Assembly (NCBI GenBank): GCA_973895155.1
Contig: OZ316895.1
Coordinates: 8,358,184 to 8,422,183 of the forward strand
DNA: 64,000 bases
Direction of reading: 5' to 3'
From: Marsupella aquatica
Lineage: Eukaryota; Plantae; Marchantiophyta
The notes beneath the pieces are model-generated. The model did not search any database. It saw nothing but the letters and a program-made list of their open reading frames with translations, and was not told the origin of the DNA. The position numbers and the translations under genes are program-made. Below are positions 1 through 64,000 of the stretch, piece after piece. Every line of letters begins with the position of its first letter. Positions within the stretch are counted from its first letter, which is position 1.

Positions 1-1714
1 ATAGATCAAAGTGAAGAAGCTCCAGTGGTCGGGAGGCCCGTGAAATAGATTGCTTAGGAATCTTTTCTCGATGATGCTTGGCTTGGACACAAGTGCCACA
101 AACTCGCTTGACTCGTGGGAGCATAGGAAGACCAGTTACCAAGGAGCCCTGGGACATATGGTGAACCATTTGATAATTTATGTGGCTGAGCCGTCGGTGC
201 CAGAGCTCAATCGCATCTTGATGCAAAACTTCAGCAGGGGCCTCAGTAAGGAGGACTGGGGCGGACTCCAATAGCTTTGCGTGGCGGTGAAAACGTGAGT
301 GGGGCGCCTGAGTAAGGGCCAAATGTGGAAGAGGGTGACGCAGCTTGTAAAGTCGATTTCTTGGATCACGAGCAGCAGTGAGGAAGACCTGCTGAGGATT
401 ATCTTTGTCAAAGACATGGCACGATTTAGAACTGAACAAAATAGGATGACCAGCATCAGTGAGAGTACCAATAGAGAGAAGATTTCGTGTCAGACCAGGA
501 ACATACAAAACTTTGCGAATCTCTTTATTCTGATCAATGGAAACTGTGCCGTGGCCAGCCACTGGGAGCTGGATGCCATTAGCAGTAGTCACAGAAGTTG
601 AGGAAGTTCCAGCAGTAAGATCACGAAAAACAGCAGGATCACCCGTGACATGGGTGCTAGCGCCAGAGTCGAGAATCCATTCTCGAGAGTTGTGCCTAGT
701 GTCAAGCTCAGTAAAATTTGCCTCCATGATTTCACTATCATCGTAAGTATCTTCCTCATCACCTTCGTAATAGTTATCAGAGATCTCAGCAGCATTGGCC
801 TGTGGCTTAAACCGGCGGATGCCAGCAGCTTTCAACTGCATTTCTGCAATTTCTTCATCGAGCTTCTTGAGGTCACATTGTGGCTCCCAATGGCCAGTCT
901 TCCCGCAATAGTTGCAACTGCCAATGCTGCGTCCTCGGCCGACAGACATTGATCGTGAGTTCCGGAGGTTGCTGAAGTGGCGTGGTGGGAAGCTGTGGCG
1001 TGGTGGGAAGTTCCCCTCAGTACGAGGTTGGAAGCGCCCTCGTCCGCGTCCATAGGAAAAGGAGCGAGTGACTGCCATAGCTTCCTCCGTAGTGTCCGTC
1101 TGCTTTCCTTTCCGCCAATACTCATCAGACTGGAGTCGTTCAAGCAGATTTGTGAATGTCGGCTTGGGGGACCGTGAGAGGTCAGCGCTGAACATAGAGA
1201 CAAATGTGCCCCAACTCAGAGGAAGACCTTGTAAGACTATGTGGATGAGACGGTGCTCGACAACTTCAGCATTCATGCTGGCCAGTTGTCCAGCAAGTGA
1301 GTTGATTTTGTTGATGTAGGATTCGACCGATCCTCCTTCATTCATACGGGTGTTCTGGAGCTTCTTCTCCAGTAGTAGCTGTCGTTGGACTGTATCACCT
1401 CCAAAACGCTGCTGAAAGTGTTCCCAGCACTTGGCTGGATCATCGGAAAACTTATCCACAGTAGATAAGAATTGAGGCTTCACGATGGAGGCCAAGATAG
1501 ATACGGCCCGAACTTTCTTCTTCTCGATCTCACGAGCAGTCAAGTGGGCCCCTCCATCGACAAGGTTGCCATTGGCATCTGGCTTTACACCAAAGTTCAG
1601 CTCAGCAAACAGCTCGTCACGTTTCAGCAGGTTCTTGACCACGATGGTCCACGTCATGTGATTCGTAGTGCCGGCAAGCTTATCGCTCTCAGAGAACAAT
1701 TTAAGAAGATCCAT
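1..1714 (-). CDS. Copia gag-pol polyprotein (N-terminal part, open to window edge)
   Basis: Manual translation from ATG 1714 (MDLLKLFSESDKLAG...) gives a UBN2-like gag, CCHC knuckle CNYCGKTGHWEPQC, protease WILDSGASTHVT and integrase Zn region LWHRRLSH...CGTC...LELLHFDL, all in one frame. Confidence 0.9.
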   Translation of the reverse strand, partial: MDLLKLFSESDKLAGTTNHMTWTIVVKNLLKRDELFAELNFGVKPDANGNLVDGGAHLTAREIEKKKVRAVSILASIVKPQFLSTVDKFSDDPAKCWEHFQQRFGGDTVQRQLLLEKKLQNTRMNEGGSVESYINKINSLAGQLASMNAEVVEHRLIHIVLQGLPLSWGTFVSMFSADLSRSPKPTFTNLLERLQSDEYWRKGKQTDTTEEAMAVTRSFSYGRGRGRFQPRTEGNFPPRHSFPPRHFSNLRNSRSMSVGRGRSIGSCNYCGKTGHWEPQCDLKKLDEEIAEMQLKAAGIRRFKPQANAAEISDNYYEGDEEDTYDDSEIMEANFTELDTRHNSREWILDSGASTHVTGDPAVFRDLTAGTSSTSVTTANGIQLPVAGHGTVSIDQNKEIRKVLYVPGLTRNLLSIGTLTDAGHPILFSSKSCHVFDKDNPQQVFLTAARDPRNRLYKLRHPLPHLALTQAPHSRFHRHAKLLESAPVLLTEAPAEVLHQDAIELWHRRLSHINYQMVHHMSQGSLVTGLPMLPRVKRVCGTCVQAKHHREKIPKQSISRASRPLELLHFDL

Positions 1715-1980
1715 AGCTAACAGATATGATTATACGGTGCTACAGTGCTCTAGTCAATGTTGAGGAACTTTCACTCAACCGAAGCTATTACGTAAGGAAT
1801 TCTAGTCCTATGCTAGATTATGATCACATCAGGGATCCTTTCTACCTGAGTGTATACTGTAGGAGTCGAGCTTAAGAAAGCTATTGCTATGTGATTACGT
1901 CAGGGAATCTCTCAACCTGAGTATACACTAAGTCTAGTTTCAAACGTAGAAAATTCTAGCGTGGATCGAGTAGAGCCTTA

Positions 1981-1992
1981 GCTATGATACCA
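1981..1992 (-). promoter_or_regulatory. Primer-binding site (tRNA-iMet type)
   Basis: The reverse complement is TGGTATCATAGC, one mismatch from the canonical TGGTATCAGAGC, and it abuts the LTR 3' CA. Confidence 0.85.
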
Positions 1993-3314
1993 TGTTGGTA
2001 ACAACCAATATTCTATTGCTACGATAGAACAAGGCGCAGGGCGCCATATAAGTAGGGAACGATGGATCCCTGGAAGAGGAAGAGATCAATGGACATAACG
2101 TAGTGACCTAGAACTAACAGCCTAGATGGCTACCGCATATCACGCATACTGGGCAACGTGATGTAAGGCAAGTAACGGTGATCAATAAAGATCACACTAG
2201 TGTCGTAGCCAGTCGCTTCTACACTACTTACGAGTAATAACTTCCAACAGAATGATGATTACCTGGCTTTAACCTTGCCAGACTGCCAGGATGATGTAAA
2301 TTGCTATAACAATATTTGTGACTTAAGCGCTGTCGATTCTGCATGATGATGAAGATTATACTTCACAACTAAATGAATAAATTATGGCTGGTCTTTACCT
2401 TACAGAACCATAGCACCTGTTGTTGAACGTTCACAGTGATCTAACTTTAGTGATCACACTGATATGCTTTTTCAAGACGGTACTATTTTGGCTACATTAC
2501 TCTGCTGGGTCAATTAGGGGAGCATCGGTTAATGTTGAGGCTTCGGGTGAAGCGACAATTTGTTGTCAACTGTTAGGGGAGATGCTACGTGTTAAGATCG
2601 TGTAAGAACAATTCAACCTTGATGCCTGCGGTTAAGAATGCCCACACTGTTGCACCTTCTCCTTTCAAACTCTGTAGTTGCGCTAGGATGTTGGAAGGAT
2701 CTTCGAAGCCCACGAAGTTGACCATTAGGTACATGGAATGCAAATTCGTAGTACTGTAGTGGATTCCGGGCTTCACATCCTTCCAGCCTGTCGTGGATAG
2801 ATGTTGAAACAGCTGTCCGTATCCTCCATCTTGGAGAGTTTCTGAGAGAACTGTGGAGGATGCTACCGAGACATCTTGCTATCCTGTGACTTGACTGAAG
2901 CTGATCCTCACATCAGGAGATGAACTCAGAAGTAATTGCAACTCGACCTGAAGTCGCCAATTCAAGAACAAAATTACGAAGGCATAGTCACCAAGACATT
3001 GATGGGTACAAGGTGAGCCACAATCGTTTCGCATTTCCAAATCCAGAAGCACAGAAGCGTTTCGCAGAAACGGCTCTCATGTGTGGACTTAATGCTGCCC
3101 CTGACCCCAGTCCGTGAAAGGCCCAACCAGATGGAACACATGTGCTCTATTGAGAAGGAGCGAGTAGAAAACGTAAAGAGCAAAAAGCGCGTACAGCCTT
3201 TATACAATAATTCAACAACTCTGATGCCCTGGCGCATTGAATCGTAGGCAGTTGTGCTCAATATTGATTCAACTAATTATATACCAGAATCCTCGGTCCC
3301 CTCCACATTCAACA
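1993..3314 (-). repeat. 5' LTR (~1.32 kb) of the copia element
   Basis: Bounded by tgttgg (1993) and tcaaca (3314), forming short inverted termini next to the PBS. The partner LTR is outside the window, so the outer boundary is inferred. Confidence 0.75.
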
Positions 3315-3380
3315 AACAAGGCTCTTTAAATTTGGGGCTATTTTACAACAGGATTCATGGTGTGTGGAGTAATAATTCCT

Positions 3381-5111
3381 TTATGCTGGTGTAATTCGAT
3401 TTCTCACTGTCACTGGGAGGCCATTCCTTATCTGCATGACGAGAGATGCCACATACTGAGGTTTGTAATCTTGGGAAACGCACAGCTCGAAGTTCGAAAG
3501 AATTGCAGCACAGACGAGTTTCATCTGCAACATGACCATATCTTTTCCCAAACAGATTCTTGGGCCTGCTTGGAAGACAGAAAACTTGTAAGGGCTTTGG
3601 GTTGAGAAGGTTCCTTCTTTCAGCCACCTCTCCGGCTTGAACTGACGAGCATCCTTGCCCCACAAATCCTCCAATCTGCCCATGGTGTAAGGATGGTACA
3701 TGACCAGTGCGTTTGCTGGCACGACAGTACCATCAGGCCACACATCAGACTTCCGGGCAATCTTCATATCTCTAGGCACAGGAGGGTACAGCCTCAACGA
3801 CTCTGTCAAAGCTGCATGCAAGTAGTGCATTCTCTTCAATTCCTCGAACGACAAGGTGGAGCCGATCTTGTCATGGCTGGTCTGCTCGGCGCCAGCACAC
3901 TCCGCAGCAGTGGACCGAGAGCTCACCACTCGTGAGATTTCTTTTAAAATTGCCAGCTCTACATCAGGATGACTAGAAAGTAACCAAAAAAACCACGATA
4001 GAGCAGCTGTGGTGGTGTCCCTCCCTGCCAGAACAAAACTGATAACGATATCGCGAAGAAAGGTATCTTTGGATTTAATGTTTCCACTGACTTTCAGATC
4101 GTCCGTAGATTTTTGATCGTGGTTTGTCAACTCTGCATCAATTTCTCCATTGCCTTGCTCTTCGCTTCTCACAAGGGCGATAAATCGTGAAAGAAGGTCA
4201 GTTTTGCCACCCAGAGTTTCCTGTTGTCCCCTGACGGAGGCCTCACGAAGTTCTTGCCTCCGAGCCTTTATGACACCCATGGCAAAGTCGTCAATCACAC
4301 CCACTTCACGTCGCAGCTCCTCAGGCTCTCCAATCTTCAAGGCTGCCTTGACTTTCCACAGAAACTTTGGAAATGTTTGAAGGCGCTTCATGCAAAGAAG
4401 GGTAGCTTTGTCGAAAGCTTCAGCAAATCTCACTTGGGGTAAAAAGATATCCAAGCAAGCTGGATCCACTCCAAACCCCAACTGGCAAGTGTTATCAAAA
4501 GCAAACCGGGCAAAAATGTCCTGTAGATCAAAAACTTGCCCAGATTGGGAGGCTTTGTGGAGAAAGGGCAGGAGGCGATCAGACGTTTCTCTCACTGCAG
4601 ACTCCAGCACGAAATCTCTCAATGAACGAGTGGTGAATTCATGGCTTGCCACTTTTCTCTGGACCTTCCAGAGATGGTCATCTGCATTGAAAATCCCATT
4701 GCCGAGCAGTTCTCGCAAGTTCTCGATCATGTATTCACCCTTCGGATAGTTTTCGAAGTTGGTCTTCAGAATGTACTCCACATTCGCCGGATTCGCTGTG
4801 ATGAAGATGACAGTTCCTCCTGGACGCACAATCCTAAGGGTATGGCCTGGAAGTTGGCTTAGAACGTCAAAGACATACTCCAGTAGTCTGTGCCTGTTTT
4901 GATGAAAAGTGATAATTGAGCCCACTATAGGATAAACTTTTGGGCCCTTGTTCTTCCCATACAGAGGATGCGTGGCCCACCATTTGTAGAGAAAGTAAGC
5001 CACAACCGCCAATGTGTCGATCAAACCCACCAGCAGAACGTCCCTCCTTAATCCCTCGTCCTCTTGCACTTGCACTGCTAAATGTGACAGCTGATTTGAG
5101 AGGCAAGACAT
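3381..5111 (-). CDS. Cytochrome P450, CYP86 clan, CYP94-like (fatty-acid/oxylipin omega-hydroxylase type); intronless
   Basis: N-terminal TM anchor, TANPANVEYILKTNFENYPKG, I-helix AGRDTT, ExxR (ESLR), PERW and heme motif FQAGPRICLG. First ATG is at 5111; the ORF-track start at 5135 is TTG. Confidence 0.93.
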   Translation of the reverse strand: MSCLSNQLSHLAVQVQEDEGLRRDVLLVGLIDTLAVVAYFLYKWWATHPLYGKNKGPKVYPIVGSIITFHQNRHRLLEYVFDVLSQLPGHTLRIVRPGGTVIFITANPANVEYILKTNFENYPKGEYMIENLRELLGNGIFNADDHLWKVQRKVASHEFTTRSLRDFVLESAVRETSDRLLPFLHKASQSGQVFDLQDIFARFAFDNTCQLGFGVDPACLDIFLPQVRFAEAFDKATLLCMKRLQTFPKFLWKVKAALKIGEPEELRREVGVIDDFAMGVIKARRQELREASVRGQQETLGGKTDLLSRFIALVRSEEQGNGEIDAELTNHDQKSTDDLKVSGNIKSKDTFLRDIVISFVLAGRDTTTAALSWFFWLLSSHPDVELAILKEISRVVSSRSTAAECAGAEQTSHDKIGSTLSFEELKRMHYLHAALTESLRLYPPVPRDMKIARKSDVWPDGTVVPANALVMYHPYTMGRLEDLWGKDARQFKPERWLKEGTFSTQSPYKFSVFQAGPRICLGKDMVMLQMKLVCAAILSNFELCVSQDYKPQYVASLVMQIRNGLPVTVRNRITPA

Positions 5112-5131
5112 TTTTGACTGACTGGTTCGAT

Positions 5132-5175
5132 TCAACTCAACTCAACTCAACTCAACTCAACTCAACTCAACTCAA
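5132..5175. repeat. (CTCAA)n pentanucleotide microsatellite in the P450 5' leader
   Basis: About 8-9 consecutive CTCAA units. Confidence 0.9.
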
Positions 5176-7606
5176 GTTCAGTTCATCAACCAATTCAATT
5201 CAGTAAACTACATAACAAATCCATCAATCTCACTCGTCACCACAAGTTTCCCCTCTCGATCAATTCCAAAATTTACGGTAAGGAGACAGAGAGGTCATGA
5301 CAATTAAATTGGAAGAGAGTGACTTCGAGTTGCCTCTCAATTGGATCTGGCCGAGGAAGCTACTCAGGAATGAACACGGATGTAATGAAGCTGCAGTGTC
5401 AACTTGCTCCATAAGCTACTGCGTCCCTCCTTGAAGCCATGCACTGGAATAGCTGGAATGTCCAAGACGTTTCGGGCGATCTGTCACAAAGCAGTTCCGT
5501 CATTAGAGAGCTACATGCGAAAGCACAATTGTAGACTAATGACATCGATCCTTTCTCGTAGCTACAAATGTGAAAATTCACATACGTGGGTTGTGGATGT
5601 GAGATTTCATCGATAATTATCAATCCTCTCAGGCGGTTTAGTTGTCTAAGAGCAGGAATTGAATGCTTAATCTGCGTAGAAGCTCCAAATGTCTACGTTC
5701 TGAAACGTTGAGTCAAGAACGACTCAATCAATTGCACCTTGATTCAGGGAGGACTGCAAAAAATCAGTAGCATGAGTATATATCATTACCACAGGAAAAG
5801 CACACAGCAGAGGCGACTTCTTCAATCCCTTCAGCTCGAGGAGGAAAAATGTATCCAAATTTCCGAAGACACGAAGGCAGATTGGAAAAAGGACTAGATG
5901 AAGACGGCAACTAGGTTGAGCTCAATTAGAAGGATACGCATATACTAACAACTTGCGAAGATATCTTGTAGACGAAGTCAGAGCGAAGCCCAGAGTCAAA
6001 CTGAAGACCAAATTTCGCTTTGAATTGCAGGCCGGCCACTAGAACAATGGAAAGAAAATGTGCGTGCTTCCGGGCCCTCTTGGTACCACTTAAGACGGTC
6101 TGGTTCTTCATGATTGACTCAAAATCTTTTCGGGCAGACCGATTTTCAGGTGCAAGGGGGGTGCGTGGTGTTGCCGTCAGGTAAAGTGCCACTGGCCTAA
6201 GGATGGACACTCGCATCATCCTTTGGTCACATTATGCTGCGGAAGACCTTGTTCAGTCGGTGGTGAGAAATCTTGACAAGCAAAATCGTTCAGACCAATA
6301 GAGAGCAGGCATGCCTCAACCTCGAAGTTGGAAGTAATGATGTCATTCATGGTGGACATCATGAGTGATCCCCTCGGATTTCTCAGCTCACAGAATTCAA
6401 ACGAATTAACCCCTGCCAAATGACAGGAGTAACACTGAAGCAGCGTTGCTATTTCCCTACAGCTACCTCACCATCTAGTCGAACCTTTCCCCAATTTGGG
6501 AATTTCTACAAGTATCCCATTTCCATACTTGATTGTTCTCAATTAGGTTATCTGGACCATCGGAGCCTAAGCTTCCCACGCCCAGACCTGACCGGAAACG
6601 TATTCCTTGGCCCTATGTAGCCAATGATCAAAGCATCTACAAAAACTGTTCCAGGTCCAAGCTCCTACTTGTAGAACTTCAATTGCTCTTTTGATCAATA
6701 TATTTCTTTCACAGCACCATAGATTTAGCTTGTTGTAGGTCAGGAGTGTTTCTCACGAATTGAAGTAGAGTTTGCACGGGGAGCGAAGAATAGGAGTTGA
6801 CTCTGAAGCAAAGAGCCTGGCAACTCATTTCGGAGAGAAATCAATGAAAGCGTGAAAAATTGATGGGAATCGAGAGGATATCGATAATTGGCTAAGCAAT
6901 CAGTTGGTTAACTGATGCCAAGAGAGACGCGGCAGAGGTGGACCGGCAGGTGAAGTGAGTGGGCTTACTCATTCAACTCCCGTCCTCGGAGCTGGATCAC
7001 AGGGACAGAACCAGCCAGCCATTCCAACCACTTCACTTGCACAACTGACGTGATCCCCCACCTCTCCCGGCCAGCCTCCTCGTCAAAAACTCCGTCCCAC
7101 GAACCTCCCCGCTCCTCGGCAACAAGAAATTCTCTCCGAAGTGAATGAACATAATCCAGTTTCGATGAAACAGCCTCTCCCAACCAAACCCATCGATCAC
7201 AACAACAGGTCCATCACTCAATTAAATTCCGTTTTTCAAAATCGTTCATCCTCTGCAAATTCAAACAGAGTACACAACCTTTGGCATGACTGTCCCAGTG
7301 TTTCATTGAGCATCAGCTGATGCTGATGATTTGATCACGAGGAATAAAAGCTGTCCTGATGAGAATCATGATGAAACAGGCGCTCATCAAGTGCGTATAA
7401 GAGAAGAGAATGTGACTTGTTTGCTGCTCTGTGGCGGGACATGAATGGCCCCCAACCCGCATCGCCCTGCACCTATTAAGCCTCGCACCAGGGTGGACAC
7501 CTTTGGGGCCATTGATTCTTCCTATTCCCCATGAGACGTTGTGGGGCATGCTGTTTTTTTAATTCCCTATGAAGCGGTGGGGGCTTTTTAATTTCCTATG
7601 AAAAAT

Positions 7607-7922
7607 GGGGGGGTTAGTTCAGTTGGCGGCTAGGGGACTGGAGTTTCAAGGTCCTAGGTTCAAACCCCCCCCCCCCCCAACACACACACACACACACACA
7701 CATGTGGAGGGTATGTGTGTGGGTGGGATGCATTGGAGTTCTGATTATCTCTTTGGCCCCTGATACACAAGGATGTGAAGGGTTTTGTGGGTAGTGGATT
7801 GGAGTTCTGATTACCTCTGGTTGCCCACTTGGTGACCCTGATTTAATACTCTCTCCCTGGTGGTGCCAGTCTCTGTTAGATCCGGTGTGAGGGTCACCCT
7901 GAAATGGTTTCACTGCAAAAAA
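7607..7922 (+). mobile_element. Probable tRNA-derived SINE
   Basis: Pol III A-box-like TAGTTCAGTTGG (7615-7626) and B-box GGTTCAAACC (7657-7666) at tRNA-like spacing, followed by a non-tRNA body ending in an A run. Confidence 0.55.
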
Positions 7923-9499
7923 TGTATGTCACTATTGGGGTGAGGAGAGTCTACTTCTTCCTCATTTCCTTTTAGGACCAAAAAGAAAAATGGGGGGCAT
8001 TTTTGGGATTATTTCACTAGATTGCTAGTCTTTTATTTATCACAGTGCCAGTGTTTTTGTTTTAGGTTAAGCAAATTAACTTAGGCTAGCCCTTTCACAT
8101 CCAATGGCTATCATTGCACCCGTCCTATGATAGGATAGCTCCAGTCTCCCTCAAGGTGACTTTGACCACCCTCTACAGGACAGAAACGGAGGCTATGTGT
8201 GGAGACAGGCCGGCCCTTGACAAATGCCTAGAATGGGAAGACAGGACCACCCACCTTGCCCCTCAGTCAATTGACCCATGAGTTGTCAAAGTTACCTTGA
8301 GGATGACTCAGGTTGTTTCATCACAAAACTGGGTGCGATGACAACCATAATTGGATGTGAAAGAGCTCAACCAAGTTAATTTTCTTAACTCACAAATGAA
8401 AGCAATGGCAAGGCACAAATTAGGAAACCAGAGTGGTAATCTAGTGAATCCTAGGAGGGGCATTATTGATTTTGTTCCTTACTAGCCCAATGTCTGTGAG
8501 TTGCATGATTGTCCTTGTTGCATCTTGGTAAATGGGGCATGTTGTGATTGGTGCAACAATGCCAGTGCAAAACACTAAAATGTGGTCATTGCGACATGTT
8601 TTCACTGGTGCAACATACAATACTCGTGCACAACACTCAAGTGTCAAGGTGAGACAAAGAAATACAAGAGAGGAGTGTTAATTCTCGTGTTAATTGTTAT
8701 GACCATGTAATCATGATGTGACAATATTTGATGGTGAGTTGCACAAAAACGGTGATGAGAGACCAAAAATTCCAGATGAGGTAAGGAAGTGTTCTTGTTC
8801 CAATTATGTCATATGTTTAATCATGTTCCTAAGTGTGGAAGTATCTACATTTTTTGGTTGGGTGGTAGTTGTTGTGGAAATGTTGTCATTTGATCATTGC
8901 TCTTATGAAACTAGTGCTATTCTAACTTTGTCATTTGTGTAGTCATGTTTGTGAGTGAAAGTCTTGTTGCTTTGGTTGGGTGATAATTGTTGTGGCAATG
9001 TTATCATTTGATGACTGTTGTTATGAAAGTGATGTTGTTGGGGAGGGTGAGGGCAAGAGCATGGGACTCAAGATGGGTGACAATGGTCACAAAATCACCT
9101 ATTCATATTAGTTACCAACAAGAAGCTATCCATGGTCACGCAATAGGAGGGATAAAATTTACTTTATTTATTTATCTATATTTTCTTCTATTTTTGATAA
9201 CTTTCTAACTTTTTACAATTTTAATTCATAATTTCATTTGATTTCATGTAGGGCAGGAAATGGGCAACTTGGGCAGGTAGGGGAGGGAGGAGGGTGTATG
9301 GGTGGATTTGACACGGCAGAAAAAATGATTTCAAGATGAATGCATAGGATTTGCTCCCACCTTTTCCCTTTTTGTAAGCAAATGATCCCCAATTTTGATA
9401 GGATCATTTTGCTATATCGTGAGGGATGTACTATTGCAATGTACTATTCAGGTTTTCTCTAGGAGTTTGGTACAGATGCTACAGGAGATGGTGCTTGAT

Positions 9500-10260
9500 T
9501 TATGTGGTCCTCCACCACAAAGATTACATGTTGATCTTACCATGGTACGTACGAGATGGCAAGCAGACCTAGGCTAATGTTATCGTGGACAACCCGTTGT
9601 GTCTAAGCATCATTGGGATACATAGCAGCTAGCGGCATAGTCAGAGACACAAACAACAACTTACAACTAAAGAGGCAAAATATTCAGCGCAAGTGTCATC
9701 AGATAACTACCCCCTCCTTCCTATTGAGATCTTTGGGAGACTCCATCATCACTTTGATGGGCTCATTTGACAGACAACTCGCGACTTTCATTGACAAGCG
9801 GATTTCATTGGCCCACCACTATCCGTTTGACCACACACTTTTGTCAATGAATTTCAGTGATGCCAATATATGTTGAAGCTCAAGTGATCTATTGTGTATC
9901 TCTAACCATGGTTACTCGTGTGCCTCCATAGCAGCTTCCCCCCTTAGAAGACATTGCGGAAACCATCCTTGAATGTCCCACTTGTAGACTTAGTTTTCAC
10001 ACTCAATGATTGGAGACCACTAGCTCATGTCAAATAGTGTACATGTGGATGAGTAGCTCATCACACTATGGCACTGTTGATATCTTTTCCCAGTTTTTCT
10101 TTTGCATGATCCTTCTAGGTTTTTGAGGTTTCTCTTTGCACACTTAAGTTGAGTTTGGTGTACTTTTCTGTATGAATCTCTTTTGCTTGTTTGATCCCTT
10201 TTAGATTGTTTATTATAGTGTTTGATGAGAAGTTGGAGCCATTGCTCTTTTTGTTTTCTA
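9500..10260 (+). mobile_element. Degraded 3' fragment of an RLE-type (CRE/R2-like) non-LTR retrotransposon
   Basis: Manual translation TKEAKYSAQVSSDNYPLLPIEIFGRLHHHFDGLI* is homologous to the copy at 12757-13130. A T-rich tail follows. Confidence 0.6.
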
Positions 10261-12529
10261 TGAAACGTTGGGGCCCATTGCTTGTTTTTATTCCATATGA
10301 AAAGTTGGCGGCCATTGATTATTTTTTATTTTGGCCCCTTAGATAAAATGTGGACCTCATAATGAGTAGAGACAGTTGGAGTTGGCTTTACAAGAATTGG
10401 AGGGCCATTCAGGTATAGTCCCTAGTGACCCTAGCTATTTGACAAACAATGGGCGCTTTACAATAAAGTGGGTAATTCAGGTATGGTGCCTATTGATCCC
10501 ACATGGCAAATGGGCCCAAAGAAATGCCCATGTGGGTTGATTGCGTTGTCTGGAATTTTAGACCACATCCAAAGGTGGTTCAAACATTCCCAATCTTTGG
10601 CTACTTGAAGAGACCTTTTAATTGATGACAAGGACAAAGTAGTGATTTGCATTTATCACACTATTGGAGTATATGTGGACCATTAGCTCATCACACTATT
10701 TCAGTAAAACAACATTCTACAAACAAGATAGGTGCAAAGGCTCACTAACAAATTTGCAAGGATTGATAAGCTCATTTTCAAGTTATGATTACACGAAGTG
10801 ATTAGTAGAGGTCAAGGTTGCAAATTCATGAAGGTCAGGTTACTATTGCACTAAAGGTGTATCTACACCCTTTAAAGCGAGTGTACCTACAATTTTCTTT
10901 CGTTCTGTTTGGATTGCAATACCTATATATCATGTTTTCATCAATATTCATAAGAGGTATCAGTAGGTATATATAGTCTGGGTATAGTGGTGGGTATAAG
11001 AAATGTATGTGGTTACCAGGAAGGTAAGGTATATGTAGTACACTAGCTCAATGCACGTGCATTGCACAGACGATGCCAAGATGAGATAAAGATGTGGAGG
11101 TCAGACAAAAATGTCATGATGAGACAACGATGTCATGGCAACACAAAGATGTCAAGCAAGTTTAGATGTCATGCAAGGATCTTGAGGCTAGGCAAAGAAC
11201 TGCAGCGGAGGCAAGGGATTGACTGCCCGATTGCCGGCCAGACAAAGAAATGTAAGCAAGGCAAAGAAATACAGGTCACAAGGTAAAGAACTTGTTGAGA
11301 CATCTCAGGTGTTGTTGCAACTGTATTGTCGTTATGGCCCCAGTTATGGTGATGTGTTCATGAAGTTGTTGCGGCTATGCGGTCATTACCTGGGTCATTT
11401 TGGCCATGATGAAAAGCCCAATGCACAAGCATTACACATAAACACTCAAGTAAGGTAAAGAAATGCACGTGAGGCTGCAAGGAAATGTTGTCGTTTGACA
11501 GACAATGTTTGTGCAATGACACGGTTGCAAAATTTTGTTGTTTTGGTGGAGTGGTTCCTGTTGCCAAATATCTTCATGTTGGTCAATATTGTTGGTACAA
11601 ATGTGATGTTGGGGAGGGTGAGCACATGAGAGGGGTAGAGAGAGCGCAAGATGGGCGTTGGCAATGGGGCATCAGAGGCCCAAGCACAGGTCCACAATCA
11701 ATCTTGTGGTGCTACGTGGAAGGATAATAATTTCTTTGTTCCCTTCCTCTTTTTTATCTTTAGTACTCTCCTTTACACCCTCTTGCTCTCTTACTCCCCA
11801 CCCTTTGCTCTCACCACCCTCTTCTTTTGCTCACTGCACTTGCAATGGGGCCTCAATTACGAGGCTGTGCCAGGGAGGGAGGATGCACATATGGTGAGCC
11901 AAGGCGTACATGGGGGGGGGGGGGGGGGTTAAAGGGTCTTTTGGGGGGATCAAACTGTTTGGAAAAATTGAAAAACTGTTGGCTGGGGTGTAAAGGGTGG
12001 AGGGAGACCATTTTCCTTTAATTGCTCCCTTTCTTCCTGCCTTCCCCCCCCCCCCCCCCCCTTCTCCTGCGCCTACCTTTCTCTCCTTCCACTCTCCCTC
12101 CCTGGTTCTTTGGCTCCATCCCTCCCCTCTTCAAGATGATTTAAAAGGAGAAGAAAAAAAACAAGGAGGCAAAAACAAAATGATATCAAAGGAAAATTAA
12201 AAAATCCCATTCTACCCAGCAAAAAGCCAAAAACAACTATTATACCAACCTAATCCTCATGTCATGCTAAAAAGTACTGAGCTAGCAAATTTACATCAAA
12301 TATACCTACTTTAGAAGCAAGTATATCCTTGGGTATTATCCCCTTCCATTGGATAACTATCCCCTTTTAGTAAATCAGAGAACATTGGTCAAGACCTTGG
12401 GCAGGGAGTGAGTCCAAGTCAGCCACCTCCCAACATATAGGTCATGGAGACATGGATCCAAATGGAGGGTCACCAGCTCATATGGGAAATGCAATCACTC
12501 TTGTCAAGGAAATATACACACTTTTTATA

Positions 12530-13130
12530 TACAAAGGGACCAAACAGAGTACAAATGAACAAACAAAAGAGGGCCCAAGTGGACAAAACCAATTGAAAAA
12601 GAAGTGAGGAAAAGGGAACCACTAAACACCAAGAAAGAGGAACTAAAAGTAAGAAATGAACAATAGGGAACCCCTAAAAACCAAGAAAGAAAGAGAGACT
12701 AAAACTAACCCAAGCGGACCGAGGTCCTCATCATTCCTACCGATTGTGGCAAAAAGCTAATGGTCCACATCAAGAGTCAAAACTAGATCGGCAAGTGGGA
12801 TTGGAACATCCTCAAGGGGAGCTAGCCGCTGCGGAGGCACACTAGCACCCACTGTAAGAGATCGACGATAGATGGCCCGAGCTTGAGCACGCTGTAAGGT
12901 GACTGAAATGCGTTGGCGAAAGTGCGTGGTCAAAATAGAAAGCGGGGGTCCGGTGGGACCCATTCGGCCATGAACATCCCCGGCAGTTTGCCGAAGAAGC
13001 CCATCAAACTGAGGATGAAGACGCCCAAATAGCTCCACAGCAAGGGGGAGGAAGCTGTCGGATGAAGCTCGTGCAGCATATTTGGCCTCCTTCGTTGTTG
13101 CCGCACGTGACGCTGCTGCCCCTGCAGGGG
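12530..13130 (-). mobile_element. 5'-truncated RLE-type (CRE/R2-like) non-LTR retrotransposon fragment
   Basis: AATTKEAKYAARASSDSFLPLAVELFGRLHPQF...FRQRISVTLQRAQARAI contains the KxxKY, FxPxAVExFG and QRISVxLQR motifs of the C-terminal restriction-like endonuclease. A T-rich 3' tail follows on the - strand. Confidence 0.72.
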
Positions 13131-14476
13131 CTTGTCAAGGCTAGCTTGTCAGCTTGTCAGCTTGTCAAGGCTAGCCTTGACAAGCTAGCCTTGAGGAATG
13201 CTCATGCTGCAACTGACGGTCCTAACAAGTGTAGCCTAGAGGTAGCAGTCTATATTTTGACAATTGAGGTTCTAAATTCAAGCTTCACAAGTCATCCAGC
13301 TTATCTACCAACCCCATCCAAGTGGGGGGTTCACCGGGGTCCTTTGCACCCAAAAGACTTGACCTTCAGAATTTAAAATGAGGGTCACTTTCTCATCACC
13401 AAATGGAAACTTGCAACAACTAAGAGTGAAATTTGGAGAATTAATCTAAATGGACTTGTGGATCAGGTATGTTAAAACAAAAATGACCAGTCAATTTTTG
13501 TCCTTGTTCTTGAGAAGCCCCCTTAGGCATCCTCATTCAACTGTTTCCATTTACTAGCCTAGTTGCAAGCTTTGCTTAAAAATGGATACTGAGCCCACCC
13601 TGCCTTTTCCAGTTCCACCCTGAATGTACCTCTGCCCCAAGAGTCAGAGTTGTGAGGTTTCACTCTAGACTGTAGACCATTATCCTAGCATCAATTGCAA
13701 TTTTTAGATAGACTAGCCCAAATGCCCATGCATATATGCACAAGAAGGGCTCCTGTACCCAGACTCCTATGTCGGTCTCTAGTCATAAGCACAGTCTATA
13801 AATATCATTATTTTTCATCAGATAAATTAAGACCTATGGCTTCACTCTGTTGAAGGTCTTGAAAGGGTAGACTTGGGCCTTGAATTATTTAAGTATTGAA
13901 AGCCAACCTTTAGGGCCAATGGTGTAGAATGAAGCCTCTAGATTGTGACCATTGGGCCCTACTTGAAGTTTGGGTGCAGGTGGAAAACAGGCATTGGGGG
14001 GGGGGGGGGGGAGGTTATTAGTCCCCCAAAATGGTCATTGGAAACCAATTACCAAATCAGTGAAAGGGCCAGAGGTTTGAATAATTTTTATCTTCAAAGA
14101 AGGGACAAACAGGCTAGTACTATATACTTACTATAGATAGATAAATACAATAGATAAATGCTCTATTTATGATCCAAAGAATGTGCAAACAGGCTAGTAC
14201 TGTAGTTAGAGGATACTATAGCTTAGATGGATTTGTCCTTTCAGGTGGTCAAGAAAGTCAGGCAATAGATGATACTACAGACATAGATATATCCTGAGAG
14301 ATTCATTAAGCAGCAAATGTCACGACAGTCAGGCGCATATTCATCCATGCTGCTGATCTCCTCTCAAAGATATCTCGATTTTCGTGTCTCATATCTGTCT
14401 GCGTACTTACCACACTACTTCCCCTCTTTTGACTCGTGCTCAGCAGCAGGCTGCTTCGAGCGTTTCCTAGGAGAAG

Positions 14477-14479
<3 letters not shown>

Positions 14480-14520
<41 letters not shown>
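14480..14520. repeat. (GA)n microsatellite (~20 units), possible GAGA/BPC element upstream of the kinase gene
   Basis: Direct reading of the sequence. Confidence 0.9.
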
Positions 14521-14522
<2 letters not shown>

Positions 14523-16317
14523 GGCCGACTGCTTCAATCGGTATTGATGATTGTGATGGTGGGGTTGGGCGAGGTGGTGGTGGAACACATTGCTGTCATC
14601 AGTCACAACAGTTGTTCTCGTGGCTCTTCCTTCTCCTCCTCCTCCTGCTCCTCTTGTTGACAACAGATGAAGTGCCGACTTTGCAGCAGCAAAGGTTTAA
14701 ATGATAATGATAGTAAGTCGCCTTATGATGATGGCACAGCGGATCGTTGCTGTGTTGTTTGGTGTTAGCATTGAGGTGCTTGCTTTTTGATTCGGGTGGC
14801 TGGCTGAAAACTGGCTGTGTGCCTGAAGAATTGGTTCGATCAAGCTCACTAGCCCGGCCTCCACTTGGTTGGAAGCTTTTAGGTGAGAGCACGGTACCAC
14901 GAGAGACCCACGAGCAAGGAGCTGGCTGGGTACATGAGCTGCACAGTAAGCTGGGGAGGATAAGTGGTGGACCGTAATTAGAGGAGTAAGGGAGATTGAG
15001 AGAAAGACAGACAGACAGACGCTGGTGCTGGTGCTGGTGCTGTCGTCGTTGTTGGGCGAGAGAAGACGCTACTAGAGTACTGGTGGTGGCTATTCTTCGT
15101 CGTCCCTTCTCTCCCTTCCAGTTTGGCTGCCGTGCAGTACAGTACCTGTCTGTATAGTAAGCTGCTGCGCTTTTACCGCTCCGTGAATGACTGACTGGCT
15201 GTCGTCTCCATTCTGTTGGGGTGGGGTGAGGTGAGGTGAGGTGAGGTGGGGCACAGGGGCGGGTCCGGTGGTTCATTCATCCTCGTTCATTTGTTGCTGC
15301 TTTGGGAGAGTTTCTGTCGGCTGCTGCTGCTTTCGTTGTCACCCATCAGCGGAGTCCATTGTCTCTCGGTTTCATCACATCACAGGCAAGACGTTTGCCG
15401 TCTCTAGCATGGACAGAAGGCAGCAGCAGAAGCAAAGTGGGAACGAGAGACATGTCATGAGCAGCAACAGCAGTAGCAGGACGAGGAGCAGGGGCCAGTG
15501 CAGGGCAGTTCTCGGGGGAATGATGGAAAGGAATTCCTCCTTTAGCTCCGGCGCAGATCTAGTTAATGTCAGCTTAGGAGTACGAAGAGGAGGAGACGAA
15601 GAGGCCTAGACGTCCGTCTCTGGTACTAAACGGCAGCAGCAGCGGCGTCGTTGTGTCTCACGTGGGCGGAGGTCCGAGCTTCGATTGGATTTTGGGATTA
15701 AGAATTCGCTCAGGGCGTGTCATCTTTGAGGCTTCGAGATTGAGGACAAGTAGCTGAATGATGGAATGAAGCTGCGGAATTGTGTCTTGGCTTGTGAATT
15801 GTCGGAAGTGGTGGAATCTTGGGCCTGTGGATTGTTGACCGATGACTGCGCTTCTCATCCAGTGGAAATAAGCGTCCCTGATACCTGTTGCACGCGAGAT
15901 TCGTCGTTAGGGTCGACGTAGGGGATGGATTGGTGAGTGCGAAATTCACTTTTGCTGCATCGTCTCTTGTTGTGAAGATTCGGTCTTGGGGAGAGGCAGT
16001 GAGGGAGAAAGCGAAGAGCTTGAGGTTTTATCTCGTATATGTCAACGTAGCAAAAGGTTAGGAAGAGTTGCAGACATTTGAACAGACCAAGGAGTGGAAT
16101 GGTCGCTTTCGATGGCGTCTGCTGATGTGCGGAGACATTTTTGTACTGGAGGAATCACAGAGGACGGAAATTAGTGGCAGGGTTGCTCCGGTCCATGGAG
16201 GGGGAAATTGGGGGAATTCGTTGAAGAGGAGAGTGAATTGTTGTAGTGGTTTGGTGCAACCGAGAACGGTAATCCCTTTGAGCAGTATTTGTTGGTGGGC
16301 TCGTAGATAGTGTATGG

Positions 16318-19300
16318 ATGGGGGCGCGATTGTCCCAAGTGTGGAACGCCCAGACAAGTCTCAAAAAAGAGAAAAAGGGGTCGGGAAATTTGAACTCCTC
16401 CTCCCCCAAACACAAGCATCACAAAGTTAAAGAGAAGAAGAAGCCGACCCTAAAGCGACATAATACTGTTGCCCAAATTCATGGTAGTGACGGGCATCAT
16501 GGGCCGGATAAAGCCCACCATCCGACCCTGTTCCGACATGCTAGCTATGGGGACTTTCGTGATCAGCTTCACGATGACCTCAGATCGGTCTCCAAGCGCT
16601 TTCAGCAAGTGCTGGGGCGCTCAGAGAGCCTGCGGAAGGAAGGTAGAGAGGTGGTGATTTACAAGCAGGACTTCCAAACGAAATATTACTGCAACTTGAC
16701 GTCTCCTCTCTCACATGGCCGATATGCCACTGTAACTGCGGCTATGAGCTGTCTCACAGCCCAAAACGTTGCTGTGAAGATTATCAGCAAAGACAAAGTA
16801 CGCTCTCATTCCTCTTCACTCCCTCGAGGTCTCTCTGTGGTGGTGGTGCTGGGCGGTCCTGCTTTTGATTTGTGAGATTTTGTGGAGGGAAGGGCGCAAA
16901 ATTCCTATCTTTCCCCAAATCACCCGCGGTCTTGAATTCCGTGGTTGTTCGCACCAAAGCGTGATTTGGGGCACGAACAAGTTACTCTCGCTTGCTTTGG
17001 CACGTGAGACGTCTTTTTGACTACTATCCCGGTCATCTGCATGTCCTTAAGGTACAGAATGGTCGCAAGCTGGGCGGTCCACGATGGTACGGGTAGGGTG
17101 AGAGCACGTGATGATTTATGTTACAGTGTACCGGATTTTCTTTTCAATTCCATGGACGAAGCTAAAAATTCATTCAGGGATCGAATTGTAGTCGTAAATT
17201 CTTCTGTACTAGGGTGAAGAAGGCAACGTGCAGATTAAGTGGGAAAAACTTGGGACGATTCCGTTGAAGTTAATCTGGAACTTGCCCTGACTTTATTGTT
17301 CTTGCTACCCGTTGCCATGGCAGCTTTTCGATAAAAAGAGTGGCAAAAGGTGCGCTGGAGAAAATGTGCGGGTGGAAGTCATCGCTTTGCGGAATCTCTC
17401 AAACCAACCGAACGTCGTCAAGTTCCTGGAAGTTTTTGAAGACGAGGCCTTTTTTTACGTAGTCATGGAGTGCGTCCATTCCCCCTAAAAATTTCTTGCA
17501 CTTATTGGCCAAGGTCTTGACATTTTTCCTTTCATTTTAAGTACTTGTCACAATGTATGCCGTGTATTAAACCACCGCTGCCACCATAAAAGGGGCGCTT
17601 CCCCTCCACAGTTCATTTGCCTAGGTGAACAGTACACCTACCCTGCAGGCTCTCCCATTCACTTTCCATCATAGTACCCTCGTGCCCTGAAACGATATTC
17701 GGTGATCTCTGAAAAACTTTGAATTGTTTTTAGATGCCATGTTTTGAGAAACGTAGATGCCTCCTATGGTGAACTAATGAGATGATAGTGATAATTGAAA
17801 TTCCCTGAGATATGCTCGTTCATATACACACGATTTACACTGTATGTGAAATGAGTACTACTGGCTACCCAGAGTACTCCATAGAGGAACTTGTGGTTTA
17901 GTCTGCAAGGACGACTATGAGGGCCTGCCTTTCCGCAGAAGTTCTGTTCCCAGCAAAATGTTGGCATATAGCCCAGAAGGTGACCTCGACTGGGGACTTG
18001 TACAATATGCCCCGTTTTAGAGTGTGCTCTGGAGACCTTCCCTGTGGGTCTGGTGACAAAGATAAGCCGTTAATCCTTTGACTGATGGTCGCCTTTACCA
18101 ACTTGGCGTTTGCTGCAAGCATCTCTTGCAAGGGTCAATGATCGCACTGGGTTTTCATTTTCCGTCACCATGACCGGGAAATCTTGCGACTATTTCGAGG
18201 GATTAAAAGATTGGGCACTGGTATTGACCGGAACAAATTGCGGACCAAATTGTCCACTTAGTGGCGGATGCTATGCGCATTAGATCAGCACTGTTCAACA
18301 GTGAGCGTAGCCATGGGGAGGGGGCCCCTGTGTTGTGGCCCGATTTACATGGGCCAATCGATCGATTACGGACCTGGGAGTCAGCAAGAGTGGCCTTTTA
18401 GTAATGGCATCTCGATTCCTGTTGTCCTGGCAAAAATTCAGGAATCCCAACTCAAGGTGACCAAGCCAATGTGCTCAGTCGTACAATCTGCTACATCTGT
18501 ATGTATTGAAAGGATCCGGCTAAACATATGAGTGTGTATCCCTTAAGGTAAATTCTTTGCTTGCCGAGATTTGTCATGATAACGTATTCATGTTATTTTA
18601 TCAATAGTACCATTAAAGATACGTCCCACAGGTCTAGTATGCGGTAGGAAAGGTGATACTTCTCGCGGCTGAGGCATACTACAGCTGCCTCGTAAAGTGC
18701 GCCTGAGTGAGTGATAATTTCGAGACTCGCTATCGTCCTTACTTATTTTCGATGAGGGTATCCCATACAGGAGGGGTTTACTCCTGTAGTTATTTACACA
18801 AAGTTGGTATTGGTGGCTGCTGTACCCTGCTAGATTGATTTGTTGCCGGAATTTCCTATGCTCGTCAGAGCAATCGAATATAATGTGTTGTACTAATCTG
18901 CTTGGTTAAACACGTGCAATCTGACTCCCATTCATATAATTAAACCAGTGATACGTCTCTGTAGGTTGTGTAAAGGAGGTAATCTGCTAGAGAGGATAAA
19001 CAAAGCAGGGCCCATGAAGGAAGAACAAGCAGGTCTTCTCCTGAAGCAAATGGTGACTGTCACCCAAATCTGCCATTCCCACGGCATTGCTCATCGTGAT
19101 TTGAAGCTTGAGGTTTTCCCAACTACTGACTCTTTAGCGTAGGATCTTTACATTACCTGGGTCCTAATTGTCAACGTGCCGGTTGATATTAATAAAATTA
19201 TAGAGTTGAATATGTGCAGTTGTCGCTGCTTTTCATATTGATGATATTTTTGTCCCTCTCTTCAATTGGGAGCATGAACTCTTTCTTTCTTTTCTCGATG

Positions 19301-20505
19301 TGTTTTTCGTTTTCACATTAGCTAAACGGTTGTTGACAATTTTACGATCTTTGTGGTGTAGAACTTCGTGTTTCTTTCTGATACGGAGGACTACCCCCTC
19401 AACCTGGTGGATTTCGGGTCAGCAGCCTTCTTTAAACATGGTGAGCCGTTAACCTTCGAACACGCCAATGGCAGGCGTGTTTGGCAAGGTCTAATTCTGG
19501 TTATGTCAAGAAGCTAAATCTAAAGCGAAAAGTTGGGGTAGAGATCACTTGTTTCTTATAAAATATGCGCTTCCTTGAACTATTTAGTAGCCTAGTTTGT
19601 TGCCTACAAAGTGGCAAGACATTGATTCTGGGTGCTGGGAAGTGCAGGACAGAGCCGCCCTTTCAAAGGAGCAGTGGGTACCTTCAATTACATGGCCCCT
19701 GAGGTTTATGATTCATGCTATGGACCATCAGCCGACGTGTGGAGCTTGGGAATCATTGGTTTTGCATTACTATGTAGTTTTCTTCCTTACTGTGCTAGCT
19801 CTAATAAGGTACGGTTCGAGCCGAAAATATTTTTATCACTGGGTAGGTTTAGCTGAATGCAGTTATGGGTGAAAAGTCTGCTGCATTTTGTGGTTTCCAT
19901 GTCATATAACTCTTCGGTTTGGCTTGATTCTTCAAAGAAGAGTCCTACAAAATTTCTAGTCATTGGTCAATCCTTGGTAGTATGATACATGAAGCTCGTT
20001 CCTGCAATTCAATTTGATTGCTCTCTCCGTACACAAACTCATCTCTGATCGGGATTACAGGAACTTAGGGATAAGATTAAGAATGAGGAGGTTATCTTTT
20101 CTCAACCCGCTTGGGAGCAGGTGTCTGAAGGTGCGAAGGATCTTATAAAAAAAATGCTGGATAAGAATCCAGACTTCCGAATTACCACTGCTGAAGCTTT
20201 AGGCAAGTACTGCAGTCACCAATGCAATTTATTGTTCATTACACGTTTTGGTTGCTTGTGAACTGAGTTTCCATGAAGGTGAAAGTCCTTCTCCCTTGAG
20301 AACAGGGTAACAGCGTTGACATTTATAGGGGTAGAACAGCATATCTGTAGTCGGTTTTGTAGGACTAGCTTGCCCTTGGCAGGCCCTAATGGCTAAAAAT
20401 CATGTGAACATACTCTCTTTCTCCATTGTTACAGCTTCTGATTTGGGATTATGAACTTGAATCATACATGCAGCTCACCCGTGGCTCGAGCAATGGAAGG
20501 CTTGA
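16318..20505 (+). CDS. Ser/Thr protein kinase of the CDPK/CRK/PEPRK superfamily, ~395 aa, no EF-hand domain. Exons 16318-16797, 17324-17469, 18965-19112, 19362-19440, 19648-19808, 20061-20202, 20474-20505
   Basis: The spliced frame totals 1188 nt and contains VAVKII, VMELCKGG, HRDLKLEN, DFG, GTFNYMAPE, DVWSLG and AHPWL. Intron positions resemble CDPKs. N-terminus is MGARLS (myristoylation-type). Confidence 0.88.
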
Positions 20506-22357
20506 AGTAGGCTACGGCGAGAAATGGAACGTGAGACGGTTGCAACCAACTGCGCCCAAGATTCCTGGCTATCTAGTGGAAGGTGGATGGTGTCTCTTTT
20601 GCGAAACAAACCGTCTCTTATAGGTGTAGTGCATTATCTCCAGCCGGAATGGAGTTAGCCAGAGATATGATAAGACGAAGAACGAGAGGGACGCATTTTT
20701 TCATCTGTGTGCAGAAAGTGATTTCCTGCCAGCCACGTGGACTCTCCGTACTCTTTATCAGATATAACTTGATATCTGCAGCGGGTCTGGTGATTGATCT
20801 TATACTTTCTCCAAAAGAGATTTGTGTAGCTGGTACCAGTGTAGTGACCGTCCTTCTGTAAGACAATGTATTTGAAAATCGATTATTAATTATACACCGT
20901 CAGGTTACCACTAAGGGTTTAATATGATGACCAGACAAAATGTACCTCTGCTTGGAAACCACCATTCACTGGTGTATGAAGTCTGGTCTAGTTGGTGTGG
21001 ACCACAGATGTTGATGTCATATATGTGCTGCCTTGCCCTTGTTACATGTGGCGTGCTTTCGAATATGGCACCGAACAGATTGGTTTAAAGTCACACGGGT
21101 TTCCGTTGTTTTCTTTGGTGTTACTATTGACAGTCAGTTTTCTTGTTAGCCTGTTTTCCACGTAGATTGGTTTTGCAACCCCAAGGAATTCAACAAATTG
21201 GTGAGAAGTGGTTTTGGAAGTCTTCTCATTCTAGTGCTTTTGATAGGCTACCCAAGCGACAACCCTTTCCGGTAAACTTGATTTTAAGGTTGGTGGAAAT
21301 TCCTATGATATACATATGATGCAATGTTCAACGGTACAGTGCCAGATTGACAGATAAGTTACTGTCATGGGTTTGGCTACTTTCTGCTCTAGGCTCATGC
21401 CAACTACAATAGATACAATTATTTTTTCACCTCTCATTTCGCACTTTGCATGTGCAGATACGTGGATCGTGGAGACTCTTTACTATTCTGGATGCTGACG
21501 CAGACGATGATGGTGCTGGCAACTGAAATGGGACTTTGTAACCTCCATAAAATACACTCTCTGCGGCCAGTAACAACGTTTTCAGAGCTAGACTGAGTAA
21601 TCAACTTTATAGGCATCCGCGCAGATACTTTCGAAATTTCAGGAGCAATGCAGGGAATGGTAACGGATGCAAAAGTAGCTTTTGTGACGGGAGGAGGATG
21701 ACTACCAATCAAATTGATAGAATGAAAACACCACATCCATGCGCGTACACTATATCCAGTACAGAATAATGGAAGTGAGTTTCCTCTCGCTTCAAAGGGA
21801 CACCAGCGCCTCATTGTCGAGTGATCTAGCCAAGATGGTTATCGATGTAAGACAGTACGAATGTGTAAAATTTATAAATCCCATACATCGTAAGAACTCC
21901 ACTTCGTGGCAACAGAGCACTTGCATCTCCTTGGATGCTGAGTGAAGACCTCTGTTTGAATCCTGCCTTCACAAATAAGTGGCTGTGATGCTCATTCGTG
22001 TCAACATTGCTCTAAAGTCAATGTAAGAGTTGTTCTAAACTTTTGCTTAGGATACTGAGCATAACATTTCCACTTCGATTTTTTCCTTGCACTTAAAAGG
22101 CCGTAACTCTCGTTTTGTCAGCACGGAACTTCTAGCCAAGAGACAATTGTTTTCTGCATAGACAATGAGGAGAAAAGCTGCACTTGAATGCTAACCTTAT
22201 ACGGTTACGGTAATGACTTTCCTGTCGAGGGCAGCAGTAGATTTCATTCGGATCCAGCCCTCACATACGATAGATAGTGACTCTCTTGTTCCTGTCAACG
22301 TGGCATTCATGCCGTGAGCACCTGCTTAATCAGCGAGGATCTTCACTTGAATCCTGT

Positions 22358-22476
22358 CCTTACAAACTCACGGCTGTGACGCTCTTGTTTGTGTCAACGC
22401 GGTAATTGTGTGAAGGCCTTACAAACTCACGGCTGTGACGCTCTTGGTTTGTGTCAACGCGGTAATTGTGTGAAGG
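22358..22476. repeat. Tandem duplication of a ~59-bp unit
   Basis: ccttacaaactcacggctgtgacgctcttg(g)tttgtgtcaacgcggtaattgtgtgaagg occurs twice, nearly identical. Confidence 0.9.
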
Positions 22477-24018
22477 TGGCAATTGTTTCGCCTGATGCTG
22501 AGCAGAAGGTCTTCCACGTGGATCCTGCCCTCACAAGGAATATTGGCTACTGACCACTCCGTATTAAAAGAGCTGTAGTGCTAAAGTGACAGTTGTTCTC
22601 GCCCTGGATTATTTAGCAGAAGATTCTCACTTGAACCATGTCGGATTCTCACTTGAACCATGTCGAAGTATAAACGGAAGTGATTTTCGGGTTCGCGCCA
22701 AGAGCACCAGTGCCACGGAATTAATTTCACCGCCACTGCGCAGAGGATTTCACTTGGATGCTGTCACGTCCTTTTGTTGCTCAACAGTGAAACAGTACAA
22801 ACGAGAAATTAGCAAGGAAACTGGACGGAGTCTCTCCACTTGGATCCTGCCATCACGCATAAGAAGCAGTGACCTGGTCTCGGTCAACACAGCACTAGTG
22901 TAAAAGAGACAATTGGTTTCAACCAAATAGATTGATAGGCTTTTTTGGTTTATCGTTTGGCATCTCAAGAAAAGAAGTTGACCAGCTCACAGAACGAGAT
23001 TAGCGATTAAACAATGTGCAGAAATAAACGACTCAGCATTTTTATCAGCATTGGACTCCCTGCTAAATACGAAGTGTATTCCAGTGAATTGCAACCTTAT
23101 GATCCAAATCGGAAGGATCCACTGAAACACGGTCGGCTGTAAACGAGAAATCGGTTATTTCACTCAACCCCACACCCAACAACTAGAACTATACCTTCAA
23201 ACTGTATTCGCTTAAGTGTTGTAGTCCATACAAGAGCGGTGATCTACATACTAGATATCCGCGTATTACTTTCTCAAAGTCGTCTATGTATTCTAGGAGG
23301 AGCAATTATCCAATGCAGCCGAGGCTTCTCCTCATGCAAAAATTGTCCACCAAAATCTTCTCTGCATAATCAAGGCAAAATGAGTTCGCGGTCATCTTCC
23401 TACACAATTCATTGATTTGGAACAATGCCAATCTCCTCGTGATCCAGTAAATCTCCTACATCTAATGCATTCCGAAATCACTAGTCTTATTGGCATCTTA
23501 CTGAACTTTCAGAATCCGCGGAGTATCCTCATATGATAACCCAAACGTTTCCCTGAACAGAACTCTGTCACAACAAACCTTCACTGGAAGGACGGACACG
23601 CAAGTGTAGAAGCAGAAGATAACTTTAAAACACTGAACTCAGTTTAGCCACTCATTGTTGATCTTGACAAATCAGCGGTGGCAAATGTCGTAACTCAATC
23701 ATCCTCTACAAACTTCTTGATGATGTCCTTGAAGACCTTCTGCACCGTGAGCAGACGAGGTACCCGTCTCTATCAACGCATGCTGCCGAGTCATAAGCAC
23801 ATCAATGGCCACATCTCTGCCAACAAAGGCATTGGTGATGCAGTGTAGAAACCTCAGTAATCTGCCGTTGATGCCGCCCAAAACCGGACAATAGGCCCAA
23901 ATTTTCGCATGTATTCCCTTTTCAGGAGAGAATTCCAACGAAACGTGCAGCGCCATAAATAGCACATAAGGTGAAACCCGGCGAGGGCCTAGAGAAAAGG
24001 ATGATTTGTACTCTGTTG

Positions 24019-25642
24019 CTATGCAATAACGTCTAACCTGGGCTCATAAATTATACCCTCGATGAATTTATGTGTCCTACATTCCCGAGCTTTAAAAGAG
24101 TCTGGCAGCTTACGCCACCTCTTCTGGGCGAGATCATAAGCGAGCAACTTGAAAGGGCCCCGGTGACTGATGCTGAATGCCACACATAAAATAATATCAC
24201 CATATTGGCAACACTTCATGAGCACCCGCTCGTCCTCCTGGCATTTGAAGTATTCCCGGTCACAGTAAAACTCTACGAACATATCTCGGGGCATAGTGTC
24301 CACCTGCTTCCAAGCGACACTGAGAGGATTCTGCTGCTGCACCAGCTCCCAGATGCACACGCTGTCGATTTTGTAGTTCTCTCCTAGCACGCCTACCAGC
24401 AGAATGTGGCCCTGGTACTGTACAAGCTCCTCGATTCCTACTGTATGAGGCAGGGGAGCGTGGATCTTATTCCAAACTCTCTCTTTCAAATGGTAAGTCA
24501 GCAATAAGCTCCTCTGGTCAGAGCACCTCACGTAAAGCATGCCATTGCCATACACCGGTCTTCTCTTGGGATACCTGGCCAGGAGAGAAGTTTCTGATGA
24601 ATTATCCACACGTGAAAGAGAAAACTTGTGCTTTGCTCAAAATCACATCACTGAAGGTCTTTCATACTATTAAATCACCCCATAACATCAAAATCTAACG
24701 AGGCAAACAAGGACAGCGCAGAGTTAGATTATCCCCGTTAATGCACCCACACAGAGAAGACAATCCATTCCAACTCTGAAATTACTACTAAAGTTTCTGA
24801 GATTGTCAAAGTATTGATTTTCCAAAGGGATGGACTCTAATGCTCTTCAATAATTATGCCAGAATGAAATCAGGAGATGATGGATTAGTAGAAGGCAACA
24901 AATGATCAAAAGTGGTCACAAAATTTCTCAGACGTCAATACGTGTAGACGCTACATCAACGATCTCCTGCCGAGGAGGGCTTAAGATAGAAACGTACCTA
25001 GCAGGAATGATGCCGCTCGTGCTCCAGCAATCGGTTCCCGAGTCATACACCTCCATGGTCAAACTGTCACCGCCATTCTCGCCGGGCACCATGCCAGCCA
25101 CGAACACCTTGTAGGAACTCGTAGCTCGATCCTCCATCACCATCTTCAGCACACTAATGTGGGAGGAAGTCTTCAACACCAGAGGCAGCTTCCGCAGAGA
25201 TTTCGTCAGTGGATTACAGACGAACAGAGTGCGCAACCGGTTCTCGTACACGAAGTAGCACACCAGGCCTCCGTCGGCAGCCGTTGGGTAGGGATTCAGG
25301 CTGCACAGAGGAGCAGGGAGCGGAATCCGGTGCCAATTGTTGCACTGGGGATCGTAGGTGGCCACGATCCGGTGCCCATTTATCCCCAACCGCCCCAAAT
25401 TGGCCGTCACGACGCAGAACCAGACATTGTTGTTGTGGCTGTAGATTGTTCCTCCTGCTGCTGCTGTTGTGGCTGCGGCTTCAGAGTAGGCCTTGAGGAA
25501 GGTCGGCGAGTAGAGGAGTGAAGTCCAGGCCCGACACACGGACCGGAAGCGGAACACACTCTGCACTGGCAAGCGCGCCAGCACGCTCTCGATCAGATGG
25601 TCCGGTAGTTTGGAGAAATCCATCATCGCTCCAGCCGCAGAG

Positions 25643-25675
<33 letters not shown>

Positions 25676-25986
25676 TCTGAGTAATAGTAATTCTTCAGTG
25701 ATCCCCCCACCCTTTGCTTCCTCGCAACCATCCCTTGCCCTCCTCCCCCTCCCCCTCCCCCTCCATTCTCCAATCTGGGTCGGACTCGGACTCGTTCATC
25801 TCTCTCCCTTTTCCTCATCAGCGGACTCTCCATGACGCGTCGCTGAAGATCATCATCTAGATTCATCATAGTCTGCGGCATTGTTGTTGCCACAACAACA
25901 CCTGTAGACGATTTGGCCTGTTCCGAATTATCATTGCCATCCTTACCTTCTTCTTCCTCCTGCTCCCTTGCGCTTCCCCTGATCAT
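24019..25986 (-). CDS. F-box protein with kelch/beta-propeller-like C-terminus, ~514 aa. Exons 25986-24998 and 24574-24019
   Basis: F-box FSKLPDHLIESVLARLPVQSVFRFRSVCRAW, plus ADGGLVC, VCNPLTK, MEVYDS and C-terminal EGIIYEPRLD. A GT-AG intron joins IIPAR/YPKRRPVYGNG in frame. The start codon is uncertain. Confidence 0.85.
25642..25680. repeat. (GAGCCT)n coding repeat (Ser-Gly tract in the F-box protein)
   Basis: Hexamer repeat encoding SGSGSGSGSGS on the - strand. Confidence 0.85.
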
Positions 25987-27463
25987 CACTCCTAACCCTA
26001 TCCTTCGTTCTTTGCCTAACGGCCCACATTCACTCACCTGCCCCTCCTGCTGCCACTGCCGGATTCTTTCACTTCAGGACTTTCTGCTGAGTCCCGTTGG
26101 CAGACCGTCTCATTACTTGGGGAGGCAGGCGGACGAGTGTAGAGAATTCACAGCACAGCAGAGGTCACCAAAGTGTCTCACCAGAATGTCTCAGCACGAA
26201 ACTGGACTCATGAGCAGAAATATGTTTCAGCCAGATTCAGCAGTTATCTGCGCTGGCTGAGCATTGAGCAGGTGAAAGAGCACTTAAGAAAGAATTCATC
26301 GCTGCAACCGGTGATTCGTTCATACTGCTCGGAAGAGCGCTCCAATCATATACCATCCCATACACAGGGAAATGCTCCACCAATTGGGAAGAGCTGGATC
26401 AAATTCCTCCCCGGCTAGAACACAATTCCTCTTCCAGCTAACTTGTGCATTACTGACTGTCACCAGTCATCATTCTCCACCCAATTGCTCAATCAGAAAC
26501 AGACAATGCCCGATTGCGAGATCTCAGGTCGTGAGGAAGGGAGAAACCCACACCCACCTGAGGAAGAGCACTGTCGAGTTTTGCCCACAAATTCCAATTC
26601 AACTGAGAATTCTCCGACGCCGCCCCTCTCGAAAGATCATAGCTCTAGCAACGGAACAACAATCTGATAGCGAGATCTCAGGTCGAAGGAAAGCATTAAT
26701 CCATTTGCCCCTAAATTCCAATCGAACTCAGATTTCTCCAAGTTTCTCCTCTTGAAAAACTCTCCTCTAGAAAAACTCAGACAGCCAATTACGGATCTAA
26801 TTCCAGCTGCCAAACTCCTCAGATAGTCTCCGAGGCAATGAGATGTGTGGCAAGTCTCCTGCTGAGACCAGTCGTTGAAACAAACAAAGAATGAGGTAAA
26901 GAGTAATTAACATTTGGAAGTTCTAGAATTGATGTATCACTGTTTTGCATTAAATGTTAGATTATTAGGGGTAGAGTTAGAGACTCTTGTAAATTTATAA
27001 ATAACAAGAAAATTACGCGTCACTGGGCATTTCATGTTCGTTGGATTTTATTTATCGATGGTGTAGATCGTGCAACGTGGGTTGTCACTCGTGTGATGGT
27101 TGAGAACACACGTGTGACTAACATGAAGAATATTGATCGTTTCTATGCACAAATGATACATGTTTTATGGTGCCAAATTCTAATCTAAACTTGGATAGTA
27201 CATAAGGCAAAAATGTGACAAGAATTATTTAGAACCATTGACAGTGTTTTATCAATGGTCAGCACTGTGTAAAGTGTACTTTGCTTTGTGGGCCACTTGA
27301 TCATTTTTGTCTGTCATTGATATGTGTTATTTTACATGTCACAATGCAGATTTATCTATCGTGTTTAGTGCAAGATCTTGAGCTGTTGGCACGCCACGAT
27401 CAACATTCCTGAGCTTTGCATTTTTGCGATAGATTGGTGAGAGGTAAATATTCTCTATGAGCT

Positions 27464-30400
27464 ATGTCTTTACTTTTATTAAACCTGCATCGGGAAATTG
27501 CGCGACAACAAACATTTAATCTGCAAAGGAATTCAACTAGACTGTCTGCAAGGCATTGGCCGAATGTTGATATCTTATGTAGGGAATGGAAGGGCCTATG
27601 TCAGAAAACCATTTGGAACATGGAAGTCTGTGGAAATTGTGGATTTGTATGTTATAGAAATAACTTAGAACGGAAATTGTTTGAAATTGTGCGTGTAGAT
27701 AGTACAGGAGTAGCTCCGTATGCATATTGTAATGCATTTCTAATACCTTACATACACGTTGATAACGTGCATTACAATATATGCATGGCTTGTGTAAAGG
27801 ATAGAGGTAGAGGAAGTCTATTATCCTTCATGTCACCTTCATATATTAGGTCTATTCCGGGGTCTATTCTAAAAGCAAAACCCCTGTATCTACAACTCTT
27901 ATCTTTAATAGATTGTGGATTGGGGATAATAAACAAGTTTAATGGGTTTCATTCAGGTTTTGTATGCAACGAGAGCTTACTAGATAGTCCACTTATTTGT
28001 TGGAATCTGGATACATTACAGTGTAATAATATTGGTATGATTATGAATCAGGTTTACGAGGTGTTTGCGACTAACTTGCTTGTTAACAAACTATTTAAAA
28101 GATATTTCTGTCTGCTTGAAACGTCGGATCCTTCACTTGGAGTTTGTATTCTAACACCTAATGCAGTGCACAATATCTTAGAAACGCAAAGAGAAACAAA
28201 GATTACAACTTATTCTATGACAGTCAATCCGTATGATCCAGATATTCAAATACTTCATGATGTGTCATATTCAATACCTATATCTAGGAAGCGTAAGTAT
28301 GATCTTTTTGAGTCTGGAAACCTGCACTGTAAGAATGCTTTATTACTATGAGAGCCAATGGTGACTAACGGGGACGGTGTGTCTGAAGACCACGATGTGA
28401 CATTGGAGACAACAATGTTTCCATTTTTATTCCCTTATCAACATGGTCATTACCGCGGTGGTATAACATTTGCTGAGTATATTAAGAGAATAACTCAACA
28501 ATTGTTTAGTCCATTTACATTGTACAAACCATATATGCTTATTAGTTACCAACTACGACAGTCGATACAGCTAGCTTCAATGACAAAAACTTATATATTA
28601 GATAAAGAGTATAATACACTTAGAAGCGTTAAACCAAACCTAACAGAAGAGGAAATTTTCCGATTGATGATAAAGCAGAATATATCATGCTCAGTCCCGG
28701 GTAGTCTAGGTTGGCATAGTCGTCATTTGAAGGACCTGATGTGCATGGTTCAGTACTGGGGTTTGCCTTCTTTTTTCCTCACTCTTACTTGTGATGACGT
28801 GAGCCCTACTAGATGGGTAGAGATTGATGACCTAGAGAAAGTTGTAAAGTATATCAATGCAACCTCAACATGGAAAGATTGTCCTGTAGAGTGTGCAATG
28901 ATATTCCATACCTGTGTTCAAAGTTTTCTGAGAAGGTACATTCTCTGCGGTGAAAATGGTGTCTTAGGAAAAGTGGAACATTACATTGCCCGGTATGAAT
29001 GCCAAGGTAGGAACTCTTTGCATGCACACATTCCGCCTTGGTGTACTTTAGATGATGTAGATAGGGTCAGTAGTGAGATCTGTGCATACATTCCAGCTCA
29101 TTTTGATGATAGTTCTGGTAAGTTTATTGAACAGTTTGATAACCCGATGACTAAATTATTGTATGGATATGTCACTTCAAAGCAACTGCATCGTTGCAAA
29201 GGAAGGAGTGTGTATTCATACTGATAGCGATACCGATTTACAATATTGTAAAATGGGTTTTTTGCATGAACCACACATGGAGAAGAGTCCTTCTATTGAC
29301 CCTCGAAGCGGAAAATGGCGATATTTTTGTCCAGGAGTGGAACACAGAAATGTTGTTCCATATCATCCTGTCATTTTATCATTGTGGGGTGCCCATATGA
29401 ACCTCCAAAGAGTGACAAATGAAGCATGGTCTTTCTACCTACTTAAATATGCTATCAAATGTGAACCAATGGGTTCATTGAATATTAATCTTGAAAATGC
29501 TAAGTCTTTAGGATTAGATGCATTGAGTCATACCCAGTTAAAGTTGGTTTCCAATGTTGTTCTGTCAAGATCTATTTCTTCTACAGAAGCAACACTAACG
29601 TGTTTACAAATTTCTACTATAGATAAATTATCATCGGTCACTCTTGTGGATTCCTCTCCACCAGATAGACGTACTTCTCTATATCGAAAAGCTTCGGTAG
29701 TCTATCTTCACCCTACCCAGGTATATGCTTTGAGACCTTTGAGGTTAGGAAACTTGTCATTCTATGAGTATTTTCGGAATTATGAAGTGTTGCCTGAGAA
29801 AAGTAGAGAAGCAGATTTTGTGGATGTAGACTTTCAAGGGAACTATGTGTTCACTACTACTAAGTTGGTATGCTTTTCAGACTTTCACCCTGTGTACCAT
29901 TCTAATCAATTTTTTTTATAATGTTCTTCAATCTTAGACATGTACATTTTCGGTCTGAAGTTGAGCTATTGCTTAGGACAGATTTTGATTGGACATATCT
30001 CCATGAATGTGTGTATCGGAAATTAATTAGTTGTGATATTAAGGATATAGAAAACCTGATATGTGATTACGTAGATAAACACCTATACTCTTCTCTGTAC
30101 AAAGCAGAGATGATTGTAAAAATTAAGAGTCGTATTCCACCCACATTGTGGGATGAATCATTTGCAGGTCCTTATGTAGTTTCAAATAGATCTTTAAGAC
30201 AATCTGAAGTTCAGACAACTACCATTAGACCACAACACTTGTCTTTAAGTGATTTTACTCTGACTTGTGATCAGTCAGAAGTGTTCTTGAAACTGAAATC
30301 TCAAAAGAGTGGTCTACATATGATTACAGGTTCCCCTGGAACAGGTAAAACCTTTTTTATGGGTTTTATGAAGAGCTATTGGGAGCAACAAGGAAAGAAC

Positions 30401-32233
30401 GTGCTTTTAACATCCACTACAGCAGTTGCTGCAATTAGACTAGATGCTTCGGCAACGACTGTCCATCATGCATTCAAAATACCAATTAGAGGAGCTTTAT
30501 TACCGTTGCATAGAAGTAATAGTATTTTTGATTCTTTGGCTTCTTCTCATGTTACAATTATTGATGAATGTAGCATGCTTACACCAAAAATCATGAAAAG
30601 CATAGCTTCATGATTGCATGAAGTTCTTCAAGGTAACGATCGCAAAAATGATCCATTTACAGTGAAGCTAATTGTTCTGGTAGGAGATATGTATCAATTG
30701 CCTCCTGTGTGTAATCATGAAACTAAGTATATATGTACTCAGTGTCATTTATCTTCGTATTCATTATACAAACATATGCAACGGTATCACTTGACATCTG
30801 TTATTCGTCAAGCATCTGACCCTCAATTCTTAACTTTCTTAAATTCTATCCGTCTAACTAATCCTAGTCAACATGCAATAGACGACTGCCTGCAACAATG
30901 TTTTCTCTGAACAAGAAGGATACAGATTTGTTGACGAGAATACTAAGATTATTTGTTCGCATAGAGATAACGTGGCTAAATATAATACAATGTGTTTACT
31001 AACTTTTTTTCCTATAGATCATATAGTAGAAGTTAATGTCCATACAAATGCTCCTGCTGAGAGTGGTCAAAAGCAATGGATCTCTGACACAAAGTTTCAT
31101 CAACTAACACATATAGCTATTGGTTGTAGAGTTTTATTGACTGACAATATTGATATTTCAAATGAAGCTGCTAACGGTAGTAGTGGAGAAGTACATGATT
31201 TGCTTTTTGATGAGAATGACTTGTCTACAATAATTGTTAAACTGCATATAGCATGCTCATCCTGGAACATGCTTTACTTTTTGTCTTGTAATGATATTAA
31301 GTGGACAAAATTAAAGAGTAAGACTAGAATACATATTAAATGTGAATGAAATCAAATAATATAAATAAAGTACATACAATAAAAGCACATAGTGACCAAT
31401 GGAAAGTACAATTTCATTACACAAAGTTGCTACGAGTTGTGCACAATGAAATCAAATAATATAAATAAAGCACATGCAATAAAAGCACATAGTGACCAAT
31501 GGAAAGTACATTTCTATTACACAAAGATCCTACGAGTTGTGCACGTATTTCAGTGTCTTATTAATGACTCTTATTCAATAAAAACCATAAACTTAGGAAA
31601 GAAAGCCACAAGGGGAGCTTAAGACAAAATGTGCTGACATTTCTTAGAATCATTCCTCTCACTCATGAGTATACTTAAAAGCGGTAGAAAATGAAACCCT
31701 TAGTTTCTCTCTAGGACTTAACAAAGTTTACAAATTAAGGGGGCTGCCAAAATAAATTCAAAACACTATAGAATACCAAAAATTTAAAGGGGTCCAAAAA
31801 TGAATCAAAGGTACATTAAAATAAAAATTCATGATACACAAATATGAATAAGACAAAACATGAGAGTTGGATTCACCATATAGTATAGCAGCTTCATAAA
31901 TCTAGCTTTTTGATGAGAATGACTTGTCTACAATAATTGTTAAACTGCATATAGTAACGGCAAACTAGTAAGAGTTGTGAGATCTTGTACTAAATACAAA
32001 AGAATCAAGAACATGATAGTTACCAGAAGTCAACATTTCCACTAATGTTAGGATATTCGATGACTGGACATAAATCACAAGGATGTACTTTAACTGAAAA
32101 AGTTCTGGTTGTGCTGACTGAAGCGTTTGCTCCTGGTCTAACATATGTGATGTTGAGTCGTGTTACAAATAGGAAGAATTTAAAAATTGTGGGTAAGTTA
32201 TCTCCTTTGGATTTTACTGTCTACAGAGAATGA
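27464..32233 (+). pseudogene. Helitron-type Rep/Pif1-helicase gene, disrupted by frameshifts, a stop and an insertion
   Basis: Rep motifs FPFLFP, WGLPSFFLTLT, ECQGRNSLHAH (HUH) and YLLKYAIK. Pif1 motifs GSPGTGKT, IIDECSM, GDMYQLPPV, IRQASDPQF, GYSMTGHKSQG and YVMLSRV. They are spread over consecutive ORF fragments. Confidence 0.92.
31252..31904. mobile_element. 653-bp insertion inside the helicase gene, flanked by 50-bp direct repeats
   Basis: gctttttgatgagaatgacttgtctacaataattgttaaactgcatatag occurs at 31202-31251 and 31905-31954. The insert is A-rich with an internal ~100-bp tandem duplication (~31345-31545). Confidence 0.85.
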
Positions 32234-32258
32234 GATGTAGTAAGTTGGGGAATGACAT

Positions 32259-33116
32259 GTGCAATCTTTTGAAATGGCACCAAAGAGGAACTTGCACAAC
32301 ATAGAGATCTTGAAAGCAATTGAGAATGTTGTTTTCAATTACGGAAATGGTACACAACAATCTCCAGTCAACTTGGCATCTGAATTGTCGCCTGAAGTGA
32401 AAGTAAGAGCAACGGCAACAGAACACGGAACCCCGATAGCCGAAGAGTTTTTACGAATGATCCTTGTTGATATCAAGGATGAAGACACAGAAGATAAAGG
32501 GGAGGAACCAATGAAGGAGCCTACACCAAAACAAATTTGTTATGCAGATTCATTGGGGATAGAGATGACAGAGTGGGAAGGTGGTATAAGTGTGAAAGGC
32601 ATGAGTCCTCTCATTGAAGCTAAAAAGGAATGGCAACAAATGTTTTTGGATATGCATGGAGAGTATCCAGCATGTGGTATGAATCTTACTTTCTAAATTG
32701 TTTAGCTATATATACATGGCAAATTCTTTTTACTAGATTATATAATGTGTGATTCTTATGTACATCTGGACTTGTGTGCAAGCATTGTAAAAGAATGTCT
32801 ACGTTACAAACATGTTTCATTTGATAATGAAACACTGACAAGGAAAGAGAGCATGAAAATACTTAAATGTCATACAAGAGGAGCAGCGATAGATCAGTTG
32901 AGACAGCTACATCATTCATTCAAAGTACCTGTGGACATTTTGGTCAATTTGGCAGCAAACCAGACAGGGAAAGTCATTGCTCGAATGAACAACAAACGAG
33001 ATGCAGGTGCATTACGAGATATTCCTAAGCGTTTTTTGTTTGATGATGGTGCTACTTCTAGCTTTCCTGGAAGTATTAAGATAGAAGTATCTCCAGGAAA
33101 ATGTAAATGTACATAG
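32259..33116 (+). CDS. Two short hypothetical ORFs (32259-32696 and 32745-33116) directly downstream of Rep/Hel
   Basis: Stop-free 145 and 123 aa ORFs in AT-rich DNA, co-oriented and closely packed after the helicase. No recognised domain. Confidence 0.35.
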
Positions 33117-33229
33117 AACACATACGTTTTAACTACATGTAGTGTTATGTGGATGCTATCATAAGCATGAGACTATTTGCTACTTTAATTTGTGGAGATC
33201 AGCACACAAAAAACATTTCACCACACTAT

Positions 33230-34446
33230 ATATTGTACTACCTTTTAAGTACATGACTAATTTGGTGACAGAAAAAGTAATTGCTTGAGTGAATAGTCCA
33301 TGCTAAATTCCATGGCAAAGTGGTCCCGGATGACCATGTAGTAGTGTTGTTGAATATAGTGATTGTATCTGATTGTAATTTGTCATTTCCGAATAGAGAC
33401 GATGATCCACCTCAGGAAATAATTGCAGATGCAGTAGGATCTTTTGTGCTCTGGCCATCAAAGTGTGTTAGTCTGTAGTGACTGAATGCAAGTGTAGTTA
33501 GAATCAAGTGAATTGTGTCACATTTTGACATTGCCTTGGAAAGATCCAAGAAATATCTGTACCAATTTTTCCATTTGGTAAAGAGGATGAAGGAGCCATT
33601 GTGTGTGACATTGATATTTCTGAATTCTGTATGTATGAAACAAGTGATTGATGTGTGTGACATTGATATTTCTGAATTCTGTATGTATGAAACAAGTGAT
33701 TGATGTGTGTGACATTGATAGTTCTGAATTCTGTATGTATGAAACAAGTGATTGATGTCAAACTATAGCTCTATGGTGATTGTCTATGATACTTGAATCT
33801 GTTTTGTATCATTTCAGTATTAGTGTGTATGGTATAGAGGAATACTTTGTGACCTTCTTTGTAGTCTATGATGTTTGAATCTGTGAATTCATATTAGTGT
33901 ACATGGTATAGAAGATGGCTTTCTGAAACTCTGAGTTCTAATGTTAACATGATGAATGGTGAGCTTATAGAGTGAGTTCATTCCAAGTACACAATAAAAT
34001 ATGAATGGAATGTGTTATTTGTGCACAAGAGTGAGTTCATTCCAAGTAGTATAGTGGGGTCTTCATCACTCATATCCAGTTGACATGAAAGACTTATACA
34101 TACCCCACAAAGTGTTTACTTTAGTCATTTTATAAACCCACAAAGTATATTTAAAGACTACCCTCCATAACCTTTCTAGTCGTTCCCAACGACTCACCAT
34201 CGCAGCCTATAAAAAACTGAAAACGACTCACCAAAGCTACCCACACAAAGACTACAATAGACTGAAAATCCAGTCTATTAAACGACTTACAAACCAGTTC
34301 TATAAAGGACTCAGTTGATTATAGTAACAAAACATACGACTCGCAGTCCTGTAAAGGACTGGAGTCCTTCCCAATCGTTTCCAAGTCCTATACGGTACTG
34401 AATAGTCGTTTAATGGGGTCTAAATACCCCCCAGTTTCTACTAGTG
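33230..34446 (+). mobile_element. 3' end of a CACTA (En/Spm) transposon
   Basis: Translation near 33300-33478 gives AKFHGKVVPDDHVVV...FPNRDDDPPQEIIADAVGSFVLWPSKCV*, a Tnp1/En/Spm ORF2-type C-terminal domain. Subterminal (AC)GACTC-type repeats lie at 34150-34410. The terminus tttctactagtg is the reverse complement of CACTAGTAGAAA. Confidence 0.72.
33601..33758. repeat. 52-bp tandem repeat, 3 copies
   Basis: gtgtgtgacattgatatttctgaattctgtatgtatgaaacaagtgattgat occurs three times with one substitution. Confidence 0.95.
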
Positions 34447-34954
34447 CTATGACAATTATATCTTTGTGAGACAATCTAGATTACTGCATTTTGAGTAGTA
34501 CTGTGAATTTGATTGGACTGTTAATTTAAATGTGTTTCAGGTGAAGAATCTGGTTGCAATTCATGTCACAGTAGTGTTATGACTATTTATAGCATGAATA
34601 CTAGTACTCAAACTGAATGCATAGACAATCCAAGAATTCATCGTAGTGGGCTAGTCAGCGGAGGTTGTGAAGGAAAAGCCATGTATCGATGGAAATATGA
34701 TCGGTTGTTGAAAATGTTTTTCAAGCCAACATTCCAGGAAGAAGAGGCTCGTATGGAACTTTTGGAAGAGCTTTGGGATGTTTATCAAATAGTTGAGAAT
34801 AGAAGTTGTCAAAAATGTAGTGCAAAATAGACTGAAAAAAATGTTTTTAATCATTTGTAAAGGTCTAGCAATGTTAAGTTTTGATGATCACTACTAGAGA
34901 CTACAAAGAAATCATTTTTGAAAGATTTATAAGTGGATGTACAATCTAACAAAT

Positions 34955-36350
34955 TTAAGCATTTCTATGATTCCTTTGTAACAATCTATCCAGTTTTTTA
35001 TTTATTGTAAGAGCACCTACATAAGTGGCATTACTAGTTGAGCTCCTGTATGCCATGCCATGTACAACATCACTACGGAAAGCAAAGAGGTTGCCATCTT
35101 CAATTCCCAGACGCATTCCATATTCAGGAATTACAAATCGATTGGCAAAATTGTTGAATCTGGATGACTAGCATAACATAATGTAAACTCTGTCGTGTCT
35201 TCATCTTCGTGCATTTTGGTGCAGAAATCTTTGCTGATGTAAAGTTGATAAGAGCTTGGCCCTTTACTTTTCAATTCTTTCTCAAAAAATGACATATCGT
35301 GGTCTTCAGGAGCAAGATATTGGTGGGAGTATTTGAAATAACTTTCCAACACTGTAGGGCACCACCACATATAGAGAGCCAAAATGATGTTGACAAGCTC
35401 AAGATGAGAGTACTTATCAACTAAATCCTCAAAAGCGGAAGTCATGGATTGTACACAGTCTGTTAAGAGATGCCTGATTTTTGTTTTGTGAGTATAAAAA
35501 GATACTCTTTTGGACTTGTATGGATTATCAAAAGGACCAAATCCTGTCATGTAACTCTCGATGATGCCTTGTTTTTTTCCCCTTTTAATCTCGTAATGTG
35601 AATCAAATAAGGAAACTAATAAACTTTGAATGAAACTCATAGTTTCACATGATAGTTTTTGATGGCGTACAACCACTGCTATAAGATAAGGCTTGGATCC
35701 TGACCTATCGTAAAAATATGTACAGTTACGGGTTTTGTCCATAATCACAAAATCATTAGGGAAATCCCTAAATATAAACCCAACATTAGCAGAGGAAGAA
35801 CTAGTCTTCTTACCATTCCATGTTCCAAGGATGCACCCTTGTAATGTGCAACATGAGAGGAAGAGATACGATGGACAATTACTTCTACTTTAGAAAACAA
35901 ACTACTTGTAGCACAAGAGGCTTCTTGAACTTTTCTCATAGTTTGAAGTTTTCTTTGAGTATAGTGAGAAAACATTCCAATGAACTGACATATGGGTTTT
36001 GGTAAGTTCAACCTACATTGATGATTGGAAAAAATTTCATCAATTTCTTTCCATGTATCCGGACAGAACATAGGAACTTCATTTTGTCTTTCCTTGCAAT
36101 TTTTATACCCATTCTAAAGTATAGCTTTGGAAAACTTTGAGGATCTATTGAGCGTGATATTGAGTACTTTTGTAACAAAAAGTACAAGAACTTTTTCGTC
36201 TCTTAGAATCCAAGACAATGCAAACCTTTCTTTTCCAAAGTGCAATTTGCTCAAGTATACCCAAATTTGAACAAATAAATTAATAGAGAAATCATCTCCC
36301 CATGCTTCACATTTATTTTCAATCAGGTGAGTTTTTTTTCGTTTGACCAT
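34955..36350 (-). pseudogene. TET/JBP-like 2OG-Fe(II) dioxygenase gene, disrupted (one in-frame stop, about two frameshifts)
   Basis: Reconstructed C-terminus ...YMTGFG...SFY...QLYISKDFCTKMHEDEDTTEFTLCY...(frameshift ~35150)...FANRFVIPEYGMRLGIEDGNLFAFRSDVVHGMAY...TYVGALTINKKL...*. The HxD His is at 35209-35211 and the distal His at 35060-35062. Confidence 0.62.
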
Positions 36351-36380
36351 CTGCAAGAAAACAAAAATTATTAAGTTCAT

Positions 36381-36672
36381 AAAGTTACAACTTGGGTCAA
36401 ACAAGACGCCAACTCTTACAGATGTGTGTACAAGAATGATTTAATTTGTACCTTTAAAAAAAAATTAAAACATATATTTTTAGGTTTGTAAAGTTACAAC
36501 GCGGGTCAAACAGTACACCGACCCTTTTGGATGTGTGTACCGGAATGCCTTAATTTGTAACTTTTCATAGTTTTTCTCAAACATATTTTTTAGGTTTGTA
36601 AAGTTACAGCTGAGGTCAAACAGTACACCGACCCTTTCGGATGTGTGTACCAGAATGCCTTGATTTGTAACT
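36381..36672. repeat. Three ~110-bp tandem units with internal inverted repeats
   Basis: Units begin aaagttaca at 36381, 36490 and 36600, contain ggtcaaaca..gatgtgtgtac and end tttgta(ac). Confidence 0.85.
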
Positions 36673-38760
36673 AAGTTTTAGAATTTTTTCAAACTCTACT
36701 ATAAGATAAAGCATAGATACATGTTTGAAAAAATTCTAACTCTACTATATAAAGACATACCTGGGCAATAAACACGAACGATTGACGAGAGAGTGCTCTG
36801 ATCCCAATTGGGCGTGAAGACGGTGCTCTGAAGAGAACTTAAGTAAGTAGCACAAACAGTTACATGAACCCTTTCACAAGCAGTAAACCCTTGCCTGCTG
36901 CAAGTAATTGGAAAGGTCTTATGTATGCGTAAGTAAGCACTACTAATTGAACCCTCCGTGACCATTTGTCATTCCCTTGATCCCAAACTAACTGTAATGA
37001 GCGGCAAATCCTCTTCCATCGCGGGTAATATATGTACTCTTTCTGCAATTCTGCTAAGTCAGTCGCACATGGTTCATTGGAAAGTTGACAGCCTCTCACA
37101 AGGACTATCCACGGTTGCTATCAATTCAAAATTAATAGCTGATGGCGGAAACCATGCACCTAGGTAAGTGTTGTGCAATAGGTACAGCCGAGTTGGTCAA
37201 CTGGTGTTAAATTAAGTTCAATTATGTCACTCCAATGACAAAGTATTCCAGCACCGTTTCAAGCGATGTTTAATTTCATTCACTTATGAATGAAGTCGCT
37301 TCGAAAACAATCAACAACAACTTTTTGAAATATGAGTCTACGTCATTAGATACTGTATTGGGAATACCTTGCCAGGTTCTTAAGTTTCAAAGCCATTTAA
37401 TTTGAAGACACTGACTTTCGACACTAACTAACGCACTAGCCTGTACTCTCGAATAAGTGACACTGATGTGCAAGTACAACTTATATTCAGGGCTGGACTC
37501 TGAGTCAAAAATAATTTGAGGACTGTCGGACATAGCTCAGATGCGGTCCAGATAACACTGCACAAACATAAATATTAGCACTCTCATCTGTTGAGGGAGC
37601 AGCAACACCGATCAAACGGATAGGAAGTTCAGACACTGGAGGTGTGAGGAAACACAGAGATTCGATTGTCCACATGTTAGACAAATTTCCACTAAGGATC
37701 TACTGGAATTTAACGGGAGCAAATACTTCAACGGGAGCAAATGGAAGCTAGTTGTAAAGTTAAAACCACAAAATGATATATTAGATAAAGCGTACAACAA
37801 GGAGATCGAGGTTCATTCCGTCGAGGCTGAAATTGGTCTTAAACCTGTCAATAGTAGATTTTGATCAATTGCATGGATCATAGATTTCCAATTAGGATTC
37901 CCAATAGGATAGCCTGAGAAGAACAATAGCCCTCCCTTTTCCACTGGACTTGAGGATAATCATAAAAAGAGCAGGATGACAACTACAGGTTTGAGTGAAC
38001 CCTATGTTGGTGCATCGTAGAGATGTAGCGCAGGAAGGTTGCCTTTCAATCATCCAATCACTTTTTGATGGATCATTCCATTCCAAAAATGTTCTTCGCA
38101 CAATCATACAATTGATACAGAGCAGTATTCTCATAGTATGAGAAAAAAACTTACAGAGTTTGCTTGTAGGGTGTATGACTATAGGCCCACGATGTAGGCT
38201 ATAGGTCAGCTCGCTTTTCCATTGAAAGTTGAAAGGCACGGTCAGCATAATCCCCTTGAAACCGGCGGTGATGATTCTGCTCCAGTCAATACCGGAATTC
38301 AATGGAGATTCCACAGACACTTGAGGCACAAACTTTATAACAAACGGACTACAGAAAATTTAGATAGTGCAGTAGTAGACCATGAAGAGAACAGTGAGCT
38401 CCAATTTCAACGAAGCAAACATGAAAACAAAGAATCGCAAAGATTGAGCACAAAATCAAGAAAAGATACGGCTGCTCAGATTCCTGAGAAGGAGTTTATG
38501 GATCTCGAAACCCTAGAGAAAAGCCCTCATAGACCTAAAGAATGGTTCTGGAAACTCTGATGGGCACAATCGGACCCAACAATAACACAAAGGCCCTCTG
38601 TCAAGAGAACAATGTTACTTGATAGGACTCTTGAGTTTTGGGGTACGTTGATTGAAACTCTATCATGGTCAATCAACGGTTTGGATCACTCAGGGGTACT
38701 ATGGAGCAACACTTTTCTTTTGGGGGCCCATCAACCAAACGGGCAACCAAATACCCCTAA

Positions 38761-39060
38761 ATTGTGCTATGGAGCATAGTTTGATGTGTGTATTATCACC
38801 CATCGACACAAAGGTTTGACAACATGCCCCCATGGAATCACAGCACGGGGAAAATTTGGTGCTATGAGTCCATGTAAGCATCTTGTCAAAAGTAAGTATA
38901 GAAATTATAAATTGTGTTAAAGAGCATAGTTTGATGAGTGGATTATCACTCATAGACACAAAGGTTGACAAGATGCCCCTATGGAATCGTAGAACCCTGA
39001 TAATCTGGTTTTGTGAGCCCATCTAAGCATCTTGTCAATGTTATATATAGTGTTATGGAG
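38761..39060. repeat. Degenerate ~150-bp tandem duplication
   Basis: attgtg..gagcatagtttgatg..gattatcac.cat.gacacaaagg...atgcccc.atggaatc...aagcatcttgtcaa occurs at 38761 and 38911. Confidence 0.8.
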
Positions 39061-39842
39061 TCTAATTTTCTCTAGTGTTCTTGGAACCCTGAAGAAAAGC
39101 CCCCATAGATGTACAAGGTTGGTTCTGGATATTGTTTGCATATATCAGTTTGGGGAGCAGGTTAGTGAAAACGTTCATCCAAAGCTCTTTTATGGTTGAA
39201 TTGGATGGCGGTAGTAGGCTAGCAAAGATGGGAAGAGCCCTCACACACAAATTAAGGAGGCCAGGTGAGCAATTGGATAGTACGGGTTTGTCTAAAACAT
39301 GCTAACAAAGAAATGGTGGGTTGACTAAAACCCAACCATACCTTGACTCCTTTGTGCAGGCCTTTTGCAAATATTTAGAAAAAAATAATTACTATTTTGG
39401 AAGGGGGGCACAATAGGCAAACAAAGCCCAAAATGCCAATCAAATTGTAAAGCAAAAGTTGAAAGATAGTCTACAATATACCACACAGCCTGAGTGTAAA
39501 TTAACAATGAAATTACTTTGCTAACCTTTATGATTATGGCCATCCAGGAAATGTTGTCTGGGCATCTTAACCCTAAATTAATCCCAATAATCACTTTCCT
39601 CAAATGTTATTTGTACAAAACAAGTAATGCCAATTGTAGAGTCCAGCTGATAGAAATGATAATTCTATTTGAAATGACACCAGTTTGCAATTGATTGATG
39701 TTTGCAATTGATTGATGTTTGCAATTTATTGATGTTAAGGTCACAATTGGGGTCAAATTCCACCTCACTGACAAGTGTTAGCCACTTTGGGCAAAAAATG
39801 ATCCAGGCTTTTTTTCTTGGATTAGCCAGTTTGTCACCTTGT

Positions 39843-40160
39843 CAGAGACCCCATTAGCTGAAATCTAACAATTATCCTTTATTAATTTTTCACCTAGCAA
39901 CAGACCCCATTAGTCAAAATCTGCCAGCTATCCTTTAAATCTCCCTACCCCATTAGCCCAAAACTAACAATTATCCTTTACTACTTTTTCACCTAGCAAC
40001 AGACCCCATTAGTCAAATCTGCCAGTTATCCTTTAAATCTCCCTTTACCCCATTAGCCCAAAACTAACAATTATCCTTTACTACTTTTTGTTCTAGCCAC
40101 AGACCCCGTTAGTCACAATCTGCCAGTTATCCTTTTAACTCTAGGGAGATATAACTCTCA
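39843..40160. repeat. Array of short subterminal-type repeats (agaccccattag / acaattatcctt)
   Basis: About six alternating copies, ending in ctagggagatataactctc. A related terminal sequence occurs at ~49048-49110. Confidence 0.7.
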
Positions 40161-40694
40161 GAAATTAATCTAAGAAATCATCCTTCACACAAGGTGACAT
40201 AGGCCACCTTCGCGAAAAAGGAAAAACCTTAAAATATACTCTGGCACGCGTCTCCCTACCCCACAAAATACAGAGTATTATCTTCAACCCTGAGAGATAA
40301 AACCCTGAGCACAGACCGGTTGGGCAGGTTGGGCATGTTGGGCATGTCCGAGCCAAACAGAGCACTACAGAATCGGCATGCTCACACTGAACCGCCACAG
40401 GCAAATTCTCTTGCTGCGCAGCAGATCGAACAAACTGGAGAATTGGCTGTAGAGTGGACTCCTGGAGCATCCGGATCAACCAATATTTCATTCGGCTAAA
40501 CACCATCTTCGTGGGAGACGCCATGAAATGAATTTGTGTTTTGGTCTGACAGAGATTCATCGATGTGGGGAGCCGATGCCTCGCATTGTGTAGAACCCAG
40601 GCTGCATTTTCGTTCATGCTGGGACGAGGCTGATGCCAGGAATTTGATGGGTTTCCTCCTGGTAGGAATGTGAGATAGGCGAGAGAATTTTACC

Positions 40695-42711
40695 ATGGAT
40701 TGCATTACCTGCTGCAGCTCAGCGACCGCCGTCAGCCCTTCTTCTCTCCAAGCGTCTGTGGTGTTCGAAGACTGTTCCTCATCTATGATCTGCTCCGTGG
40801 CCTCCCTCCGTTCTGGAGGAAGCTCGAGATTCCCAGAGAGGTATTTGGGGAGCTCGCTACATTTCAGGAATGTCAGTAGTTCTTCTTTGAGAACCTCTGC
40901 AATTTTTTCTTCCTCTGCTCCTCTAGTTGTGCGCAGCGACGCTTTGCAAACACACGATTTCCCCTCTCCTAATCCAAGAGATGAGGATAGCGGCTCTCAG
41001 AATTTGTCTGCAAAGGAGAGAAGGAAGTTGAGGAATGAAAGACGAGAAGCAGCGAAGCTTGCCCAAGAGGTGCCATGGAGGGAGGTGGTGCAGGATAGAT
41101 TGCTAGAGAAAAAGAAGAAGATTAGAAGCTGGCAAGAGGATGCTGATATCAATCTGTGTATTGCCAAAGGTGTCCAGTGGTGGATGATACAGACTACTAG
41201 ACGGTATGAGTTTGATGTCGCCGAGCAGATAGAGATAATATTCCCGGAAGAATTTCCAGGAAGGGAATTTCAGGTGCGTCCTTCGGATTTCCTAGCATTA
41301 CCACCTTTAAACGCTTTCTTTGATTTATTTCGACCTTACATGCTGGGAGTATGGAGTCCATTTGAAATGCTTGGTCAAGAGATGCCTAAAGAATTCGAAG
41401 AGATTGTCGGCATGATCGTTGCATTTGTCATCGAATAATTCTGATTTTGGAAATTCATGATCGTTACCTAGGCAATAAAGTCTAATAAACCTTGTAGATA
41501 TTCCTCCAGGATGATTTGCTATGTTCTTTGATGTGGTCTTGATCGATACATTTGATACAAACCTGAACCTCCAGAACTTCTTCCATGGGGTTGTTTTCGA
41601 GGTCAAGCACAAGGATGCCTAAGGCTGTAGTTTCAGAGATTTATTTGCTAAAAGACCTTCTCTTGATGGTATTCAGGTACTTGTACCAACAGTGCCAGTG
41701 ACGACAAAGTTGAAAGACGGAAGTGTGTCTCAAGCAAGAAAGAAACTGTACGAGGGCATTGTGCTGCTGCGGTGTCTTCTTGACCGTGACGTCTATTTCA
41801 TGGTCAAAAAAATACCGCGTGCTTATGAGTTCTTCGGGACCCAGGCAGGTCTGAGGTATGGTGAAAGGATGTCCAACCTGTCAATTGTGTGTCTCAAGGG
41901 CACGAAGTTTTTCATGTGAAGTCGACAAGGCTTGCGAGTCAGCCTCTCGTGTTGAGTAAAACCAATGGTTGAGTGTACTCTGTACAGGAATTACTTATTA
42001 ACCTCAGGGTAACTGAATGTGTTGTTTTCGTTATGTGTGTGTCTGCATAAGGTTCCGTGACTTCCATTCGGACCACCGTGAGGTTTGCGTAACTTGGGGG
42101 GCACTAGGAAAACTCCTATCATTGCTGTGATTTTGCAGCTTACAGTTGGATCCTTCGGTTATATCTTTGTTGTACAGCTTGCAGCCGATAGTCATGCCTG
42201 CACCCGTGTCAAATTTCAACATGGAGATCATGATCGAAAAGATCCGGAAGCAAGAGGAAGAGTATGAGGAATTCAAGGAACAATGTAGGATAGAACTTGA
42301 AGAGCAGAGGAAAGAGAAAAAGAGGAAGGACGAAGAGCAGAAGCGAAGAGATGTGGAACAGGAAATTCTGAAGGCAAAGGGTCTGGTACTTACAATCGGT
42401 TCTACTGTCAGGGTGTTGTCAGGCCCCTTCCTGGACTTCACAGGGGTAGTGATTGAGCTTCTACCTCAAAAGAAGGTGAGGTTCTAGAGACACGTATTCC
42501 ATCATATTCACCTGGTCGTCTTCTTTGTTGGAGCACTTTGTCTGGTGCACAAGGCTGGATCTTTTGAATAACGCCTCTCCTTTATTGATCGCAGATTAAA
42601 GCCATCGTGACTGTTTTTGGAAATGACACACTGATTGTGTTAGACATAGGGGAAGTGGCCGTCGAAGCTGCTGCAAGTGACCAAAAAAGGGGAATGACGT
42701 ACAAAGCTTGA
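40695..42711 (+). CDS. PTAC13: Plastid NusG-family protein (plastid transcriptionally active chromosome 13), ~390 aa. Exons 40695-41273, 41677-41855, 42178-42475, 42595-42711
   Basis: Ser-rich transit peptide, SAKERRKLRNERRE, NGN domain (GVQWWMIQT...FP..EFQVLVP...KLKDGS...KKLYEG) and KOW motif GSTVRVLSGPFLDFTGVV...VTVFG. The spliced frame totals 1173 nt. Confidence 0.88.
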
Positions 42712-43262
42712 CTTAAATTGAAATCTGATTTCGTGGGCCCATTTGCCCATGGAACGAAGAAATTCTAAATGATTAGGAGAGGGAGGTCCACGTAGACCCA
42801 ACTAGAGCCACTGCACGTTGCAGTTTTGGATGTTTCGGAGATATGGCTTATTGAGCTGGGTTTTGGAATCTGATTCCGAGTGTCAATATTAAATCTGGTA
42901 TTCAGGCTTACCACTACTATCTGGCAACATCACAACACAAGGGAATTGGAATTCTTTGTTGGTTCCAAAAGTGATTTTGAGTGTAAACATGAAACCTGGT
43001 ACGCAGTCTTAGGGCTTTTATCGGCAACATGACAATACAAGGGAATTGGAGTTTTGTGTTGGTTCCAGGAGGTGACCTAGTGCAAAGTTATGATATCATT
43101 CTTAACAGAATGGGCGGTCTGTTTTTCACCTGATGGCGTAGTCTGCAAATCCATTAATGCCTATGTATCTAGTTCTAAGAAGTAAAGCGCAATGTCTCCA
43201 AATTCTAAGAAGCCGAGGATGTGGGGGTCCTCTCTCCTAATTCCTGAGAAGATGTGCACAAT

Positions 43263-43460
43263 GGTTGGCCCACTTCGCACCAAGAAGCTGGATTTCAAAC
43301 TGAAACTTACTTCATCCACTTCCCCAGCCAAGAATTAATCTGGCAGTCTAATGAACCCATGAGGTTGGCCCGATTCGCACCAAGAAGCTGGATTTCAAAC
43401 TGAAATTTACTTCATCCATTTCGGCAGCCAAAAATTAATCTGGCAGTCTAATGACCCCAT
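43263..43460. repeat. ~100-bp tandem duplication between the convergent PTAC13 and SAL1 3' ends
   Basis: ggttggccc..ttcgcaccaagaagctggatttcaaactgaaa...attaatctggcagtctaatga occurs twice. Confidence 0.85.
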
Positions 43461-43671
43461 GTGATCCGTACAGTAGATTACATACAATTTAAGTAGGCCA
43501 CATTAACAGATTCATTACCCGACCTCTGCTTCCACATTCAATTTTGTGGTTTTTCTGAATGCCACCATTAAACTTGCCACTTTGAGCGGGAGTGGACTTT
43601 TTTTAAACGTTATGTTTCAGCCAATATTATTCCTCAAGACAAGTCCTTCAGCTTATGGGGCACCAAACCTT

Positions 43672-46600
43672 TCATAGGGTTGAAGAACTCTTCACACTAG
43701 GTACCTCTTCTCTAACTGCGCTCTGGACGGCTGCCAAAACTTCTGCCTCTAGTTTTTTGTTTGTTGCAATGATTCCTTTGTCCAGATCCAAAAATCTTCC
43801 CTTCGAGAAGTCCAATGGTTTCCCAGCAGCATCAAAAACAACGCCACCAGCCTCTGACAAAGCCAATCAACAGCACTTCACTCAGATATACCATACCGTC
43901 CGTTGTTAAGTAGCGTAAAGTCGTCAAGCTAATGTAAGGCCAAAAAAGACTACACGGGGAAGAATTGGAGGGAACGTTCCTACCAGTGTTAGGAAGACAA
44001 TACTTCGCTGAATGAAGAAGCTGATTTACTATAGCAAAGTCTGAAAGAGGACATCCAATGCCATAAAAATGCAAATGGCCAATCCCTATTACATTCACTG
44101 GAGCTTACCTTAAACTTTTTTTGATGGTACTTAAAGGAAATTCGATCAAAAAATGTTTACCTGTAATAACAATACATCCTGCTGCATGGTCCCAGATCTT
44201 TTCCCGGTATCCTGGGTGTGGAAATCGGAGATAAATTACAGCATCTCCTCTTGCCATGGCACCATATTTGGCTTGGCTATCGATCCTCACAGGGGGTGCC
44301 TTGACTCCCAGTTTCTGTCAGCCATTAGAACACATCATCACGAGGGCATCCGAAATATGACAAAGGCTGAGGAGATCCGATAAACAGAATCAACCGGTAA
44401 CACCACTTGGATGCAGGTTGCATGCATCAAGAGAGCACCTACAAAGGACATAGCTTTTCAAGAGAGGATTGCCAACCTTTCTCAAACAGCACATAGAAAG
44501 TTGCTCACAAATATCGGTCGGAGACTTATTCTAACATGCCTACAACGAAGCAAAAGATTCATTCTTGTGAGCCTCAAGAGAACGATTGCACTCATGTTTC
44601 CAAACGGAAGTGAACAACCCTTGTTAGAGAGCTGCACAAGCATTGCCAACTTACACGTGCAATGTTGCCAGTTAGACCTTGAAGTGAGTGTGCTGATTCA
44701 TATGATTCGCAAAACGCACCCAGGCTTGGGTCTTCCACTTTACTAACATAAACCTGAGCATCCAGACGCAAAGGACGGTTGCTATCAATTACCAGACAGT
44801 GACTAGGACATGTTCATGAAAATATCCTATAACACACCTCAGTGACTAAGAAAAATTGAGTTTTTCTCTTGTTTCTTTTTGGTGGAGGTAACCTGCCGTT
44901 CACAGCTCATTCTTCTCGGTTGGAGTTCATTATGATCTGAAACCCTGTCTCTACAGCAGTCATCTCATCCTTATAGGGAATCTGAGGGCAATGCTAAGCA
45001 CACCGGTAGGCAATTTATGGCATCCTATATAGATGAGAGTATCAGAACGCAATACAGGTTAAGCACAAACAATGTCTTGCCCAGCTGCTCATACTTCTTC
45101 CTCTTGGTGGTCCTATTCTGAGCTTAAAGCTAAGCACAGTTCCTCAAAATCATAAAATTTGTGGAAGGTGGACAGAATAGAAAATGGACAATGAAATCAA
45201 CCTCCAGTCCAAGGGAAGACAGAAAGAAGCCAAACGCACCCTCTGTGGTGGAACAGACCCATCAAGAGACTGCATGACTGTTCCTCCTCCTTTTGTTGCA
45301 GCGAAAAGGCATCCAATTGGTTGGTCTGGTGAAATTGGCACTCTTGATGCGATGGATGTTATAGGTAAATTTGGACAACCAAGCACACCAGCAACAACCT
45401 CTCCTTCATCCAGAAGTCCCAACGCGACTGCATACTGATCTCCTCGCACGAACCTGACCCATCGGCAAATTGACTCTTCGGATTATCCAACAAACGTCAA
45501 GGTCCGTCAAGATTCTAGTCAGCTCACATTGAAGGTTCTTGAAACGCCCTACGAATCCATAAAAACCATTTCAAGCAGATCTGAGGAAAGGTTCGATACC
45601 ACACTTTGTCCGAAGTTTAAAATCCTCACCCTTTAGTTCCATCTATCGGATCCAGCACCCAATGTCGTCCGGAAGGACCGCCTTGGGATCCACCCCTATC
45701 AATCGCTGTCAGCACATCCTCATTTGATAAAATCACAGAGCCAAAGCTACCGTCTGCAGCAATGGTCTCATTCACAAGTTCGGTAACTCTCTCAAGTATA
45801 GCTGACCCTCCCTCTGCTAGTAAGTCCTCCGTATCCTGCGATCCGCAAATTTGCATTACTTTGTGATGCCATGATTGCAGGACAAGTTTTGAACAAATCT
45901 ACTATAGACAATTGACAGGACATTCCAAGGTGGAACAACCTCGTCTGAAACGCCGACGGCACTACTAGAATAACCATTCTTCAAGTGTCTCGTATCTAAG
46001 GTGAACATGACATCCTTATGGGAATAACCCACGCATCATGGACTTGAAAGTAGATGACAAGAGATTTACAAGCACAGAAGAAGCACCAGGAAGTGTAATT
46101 CCAACTGGTAATAAGAAGAGAAGGAACGTTAACTTACTTCCTCTGCTACCATGGAGAAAGTTCCTGACGGCAATGCACGTTCTAGGGCCCAGCTGACCAA
46201 GGCTTGAGAGCCTACAAAAGTTAGGTGCATAAGGTAAGGCATACTTCAACTCACGGTAGCAGTTCTAAGCTGTTTGTTGCCCATGACTTGCTGGTGCTAT
46301 AAGACTAGATTACTACGGACTACCCAAAATTGAACGGGACAATGATGTCATGAAAGTACTGAAGACCGTGTCTAAGAAAGGCTTCAACAAATATGTTCAA
46401 CACACCATAGTCAGCAACAGTTACAGGGGATTTGTCAGCTTTGGCTTGCGTCTCTTTGGTTAGAAGTTTTCTTTGAACACCCTGCGAAAACCCAGGTTCA
46501 TTCCCTCTTCAACACATCGATCCAAAGCAGTGCTGCAATGATCAACAATTACATACACATCTACTAACAGAAGAAAAATTAAAAACCTTAACAAGGAATC

Positions 46601-47026
46601 CCAATCAAAATACCCGGGGTTTAGGACCGGAAAACCTGGGTGATCTCATTTGCACACATTGCAAGAAACTCAAAATTTATAGCAGACTGTTCAGAATCAT
46701 GACGAGAAGGAGTATGTTAAGGAAACCATTGAGAAGTACCTTTACTGAGACGTTACAATTACCAAGGTTTACAAATTCTTGGCCAGGTGTATCCTTGCCG
46801 GAGCATGATAACAACACCAAGTAACAAAACTAGAGGTTCGAATTCATCCTACCTGGCAAAGCCGAGACGCCAGAGAAACGGCTCGAATGGCCAGTTGCAA
46901 ATCATCCTCGTAAGCCATGCTCCGGATCGGTCGAACACTGCTTGGACGACCTTTGCCGGCAGCAACTACCGATCTAGGGCAAGGCAAATACTGAAATAAG
47001 CTCCGGCATACCACCAACGCCTGCAT
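43672..47026 (-). CDS. SAL1: 3'(2'),5'-bisphosphate nucleotidase / inositol polyphosphate 1-phosphatase (SAL1/FIERY1-like). Exons 47026-46853, 46481-46406, 46211-46138, 45835-45630, 45453-45240, 44753-44655, 44314-44161, 43853-43672
   Basis: Motifs KADKSPVTVADYGSQ, MVAEED, WVLDPIDGTKGFVRGDQYAVAL, ESYESAHS, RIDSQAKY, EKIWDHAAG and EAGGVV. All junctions are GT-AG and in phase. Confidence 0.93.
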
Positions 47027-50000
47027 CAGTGTCGCCTGAGAAAAGCCGACTGCCGCGCTGCGATCACCCTGCAGAGGTCCTGTAAAAATTCTCACGCTGC
47101 CCTTTGAGAAGACCCTACTGTAGTTTATGGCTCAGTTAAAAACTCCGTAGAAGAGCACGACCCAGGGCTTACAAATATCCTCGTGAAATTCTGTGATGTG
47201 GGGCTTTCCGTGCGTGTTCATCACTGTCACCGCATCGATAATCTCTTCTCTTCCTCGCCCTCTTCTCTTCCCTCGAAACAGCACTCAGCTGCCATCTACC
47301 GAGCTGATAATGCTTCGATCACTTACGCTTTCTAGGACCGATGGTGCAAAATTCAAGCTATAAAGGGGTTGGAAGGAGATATTGTAAAGGACCAATTTAC
47401 TAAAAGAGCTTTTTAAGCACATTGCCACTAAAGATGTTCCAATTGACAATTCTGCCACCATGTGCTTTCGGATATGGTTCCCGTGGTTAGAGGCCACGAG
47501 AAGCTGTGAAATTCTGTCTGTTGACAAAACCAGCTCCTCCATCCAAGTCCATTGCATCTGATGGAAAGCCTTTCATTCCACAAACAGCACAGTAGGAGCC
47601 CCACAAAGAATACCCTTCAATGATGCAACTCTATGTTACGAGAATGAGTTGGTACAAGGGTCTCCAAGGGCATCCCCAAACTCTTGCACTCCAAGGGCAT
47701 CCCCAAACTCTTAGGGTGGCTTTCCAAGGAGTCAGCCCCATAGCTTTTCTATTCCCTTTGAGATGAGAATGAGTGGAAACGTCTGCACTTGGCTTGATAG
47801 GAACTTGGGGGACCATTCAAATCCAGTGTCTACCTATCCTATCTGGCAAGGAGTGGACCCAACCAAATAAATGCTATTGTGGAGTGCTTGTGGTTTGAGA
47901 ATTTTAGACCACCTCTAAAGGTGTTCCAAACATTTCCAAACTTTGGCTCCTTCAATCAAGGGATTTGCATCTTTTGAACTTCACTTCAACGTAGTTTTGT
48001 CAAACACTTATTGTCATGAATCTGGGTTTTACTTAGAGACAATTTGAATTCCAGAATTTGGCATGACTATGGTACCCTTGCAGATAGTTAACATACTAAC
48101 GCATGAGTCTTCAGAAATGTCACAGGTCTCCTCATCTTAGCCTACACAGGGCCTCACACAAACCCTTGTGCCTCCCAGTCCTAGCCATTTCCTAATTAAT
48201 CTGCTTGGCTTACATTAGCAGGAAATTAGTTGTTCCATGTAAACTTTACCAAATAAGTATAAACTTGGTATTACATGGGATATAACAATGTGATCCAAAT
48301 CATTAATAACAGTTTAGTCATTTAAATGACTAGCCAAGGCATTACACATTCCACCCCTACCTTAGTTTTTCGACTCTGAATCTTATACTAGTCATACACT
48401 GGACTAATATTGACTAAGATGTTCTGGGAGTCACTCTAGTTTTGACTCATATACTTTGAAAGTCAGTTTTTTATCAACTCACTGACTACCCAGTCAAAAT
48501 GAGTCACAATGACCAGTCCTGGCCAGTTGGCTCTAAGAGGGTCTAGTGATAAAGGGCGGCTTCCTTCTAGTGTTGGTCTGGAGTCTATCTTTAGAACAAG
48601 CAGTGGCCCTCCAGTTTGCCGTGATGAAAAAAATACAAGTGCCCCACCTCTTCTGAAGCCACCCGAGTGATAGTAAAGGAGAGAATTAGATGTATAGTGG
48701 CTGGCAAATTAAATGAAAAGATAAACCGGGAGATAAACCATACCCAGAAGTGGACCACGCCAACGATTGCATGCTGGGAATAAATGGCCACGTGGTCCAA
48801 AAAACCCAGTTGAGCAACACCTGCAGAAAAACAACAAAAGGAGAAAAGGAGTGTGTCCACAAGGAAAGCTGGACCCACACTCAAAGGGGACGAAAGAAAG
48901 ACTGGCCAAGTCACCCTCCACAGTTGTTGCACACAGTTTTTTTCTAGTGGCCAAAATTAGCCAAATTCCACTGTCTTAGCCACTTGTTAATGAAATTCAC
49001 GATTTTTTGGTCTCCCATGAGTCAGGCTCCCATTTTCCACTAAGCACAGACCCCACTAGCCAGAATCATCCAGTTTTTGTTCAATCTAGGGACATCTAAC
49101 GCTGTAATCTACTAAATTTCATAATTGCTATTTCTAGCATCTTCTATTTTATACAAGGCAACATCTGCCACCTTAGCAAAACAGAAAAGAGTGATCTTAA
49201 AAATTACCCTGGTTGGACACTCCCATGTTGATCAATCCACACACAAAATTTCAGTTGGAACCATCTAGGGTCGCACTAAAATGAATTGTGGAAAGTGGGA
49301 CATCGTTTTAAGGCAACAGCCCCACAAATGTAAGTGTCTCCCTTAGGCACCCATGACTGCGTTAGATTATTAAAGTTTAATAGTTTCACTAACATTCAAC
49401 TTAACTCAGCCAACAGTTTAGTTTTAATAGCTACTAGCCCCAACTACCCTTTCTTTGAACGTGAATAGTTGGAGAGGACAATATTCACCAAAATATATTC
49501 CCTATTCACATTCTTTGAAGATTGAAGGTTAATGAAAGGATAAAAAAACCATCATGCATGTCATCATTTTAATAATCTTACATAACATACCATTCCCCTT
49601 TCTATGCACATTTGTTATGGTGAGGCCATATAGCCCATTTTTTAAATGTAAATAGAAATCATCACAAAAAGAATGTATAATTTATCATTTGATATATATT
49701 ATAGTCATGAGTTCTCACATCCATATGATGGGGTATGGAGGTACGTCTAGAGGCTTCACCCTAGAAACCTAGGCCCCAACTCTAGCTTGTAAATAATGCT
49801 TTATAAATAAGATAGTAAGCTATTCACCTTCTATAACGGGTTGAATAGTCTTCCTGAAATTCTTGGGTAGCCAAGTCAAATACCTTATCCTCATCATAGG
49901 GTTACCAAGGTTAGTTCTTTTAACAGTGGTTGGCCACAGTGTAATCATGAAGTGTCATGTGGCCCACAACAACAATGGACATTACTATATTCAAAACACC

Positions 50001-50266
50001 CTTCTTTTCTTCTTCTTTTTTCAAGAAGCCAAAAAAGGAGGCGGGTACCGGACACCACATAGGGGCGCAAAAGCCACCCTTCTTTGTTTCAGCAAGTCTC
50101 CTTTCTTGCAGGAAAGGAGAAAATCTTTTAAATGATCCCACGGGTGGACCCGCAAACCCATTCAAAACGTATATGTATGCCCAATAACCAAAAGGGCCCC
50201 AACCCAGAGACTCAAATCCAAAAGAAAGGGGGTAGGAGGAAAAACTGATTTTGGTCAGTTGACCAA

Positions 50267-50468
50267 GGGATTAGCCTGGAACCAAGAGGTCCCAAGTCCA
50301 ATACCCCCTCCACATGCAAGGGGTGAGGTCCCAAGTCCAATACCCCATCCACATGCAAGGGGTGGAGGGGATTAGCCTGGAACCAAGAGGTCCCAAGTCC
50401 AATACCCCCTCCACATGCAAGGGGTGAGGTCCCAAGTCCAATACCCCATCCACATGCAAGGGGTGGAG
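50267..50468. repeat. Nested tandem repeat: two ~100-bp units, each with two ~38-bp subunits
   Basis: gaggtcccaagtccaataccccc/atccacatgcaaggggtg occurs four times, and gggattagcctggaacc twice. Confidence 0.9.
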
Positions 50469-52468
50469 GATATGTGTGGGTGGGGTGTAGTGGTGAAAGT
50501 TAGTACTCGTCTTTCCTTTGGCTTCTGGCTGGGAAAGTGGGATGCCATAAAAGTGGGATGCCATAAAAGAAAAAGACACAACCATACAGTACCTTCCTTT
50601 GAGGTCAGCCAGAAAACCTTAAAAATTACCCTACCATGGACCCACAGCTGAGCGCTTCTGAATTGGGTGAAGTCACCCGGGGAGAACATCTATAGTCTAT
50701 AGTACCTTTCTTTGAGTTTAATAATTAGTCTGACTTTGAGGTCAGCCAGAAAACCTTAAAAATTGCCCTAACATGGACCCACAGAGGAGTACTTCTGGAT
50801 AGGCTCAAGTCACCCACCGGGCCACCCGGGGGGGGGGGACGCTGGCACTGTGGCTGTGGCACCTCTCCGCACGAAAAAGGTGGGTGTGGAGTGTGGACTT
50901 GAGTGTCTACTGCCCACTGTCCACCAAGCCGGTACAGTGATTCAAAGAAACATCCGTGATAGACGGGGGGTGGGGATCTTGAAAGCTGAACACGAGATTG
51001 AAATGCCTGCTGATCGACATCCGGACAGAACAGTCCCTCACCAGTCCACACTTCCAGCTACTGTACTACTACAACTGTAGTCTATCGCCTCGGACTGCCA
51101 ATTGCCCCGTTGCTTCGAAAACCGAAGGCCCCGCGTGAAGAAACGCCTCTCTATTGTCGGCTTGAAGTTTGAATTTCAACGTCGTTCGTGGATCTATCAG
51201 ACAGAAAATTCCCGAGATTCTATGAAATGATCCACACGGAGAATGAAGAACTCCGAAGTCCGGAGACGTGGTCGATTGCAATGCGTTCATTCTCGTGTGC
51301 CCTCTGACGACGTGCTTAGAGACCGCCTCCAACTTCGTTTACTGCTGTACATGCGCGGTCTCAAGAGCGCTTTGGATCTGCTGTCATTGGTTGCTTCGTT
51401 GAGTGATTGAGACAATGAGACCGACATCCACAATGTTATGTAGAGGCAAACATTCAGTAAACGACGGAAGACTTGGTTGAGAAATCCACTTCCTCGCTCG
51501 ATTCACACACTGCTCACTCGAGGTGACAAGGACCTGGCCTGAAATGTAACAGAAACACACTTCTGTAGACGTCAAGTTCTCCTCATTTACCTGAGGCTTC
51601 ATTTAGAAGCTAAGACCCAATGTAAAGTTGAATTGCCTGAGGTGATTCGGCAAATATCCGTTCCGCGCATTTCAACGAGAACCGGGACGAGAACGTGGCG
51701 AAGTCCAAAGCGCGTCTTCGTGAGACACCGCTGAAAACATAATAAAGACTAGACTTTCTAATCACCGATATGATATGGCAAGTATGTGTTCCATCATGTT
51801 GAGGAGGACACGCTGCAAGATTACAAACTCAAACGCAGCATCTCAGGTACTTCAGCATCTGAGATTGCTGCCACATTCACCATTACAGACATAGTACGCA
51901 AGCGGTTCACAAAGGTGTCCCGTAACTTAGCTTCCAACTGCAGATAGAAATACACAGATGGCCGATACCATACCGGTTATCCAGAAACCTGAACACCTAC
52001 TGTCGTGAACCAATAGAGCTCTCGGATAGATCTACCCCACCCAGGCCCTTGGGACACATCCGTGTCAGAACAGCGGCCTCTGGCCTTTGATTTTTATATA
52101 CACCTATCCACCGCTACTAATCCAGGCGCTACCCTCATAATGCTACACTACCCATCTCGGGGAATTCCCTCGTCCCGAAATATGACCATCCCAAACCAAC
52201 CATCATATCGATCCAGTCTGATTCGCCTCGCGCCTATATCCCTTACTATCCCGCTTGCGAAGGGAAAGTGTCGCAATTGACGAAAGGCGGATTATCACCC
52301 CAGGCTCATCAGTAGAACGGAATAGCCAGGCTTCGGCACACCACGCTTGGAAATCTGTTCAGCATAAGAACTTATGGACAACGAATAAGTAGTAGCAGAG
52401 ACTGGGTCATGCGCGAGATGCGCAGAACAGACTCTACGAACCTTCATACACCTGTGCCCTTACCATGC

Positions 52469-52834
52469 TTAACCCCTCGCACATCGGGTGATTGCAGAAC
52501 ATCCCCTTTGATACGGTCGGACTGGTCCAGAGGCGGACCGGCAGTTCGGCGTGTAGTAAGGCCTTCCAGATTGCGGTGGACATGGAACATTACCTGCCGT
52601 TAACGCACCATACCCAATGTACGCACCGGAACCTGCGAGAACCCTCCTGGTGCTTGCATCGGACTGACCTCTACTGCTCCAGGCCCATGAGAGATCAGCC
52701 GAAGAAGAGGCCGACGATAACCAGCCCAAATCAGCTCGCGCCCTGTCTACGACGACGGCGAGAAAGAGCACAGAGAAGAACACGACCACGCATACATTCA
52801 CTCGTCGGCCCGTCAGCCCATTGTTTGGTCCCAT
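52469..52834 (-). CDS. RALF: RALF (rapid alkalinization factor) peptide precursor, 121 aa, intronless
   Basis: Hydrophobic signal peptide, RRVL (S1P site), YIGY motif, VPC...YY..NC....GPV.PY.RGCSAITRC with four conserved Cys. Confidence 0.93.
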   Translation of the reverse strand: MGPNNGLTGRRVNVCVVVFFSVLFLAVVVDRARADLGWLSSASSSADLSWAWSSRGQSDASTRRVLAGSGAYIGYGALTAGNVPCPPQSGRPYYTPNCRSASGPVRPYQRGCSAITRCARG

Positions 52835-55409
52835 AATGCCTCGCCCCAGCGATCAGATCAGGCCAACTTTGCCGCTCCTGCTGACCGGCTGCTGATCTTC
52901 TTCTTATGAACGCCGTGCGCGCACTGAACTGATCACTTGCGCTTCACCTGACTCACTCCCTAAAGAGAATCCCAGACTGCTGGATGCACCGACGAGAAAC
53001 ACAGAATCGAAATGCCTATCGGCAAGAGTTCGCACCAGGCGCATGCGTGCGGACGACAACTGAACTGAACAGAGAAGAGAAGAGCAACCTCTTGAACCTC
53101 TAGGAAGTCCACGAAACAATGAATCCAGCCGCCGTTGGTGGCAGTGATTTTGACCTGGAGCTAGTTCCTGAGAATGACCATCTCATTCCTGACCAGGATC
53201 ATGCTACGTCCTGAGAACGAGCAAAAATGTAGCTAATAAGCCGAGTGCGCGTCCCCCTCCTCCTCCGGTGCTGCTGCCACTGGAGCTAGCAGCTGTAGCT
53301 AGCGACTCAAATGCAGCTTGACCGAGTCGATGATCTCCGTAATCGACAGGAAAGTTCAGGACTTCAGGAGGAGGCCCACTCAATTCAATCAAGCCAGCCG
53401 GAAGACGCGCCGCGATGGAGGCCTCATCTCGAACGCCACAAACAAAACAGTAGTGGAGGAGTGCTGGATTGTTGGTGGCTTGTTGGTTGCATTGAGTGAT
53501 TGCCTCGCCTCCTTGAGTCCTTGCCGACCGCACCTCCTCGGACTTCATCTACGTACCTCATGAATCATGATTACTGTTCGAAAACGCAAATGCCCGCCAG
53601 CCATGCTGCAGCAGTGCAGCTGCAGTTGCTATCAATGCGGGACGACGGAGGTCGGAGGAGGGCGAAGGGTCACCGACTCATCACCGGTGTTTTGGATGGA
53701 GGATGCTGCGGCCGTATCGCGGCAGACTGTGAGGACTGAGGACTGAGGACTGACTCATCCGAGGAAGCACTCGATCCAATATAATAATAATGCGGGTCTC
53801 AAATCTCAAATATGTTTTCCCGCTCCTAGTAACTAGCCCTATTACCCTTTACTATATTTCAAACTGAGAACCGGGTCATGTCTCAGGCGAAAAATCATTA
53901 CAAAAATTCCTTCATTTTGTTTAATTTTTGTTTTTTGTCCACGGCTCATTTCAGTTTTGTCTTTGTATATAGTGTCACTTTTACCTATCCTCATTTAAAG
54001 TTTTGTCCTTATTGAAACTCACTATCAATTTTGTCTACTTATTAGGAGTCCAGGTCTAGAGGTTTCACTCTAGACCTAGGCCCTGAAGAGTAGGCTTTAG
54101 TTTGATCTTTCATAATAAGCTTTTTAATTCTAGGAAAACCCAATTTTGGAGAGCATGTTTTCTCACTCCTACACGTAGTTTTAATCTTAGGGAAACTAAT
54201 TTTGGAGGTATTAGCCTCACTGCCCCTTATCTGCAAAGTGAATACAGGTGAGCTATGGGATTCCCCTTTCCCCAATTTTGGATGTACTAGCCAGACTACC
54301 CATTCTCTGAAAATGAAAATGAAGAGAGGTGAGCTATGGGAGTGAAGCACACAAGAACTTCAATGGGGAGGAGCACAGGACACAACAGATGTGGAATAGA
54401 GGAGCACAGCACACAGCCCCGTACCCTAAACTCAATTCCCAATTTTCAGTACACTTTTTTCACCCACACTCCCAAAGCACCCCAAACTTAAGTGACACCC
54501 TCAGAACTACGGTCTTGAGACTTCAGTCTAGACCATGGCCCTGGAAAGTAGCTTCTCTCCACGCTTTATTCATAAGATTTGTTTGATAGTCCACTAAACC
54601 AAACTTTGCTCCTGAACAACCCAATGAGGTTTTGGGTATGTTGATTAAAGGTCTATCAACTCTTTGGGTCTCTTAGGATTCCCTTTGAGTAATATTTTTC
54701 ATTTTGGGGGTCTACCAAGCATATACATTTTCAATTCTGGGCAAACTTTAATCAGGGTTTTTGGGAGCAAGCACAATCTTGCACGAGCCATATCCTAAGA
54801 TCTATATGTGTTATGTAGGTGTCACATGGCTGTCTTCGGGGTCATGCGGTGCTCAAGGTACTGCTACAGGATCTGCATTAATTCCAATACTTTTATTTAT
54901 ATACATTTGCACATGTTATGATGACACCCAAATGTAAGACATGTGCATTGTTTAGCAAACACATCTTTCTGAACCTGAATGGTCCGAATGCAGCAATGTG
55001 CTGACAACTACTCTTTAAGATCTCTAGGTTTAGAGCATCTCCAGCGGAGCCCCCAAACAGCCCGTAAACACCAAACCATTGAGTAGATCGGGTTTTACAG
55101 AAACCAGTCTCCAGCGGTTGCGCCATCCGTATTTTTTTAGCGGATGCCGCTACTTTTGCCAACTCCGCGCCGCTACTTTCGCGCATGAAGGAGGTCGCCA
55201 TTTGAAGCCCCTCCGCCAGCCCCCAAAGTGATCAATGTTGGTAATCGGCCCACACGGCACTCGCAATGTGCAGGCTTCACCGCTCGCGCCAGAATATGAA
55301 CTCTTTCCCGCTTGGACTGTCAATGAACAGTTCTCGTGGGCCAGGACATATCGTGCAAAATTGACATTGCACACGAGGACTCCATTGAGATTGTGTGTAC
55401 CTTGCTCTG

Positions 55410-56248
55410 AAGATGGCAGCAAGTCGTGGGAAAATTACGGTCCCGAAGAGCTCAAATAACTATGCTACTGTGTACTCCATGTCTCGCATGATCCTTGTGT
55501 AGGTGCAGGGCAAAGGGCTGAGCAATTTTGGGACCGGGTCACTGAGCATTACGAGAAGCACAAACCAAAGGGAGCTGAGTCAAGAGGCCAAAAATCACTG
55601 GAAGGGAAATGGTCTGACATTAAACACGATGTCTCAAAGTTCATAGGGTGCTTTCAATAGGTAGAGGACCTTCAAATTTTGGGGACAAATGTTGATGACA
55701 CAGTGGTGAAGGCAAAAGAATTATTCAAGCAAACCCATCCAAAAGGGAAATCTTTCAGTTTTGATTCTTGCTTCTGGATTTTGAAAGATTGTCCACGGTG
55801 GGGGAATCCATTAGACGATATGGCCAAAGGGAAGGGGAAGAAATCAGCAACGCCTAGGAGTGAGGCAAAAGACATTGAATACTCTAGCCCGAGTCCAATT
55901 CTCACAGACAATGGTGACAATGAGTGTTGACAGAGACCAGGTTGCCTGCCAGGATGAAGCTCACGAAGATCGACAAAGTGATATGAGGAAGAGGCCTCAA
56001 GGAACAAGAGGGCGAAGGAAGATCACAAGCGGATGAAGGTTGAGCAAGAGGCCATGAAGATTAGTGTCAATGCTCAGAAGGAGATGGCAGCTGCAAACAG
56101 AGCTCGGGTGATAACTTTGCAAAATAATTCTCTCATGAAAGTGCTCACATTGCCTACTGACAACATGGAACCAGAGCTTCGAGATTTTGTGAAACAATGG
56201 AAGTTGGAAGAGGCGATGAAGCTGAAAGCTAGCACGGATGCAAAGTAG
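55410..56248 (+). pseudogene. Harbinger Myb/SANT-like (NAM-associated-type) DNA-binding protein, disrupted
   Basis: Motifs VSHDPCVGAGQRAEQFWDRV, SLEGKWSDIKHDVSKFIG and FSFDSCFWILKDCPRW, with internal stops. Confidence 0.75.
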
Positions 56249-57499
56249 TGGAACTGCTCCCTTTGCTGTTCAGAACCCACTTTCCTGTATTTCCCGAGAG
56301 CACGGTTGGCCCGATTGAAAGCCCACATGTAGTTGAGGACAGTGCAGATTATGAGTGCAAATTTCAGCCTGATCAAGCTGGATTTTCATTCCAAAGTTTA
56401 TTGGCTAGCCAATTGTAGTCATGGATTTCTCAGCAGCTGTGAATGGCTTCAATTGTATTCACGTGTTTCTTATCAATAAAATTGTTTCCTTGCACTCAGT
56501 TCACATTATAAACATTGCATATTGAATTGCTGCGAATAGAGACGCTTCCTTGCACTCAGTTCACATTATAGACATTGCATACTGAATTGCTGCAAACAAA
56601 GGTTGTTTCATTACATTTAAACAGTGTTGTTACAAAATTGAATGCAAACAAGGCCATTCATATTCCTCATGGGCATTTCTAATTTCAACCCTAGCCTACT
56701 TGTGTTAAACTGTGCCATAACAAAACAGAAGTCTATGGCCGAAAAACTAACATAATACCCCACGTAAACTAACTAGCTCCACAATGAGACCTAAGATCGA
56801 GCCCTCGGTGGTCTGCACTTTGGGCTAGGGGGGAGCTGAGGAAACACCACATCACTCCCGGTTGCATTGTTGGTGCTCTCTGCATCTGTCACAGCATCCT
56901 CATCTTCAGGGTTTTCCATGCTTGCCATTAGGCACGCCTCTTCGGAATTTTCAGGTAGAAAATCCATGACTTTCATCTCCAATGGTGATTTCCTGGTAAT
57001 CTTTCCCTTCCTTGGTACCTTGATTGGCAGAGCCTTGGGTTTCGATTGGACCTCCGGGAACGATTGTGCCTTCTCCATGTTGGCGTGAGTGGATGGGCTT
57101 GGCGAAATACAATTACCAACTGATCTCCTCATTTCAGCCTACAAACTTTTATTTAGGCCTGTCAATTGCTTCAGCTTAGGCAGCGAAATGAGAAGTAAAA
57201 CTCAAGCTCCAATGTGAGTGACAAAGGTTTAACTTGATGTTGCTTATACCTGTTGCGTTCATTTCCTCTTGTGGACTACATTTCCTTTCGTGGACTTTTG
57301 TTCCCCTGGTACCAAACAAACTGCCTCGAAAATATCCCCATGTGTGTTGTACCTATTCAATGAGTCAATCCAAGTGTGACTCGTACCCTATCATTGTACC
57401 TTGGCCTCAAGATGTTCAATTTGTACTTTGACCTTTGACTCCAAAAGAAATGCAGATTTCAGAAAGAAAGACTTACCTGACTTTCAATGGTTAGAAAGG

Positions 57500-59097
57500 C
57501 CAGACCCTCTTCAATTCCAAAGGTGGTCAACAATGTCATTTCTTAGACAAAAATGGTTGGCCTTGTTGTTAATTTCAGTTGTTGCAGCAAGGAACTCCAA
57601 CCACGACAAATTTCCCCTATTGACTCTTGCAGCACTAATTCTTAAATATAGAGGGAAATTATCATCCCTTTCATCCTCAATATTAATCATATTGTGAAGG
57701 ATGACACATGCAAGTAGAATGCTAACAATGTTTTTTTTTCATACCAAGACCGTGCAGGCCTCTTCACCTCGGGGGGTTGACTATCAAAAATCTTAGGAAC
57801 CACGTGCAATCCAAAATAGGTATTTTTGGCAGATTTTAACTAAATTTTAAAAAAGTGTAGGAGGCAAAAGAAGGTATTATAAACTCATGTTTATAGAATA
57901 TTCTTTAACATATACCTTTTATAAAGTAAAATAGGTTATTAATATTGAAAATAAAGAATATTCTTGGAATATTTTCTTTATAAAATAGGTCTATTTATAT
58001 TAGGCTAGGATCGCACGTGGTACCCCAAAATATACACTTAGTTAATCCCCCGAGCTCTTCACTATCTTAAATCTAGCTTGGAGTACCCCAAAAGCCCTCT
58101 CCACATCATTCCTTGCTGCTTCTTGGTACCTTGCAAAATGCTTCAACTTCTCAGATTGTGGCATGTGCACAGTGGATATGAACATAGACCACTCAGGATA
58201 AATTCCATCAACCAAAAGATAAGCTTGTTTGTACTCTGTACCAATCACATGGAAACTGACATTGGCTGAATCATTACGCAACCATTCATCTAGAAGTGGT
58301 GAGCGGTCAAGGACATTGAGATCATTGTTTCCCCCAGCCAGTCCAAAAATGGCATGCCAAATCCACAATTCTTGATCAGCAATGGCCTCCAAGATGATGG
58401 ACTTATTCTTGAATGTCCTTGTCAGTGTATTGGCCTTGCCAAGCAACAAGGCAATTCTTCCATGCCCAGTGCATGCAATCCAATGAGCCAAACAGGAAAA
58501 CCTCTATCTACATTAATTTGAAGATGATTCTGGAAATCTTCAGTAGTTGGCTTCCTCAAATAGTGACTCATACAATTCTCTAATGGCTTTCACAAAGCGA
58601 TACAGAGACTCCAATGCTGTGCTTTCACCAATTCTACAATACTTGTCCAAAGCATCCGCCCCAATTTGATAAGCTAATTGCCTCAATGTTGCAGTCAATT
58701 TTTGATGCGGAGACAAGCCTACTTTCCCTGCAGCATCAACCTTCAGGCAAAAGTAAGTGTCATGTGCACACACATCAACAAGAATTTTTCTAAACAAACT
58801 GCTACTCATTCTGAATCTCCTCCAAAATTTCAACTCGTCATAGGTTGGACTAGCGGAAAAATAATCATTCCAGAGGTCTTCTGCCTCCTTTTCTTTACGC
58901 CTCTCCACATTCTCACTCCTGCCTGGCCCAGACCCTCTGTGCTTTCTTTTCCTGGGGTGCCTGGAAAAATTTGCAGTAGCAAGGGGTCCACTGAACATCA
59001 TCAACTCCCAAAATCTTTGTTCCTCATCCCATTCAGCCTTCTCCTCTTCGAATTCTTCATCGAGATCCGCCAACCATCTTTCCAGTTGCTCCATCAT
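57500..59097 (-). pseudogene. Harbinger/PIF DDE transposase, frameshifted and MITE-interrupted
   Basis: LWNDYF, FWRRFRMS, DAAGKVGLS, LRQLAY, ILEAIADQELWIWHA.FG..G.NNDLNVL, YLLVDGIYP, DVERAFGVLQARF. Confidence 0.9.
57768..58054. mobile_element. 287-bp MITE with an 8-bp TSD, inserted in the Harbinger transposase
   Basis: TIRs ctcggggggttgacta / tagttaatcccccgag, with inner inverted accacgtgcaatcc / ggatcgcacgtggt. TSD ctcttcac at 57760-57767 and 58055-58062. Removal restores KIVKRPARSWYE. Confidence 0.9.
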
Positions 59098-62000
59098 TGA
59101 ACAGATATAGTACAATCGTGGCCAAACTGAATTTTATTTTGATTGAAACCGCAAAAGCTGATCGAAGGTCGCTTCAATGAGATCGCATTGAAATTAAGGC
59201 ACACATGCAGCACAAAACACAAAAAAATTGATGCACCTGTTGTGACATGTGTATGCTGGCGCATCTGGTTCTTCAGGTGGACTTTGACTCCTGCCTTGAC
59301 TTCTCTCTCGCACAACGGGCTTCTCTATTGCACTTCAAACTTTGTAATCCACGTGGGGCCCAGTTCATACATGTGATCAGCGTATGGAGGTCAGAATGGG
59401 GTGTCACCATTGGGGATCGCGCAAAGGTCTTGGCACTGGCTATTTTGGCAACCACCATACTCTCCACTTTATATGATGGGGATAGTGGCGAGCAAACTCC
59501 AAACCGCTGGAGATGCTCTTAGTGAATCCCTTACTTTAGATTCTAAGGGTCTGTCACAAGTCCGAGTCTTTGCCAGGGTCTTTGCCAAACCCAACGGTCC
59601 CTACTTGTTTGGTTTATGGTTATTGTAGATAGTCTTATCTTCCTTAATTAGGCCAGATGGTCAACAAAAACCCTTAAATTAATGGACTCAGTGTTGGAGT
59701 TAGGCAACGTCAAAGCAAATAATTTTTGAGTAGGTGCACGTCATGTTAGTGACTTACACGGTCCTCCCTTTTTGAATGGCAGTGTCTACATTGACCCTAA
59801 GTGTGCCTCACACGCCCTCTCACACGGGGCCTCATAAAGGGCTTAGACCAACTGGGTTATAAAATATTTTGAAAGAGAATTAGTGGTTTTTCCAAAAGTC
59901 CAACACAAACCTGGTTAAAAGTGCGCATCTTGAAACTCAAAGAAATTGAACTAATTCAACTAAGCAGAGGCTAGTATAGATGGTCAAGCTAACTCCGTGT
60001 CCAACAGACCATCAATTCCCCCTTAGACAATCCAGAAGGTTAAACCAAAGTTTCTCACAAATGTAGTACAAATATTAAATAGCTTCAACTCCCGGATTGC
60101 AAATTGGTCACCAGGCCAACAACCTCTTGCTCTCACAAGGTCCAAAATTATTCTTAAGAGGCCAAGGTGATCAGAAGTAGAACCAAGATATAACATACTT
60201 GCAAAGTAATTATATAGCAACCCATATCGAACTAAATAGGTGGCCTGGTGTAGGTGGCAAGCCACTCCTCTAACTGTAGCTTCCAAGGATCTCTAAGCAT
60301 TCTTTGTCCTCTAGTTCCCAAGTGCATTGGTCTGGTTGTAACCAAACCACTTAACCAACTAGTCAATCCCGTAGTCAATAAGTTGCTTCCCAAGCCTACG
60401 TTTACATTCATGGTCACCCGCATGGTCAAGAATAACCTTAAATGTGTATTCCTCTAAATCCTGAACAATCAATGCAACAGGCCGTAAAAAATCTCTCAAT
60501 TAGGATCAAGGTCCTCTACAAACTTTTTGAGTGAGCTAGCATGGTCATTTTTTCCAACACCCAATCATGAACTCAGGTGTTTCTAGCCCAACGGAGACTG
60601 GGTTGTCATTGTGAGCCCATTGCAATGCACATGTGGGTGCAAAATTCCTACTTATCTTATTGTGATATTGCTTGGGTCTTAGTTGCAACTAGACACTCTT
60701 CCTAATTTCAAAGCTAACCTGACGTTGATGTTTGTCCACTTGGTGCTCCTTGTACCAATTTTGGGCAAGGGTCATCCCCTTGGTAGCCTAGCCCGTGACT
60801 ATCGTCAACCTTTACTATGGTTACAGTTGTAACCCTAGACCTAAGAGTAAATGCCTAGCAATTATTTAGCCTAAATATTTTTGCTGTTGAGAAAATGATT
60901 GTGCTCGATCACTGCCCTCCATTGCACTCCTCTATTAGGATTCTTTTACACTCAACCTGAATCCTAGCAAGACATACGAGGGGGAAGCAAGTTGTTCAAG
61001 TGGATTGTTGCAATGTTGCACATTCATGGCGTCAAGTTTGATAGCGTGGGAGCCTCCAAAATGCCTAGTGAACCCAACCCATTCAAACTCAACCTGAACA
61101 AGTTGAAATTGCTTTACTCAACAAGATCAAATTTTTCAATTTGGAAATCTTTCCAAAGGGCGTCAAGTATTGTTGAAGGGCACCAACCAATTTGGTGCAA
61201 ATGCTGGTGCACTGACCATGATTGTACTTGAGGTAACAATGGTTGTGTTTCTTGCGAACTACAGATTTTGGACCCGCAATCTGTCTGTAGCATTCTAGTA
61301 ATTGGAAACCTCCATGGAAATTGGTTTGAGATGGTCATAAGTTTATGGTTTTTTACAAATGTTATTGGCACTCATAGGTCACCCAAAAATTAGTCTGCAC
61401 ATTTCATTAGCGCCTTAAAAAACTTGAAAGTGATAAATGCAAGCAGGTGGATGTTATGACCCATCTCACAATAGGGCTCACAATCTGACTGCGTGCAACA
61501 GGCATAACTATTGGCCTGGATGTCCATTAGACAAACCATGACTTCAAGACAGTGCATTTGGCCTACTCTAGTGCTCATCTGAGCTAGTTGCTTTGTCAAT
61601 CAGGCTAACTAAGGGGTTAAAGCTAAAATATGAAGGTTGGAGCTCTGGGGGCACATCATAATCCATTTATGTAGTGCACGAGCGCCATGTCTGTGCATTG
61701 CACAATTCCACAATTGGGTGAGTGAGAAAGCAAGGGCCTGACAAGAGTCGTGGGCACTAGTCAGGTTGCGTACTGGCTCCACTCCTGGGCATTGGGCAAC
61801 ATGGCGTCTCAGGGGCCTCACTCCAAGGGAGATCCCATATCACACGCGAAATTTTAAGTAATAAATATCCTAAAACTTAACAAAATAAAATAGATTTCTA
61901 GTATTTTCAACCCCTAAAATTAAGGAATATTGTAAGAATATTCTCACATTTGGTATTACAAAATCCCTATAGGTCTTATAATTCTCAGAGTTGGATTCAA

Positions 62001-64000
62001 CGACCCCAATTTTTCTTCAACAAAACTTTTAAAATCTTCCGTGCAATTGAATTTGACAACCCGGGCTAACTTCTTCACGTGCGATGGGTTGGAAGAAAAG
62101 AAGTGAGGACCCCGGGCATGGCGTACATCAATTATGAGGGGGGGAGTCATGGCAATCAAGCATATCCTTGCCTCACCCGCTGCCTCAGGCCCGACATGAG
62201 GACGAAGTACCCCTGATGACCCCTTTTTGCATTCAAGGGTCCCCTTTTTGCATTGAATGGTTTGGGAAAAAGTGCAAAAGAATCCAACGGCTACTGCTCA
62301 TTCTCGCTCATAATTGTTTTTGTAAGTGGACGACAGACAAAATGAGCGAGAACCAATCGCTATTAACTGTACCTTTGAGGTACAAAACTAAACTGAGCCA
62401 GCTGGTTCTCTCATTGTAGTGTTGGTGCATTTACACCTCTCTCCTTTCCTTGCTCAATTGTAAACCCCTAGTGTATCTTTACTTTGTAGTTTTGTTCACC
62501 ATTATCTTTGCAGACCCCCACGGGAAGTGGCTTCCAGATTCTTGGATGCCAAGTGAGATCAAAATTAGTATTTTTCTGTCATAAACACTAGTGTATATCT
62601 TTGCGGCAATAAACAAACAAGACTACATGTGCTGGAGATGAGTCCAGCAAGAACGGCTAAATTCAGGAACAATGAAAAAATTGAAATTTTAAAAGTAAAA
62701 CATCAAGTAAGAAACAGTAGGGGTAACAAAGTTGGATATTCAACAATGGTGCACAACAGTCAGAAGAAAAGATGCATGCTGCTGGATTTTTAATATAGGT
62801 GCACCTTAAACCAATGGTAGTGTAAATTAGTCAATTATTCTTTTTGAGCTTTCATAATGTTGTATTGTGTTATTTGGTATGTAAGCAGACTCAATAGCAT
62901 CAAAATAATTTTTAGCCCTCATTTCGTCAACTCAAGTCCATTTGTGCTGAGATTTTATGCTATTGCCTCACTTGGGGATCTTCTTACTAACAAACTTGAA
63001 GAAGATTAGAAGAAATTAAATTTATCACTTCTCAAACCCAATTACACAAACGAGAGGTGAAATTAAAGTAAAAAATGGATCAATTGCTCAGAGAGGCATG
63101 ACTTTGTGGTAGCTCACTTTAGTAGAGTGATAGGTCTTAGGCTCAACTATTGTGGCTTACTCTTCCCTTTTTGTGGGGTTTCACAAATTTCCCCTTTAAA
63201 AAATAAATAAAAATAAAATAAAAATAAAATGGATCAACAATCCATTCCAATTTGGTTGGCCTCTAGTAATTTGCTTCCAATTGTACATGAGCATTGTACA
63301 CAACTAATTTTAATTAGAGCATAATTTGCAAAGCAAGAAAGTGAGAAAAAAGTGAAACTGAAACCAGGATGGACCACCATGTTGGACAAAGTGCTCCCAT
63401 GGACCACATTTTGGTGGTCCATAGAGATTTGGGGCCCATAACTTGATCATTATCAGTACTAAAATAATTTTTGGTTTTGACACTCCAAGGGAACCAGGGT
63501 AGAGAAGGAGGAGATATAAAAAACACAAACCCAAATATTTCATACTAATACAATTAAAATCAATGTAGTGGAATTTGTCCATCCACACTGTATGATGAAA
63601 AACTCAATCACAATAACCACAAATTTAACTATCTTTGATGGAAGTGTAGCTTAAGTACTTTCCTAGCATATCCCCAAATCTAAAATATTTGAATGTATGA
63701 ATAGCAAGTAGCAAGTTATTATAATAAAACTCAAGTGCTAGGAAATGTGGTCTATGGGAGTCTCAAAGACCAACCTTGTGGTCCATGGGGGCTTCAAACT
63801 CGGAAAAAGCTGTCCGGTGGAAATAGGACAGAGATACGCTCATAATCTGTGCCCGATGAAATCTGTGGTTTCTTGGGGCTATGGGCTGAATGGTCCCCAC
63901 AGCCATGACTTATCCGACAGGTCGAGAGCGCTCGTTCGATTAGTCTATTCGTTTGCAACCACAATTGTAGGTTGAAGAATTTGTCGGAGCTCCGTGAAGC

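Follow-up and report, generated by a model that had tools for sequence, protein, structure and literature searches.

A decayed Helitron-type element in Marsupella aquatica that probably carries a TET/JBP-like dioxygenase gene

The 64,000-nucleotide stretch of Marsupella aquatica (Marchantiophyta) contig OZ316895.1 analysed here, which we call the window, probably contains a decayed copy of a multi-copy land-plant Helitron family, with a TET/JBP-type enzyme as its likely cargo that would oxidise 5-methylcytosine (5mC) against silencing. An initial annotation, made from the letters alone, had proposed such a Helitron as a candidate new system. The pairing was largely borne out, the RepHel transposase gene and the dioxygenase gene lying in one continuous multi-copy block, but Helitrons with TET/JBP genes have already been described in fungi (PMC12730594) and Chlamydomonas (bioRxiv 10.64898/2026.10.09.758095); what appears to be new is the land-plant host and the divergent enzyme family. 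A targeted search of the openly accessible literature found no report of a TET-bearing Helitron in land plants, although the appendix of the Chlamydomonas preprint may describe green-plant relatives.

The RepHel gene (27464-32233, + strand), delimited by Pfam, tblastn and motifs, is intronless and broken. As originally annotated, a Rep/Pif1 protein is encoded on this strand: Pfam matches were obtained with PF14214 (E = 3.4e-22) and PIF1 (E = 2.9e-12 and 3.5e-7), and in tblastn the intact 1346-residue relative P0037 aligned via residues 11-1346, in five main pieces at 58-75% identity. The protein has the features by which Helitron proteins are recognised, i.e., an HUH motif (29015-29032), a catalytic tyrosine motif (YxxKY, 29436-29450) and a Pif1 helicase (Walker A at 30329, Walker B at 30560), together with Rep motif 1 at 28772; we take the Rep motifs to have the look of Helitron2 (HLE2). 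Its seven breaks comprise two stops (28349 and 30611), three frameshifts (near 29198, 29920 and 30906), a 705-bp insert and one more break near 31950-32018. The insert (31246-31950) is a secondary insertion in the helicase, of very high copy number and with a 50-bp direct repeat at its bounds; a contig from read run X3 (depth 143) joins 31245 to 31951 and represents copies without it.

Depth and contigs from public read runs containing the element's flanks were used to place its ends, contig depth not being copy number. Depth steps on both sides in runs X1, X3 and X4 define an element of ~13.3 kb on the + strand (26904-40177, both ends approximate), with the 5′ end within 26874-26972 and the 3′ end at ~40173-40177. 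The unique left-flank contig stops at 26903, and past 40177 four X3 contigs continue into dissimilar sequence. Multi-copy cover is unbroken from ~26.9 to 40.2 kb, and thus reaches well past 38600, where the block had been thought to end. The block is AT-rich, as had been noticed, with a GC content of 0.31-0.38 across 27-37 kb vs 0.44-0.56 immediately upstream. The window also encodes RALF (E = 3.3e-19), F-box and Plant_tran proteins and a nuclear NusG/KOW gene, in keeping with a land-plant host.

Helitrons do not duplicate their target site on insertion; those of the Helitron1 (HLE1) type have a 5′ TC and a 3′ hairpin 10-12 nt before CTRR, and insert between A and T. The 3′ subterminal region (39848-40177, + strand) contains three 100-bp repeats and a weak hairpin (40144-40159, -0.8 kcal/mol) 10 nt before a CTAA (40170-40173) whose next base is G. 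Eight X3 contigs have a related terminal motif, preceded by one single repeat unit. A scan for CTRR followed by T listed no site at the 3′ boundary. HLE2 elements have 8-15 bp asymmetric inverted repeats and hairpins at both ends (PMC3627910), and DUF6570 is an HLE2 marker (PMC11417382). A candidate 8-bp inverted repeat on the 5′ side (26972-26979, forming with a small hairpin the feature 26972-26987) pairs with one on the 3′ side (40136-40143) in the layout expected of HLE2, yet 125 of 500 shuffles scored equally and multi-copy cover begins left of 26972. Tests of terminal repeats gave no significance in seven comparisons (56-331 of 500 shuffles being as good), and a domain search found DUF6570 neither in the window piece nor in seven relatives.

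The TET/JBP-like gene lies on the - strand, where it had been placed, running from 36350 to 34955; its frame is interrupted by one stop (36114-36116) and two frameshifts (near 35838 and 35140). It was delimited by alignment to relatives and by motifs, and would encode ~465 residues; the relative P0003 aligns at E = 6e-83, and no intron is required. All three iron-triad residues are present in this copy, with HxDxD at 35197-35211, the distal His within 35045-35068 and the last strand at 35000-35023. Three 110-bp tandem repeats (36358-36685) lie directly upstream of the start codon. The CpG value of the gene is 0.39 vs 0.58-0.68 in host genes, so methylation-driven decay has reached the family too. 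The interval 36700-38600 is multi-copy interior, judged by depth and a stop-density test, in which no more than an ORF remnant (37892-38560) can be discerned. Another decayed ORF had been assigned to the - strand in this region downstream of the TET-like gene; a stop deficit was found at 37890-38560 (3 of 300 shuffles as low), but this segment is nearly as open on the + strand (5 stops vs 4), stop density at 36700-37960 is as expected by chance (211 of 300 shuffles), Pfam gave no match in the region, and masking the sites where other copies differ opened no long ORF in 36650-38700.

Tail to tail with the TET-like gene, 124 bp away, is a predicted three-exon orphan gene (32274-34830, + strand; exons 32274-32676, 32737-33102 and 34541-34830), recognised by GT-AG junctions and a stop-free join that leaves an open frame of 352 residues. 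The initial annotation had listed two orphan ORFs and a short ORF (34579-34830); all are present, but as parts of this one predicted gene rather than as separate ORFs. The predicted protein has a Cys-rich C-terminus, and its pieces matched nothing in Pfam or PHROGs. Within intron 2 is the CACTA fragment that had been seen to intervene, a 5′-truncated remnant (33299-34446, + strand) with a single CACTA terminal repeat (34435-34446) and a depth of 36,000-41,000 in X1. Contigs skip it from 33298 to 34447 (X3, depth 92) and from 33292 to 34480 (X1 and X3). The CACTA and 705-bp pieces are later insertions. The CACTA element was considered as the carrier of the TET-like gene and is not: its end at 34446 is 508 bp short of that gene, and other copies do not have it.

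Among 1.84 billion representatives there were 29 relatives of the dioxygenase, forming an unannotated family. None was placed beside a RepHel, the sole locus retrieved (L001, 1884 bp) being too short; related loci were absent from viral contigs (TET or RepHel) and prokaryote genomes, with one short metagenome contig. A word-index search of proteins with the TET core matched one entry of similar length, and no longer protein was recovered. Neither Tet_JBP (PF12851) nor 2OG-FeII_Oxy_6 (PF20515) matched at the Pfam cut-off (best PF20515 at E = 0.15, in 1 of 27 members), which may be why the family went unnoticed. No match was found to the AlkB-type PF13532, to PHROGs or NCBIfam, or by phage tblastn, and when two pieces and two family profiles were compared with PDB sequences, no dioxygenase came up. 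Both PF12851 and PF20515 are assigned to ESM Atlas neighbours at 0.92-0.94, a weak lead because recognition was below threshold. A BFVD fold search returned unnamed, phage and giant-virus oxygenases, with one named JBP1/TET at rank 4. A 15-row family tree, with long branches and no outgroup, contains two well-supported groups; we read neither the fold matches as a viral origin nor the tree as evidence of where the family arose.

The iron triad is kept across relatives as distant as 20-25% identity (His in 20/20, Asp in 19/20 and distal His in 14/16), and none of 20 has Glu in place of the HxD Asp. The family also shares a second Asp just after HxD (19/20), an upstream Arg (14/14) and an extra N-terminal region of ~170 residues, which was modelled at low confidence. 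Structures were predicted for two intact relatives, P0003 and P0005, in place of the window's broken protein. For the P0005 model (pLDDT 77.5), each Foldseek row listed down to rank 21 was CcTET, CMD1 or TET2, and the P0003 model (pLDDT 63.1) had the same top three. With VIA-align, the best match of the P0005 model was TET2 (Z = 16.1, rmsd 3.9, 229 residues aligned), followed by CMD1 (Z = 13.9), NgTET1 (Z = 13.6) and CcTET (Z = 11.8); AlkB, at Z = 13.3, scores level with CMD1 and NgTET1. These models suggest that the family has a TET-type double-stranded beta-helix fold.

That RepHel and the TET-like gene were inserted together had been argued from their similar light decay, a sign limited to one copy that carries little weight alone; the reads are more informative. 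There is no drop in depth between 32 and 40 kb in X1, X3 or X4. The two genes are matched in X3, both in single-contig depth (RepHel 111-157, TET-like gene 130-143) and in median bin depth over flank (RepHel 3.8x, orphan 4.7x, TET 3.2x, downstream 7.1x); in X5, the TET bins are no deeper than the flank. Other copies differ from the window at three of the seven RepHel breaks and two of the three TET breaks among the rows shown, with full depth for four of these five. One contig links the helicase with the first orphan exon (X3) and another crosses intron 1 (X1), and joints bridge intron 2 at the CACTA site; no contig among those listed spans both genes, or the 124 bp from orphan exon 3 to the TET-like gene. 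This last gap would suit a composite block, in which a separate repeat, located next to the Helitron or within it, contains the TET-like gene along with the rest of the 34.9-40.2 kb half and was amplified together with the Helitron by chance or by segmental duplication. We regard this as improbable, even though the termini are approximate and nested insertions are common here (two in the window copy). In X1, TET depth is ~2-3 times RepHel depth (medians over flank: RepHel 13x, orphan 31x, TET 37x, downstream 20x), but copies with internal deletions (X1 joint from 29386 to 31161) can account for the lower RepHel depth. RepHel relatives in organism C (run X6) almost lack the right half (RepHel-like contigs at a median depth of 122; TET bins 34, 0 and 4; downstream part below 2), indicating related Helitrons without this cargo, or with it below 80% identity. 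The continuous cover, the matched X3 depths, the varying flanks after 40177 and the same layout documented in fungi all speak against a composite. A dioxygenase gene inside a CACTA, KDZ or other element with its own ends, the arrangement that the initial annotation had set against its proposal, was looked for and not found: around the TET-like gene there were zero inverted-repeat pairs with a target duplication, and Pfam detected no DDE transposase domain in the block. We prefer a single Helitron, whose RepHel very probably propagates all 13 kb as one unit by a rolling-circle mechanism.

With such a Helitron, we infer an anti-silencing role for the TET-like cargo: the enzyme is probably made from intact copies, flipping out 5mC and oxidising its methyl group. 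Maintenance methylation and methyl readers would then fail, or base-excision repair would restore cytosine, thereby keeping RepHel transcribed. We guess that the orphan gene would supply another cargo factor, perhaps for targeting. An unlikely variant is that the cargo does not make 5hmC, 5fC or 5caC, and instead forms a bulky 5mC adduct by CMD1-like use of ascorbate, or acts on thymine, 6mA or RNA. TET/JBP dioxygenases hold 2-oxoglutarate with two Arg residues, whereas the distal-position Arg of CMD1 points away from the site (PMC7854593). In the family, the distal co-substrate Arg and the base-stacking aromatic were each found in 0 of 12 at the register inferred from CMD1 spacing, and distal His+13, where the Arg of CMD1 cannot hold 2-oxoglutarate, is Tyr in 10 of the 12; Arg at His+5 (10/12, same inferred register) could, however, replace the missing residue. 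By eye, the majority of the fungal PU and PE sequences displayed in the supplement likewise have no Arg at this place, and CMD1 is therefore not alone in having lost it. Other activities were left open for these types by Kojima (PMC12730594). Nine of 15 relatives have Thr two residues after the distal His, resembling Thr399 of CMD1, but the window copy has Met there. CMD1 ranks first (P0003 model) and second (P0005 model) in Foldseek, but it has no sequence-level match to the family and TET2 leads in VIA-align. It is highly improbable that the TET-like gene is a captured passenger no longer benefiting the element: the window copy is dead and CpG depleted, but the triad is intact both here and in distant relatives, and the majority of copies in the runs are free of two of its three breaks.

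TET/JBP-bearing Helitrons occur in rust, Pezizales and Agaricales fungi, as Helitron1 in Puccinia graminis and Pezizales and as Helitron2 in Agaricus and Laccaria (Kojima 2025, PMC12730594). They resemble the Marsupella element in size (8.6-15.4 kb among the entries shown that are not fragments), in combining RepHel with TET/JBP cargo, and in an anti-silencing role that is likewise a proposal (PMC12730594). The Marsupella element differs in its land-plant host, its lack of a PF20515 or PF12851 match at cut-off, the N-terminal region and the predicted three-exon orphan gene. By eye, its enzyme resembles five PU rows of Table S1 in the motifs around HxD and in the last strand, and PE-type proteins in those ahead of the distal His, but it has HxD rather than the fungal PE hallmark HxE. 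Eight of 11 Chlamydomonas TET genes belong to a Helitron, and a viral TET is tied to low 5mC (bioRxiv 10.64898/2026.10.09.758095). The Helitron TETs of Chlamydomonas reinhardtii are also green-lineage Helitron cargo. With CMD1 of this alga our family shares a close predicted fold and, at the inferred register, the apparent lack of a working distal Arg (PMC7854593), but not detectable sequence similarity, and the hosts are a chlorophyte and a land plant. Human TET2, Naegleria NgTET1 and Coprinopsis CcTET share the predicted fold, the HxD...H triad and an acidic residue immediately behind HxD, at the place where, by an equivalence that we infer, Asp350 of CMD1 reads cytosine, but only 8-14% identity, and differ in the distal Arg and stacking aromatic at the inferred register. 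HLE2 Helitrons with a captured 2OG-FeII_Oxy_2 (AlkB-type) domain also carry a 2OG-Fe(II) oxygenase in a separate ORF (HELIANO, PMC11417382), but the Marsupella dioxygenase does not match PF13532, and structural matches put TET proteins above AlkB. VANC of Arabidopsis VANDAL (MuDR) elements is likewise a plant transposon-encoded anti-silencing factor; it is reported to be a sequence-specific DNA-binding factor of a cut-and-paste element (PMC5735166, PMC10398659), whereas the Marsupella gene would encode a base-oxidising enzyme of a rolling-circle element.

A TET-like family borne by a land-plant transposon would provide a named candidate enzyme for plants. Reports of 5hmC in plants conflict. 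According to PMC4291460, no TET homologues are known in plants. We tentatively suggest that plant Helitrons carry a TET/JBP family of which some copies are still intact and active, and that it marks DNA with an oxidised or ascorbate-derived cytosine, giving the transposon a demethylation route apart from the ROS1/DME glycosylases of the host. Because algal CMD1 proved to make a new base, the chemistry of the altered co-substrate pocket is worth testing. With this family, the strategy of TET as cargo, known from fungi and green algae, would reach land plants, and an enzymatic route would join the plant anti-silencing factor VANC.

The RepHel transposase of the multi-copy Helitron-type element (approximately 26904-40177) is encoded by a single intronless gene on the + strand (27464-32233), delimited by Pfam and by alignment to a relative. 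Pfam matched Helitron_like_N (E = 3.4e-22) and PIF1 (E = 2.9e-12 and 3.5e-7), and Rep motif 1, HUH, YxxKY, Walker A and B and the C-terminal helicase motifs were all found. When the Rep piece was used as a query against longer proteins there were seven matches, the best being P0037 (1346 aa), whose residues 11-1346 align to the window RepHel with 58-75% identity. P0037-P0043 form a compact intronless RepHel group with full-length members of 1346-1393 aa, a Cys cluster at the N-terminus and no detected DUF6570. The window copy carries seven breaks, including a 705-bp insertion (31246-31950) flanked by a 50-bp direct repeat and very high-copy (depth 4,000-8,600). The right part of this insert ends CTAG near 31904, and many contigs exit at 31883; one possible reading of the insert is a small non-autonomous element whose duplication is unusually long.

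Downstream of RepHel, the three small ORFs of the initial annotation are present, but GT-AG joins (32676/32737 and 33102/34541) make of them one predicted three-exon gene of 352 aa (32274-34830), stop-free throughout and with a Cys-rich end to its protein, rather than separate ORFs. Its frame is open, whereas those of the neighboring RepHel and TET-like genes are both broken. Searched piece by piece, this orphan gene had no match in Pfam or PHROGs. A CACTA remnant with one terminal repeat (33299-34446) lies inside its second intron; it is missing from other copies and ends 508 bp short of the TET-like gene. In a scan with the left arm in 34447-34960, no 11-bp inverted repeat accompanied by a duplication of 3-10 bp was found to enclose that gene. 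The second decayed ORF that had been proposed was weak in a stop-density test.

The TET-like gene itself (36350 to 34955, - strand, approximately 465 codons) has one stop and two frameshifts, and its four pieces gave no Pfam match. An exhaustive HMMER search of 1.84 billion proteins with the largest gene piece yielded 29 proteins at E ≤0.001, four of them at ≤1e-30. The 19 of these 29 relatives that were looked up, and the protein P0002, trace to contigs 1-4 kb long in Logan, JGI or ENA (one in NCBI as well) and carry no informative names. Intact family members of 427-459 aa could be aligned to most of the window gene, including its N-terminal region. P0044, like P0003 and P0005, is intact. 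In a 27-row family alignment, with denominators giving the rows that reach each site, the HxD motif was conserved (His 20/20, Asp 19/20), as were a second Asp two residues later (19/20), the distal His (14/16), an upstream Arg (14/14) and a final Asn (12/12). None of the 27 members reached the cut-off of the Pfam TET models, the best E value being 0.15, from a single member; ESM Atlas neighbors carrying Tet_JBP and 2OG-FeII_Oxy_6 were found at 0.92-0.94, a recognition below the tool's threshold. Four members (P0017, P0036, P0021 and P0031) make up a distinct, well-supported group with 20-25% identity to that of the window. A metagenome locus (L001:533-1835) holds a near-complete member with one frameshift near 1562, on a contig too short to reveal its carrier.

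Structural models were made of the intact relatives P0003 and P0005, leaving out the window's own broken protein. For P0003 (pLDDT 63.1), the top five Foldseek ranks were CMD1 entries, and VIA-align gave Z scores of 12.6 with TET2, 12.3 with NgTET1, 12.1 with CMD1 and 11.5 with AlkB. For P0005 (pLDDT 77.5, pTM 0.74), every Foldseek row listed down to rank 21 was CcTET, CMD1 or TET2, and Z scores were 16.1 with TET2 (rmsd 3.9, 229 aligned), 13.9 with CMD1, 13.6 with NgTET1 and 13.3 with AlkB. Because AlkB falls less than one Z unit from CMD1 and NgTET1 with P0005, the TET assignment depends on the margin of TET2, the greater lengths aligned and the ranking by Foldseek.

According to PMC7854593, two Arg residues hold 2-oxoglutarate in TET2 and NgTET1, whereas in CMD1 the second Arg faces away and ascorbate replaces 2-oxoglutarate. 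With the CMD1 register in the TET-like family deduced from spacing, the residue at distal His+13 was Tyr in 10 of 12 rows and never Arg. Six further on, the site of the base-stacking aromatic held I, V, T or L in all 12 rows; Arg occurred at distal His+5 in 10 of 12. In a comparison by eye with 10 rows of Kojima's Table S1, most fungal PU and PE proteins (two TET types) likewise lack Arg there, and our family is PU-like around HxD and the last strand but PE-like before the distal His.

Parts of the block were found in six public sequencing runs from three coded organisms; four runs were compared over 24.5-41.5 kb at 80% and two over 36.4-40.7 kb at 88%, leaving out X2, and figures for X1 come from 57% of that run. 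X1 and X3 carry flanks identical to the window. Excluding bins over both high-copy insertions, median bin depths over the flank were 13x (RepHel), 31x (orphan), 37x (TET) and 20x (downstream) in X1, and 3.8x, 4.7x, 3.2x and 7.1x, respectively, in X3; contig depth is not copy number, and we therefore read these values as "repeated, and repeated together" rather than as counts. Among the differences listed, RepHel in other copies departs from the window at its stop (28349), its frameshift (29198) and the 705-bp insert, and the TET-like gene does so at its stop (36115) and the frameshift at 35838; the other five breaks do not feature in the rows listed. Contigs in X3 link the helicase to orphan exon 1, others in X1 cross orphan intron 1, and contigs from both bypass the CACTA piece. 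Since none of those listed spans the 124 bp between orphan exon 3 and the TET-like gene, the evidence for that joint is depth. Against joint travel, deep RepHel-like contigs in X6 (organism C) were accompanied by little TET-gene sequence and next to nothing downstream of it, and X5 showed flank depth across its TET bins. A separate X1 contig (depth 105) omits 1774 bp of RepHel (29386-31161), an internally deleted derivative that could retain the cargo genes.

At the 3' end, high cover continued to approximately 40.2 kb before dropping, in X3 and X4, to that of the flanks; in X3, four contigs continue past 40177 into dissimilar sequence, and eight show a single repeat unit followed by a related terminal motif. 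Three 100-bp units lie just inside this end (39848-40135) and three 110-bp units just upstream of the TET-like start (36358-36685); unit number in both arrays differs between copies, and a factor encoded by the element might bind them. A weak hairpin 10 nt before CTAA (40170-40173) is Helitron1-like, yet a G follows. Small hairpins accompany an 8-bp inverted pair (26972 and 40136), a layout that PMC3627910 describes for Helitron2 ends, but chance matched this pair (125 of 500 shuffles), and multi-copy cover starts to the left of the 26972 candidate. DUF6570, a Helitron2 marker in PMC11417382, was not detected for the element's RepHel. The initial observation of a Helitron with a TET/JBP-like gene was mostly right, and the element has proved both tidier and larger than it was taken to be.

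The surrounding genes suggest a land-plant nuclear genome as the setting of the block: a RALF peptide gene (52472-52852; PF05498, E = 3.3e-19), a copia gag-pol piece (2-1729), a host nuclear NusG/KOW gene, probably plastid-targeted (40674-42484, beginning approximately 500 bp past the 3' end), an F-box gene on the opposite strand starting approximately 800 bp before the 5' end, an inositol monophosphatase piece, and P450 and Plant_tran transposase genes identified by Pfam. RALF peptides are a land-plant marker. A Harbinger-type transposase with a partner ORF is also present (58042-59133).

Rolling-circle copying is established for Helitrons, and we infer that RepHel most likely copies this whole unit in that way. 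For the later steps, fold, conservation and precedent suggest that intact copies most likely express the predicted dioxygenase, which would oxidize 5mC on element DNA, such that silencing would not be sustained. CpG is 0.39 in the TET-like gene versus 0.58-0.68 in three host genes; this depletion shows any protection to have been incomplete.

The pairing had been put forward as a candidate new system, but published work shows a known strategy: Kojima (2025) describes TET/JBP genes, of untested function, in 11 fungal transposon lineages including Helitron1 and Helitron2 (PMC12730594), and in Chlamydomonas 8 of 11 TET genes lie within a Helitron (2026 preprint, 10.64898/2026.10.09.758095). CMD1-like proteins occur in green algae (PMC11065753), and according to PMC4291460 neither Arabidopsis nor other plants have known TET homologues. 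In the literature searched, which held few subscription papers, no land-plant transposon carrying a TET gene was described. Both the host group, land plants, and the dioxygenase family appear to be new.

Follow-up and report, generated by a model that had tools for sequence, protein, structure and literature searches.

The window, by which we mean the whole 64,000-nt stretch of DNA analysed here, carries on its minus strand a decayed TET-like gene that lies tail-to-tail with a Helitron Rep-helicase gene (RepHel) and a second open reading frame (ORF2), all within a multi-copy block (Table 1). The flanks hold plant genes encoding a RALF peptide (E 3e-19), an F-box protein, a P450 and a plant transposon protein, which identified the host as a land plant. 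An earlier note on this DNA, made from the sequence alone, had described the TET-like gene as a hidden gene of a plant genome. The DNA is indeed that of a land plant, but the gene most likely belongs not to the host but to a Helitron, as cargo beside RepHel, and so falls in a known class of TET-carrying transposons.

Table 1. Coordinates of the features found in the window.
Feature	Coordinates	Strand	Details
TET-like pseudogene, piece 1	35839-36350	-	ATG at 36350; N-terminal part helical; early TAG at 36114-36116
TET-like pseudogene, piece 2	35135-35838	-	start of dioxygenase domain; KDFC, HEDED (His at 35211); indel pair 35560/35572
TET-like pseudogene, piece 3	34955-35134	-	core strands; distal His at 35062, then a conserved Arg five residues on; stop TAA
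Predicted 5'-UTR intron of TET-like gene	36351-36760	-	donor CAG/GTATGT at 36760, acceptor TTGCAG at 36351; from sequence only
Decayed Helitron Rep-helicase (RepHel)	27461-32233	+	PF14214 E 3e-22, PF05970 E 3e-12; several stops and frameshifts
Second cargo ORF (ORF2)	32274-33116	+	opens with MAPKR; ~280 codons, with two in-frame stops; no Pfam family
Nested insertion, very high-copy repeat in helicase gene	31246-31950	.	705 nt; empty-site joint 31245-31951 in X1
Nested insertion, very high-copy truncated CACTA-ended repeat	33299-34446	.	1148 nt; empty-site joint 33298-34447 in X1
Multi-copy block interpreted as a single Helitron	26900-40060	+	approximate; from GC and contig depth; right end least sure
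Cytochrome P450, host gene	3384-5141	-	single ORF
F-box protein, host gene	24931-26073	-	
KOW (NusG-like) exon, host gene	42131-42484	+	
RALF peptide, host gene	52472-52852	-	
Broken PIF/Harbinger-type transposase	58045-59133	-	PF04827, E 1e-48
Copia-type retrotransposon gag-pol fragment	2-1729	-	by eye, from translation

Frame and lesions of the TET-like pseudogene

Three listed open reading frame fragments and one unlisted frame had been joined into a single gene in the earlier note, and this was borne out by tblastn. Two intact relatives, P0001 (449 aa) and P0035 (459 aa), each matched the locus in three collinear pieces lying in three frames. The pieces matched by P0001 ran from 36269 to 35826, 35841 to 35137 and 35137 to 34964 (summed E 6e-83), with 46% identity over 240 columns in piece 2 and 48% over 58 in piece 3. 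With an X placed at each break, the full reading of the gene comes to 465 positions, and its alignment to P0001 spans 452 columns at 38% identity (E 4e-112). The collinear match of the window gene to intact relatives is far beyond chance, and the minus-strand pieces between 36350 and 34955 are almost certainly one real pseudogene of ~465 codons. The ATG at 36350 after a TTGCAG acceptor and the in-frame TAG at 36114-36116 are both present as described; TTTTCTTGCAG directly precedes the ATG, the acceptor is pyrimidine-rich, and the stop TAA ends at 34955. All of the motifs that had been claimed were found in the window copy, namely HED at 35211-35203, the distal HG at 35062, FVIPEYG, GNLFAF and TYVG. 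The predicted 5'-UTR intron contains three ~110-nt tandem repeats (36358-36685), the copy number of which varies among related contigs.

The lesions were compared with contigs of related copies in runs X1 to X4, which come from two studies. Position 36115 was C at all contig depth in 4/4 runs, giving TGG and not TAG. One extra base was present at 35134 in all four runs and at 35838 in three, the fourth being without cover. The earlier note had placed frameshifts near 35830 and 35150; two frameshifts exist, and the reads put them at 35838 and 35134, so that the position 35150 was wrong. The contigs of X1 to X4 also revealed two single-base indels that offset each other, at 35560/35572, which the earlier list of lesions had overlooked. 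A fifth run from a third study (X5) agreed at the sites that it covered at low depth and reads TGG at the stop, while X6, with just a 151-nt piece of the TET-like gene, was left out as evidence. Contigs of related copies thus lack the stop and both frameshifts. The stop and the frameshifts are private to this copy. In the run contigs similar copies are merged and rare variants lost, no contig spans the TET-like gene, and further broken copies with deletions of their own are present in the runs. The ancestral TET-like frame was open, and since contigs merge copies and other broken copies occur, this is established for the collapsed contigs and not for any one living copy. The window copy had CpG and CHG values of 0.39 and 0.61, whereas two host genes gave 0.59-0.74 and about 1.1. 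This depletion suggests that the window copy was probably methylated itself while decaying.

Protein family, predicted fold and co-substrate

A phmmer search with the 216-aa middle piece against 1.84 billion representatives returned 29 relatives at E<=0.001, the full-length ones including P0001, P0035 and P0015 (427 aa). Residues were counted in an alignment of 24 rows (A4), many of them partial, so counts refer to the rows that cover each site. The first His was kept in 20/20 rows, the Asp two residues on in 19/20, and a second Asp, four residues after the first His, likewise in 19/20 (HxDxD). The distal His was kept in 12/12, an Arg five residues past it in 10/12, and a final Asn in 11/11. 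Conservation of HxD and the distal His, on which the family assignment had been made to depend, therefore held among the relatives, and the HxD...H iron triad is present in the window copy too. A quick tree of 18 rows, built with no outgroup, gave two subgroups. The second, more distant one (P0015, P0019, P0034, P0027 and P0029) is ~23-27% identical to the window gene and retains HxDxD and the distal His.

Sequence profiles did not recognise the family. The earlier note had looked to the TET profile PF12851 for confirmation, and this failed: among 24 sequences PF12851 had no match, PF20515 reached at best E 0.15 in one (12.5 bits against a cut-off of 27), and the AlkB Pfam profile had no match. 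When the pieces and relatives were run against Pfam, no TET or 2-oxoglutarate (2OG) family rose above cut-off, and a PDB sequence search with two profiles gave chance matches only, with no solved TET, CMD1 included. A word-based search for the 216-aa piece among longer proteins yielded 0/177 candidates, a search with profile A1 returned just 3 rows that were already known, and when metagenome and viral contigs were searched for loci with the gene, none of the pattern matches (142 and 45) was confirmed. Among viral matches with a name, a phage JBP1/TET protein ranked best. Atlas features pointed to PF20515 and PF12851 clusters at 0.92-0.94, a weak indication with recognition below threshold.

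The fold was assessed from AlphaFold models of relatives P0001 and P0003 (pLDDT 66 and 70), not of the window copy, against 48,161 solved chains. The P0003 model was nearest to human TET2 (PDB 9hxv; Z 15.1, rmsd 3.8, 218 aligned), CMD1 (Z 13.4, rmsd 4.2, 222 aligned) and Naegleria NgTET1 (5cg8; Z 13.0, rmsd 3.4, 189 aligned), TET2 and NgTET1 sharing HxD...H with the family; the best non-TET chain was an AlkB (Z 12.4, rmsd 3.5, 170 aligned). The P0001 model matched TET2 (Z 12.9, 223 aligned), CMD1 (12.6, 233), OsALKBH1 (11.4, 171), NgTET1 (11.4, 195) and CcTet (10.9). By Foldseek, all 12 rows listed down to rank 13 for P0003 were CMD1, TET2 or CcTet. For P0001, CMD1 tied with PolD and a plant auxin oxidase by E-value, and CMD1 and CcTet led by TM-score (0.31-0.33 compared to 0.17-0.26). 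The structure comparison (Foldseek, VIA-align) therefore agreed with the earlier expectation, the models being nearest to TET2, CMD1, NgTET1 and CcTet. On these models the family is very probably a TET-fold Fe enzyme. Of the earlier TET/JBP-like assignment, the part that rests on nearest solved folds stood and support from Pfam TET profiles did not. Because sequence matches in Pfam and PDB are absent and the canonical Arg is replaced, the family was filed as TET/JBP-like and not as canonical TET.

In TET2 and NgTET1 an Arg holds the C5-carboxylate of 2OG, according to passages of PMC7854593, and CMD1 cannot use 2OG and uses vitamin C because nothing basic sits at the C5-carboxyl position. The canonical Arg, at a position taken from the alignment and the predicted strands, was absent in all 12 relatives covering that strand, and Tyr was found in 10; Tyr also occupies this position in piece 3 of the window copy. 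The earlier remark that the usual 2OG-binding Arg is not obvious thus extends to the family, and its absence makes the use of 2OG doubtful. The two 2OG arginines of TET2 and NgTET1, which are host genes, and their base-stacking aromatic residue are not clearly kept; an aromatic residue with this role is not obvious in the TET-like family. The chief rival to 2OG-type oxidation of 5-methylcytosine (5mC) is one in which the cargo is kept and the chemistry altered as in CMD1, so that the co-substrate is not 2OG (ascorbate, for example) or the product is not 5hmC, 5fC or 5caC. Like CMD1, the TET-like family is without a basic residue placed for the 2OG C5-carboxyl, and CMD1 ranks first by Foldseek and second by VIA-align. 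The family nevertheless has no sequence similarity to CMD1, with which it shares 11-16% structural identity, and whereas CMD1 keeps an aligned Arg pointing away, the family has Tyr. Moreover, the Arg five residues past the distal His could take over 2OG binding, and several fungal PU- and PE-type TETs also appear by eye to be without the Arg. We consider altered chemistry unlikely, if the strongest of the alternatives.

The probable Helitron carrier

RepHel joins an HUH Rep domain (PF14214) to a PIF1 helicase (PF05970) and is collinear with the intact 1346-aa P0037 at 58-75% identity. A Ser precedes P/L-H-x-H in Rep motif 2 of the window copy and of 6/6 relatives covering the motif, and a Ser here marks the Helentron/Helitron2 group according to PMC4067079. 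Judged by its sequence, the carrier is of Helitron2/Helentron type. The C-terminal AP endonuclease of strict Helentrons was not among the domains listed, and P0037, the intact relative nearest to RepHel, stops once the helicase is complete. ORF2 is multi-copy, at the same depth as RepHel.

Two very high-copy repeats are nested in the block. The one in the helicase gene showed many loose ends and a bin depth of 8500, compared to ~60 in its flanks, and has at its borders a direct repeat of 50 identical nt (31202-31251 and 31905-31954), which is unusually long for a target duplication. The other sits between ORF2 and the TET-like gene, with a right end that reads CACTA on the minus strand; it is non-coding, with an internal 52-nt tandem repeat (33600-33758). 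That the TET-like gene is part of this CACTA-ended repeat was rejected, as the repeat is far deeper and the empty-site contig removes it.

The block spans ~13 kb and has a GC content of 31-42%, compared to 41-56% in most of the flanks. In X3, low-depth flank contigs (14-22) end at 26903 and resume at 40060, and the main contigs within the block have depths of 54-71 (RepHel 57, ORF2 71, TET-like gene 54-61, positions 39226-39659 65). The corresponding depths in X1 were 37-49 in the flanks, 112-157 in RepHel and 116-143 in the TET-like gene. Contig depth is a rough guide and not a copy number, and single-contig depth was used as a ratio, of ~3 between block and flanks. An X1 contig also joins 33298 to 34447 and so connects the side of ORF2 with sequence 3' of the TET-like gene; this joint is one contig with a short side of 35 nt and was not seen in X3. 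The matching depths, together with the X1 contigs that join across the nested repeats, point to one element of ~11 kb without the nested inserts.

It is improbable that the gene lies outside the Helitron, either as a separate low-copy mobile element alongside it or as a passively captured host fragment without benefit, even though scans of 26000-41000 found no Helitron termini (no CTRR-hairpin end and no significant inverted similarity between the ends) and the X1 joint is as thin as described. HMM, tblastn and motif searches detected the TET-like family at none of 62 loci that contain related RepHels (identity 27-48%, often short), which fits such a reading and indicates that the gene is not general to this Helitron group, these RepHels being more distant. 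The gene nonetheless matches RepHel in depth in two runs of two studies, shares its low GC with no host gene in between, and has related contigs in which the frame is open at the lesions of the window copy. In addition, no named host-gene relative was found among 20 proteins looked up. The TET-like gene is likely to be Helitron cargo that would have moved with RepHel as one unit.

Upstream of the TET-like gene, 37000-39800 is a multi-copy stretch of ~3 kb with short ORFs of no known family, inside which lies a 149-nt repeat with inverted parts (38758-39050). A further decayed cargo gene may be concealed here, or a separate repeat that starts near 38663. Tandem repeats of ~100 nt occur at 39848-40140, near the right end of the block.

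Proposed substrate and role, and known systems

The nearest structures and the carrier suggest a substrate and a role for the intact enzyme. It would bind Fe(II) through HxD...H, the triad being observed and the fold predicted. A methylated base would be flipped into the Fe site, and the methyl group of 5mC would be oxidised on the DNA of the element. The oxidised base might then be lost by repair, or not be copied by maintenance methyltransferases, and lower methylation on the element would keep RepHel transcribed and so counter silencing by the host. By analogy with the nearest structures, a methylated DNA base is a fairly probable substrate, and we lean slightly towards an anti-silencing role for the element.

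An Fe dioxygenase with another substrate, such as methyl-adenine (AlkB-like or CcTet-like), thymine, RNA or protein, is somewhat less probable again than a gene outside the Helitron. With the P0003 model, AlkB enzymes and prolyl hydroxylases came close behind the TETs (Z 11-12.4), and the margin of TET2 over AlkB chains is a Z of 1.5-2.7 with both models middling. CcTet acts on 6mA too (passages of PMC12730594), and the second Asp of the family stands at His+4, whereas in CMD1, NgTET1 and TET2 the Asp/Asn that reads N4 of 5mC is at His+5. However, TET-family chains came first in both programs with both models; AlkB chains rank under TET2 and CMD1 and have shorter alignments, the top ones covering 164-171 residues compared to 189-233 for the TET chains. 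Contamination, with a fungal or algal contig misjoined into the plant assembly, would suit the mostly fungal look-alikes in Atlas but is hardly credible, given that the flanks hold plant genes, that the block itself contains two nested repeats of very high depth in the same runs, and that these runs show 0 differences from the flanks across 610-2441 nt.

The whole reading, in which a dead cargo gene of a low-copy Helitron2-type element had an intact form with a TET fold that oxidised 5mC and likely countered silencing, appears to us evenly poised between right and wrong. A bolder version, namely a land-plant Helitron-borne TET-fold family whose co-substrate pocket is remodelled (HxDxD, canonical Arg absent, and the conserved Arg past the distal His), with a base modification new to plants and intact living copies, is unlikely. 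The window copy is defunct, similar arrangements are already known, and enzyme activity is predicted only. If the whole reading is true, an anti-silencing strategy of transposons in fungi and Chlamydomonas extends to land plants, and a concrete enzyme can be named as a candidate source of oxidised cytosines in some plant genomes. The absent 2OG Arg would make new chemistry possible, as with CMD1.

The closest precedents are fungal, and the comparisons with them draw on passages of PMC12730594 (Kojima 2025). There, TET genes are reported in 11 lineages of fungal DNA transposons, both Helitron groups among them, with Helitron1 of Puccinia graminis and Pezizales and Helitron2 of Agaricales as carriers and PU and PE as types; their function is said by Kojima to lack experimental validation, and these passages make no mention of moss or fern. 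Like the fungal Helitron TETs, the family described here is a stand-alone TET-fold gene in a Helitron, with a His-x-acid...His triad and with CMD1, CcTet, NgTET1 and TET2 as nearest structures. Its last strands resemble by eye those of the PU and PE types, several of which also have no distal Arg; in Kojima's table, again by eye, this residue is missing from three of five Puccinia Helitron TETs and from some IS3EU TETs. Unlike the fungal Helitron TETs, compared by eye and not by program alignment, it has a land-plant host, no match to PF20515 or PF12851 and an extra helical N-terminal region of ~150 aa, and it has HxDxD in contrast to the HxE of the PE type.

Chlamydomonas TET genes lie in Helitron2-2_cRei and Helitron2-3_cRei, and CMD1 in another transposon, according to passages of bioRxiv 2022.06.16.496473. 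As in the present case, these are green-lineage TET-fold genes on DNA transposons, most of them on Helitron2. TET has not been identified in plants according to two reviews (PMC6305559; PMC11066809). For fungi and Chlamydomonas, Helitrons with TET genes are in print, whereas for a land-plant transposon we found no published report of a TET gene within the open-access literature. The Iyer/Aravind surveys reportedly may include TET/JBP genes from the moss Physcomitrella, and for this reason we do not claim a first in land plants.

Anti-silencing proteins and TET effects on mobile DNA have been described in other settings. A viral TET was linked to low methylation of the integrated virus by a natural deletion (passages of bioRxiv 2026.10.09.758095). 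Arabidopsis VANDAL elements with VANC, as cited in passages of PMC12730594, likewise represent a plant DNA transposon that encodes its own anti-silencing protein, although VANDAL is a MuDR element and its protein is unrelated to the TET-fold enzyme predicted here.
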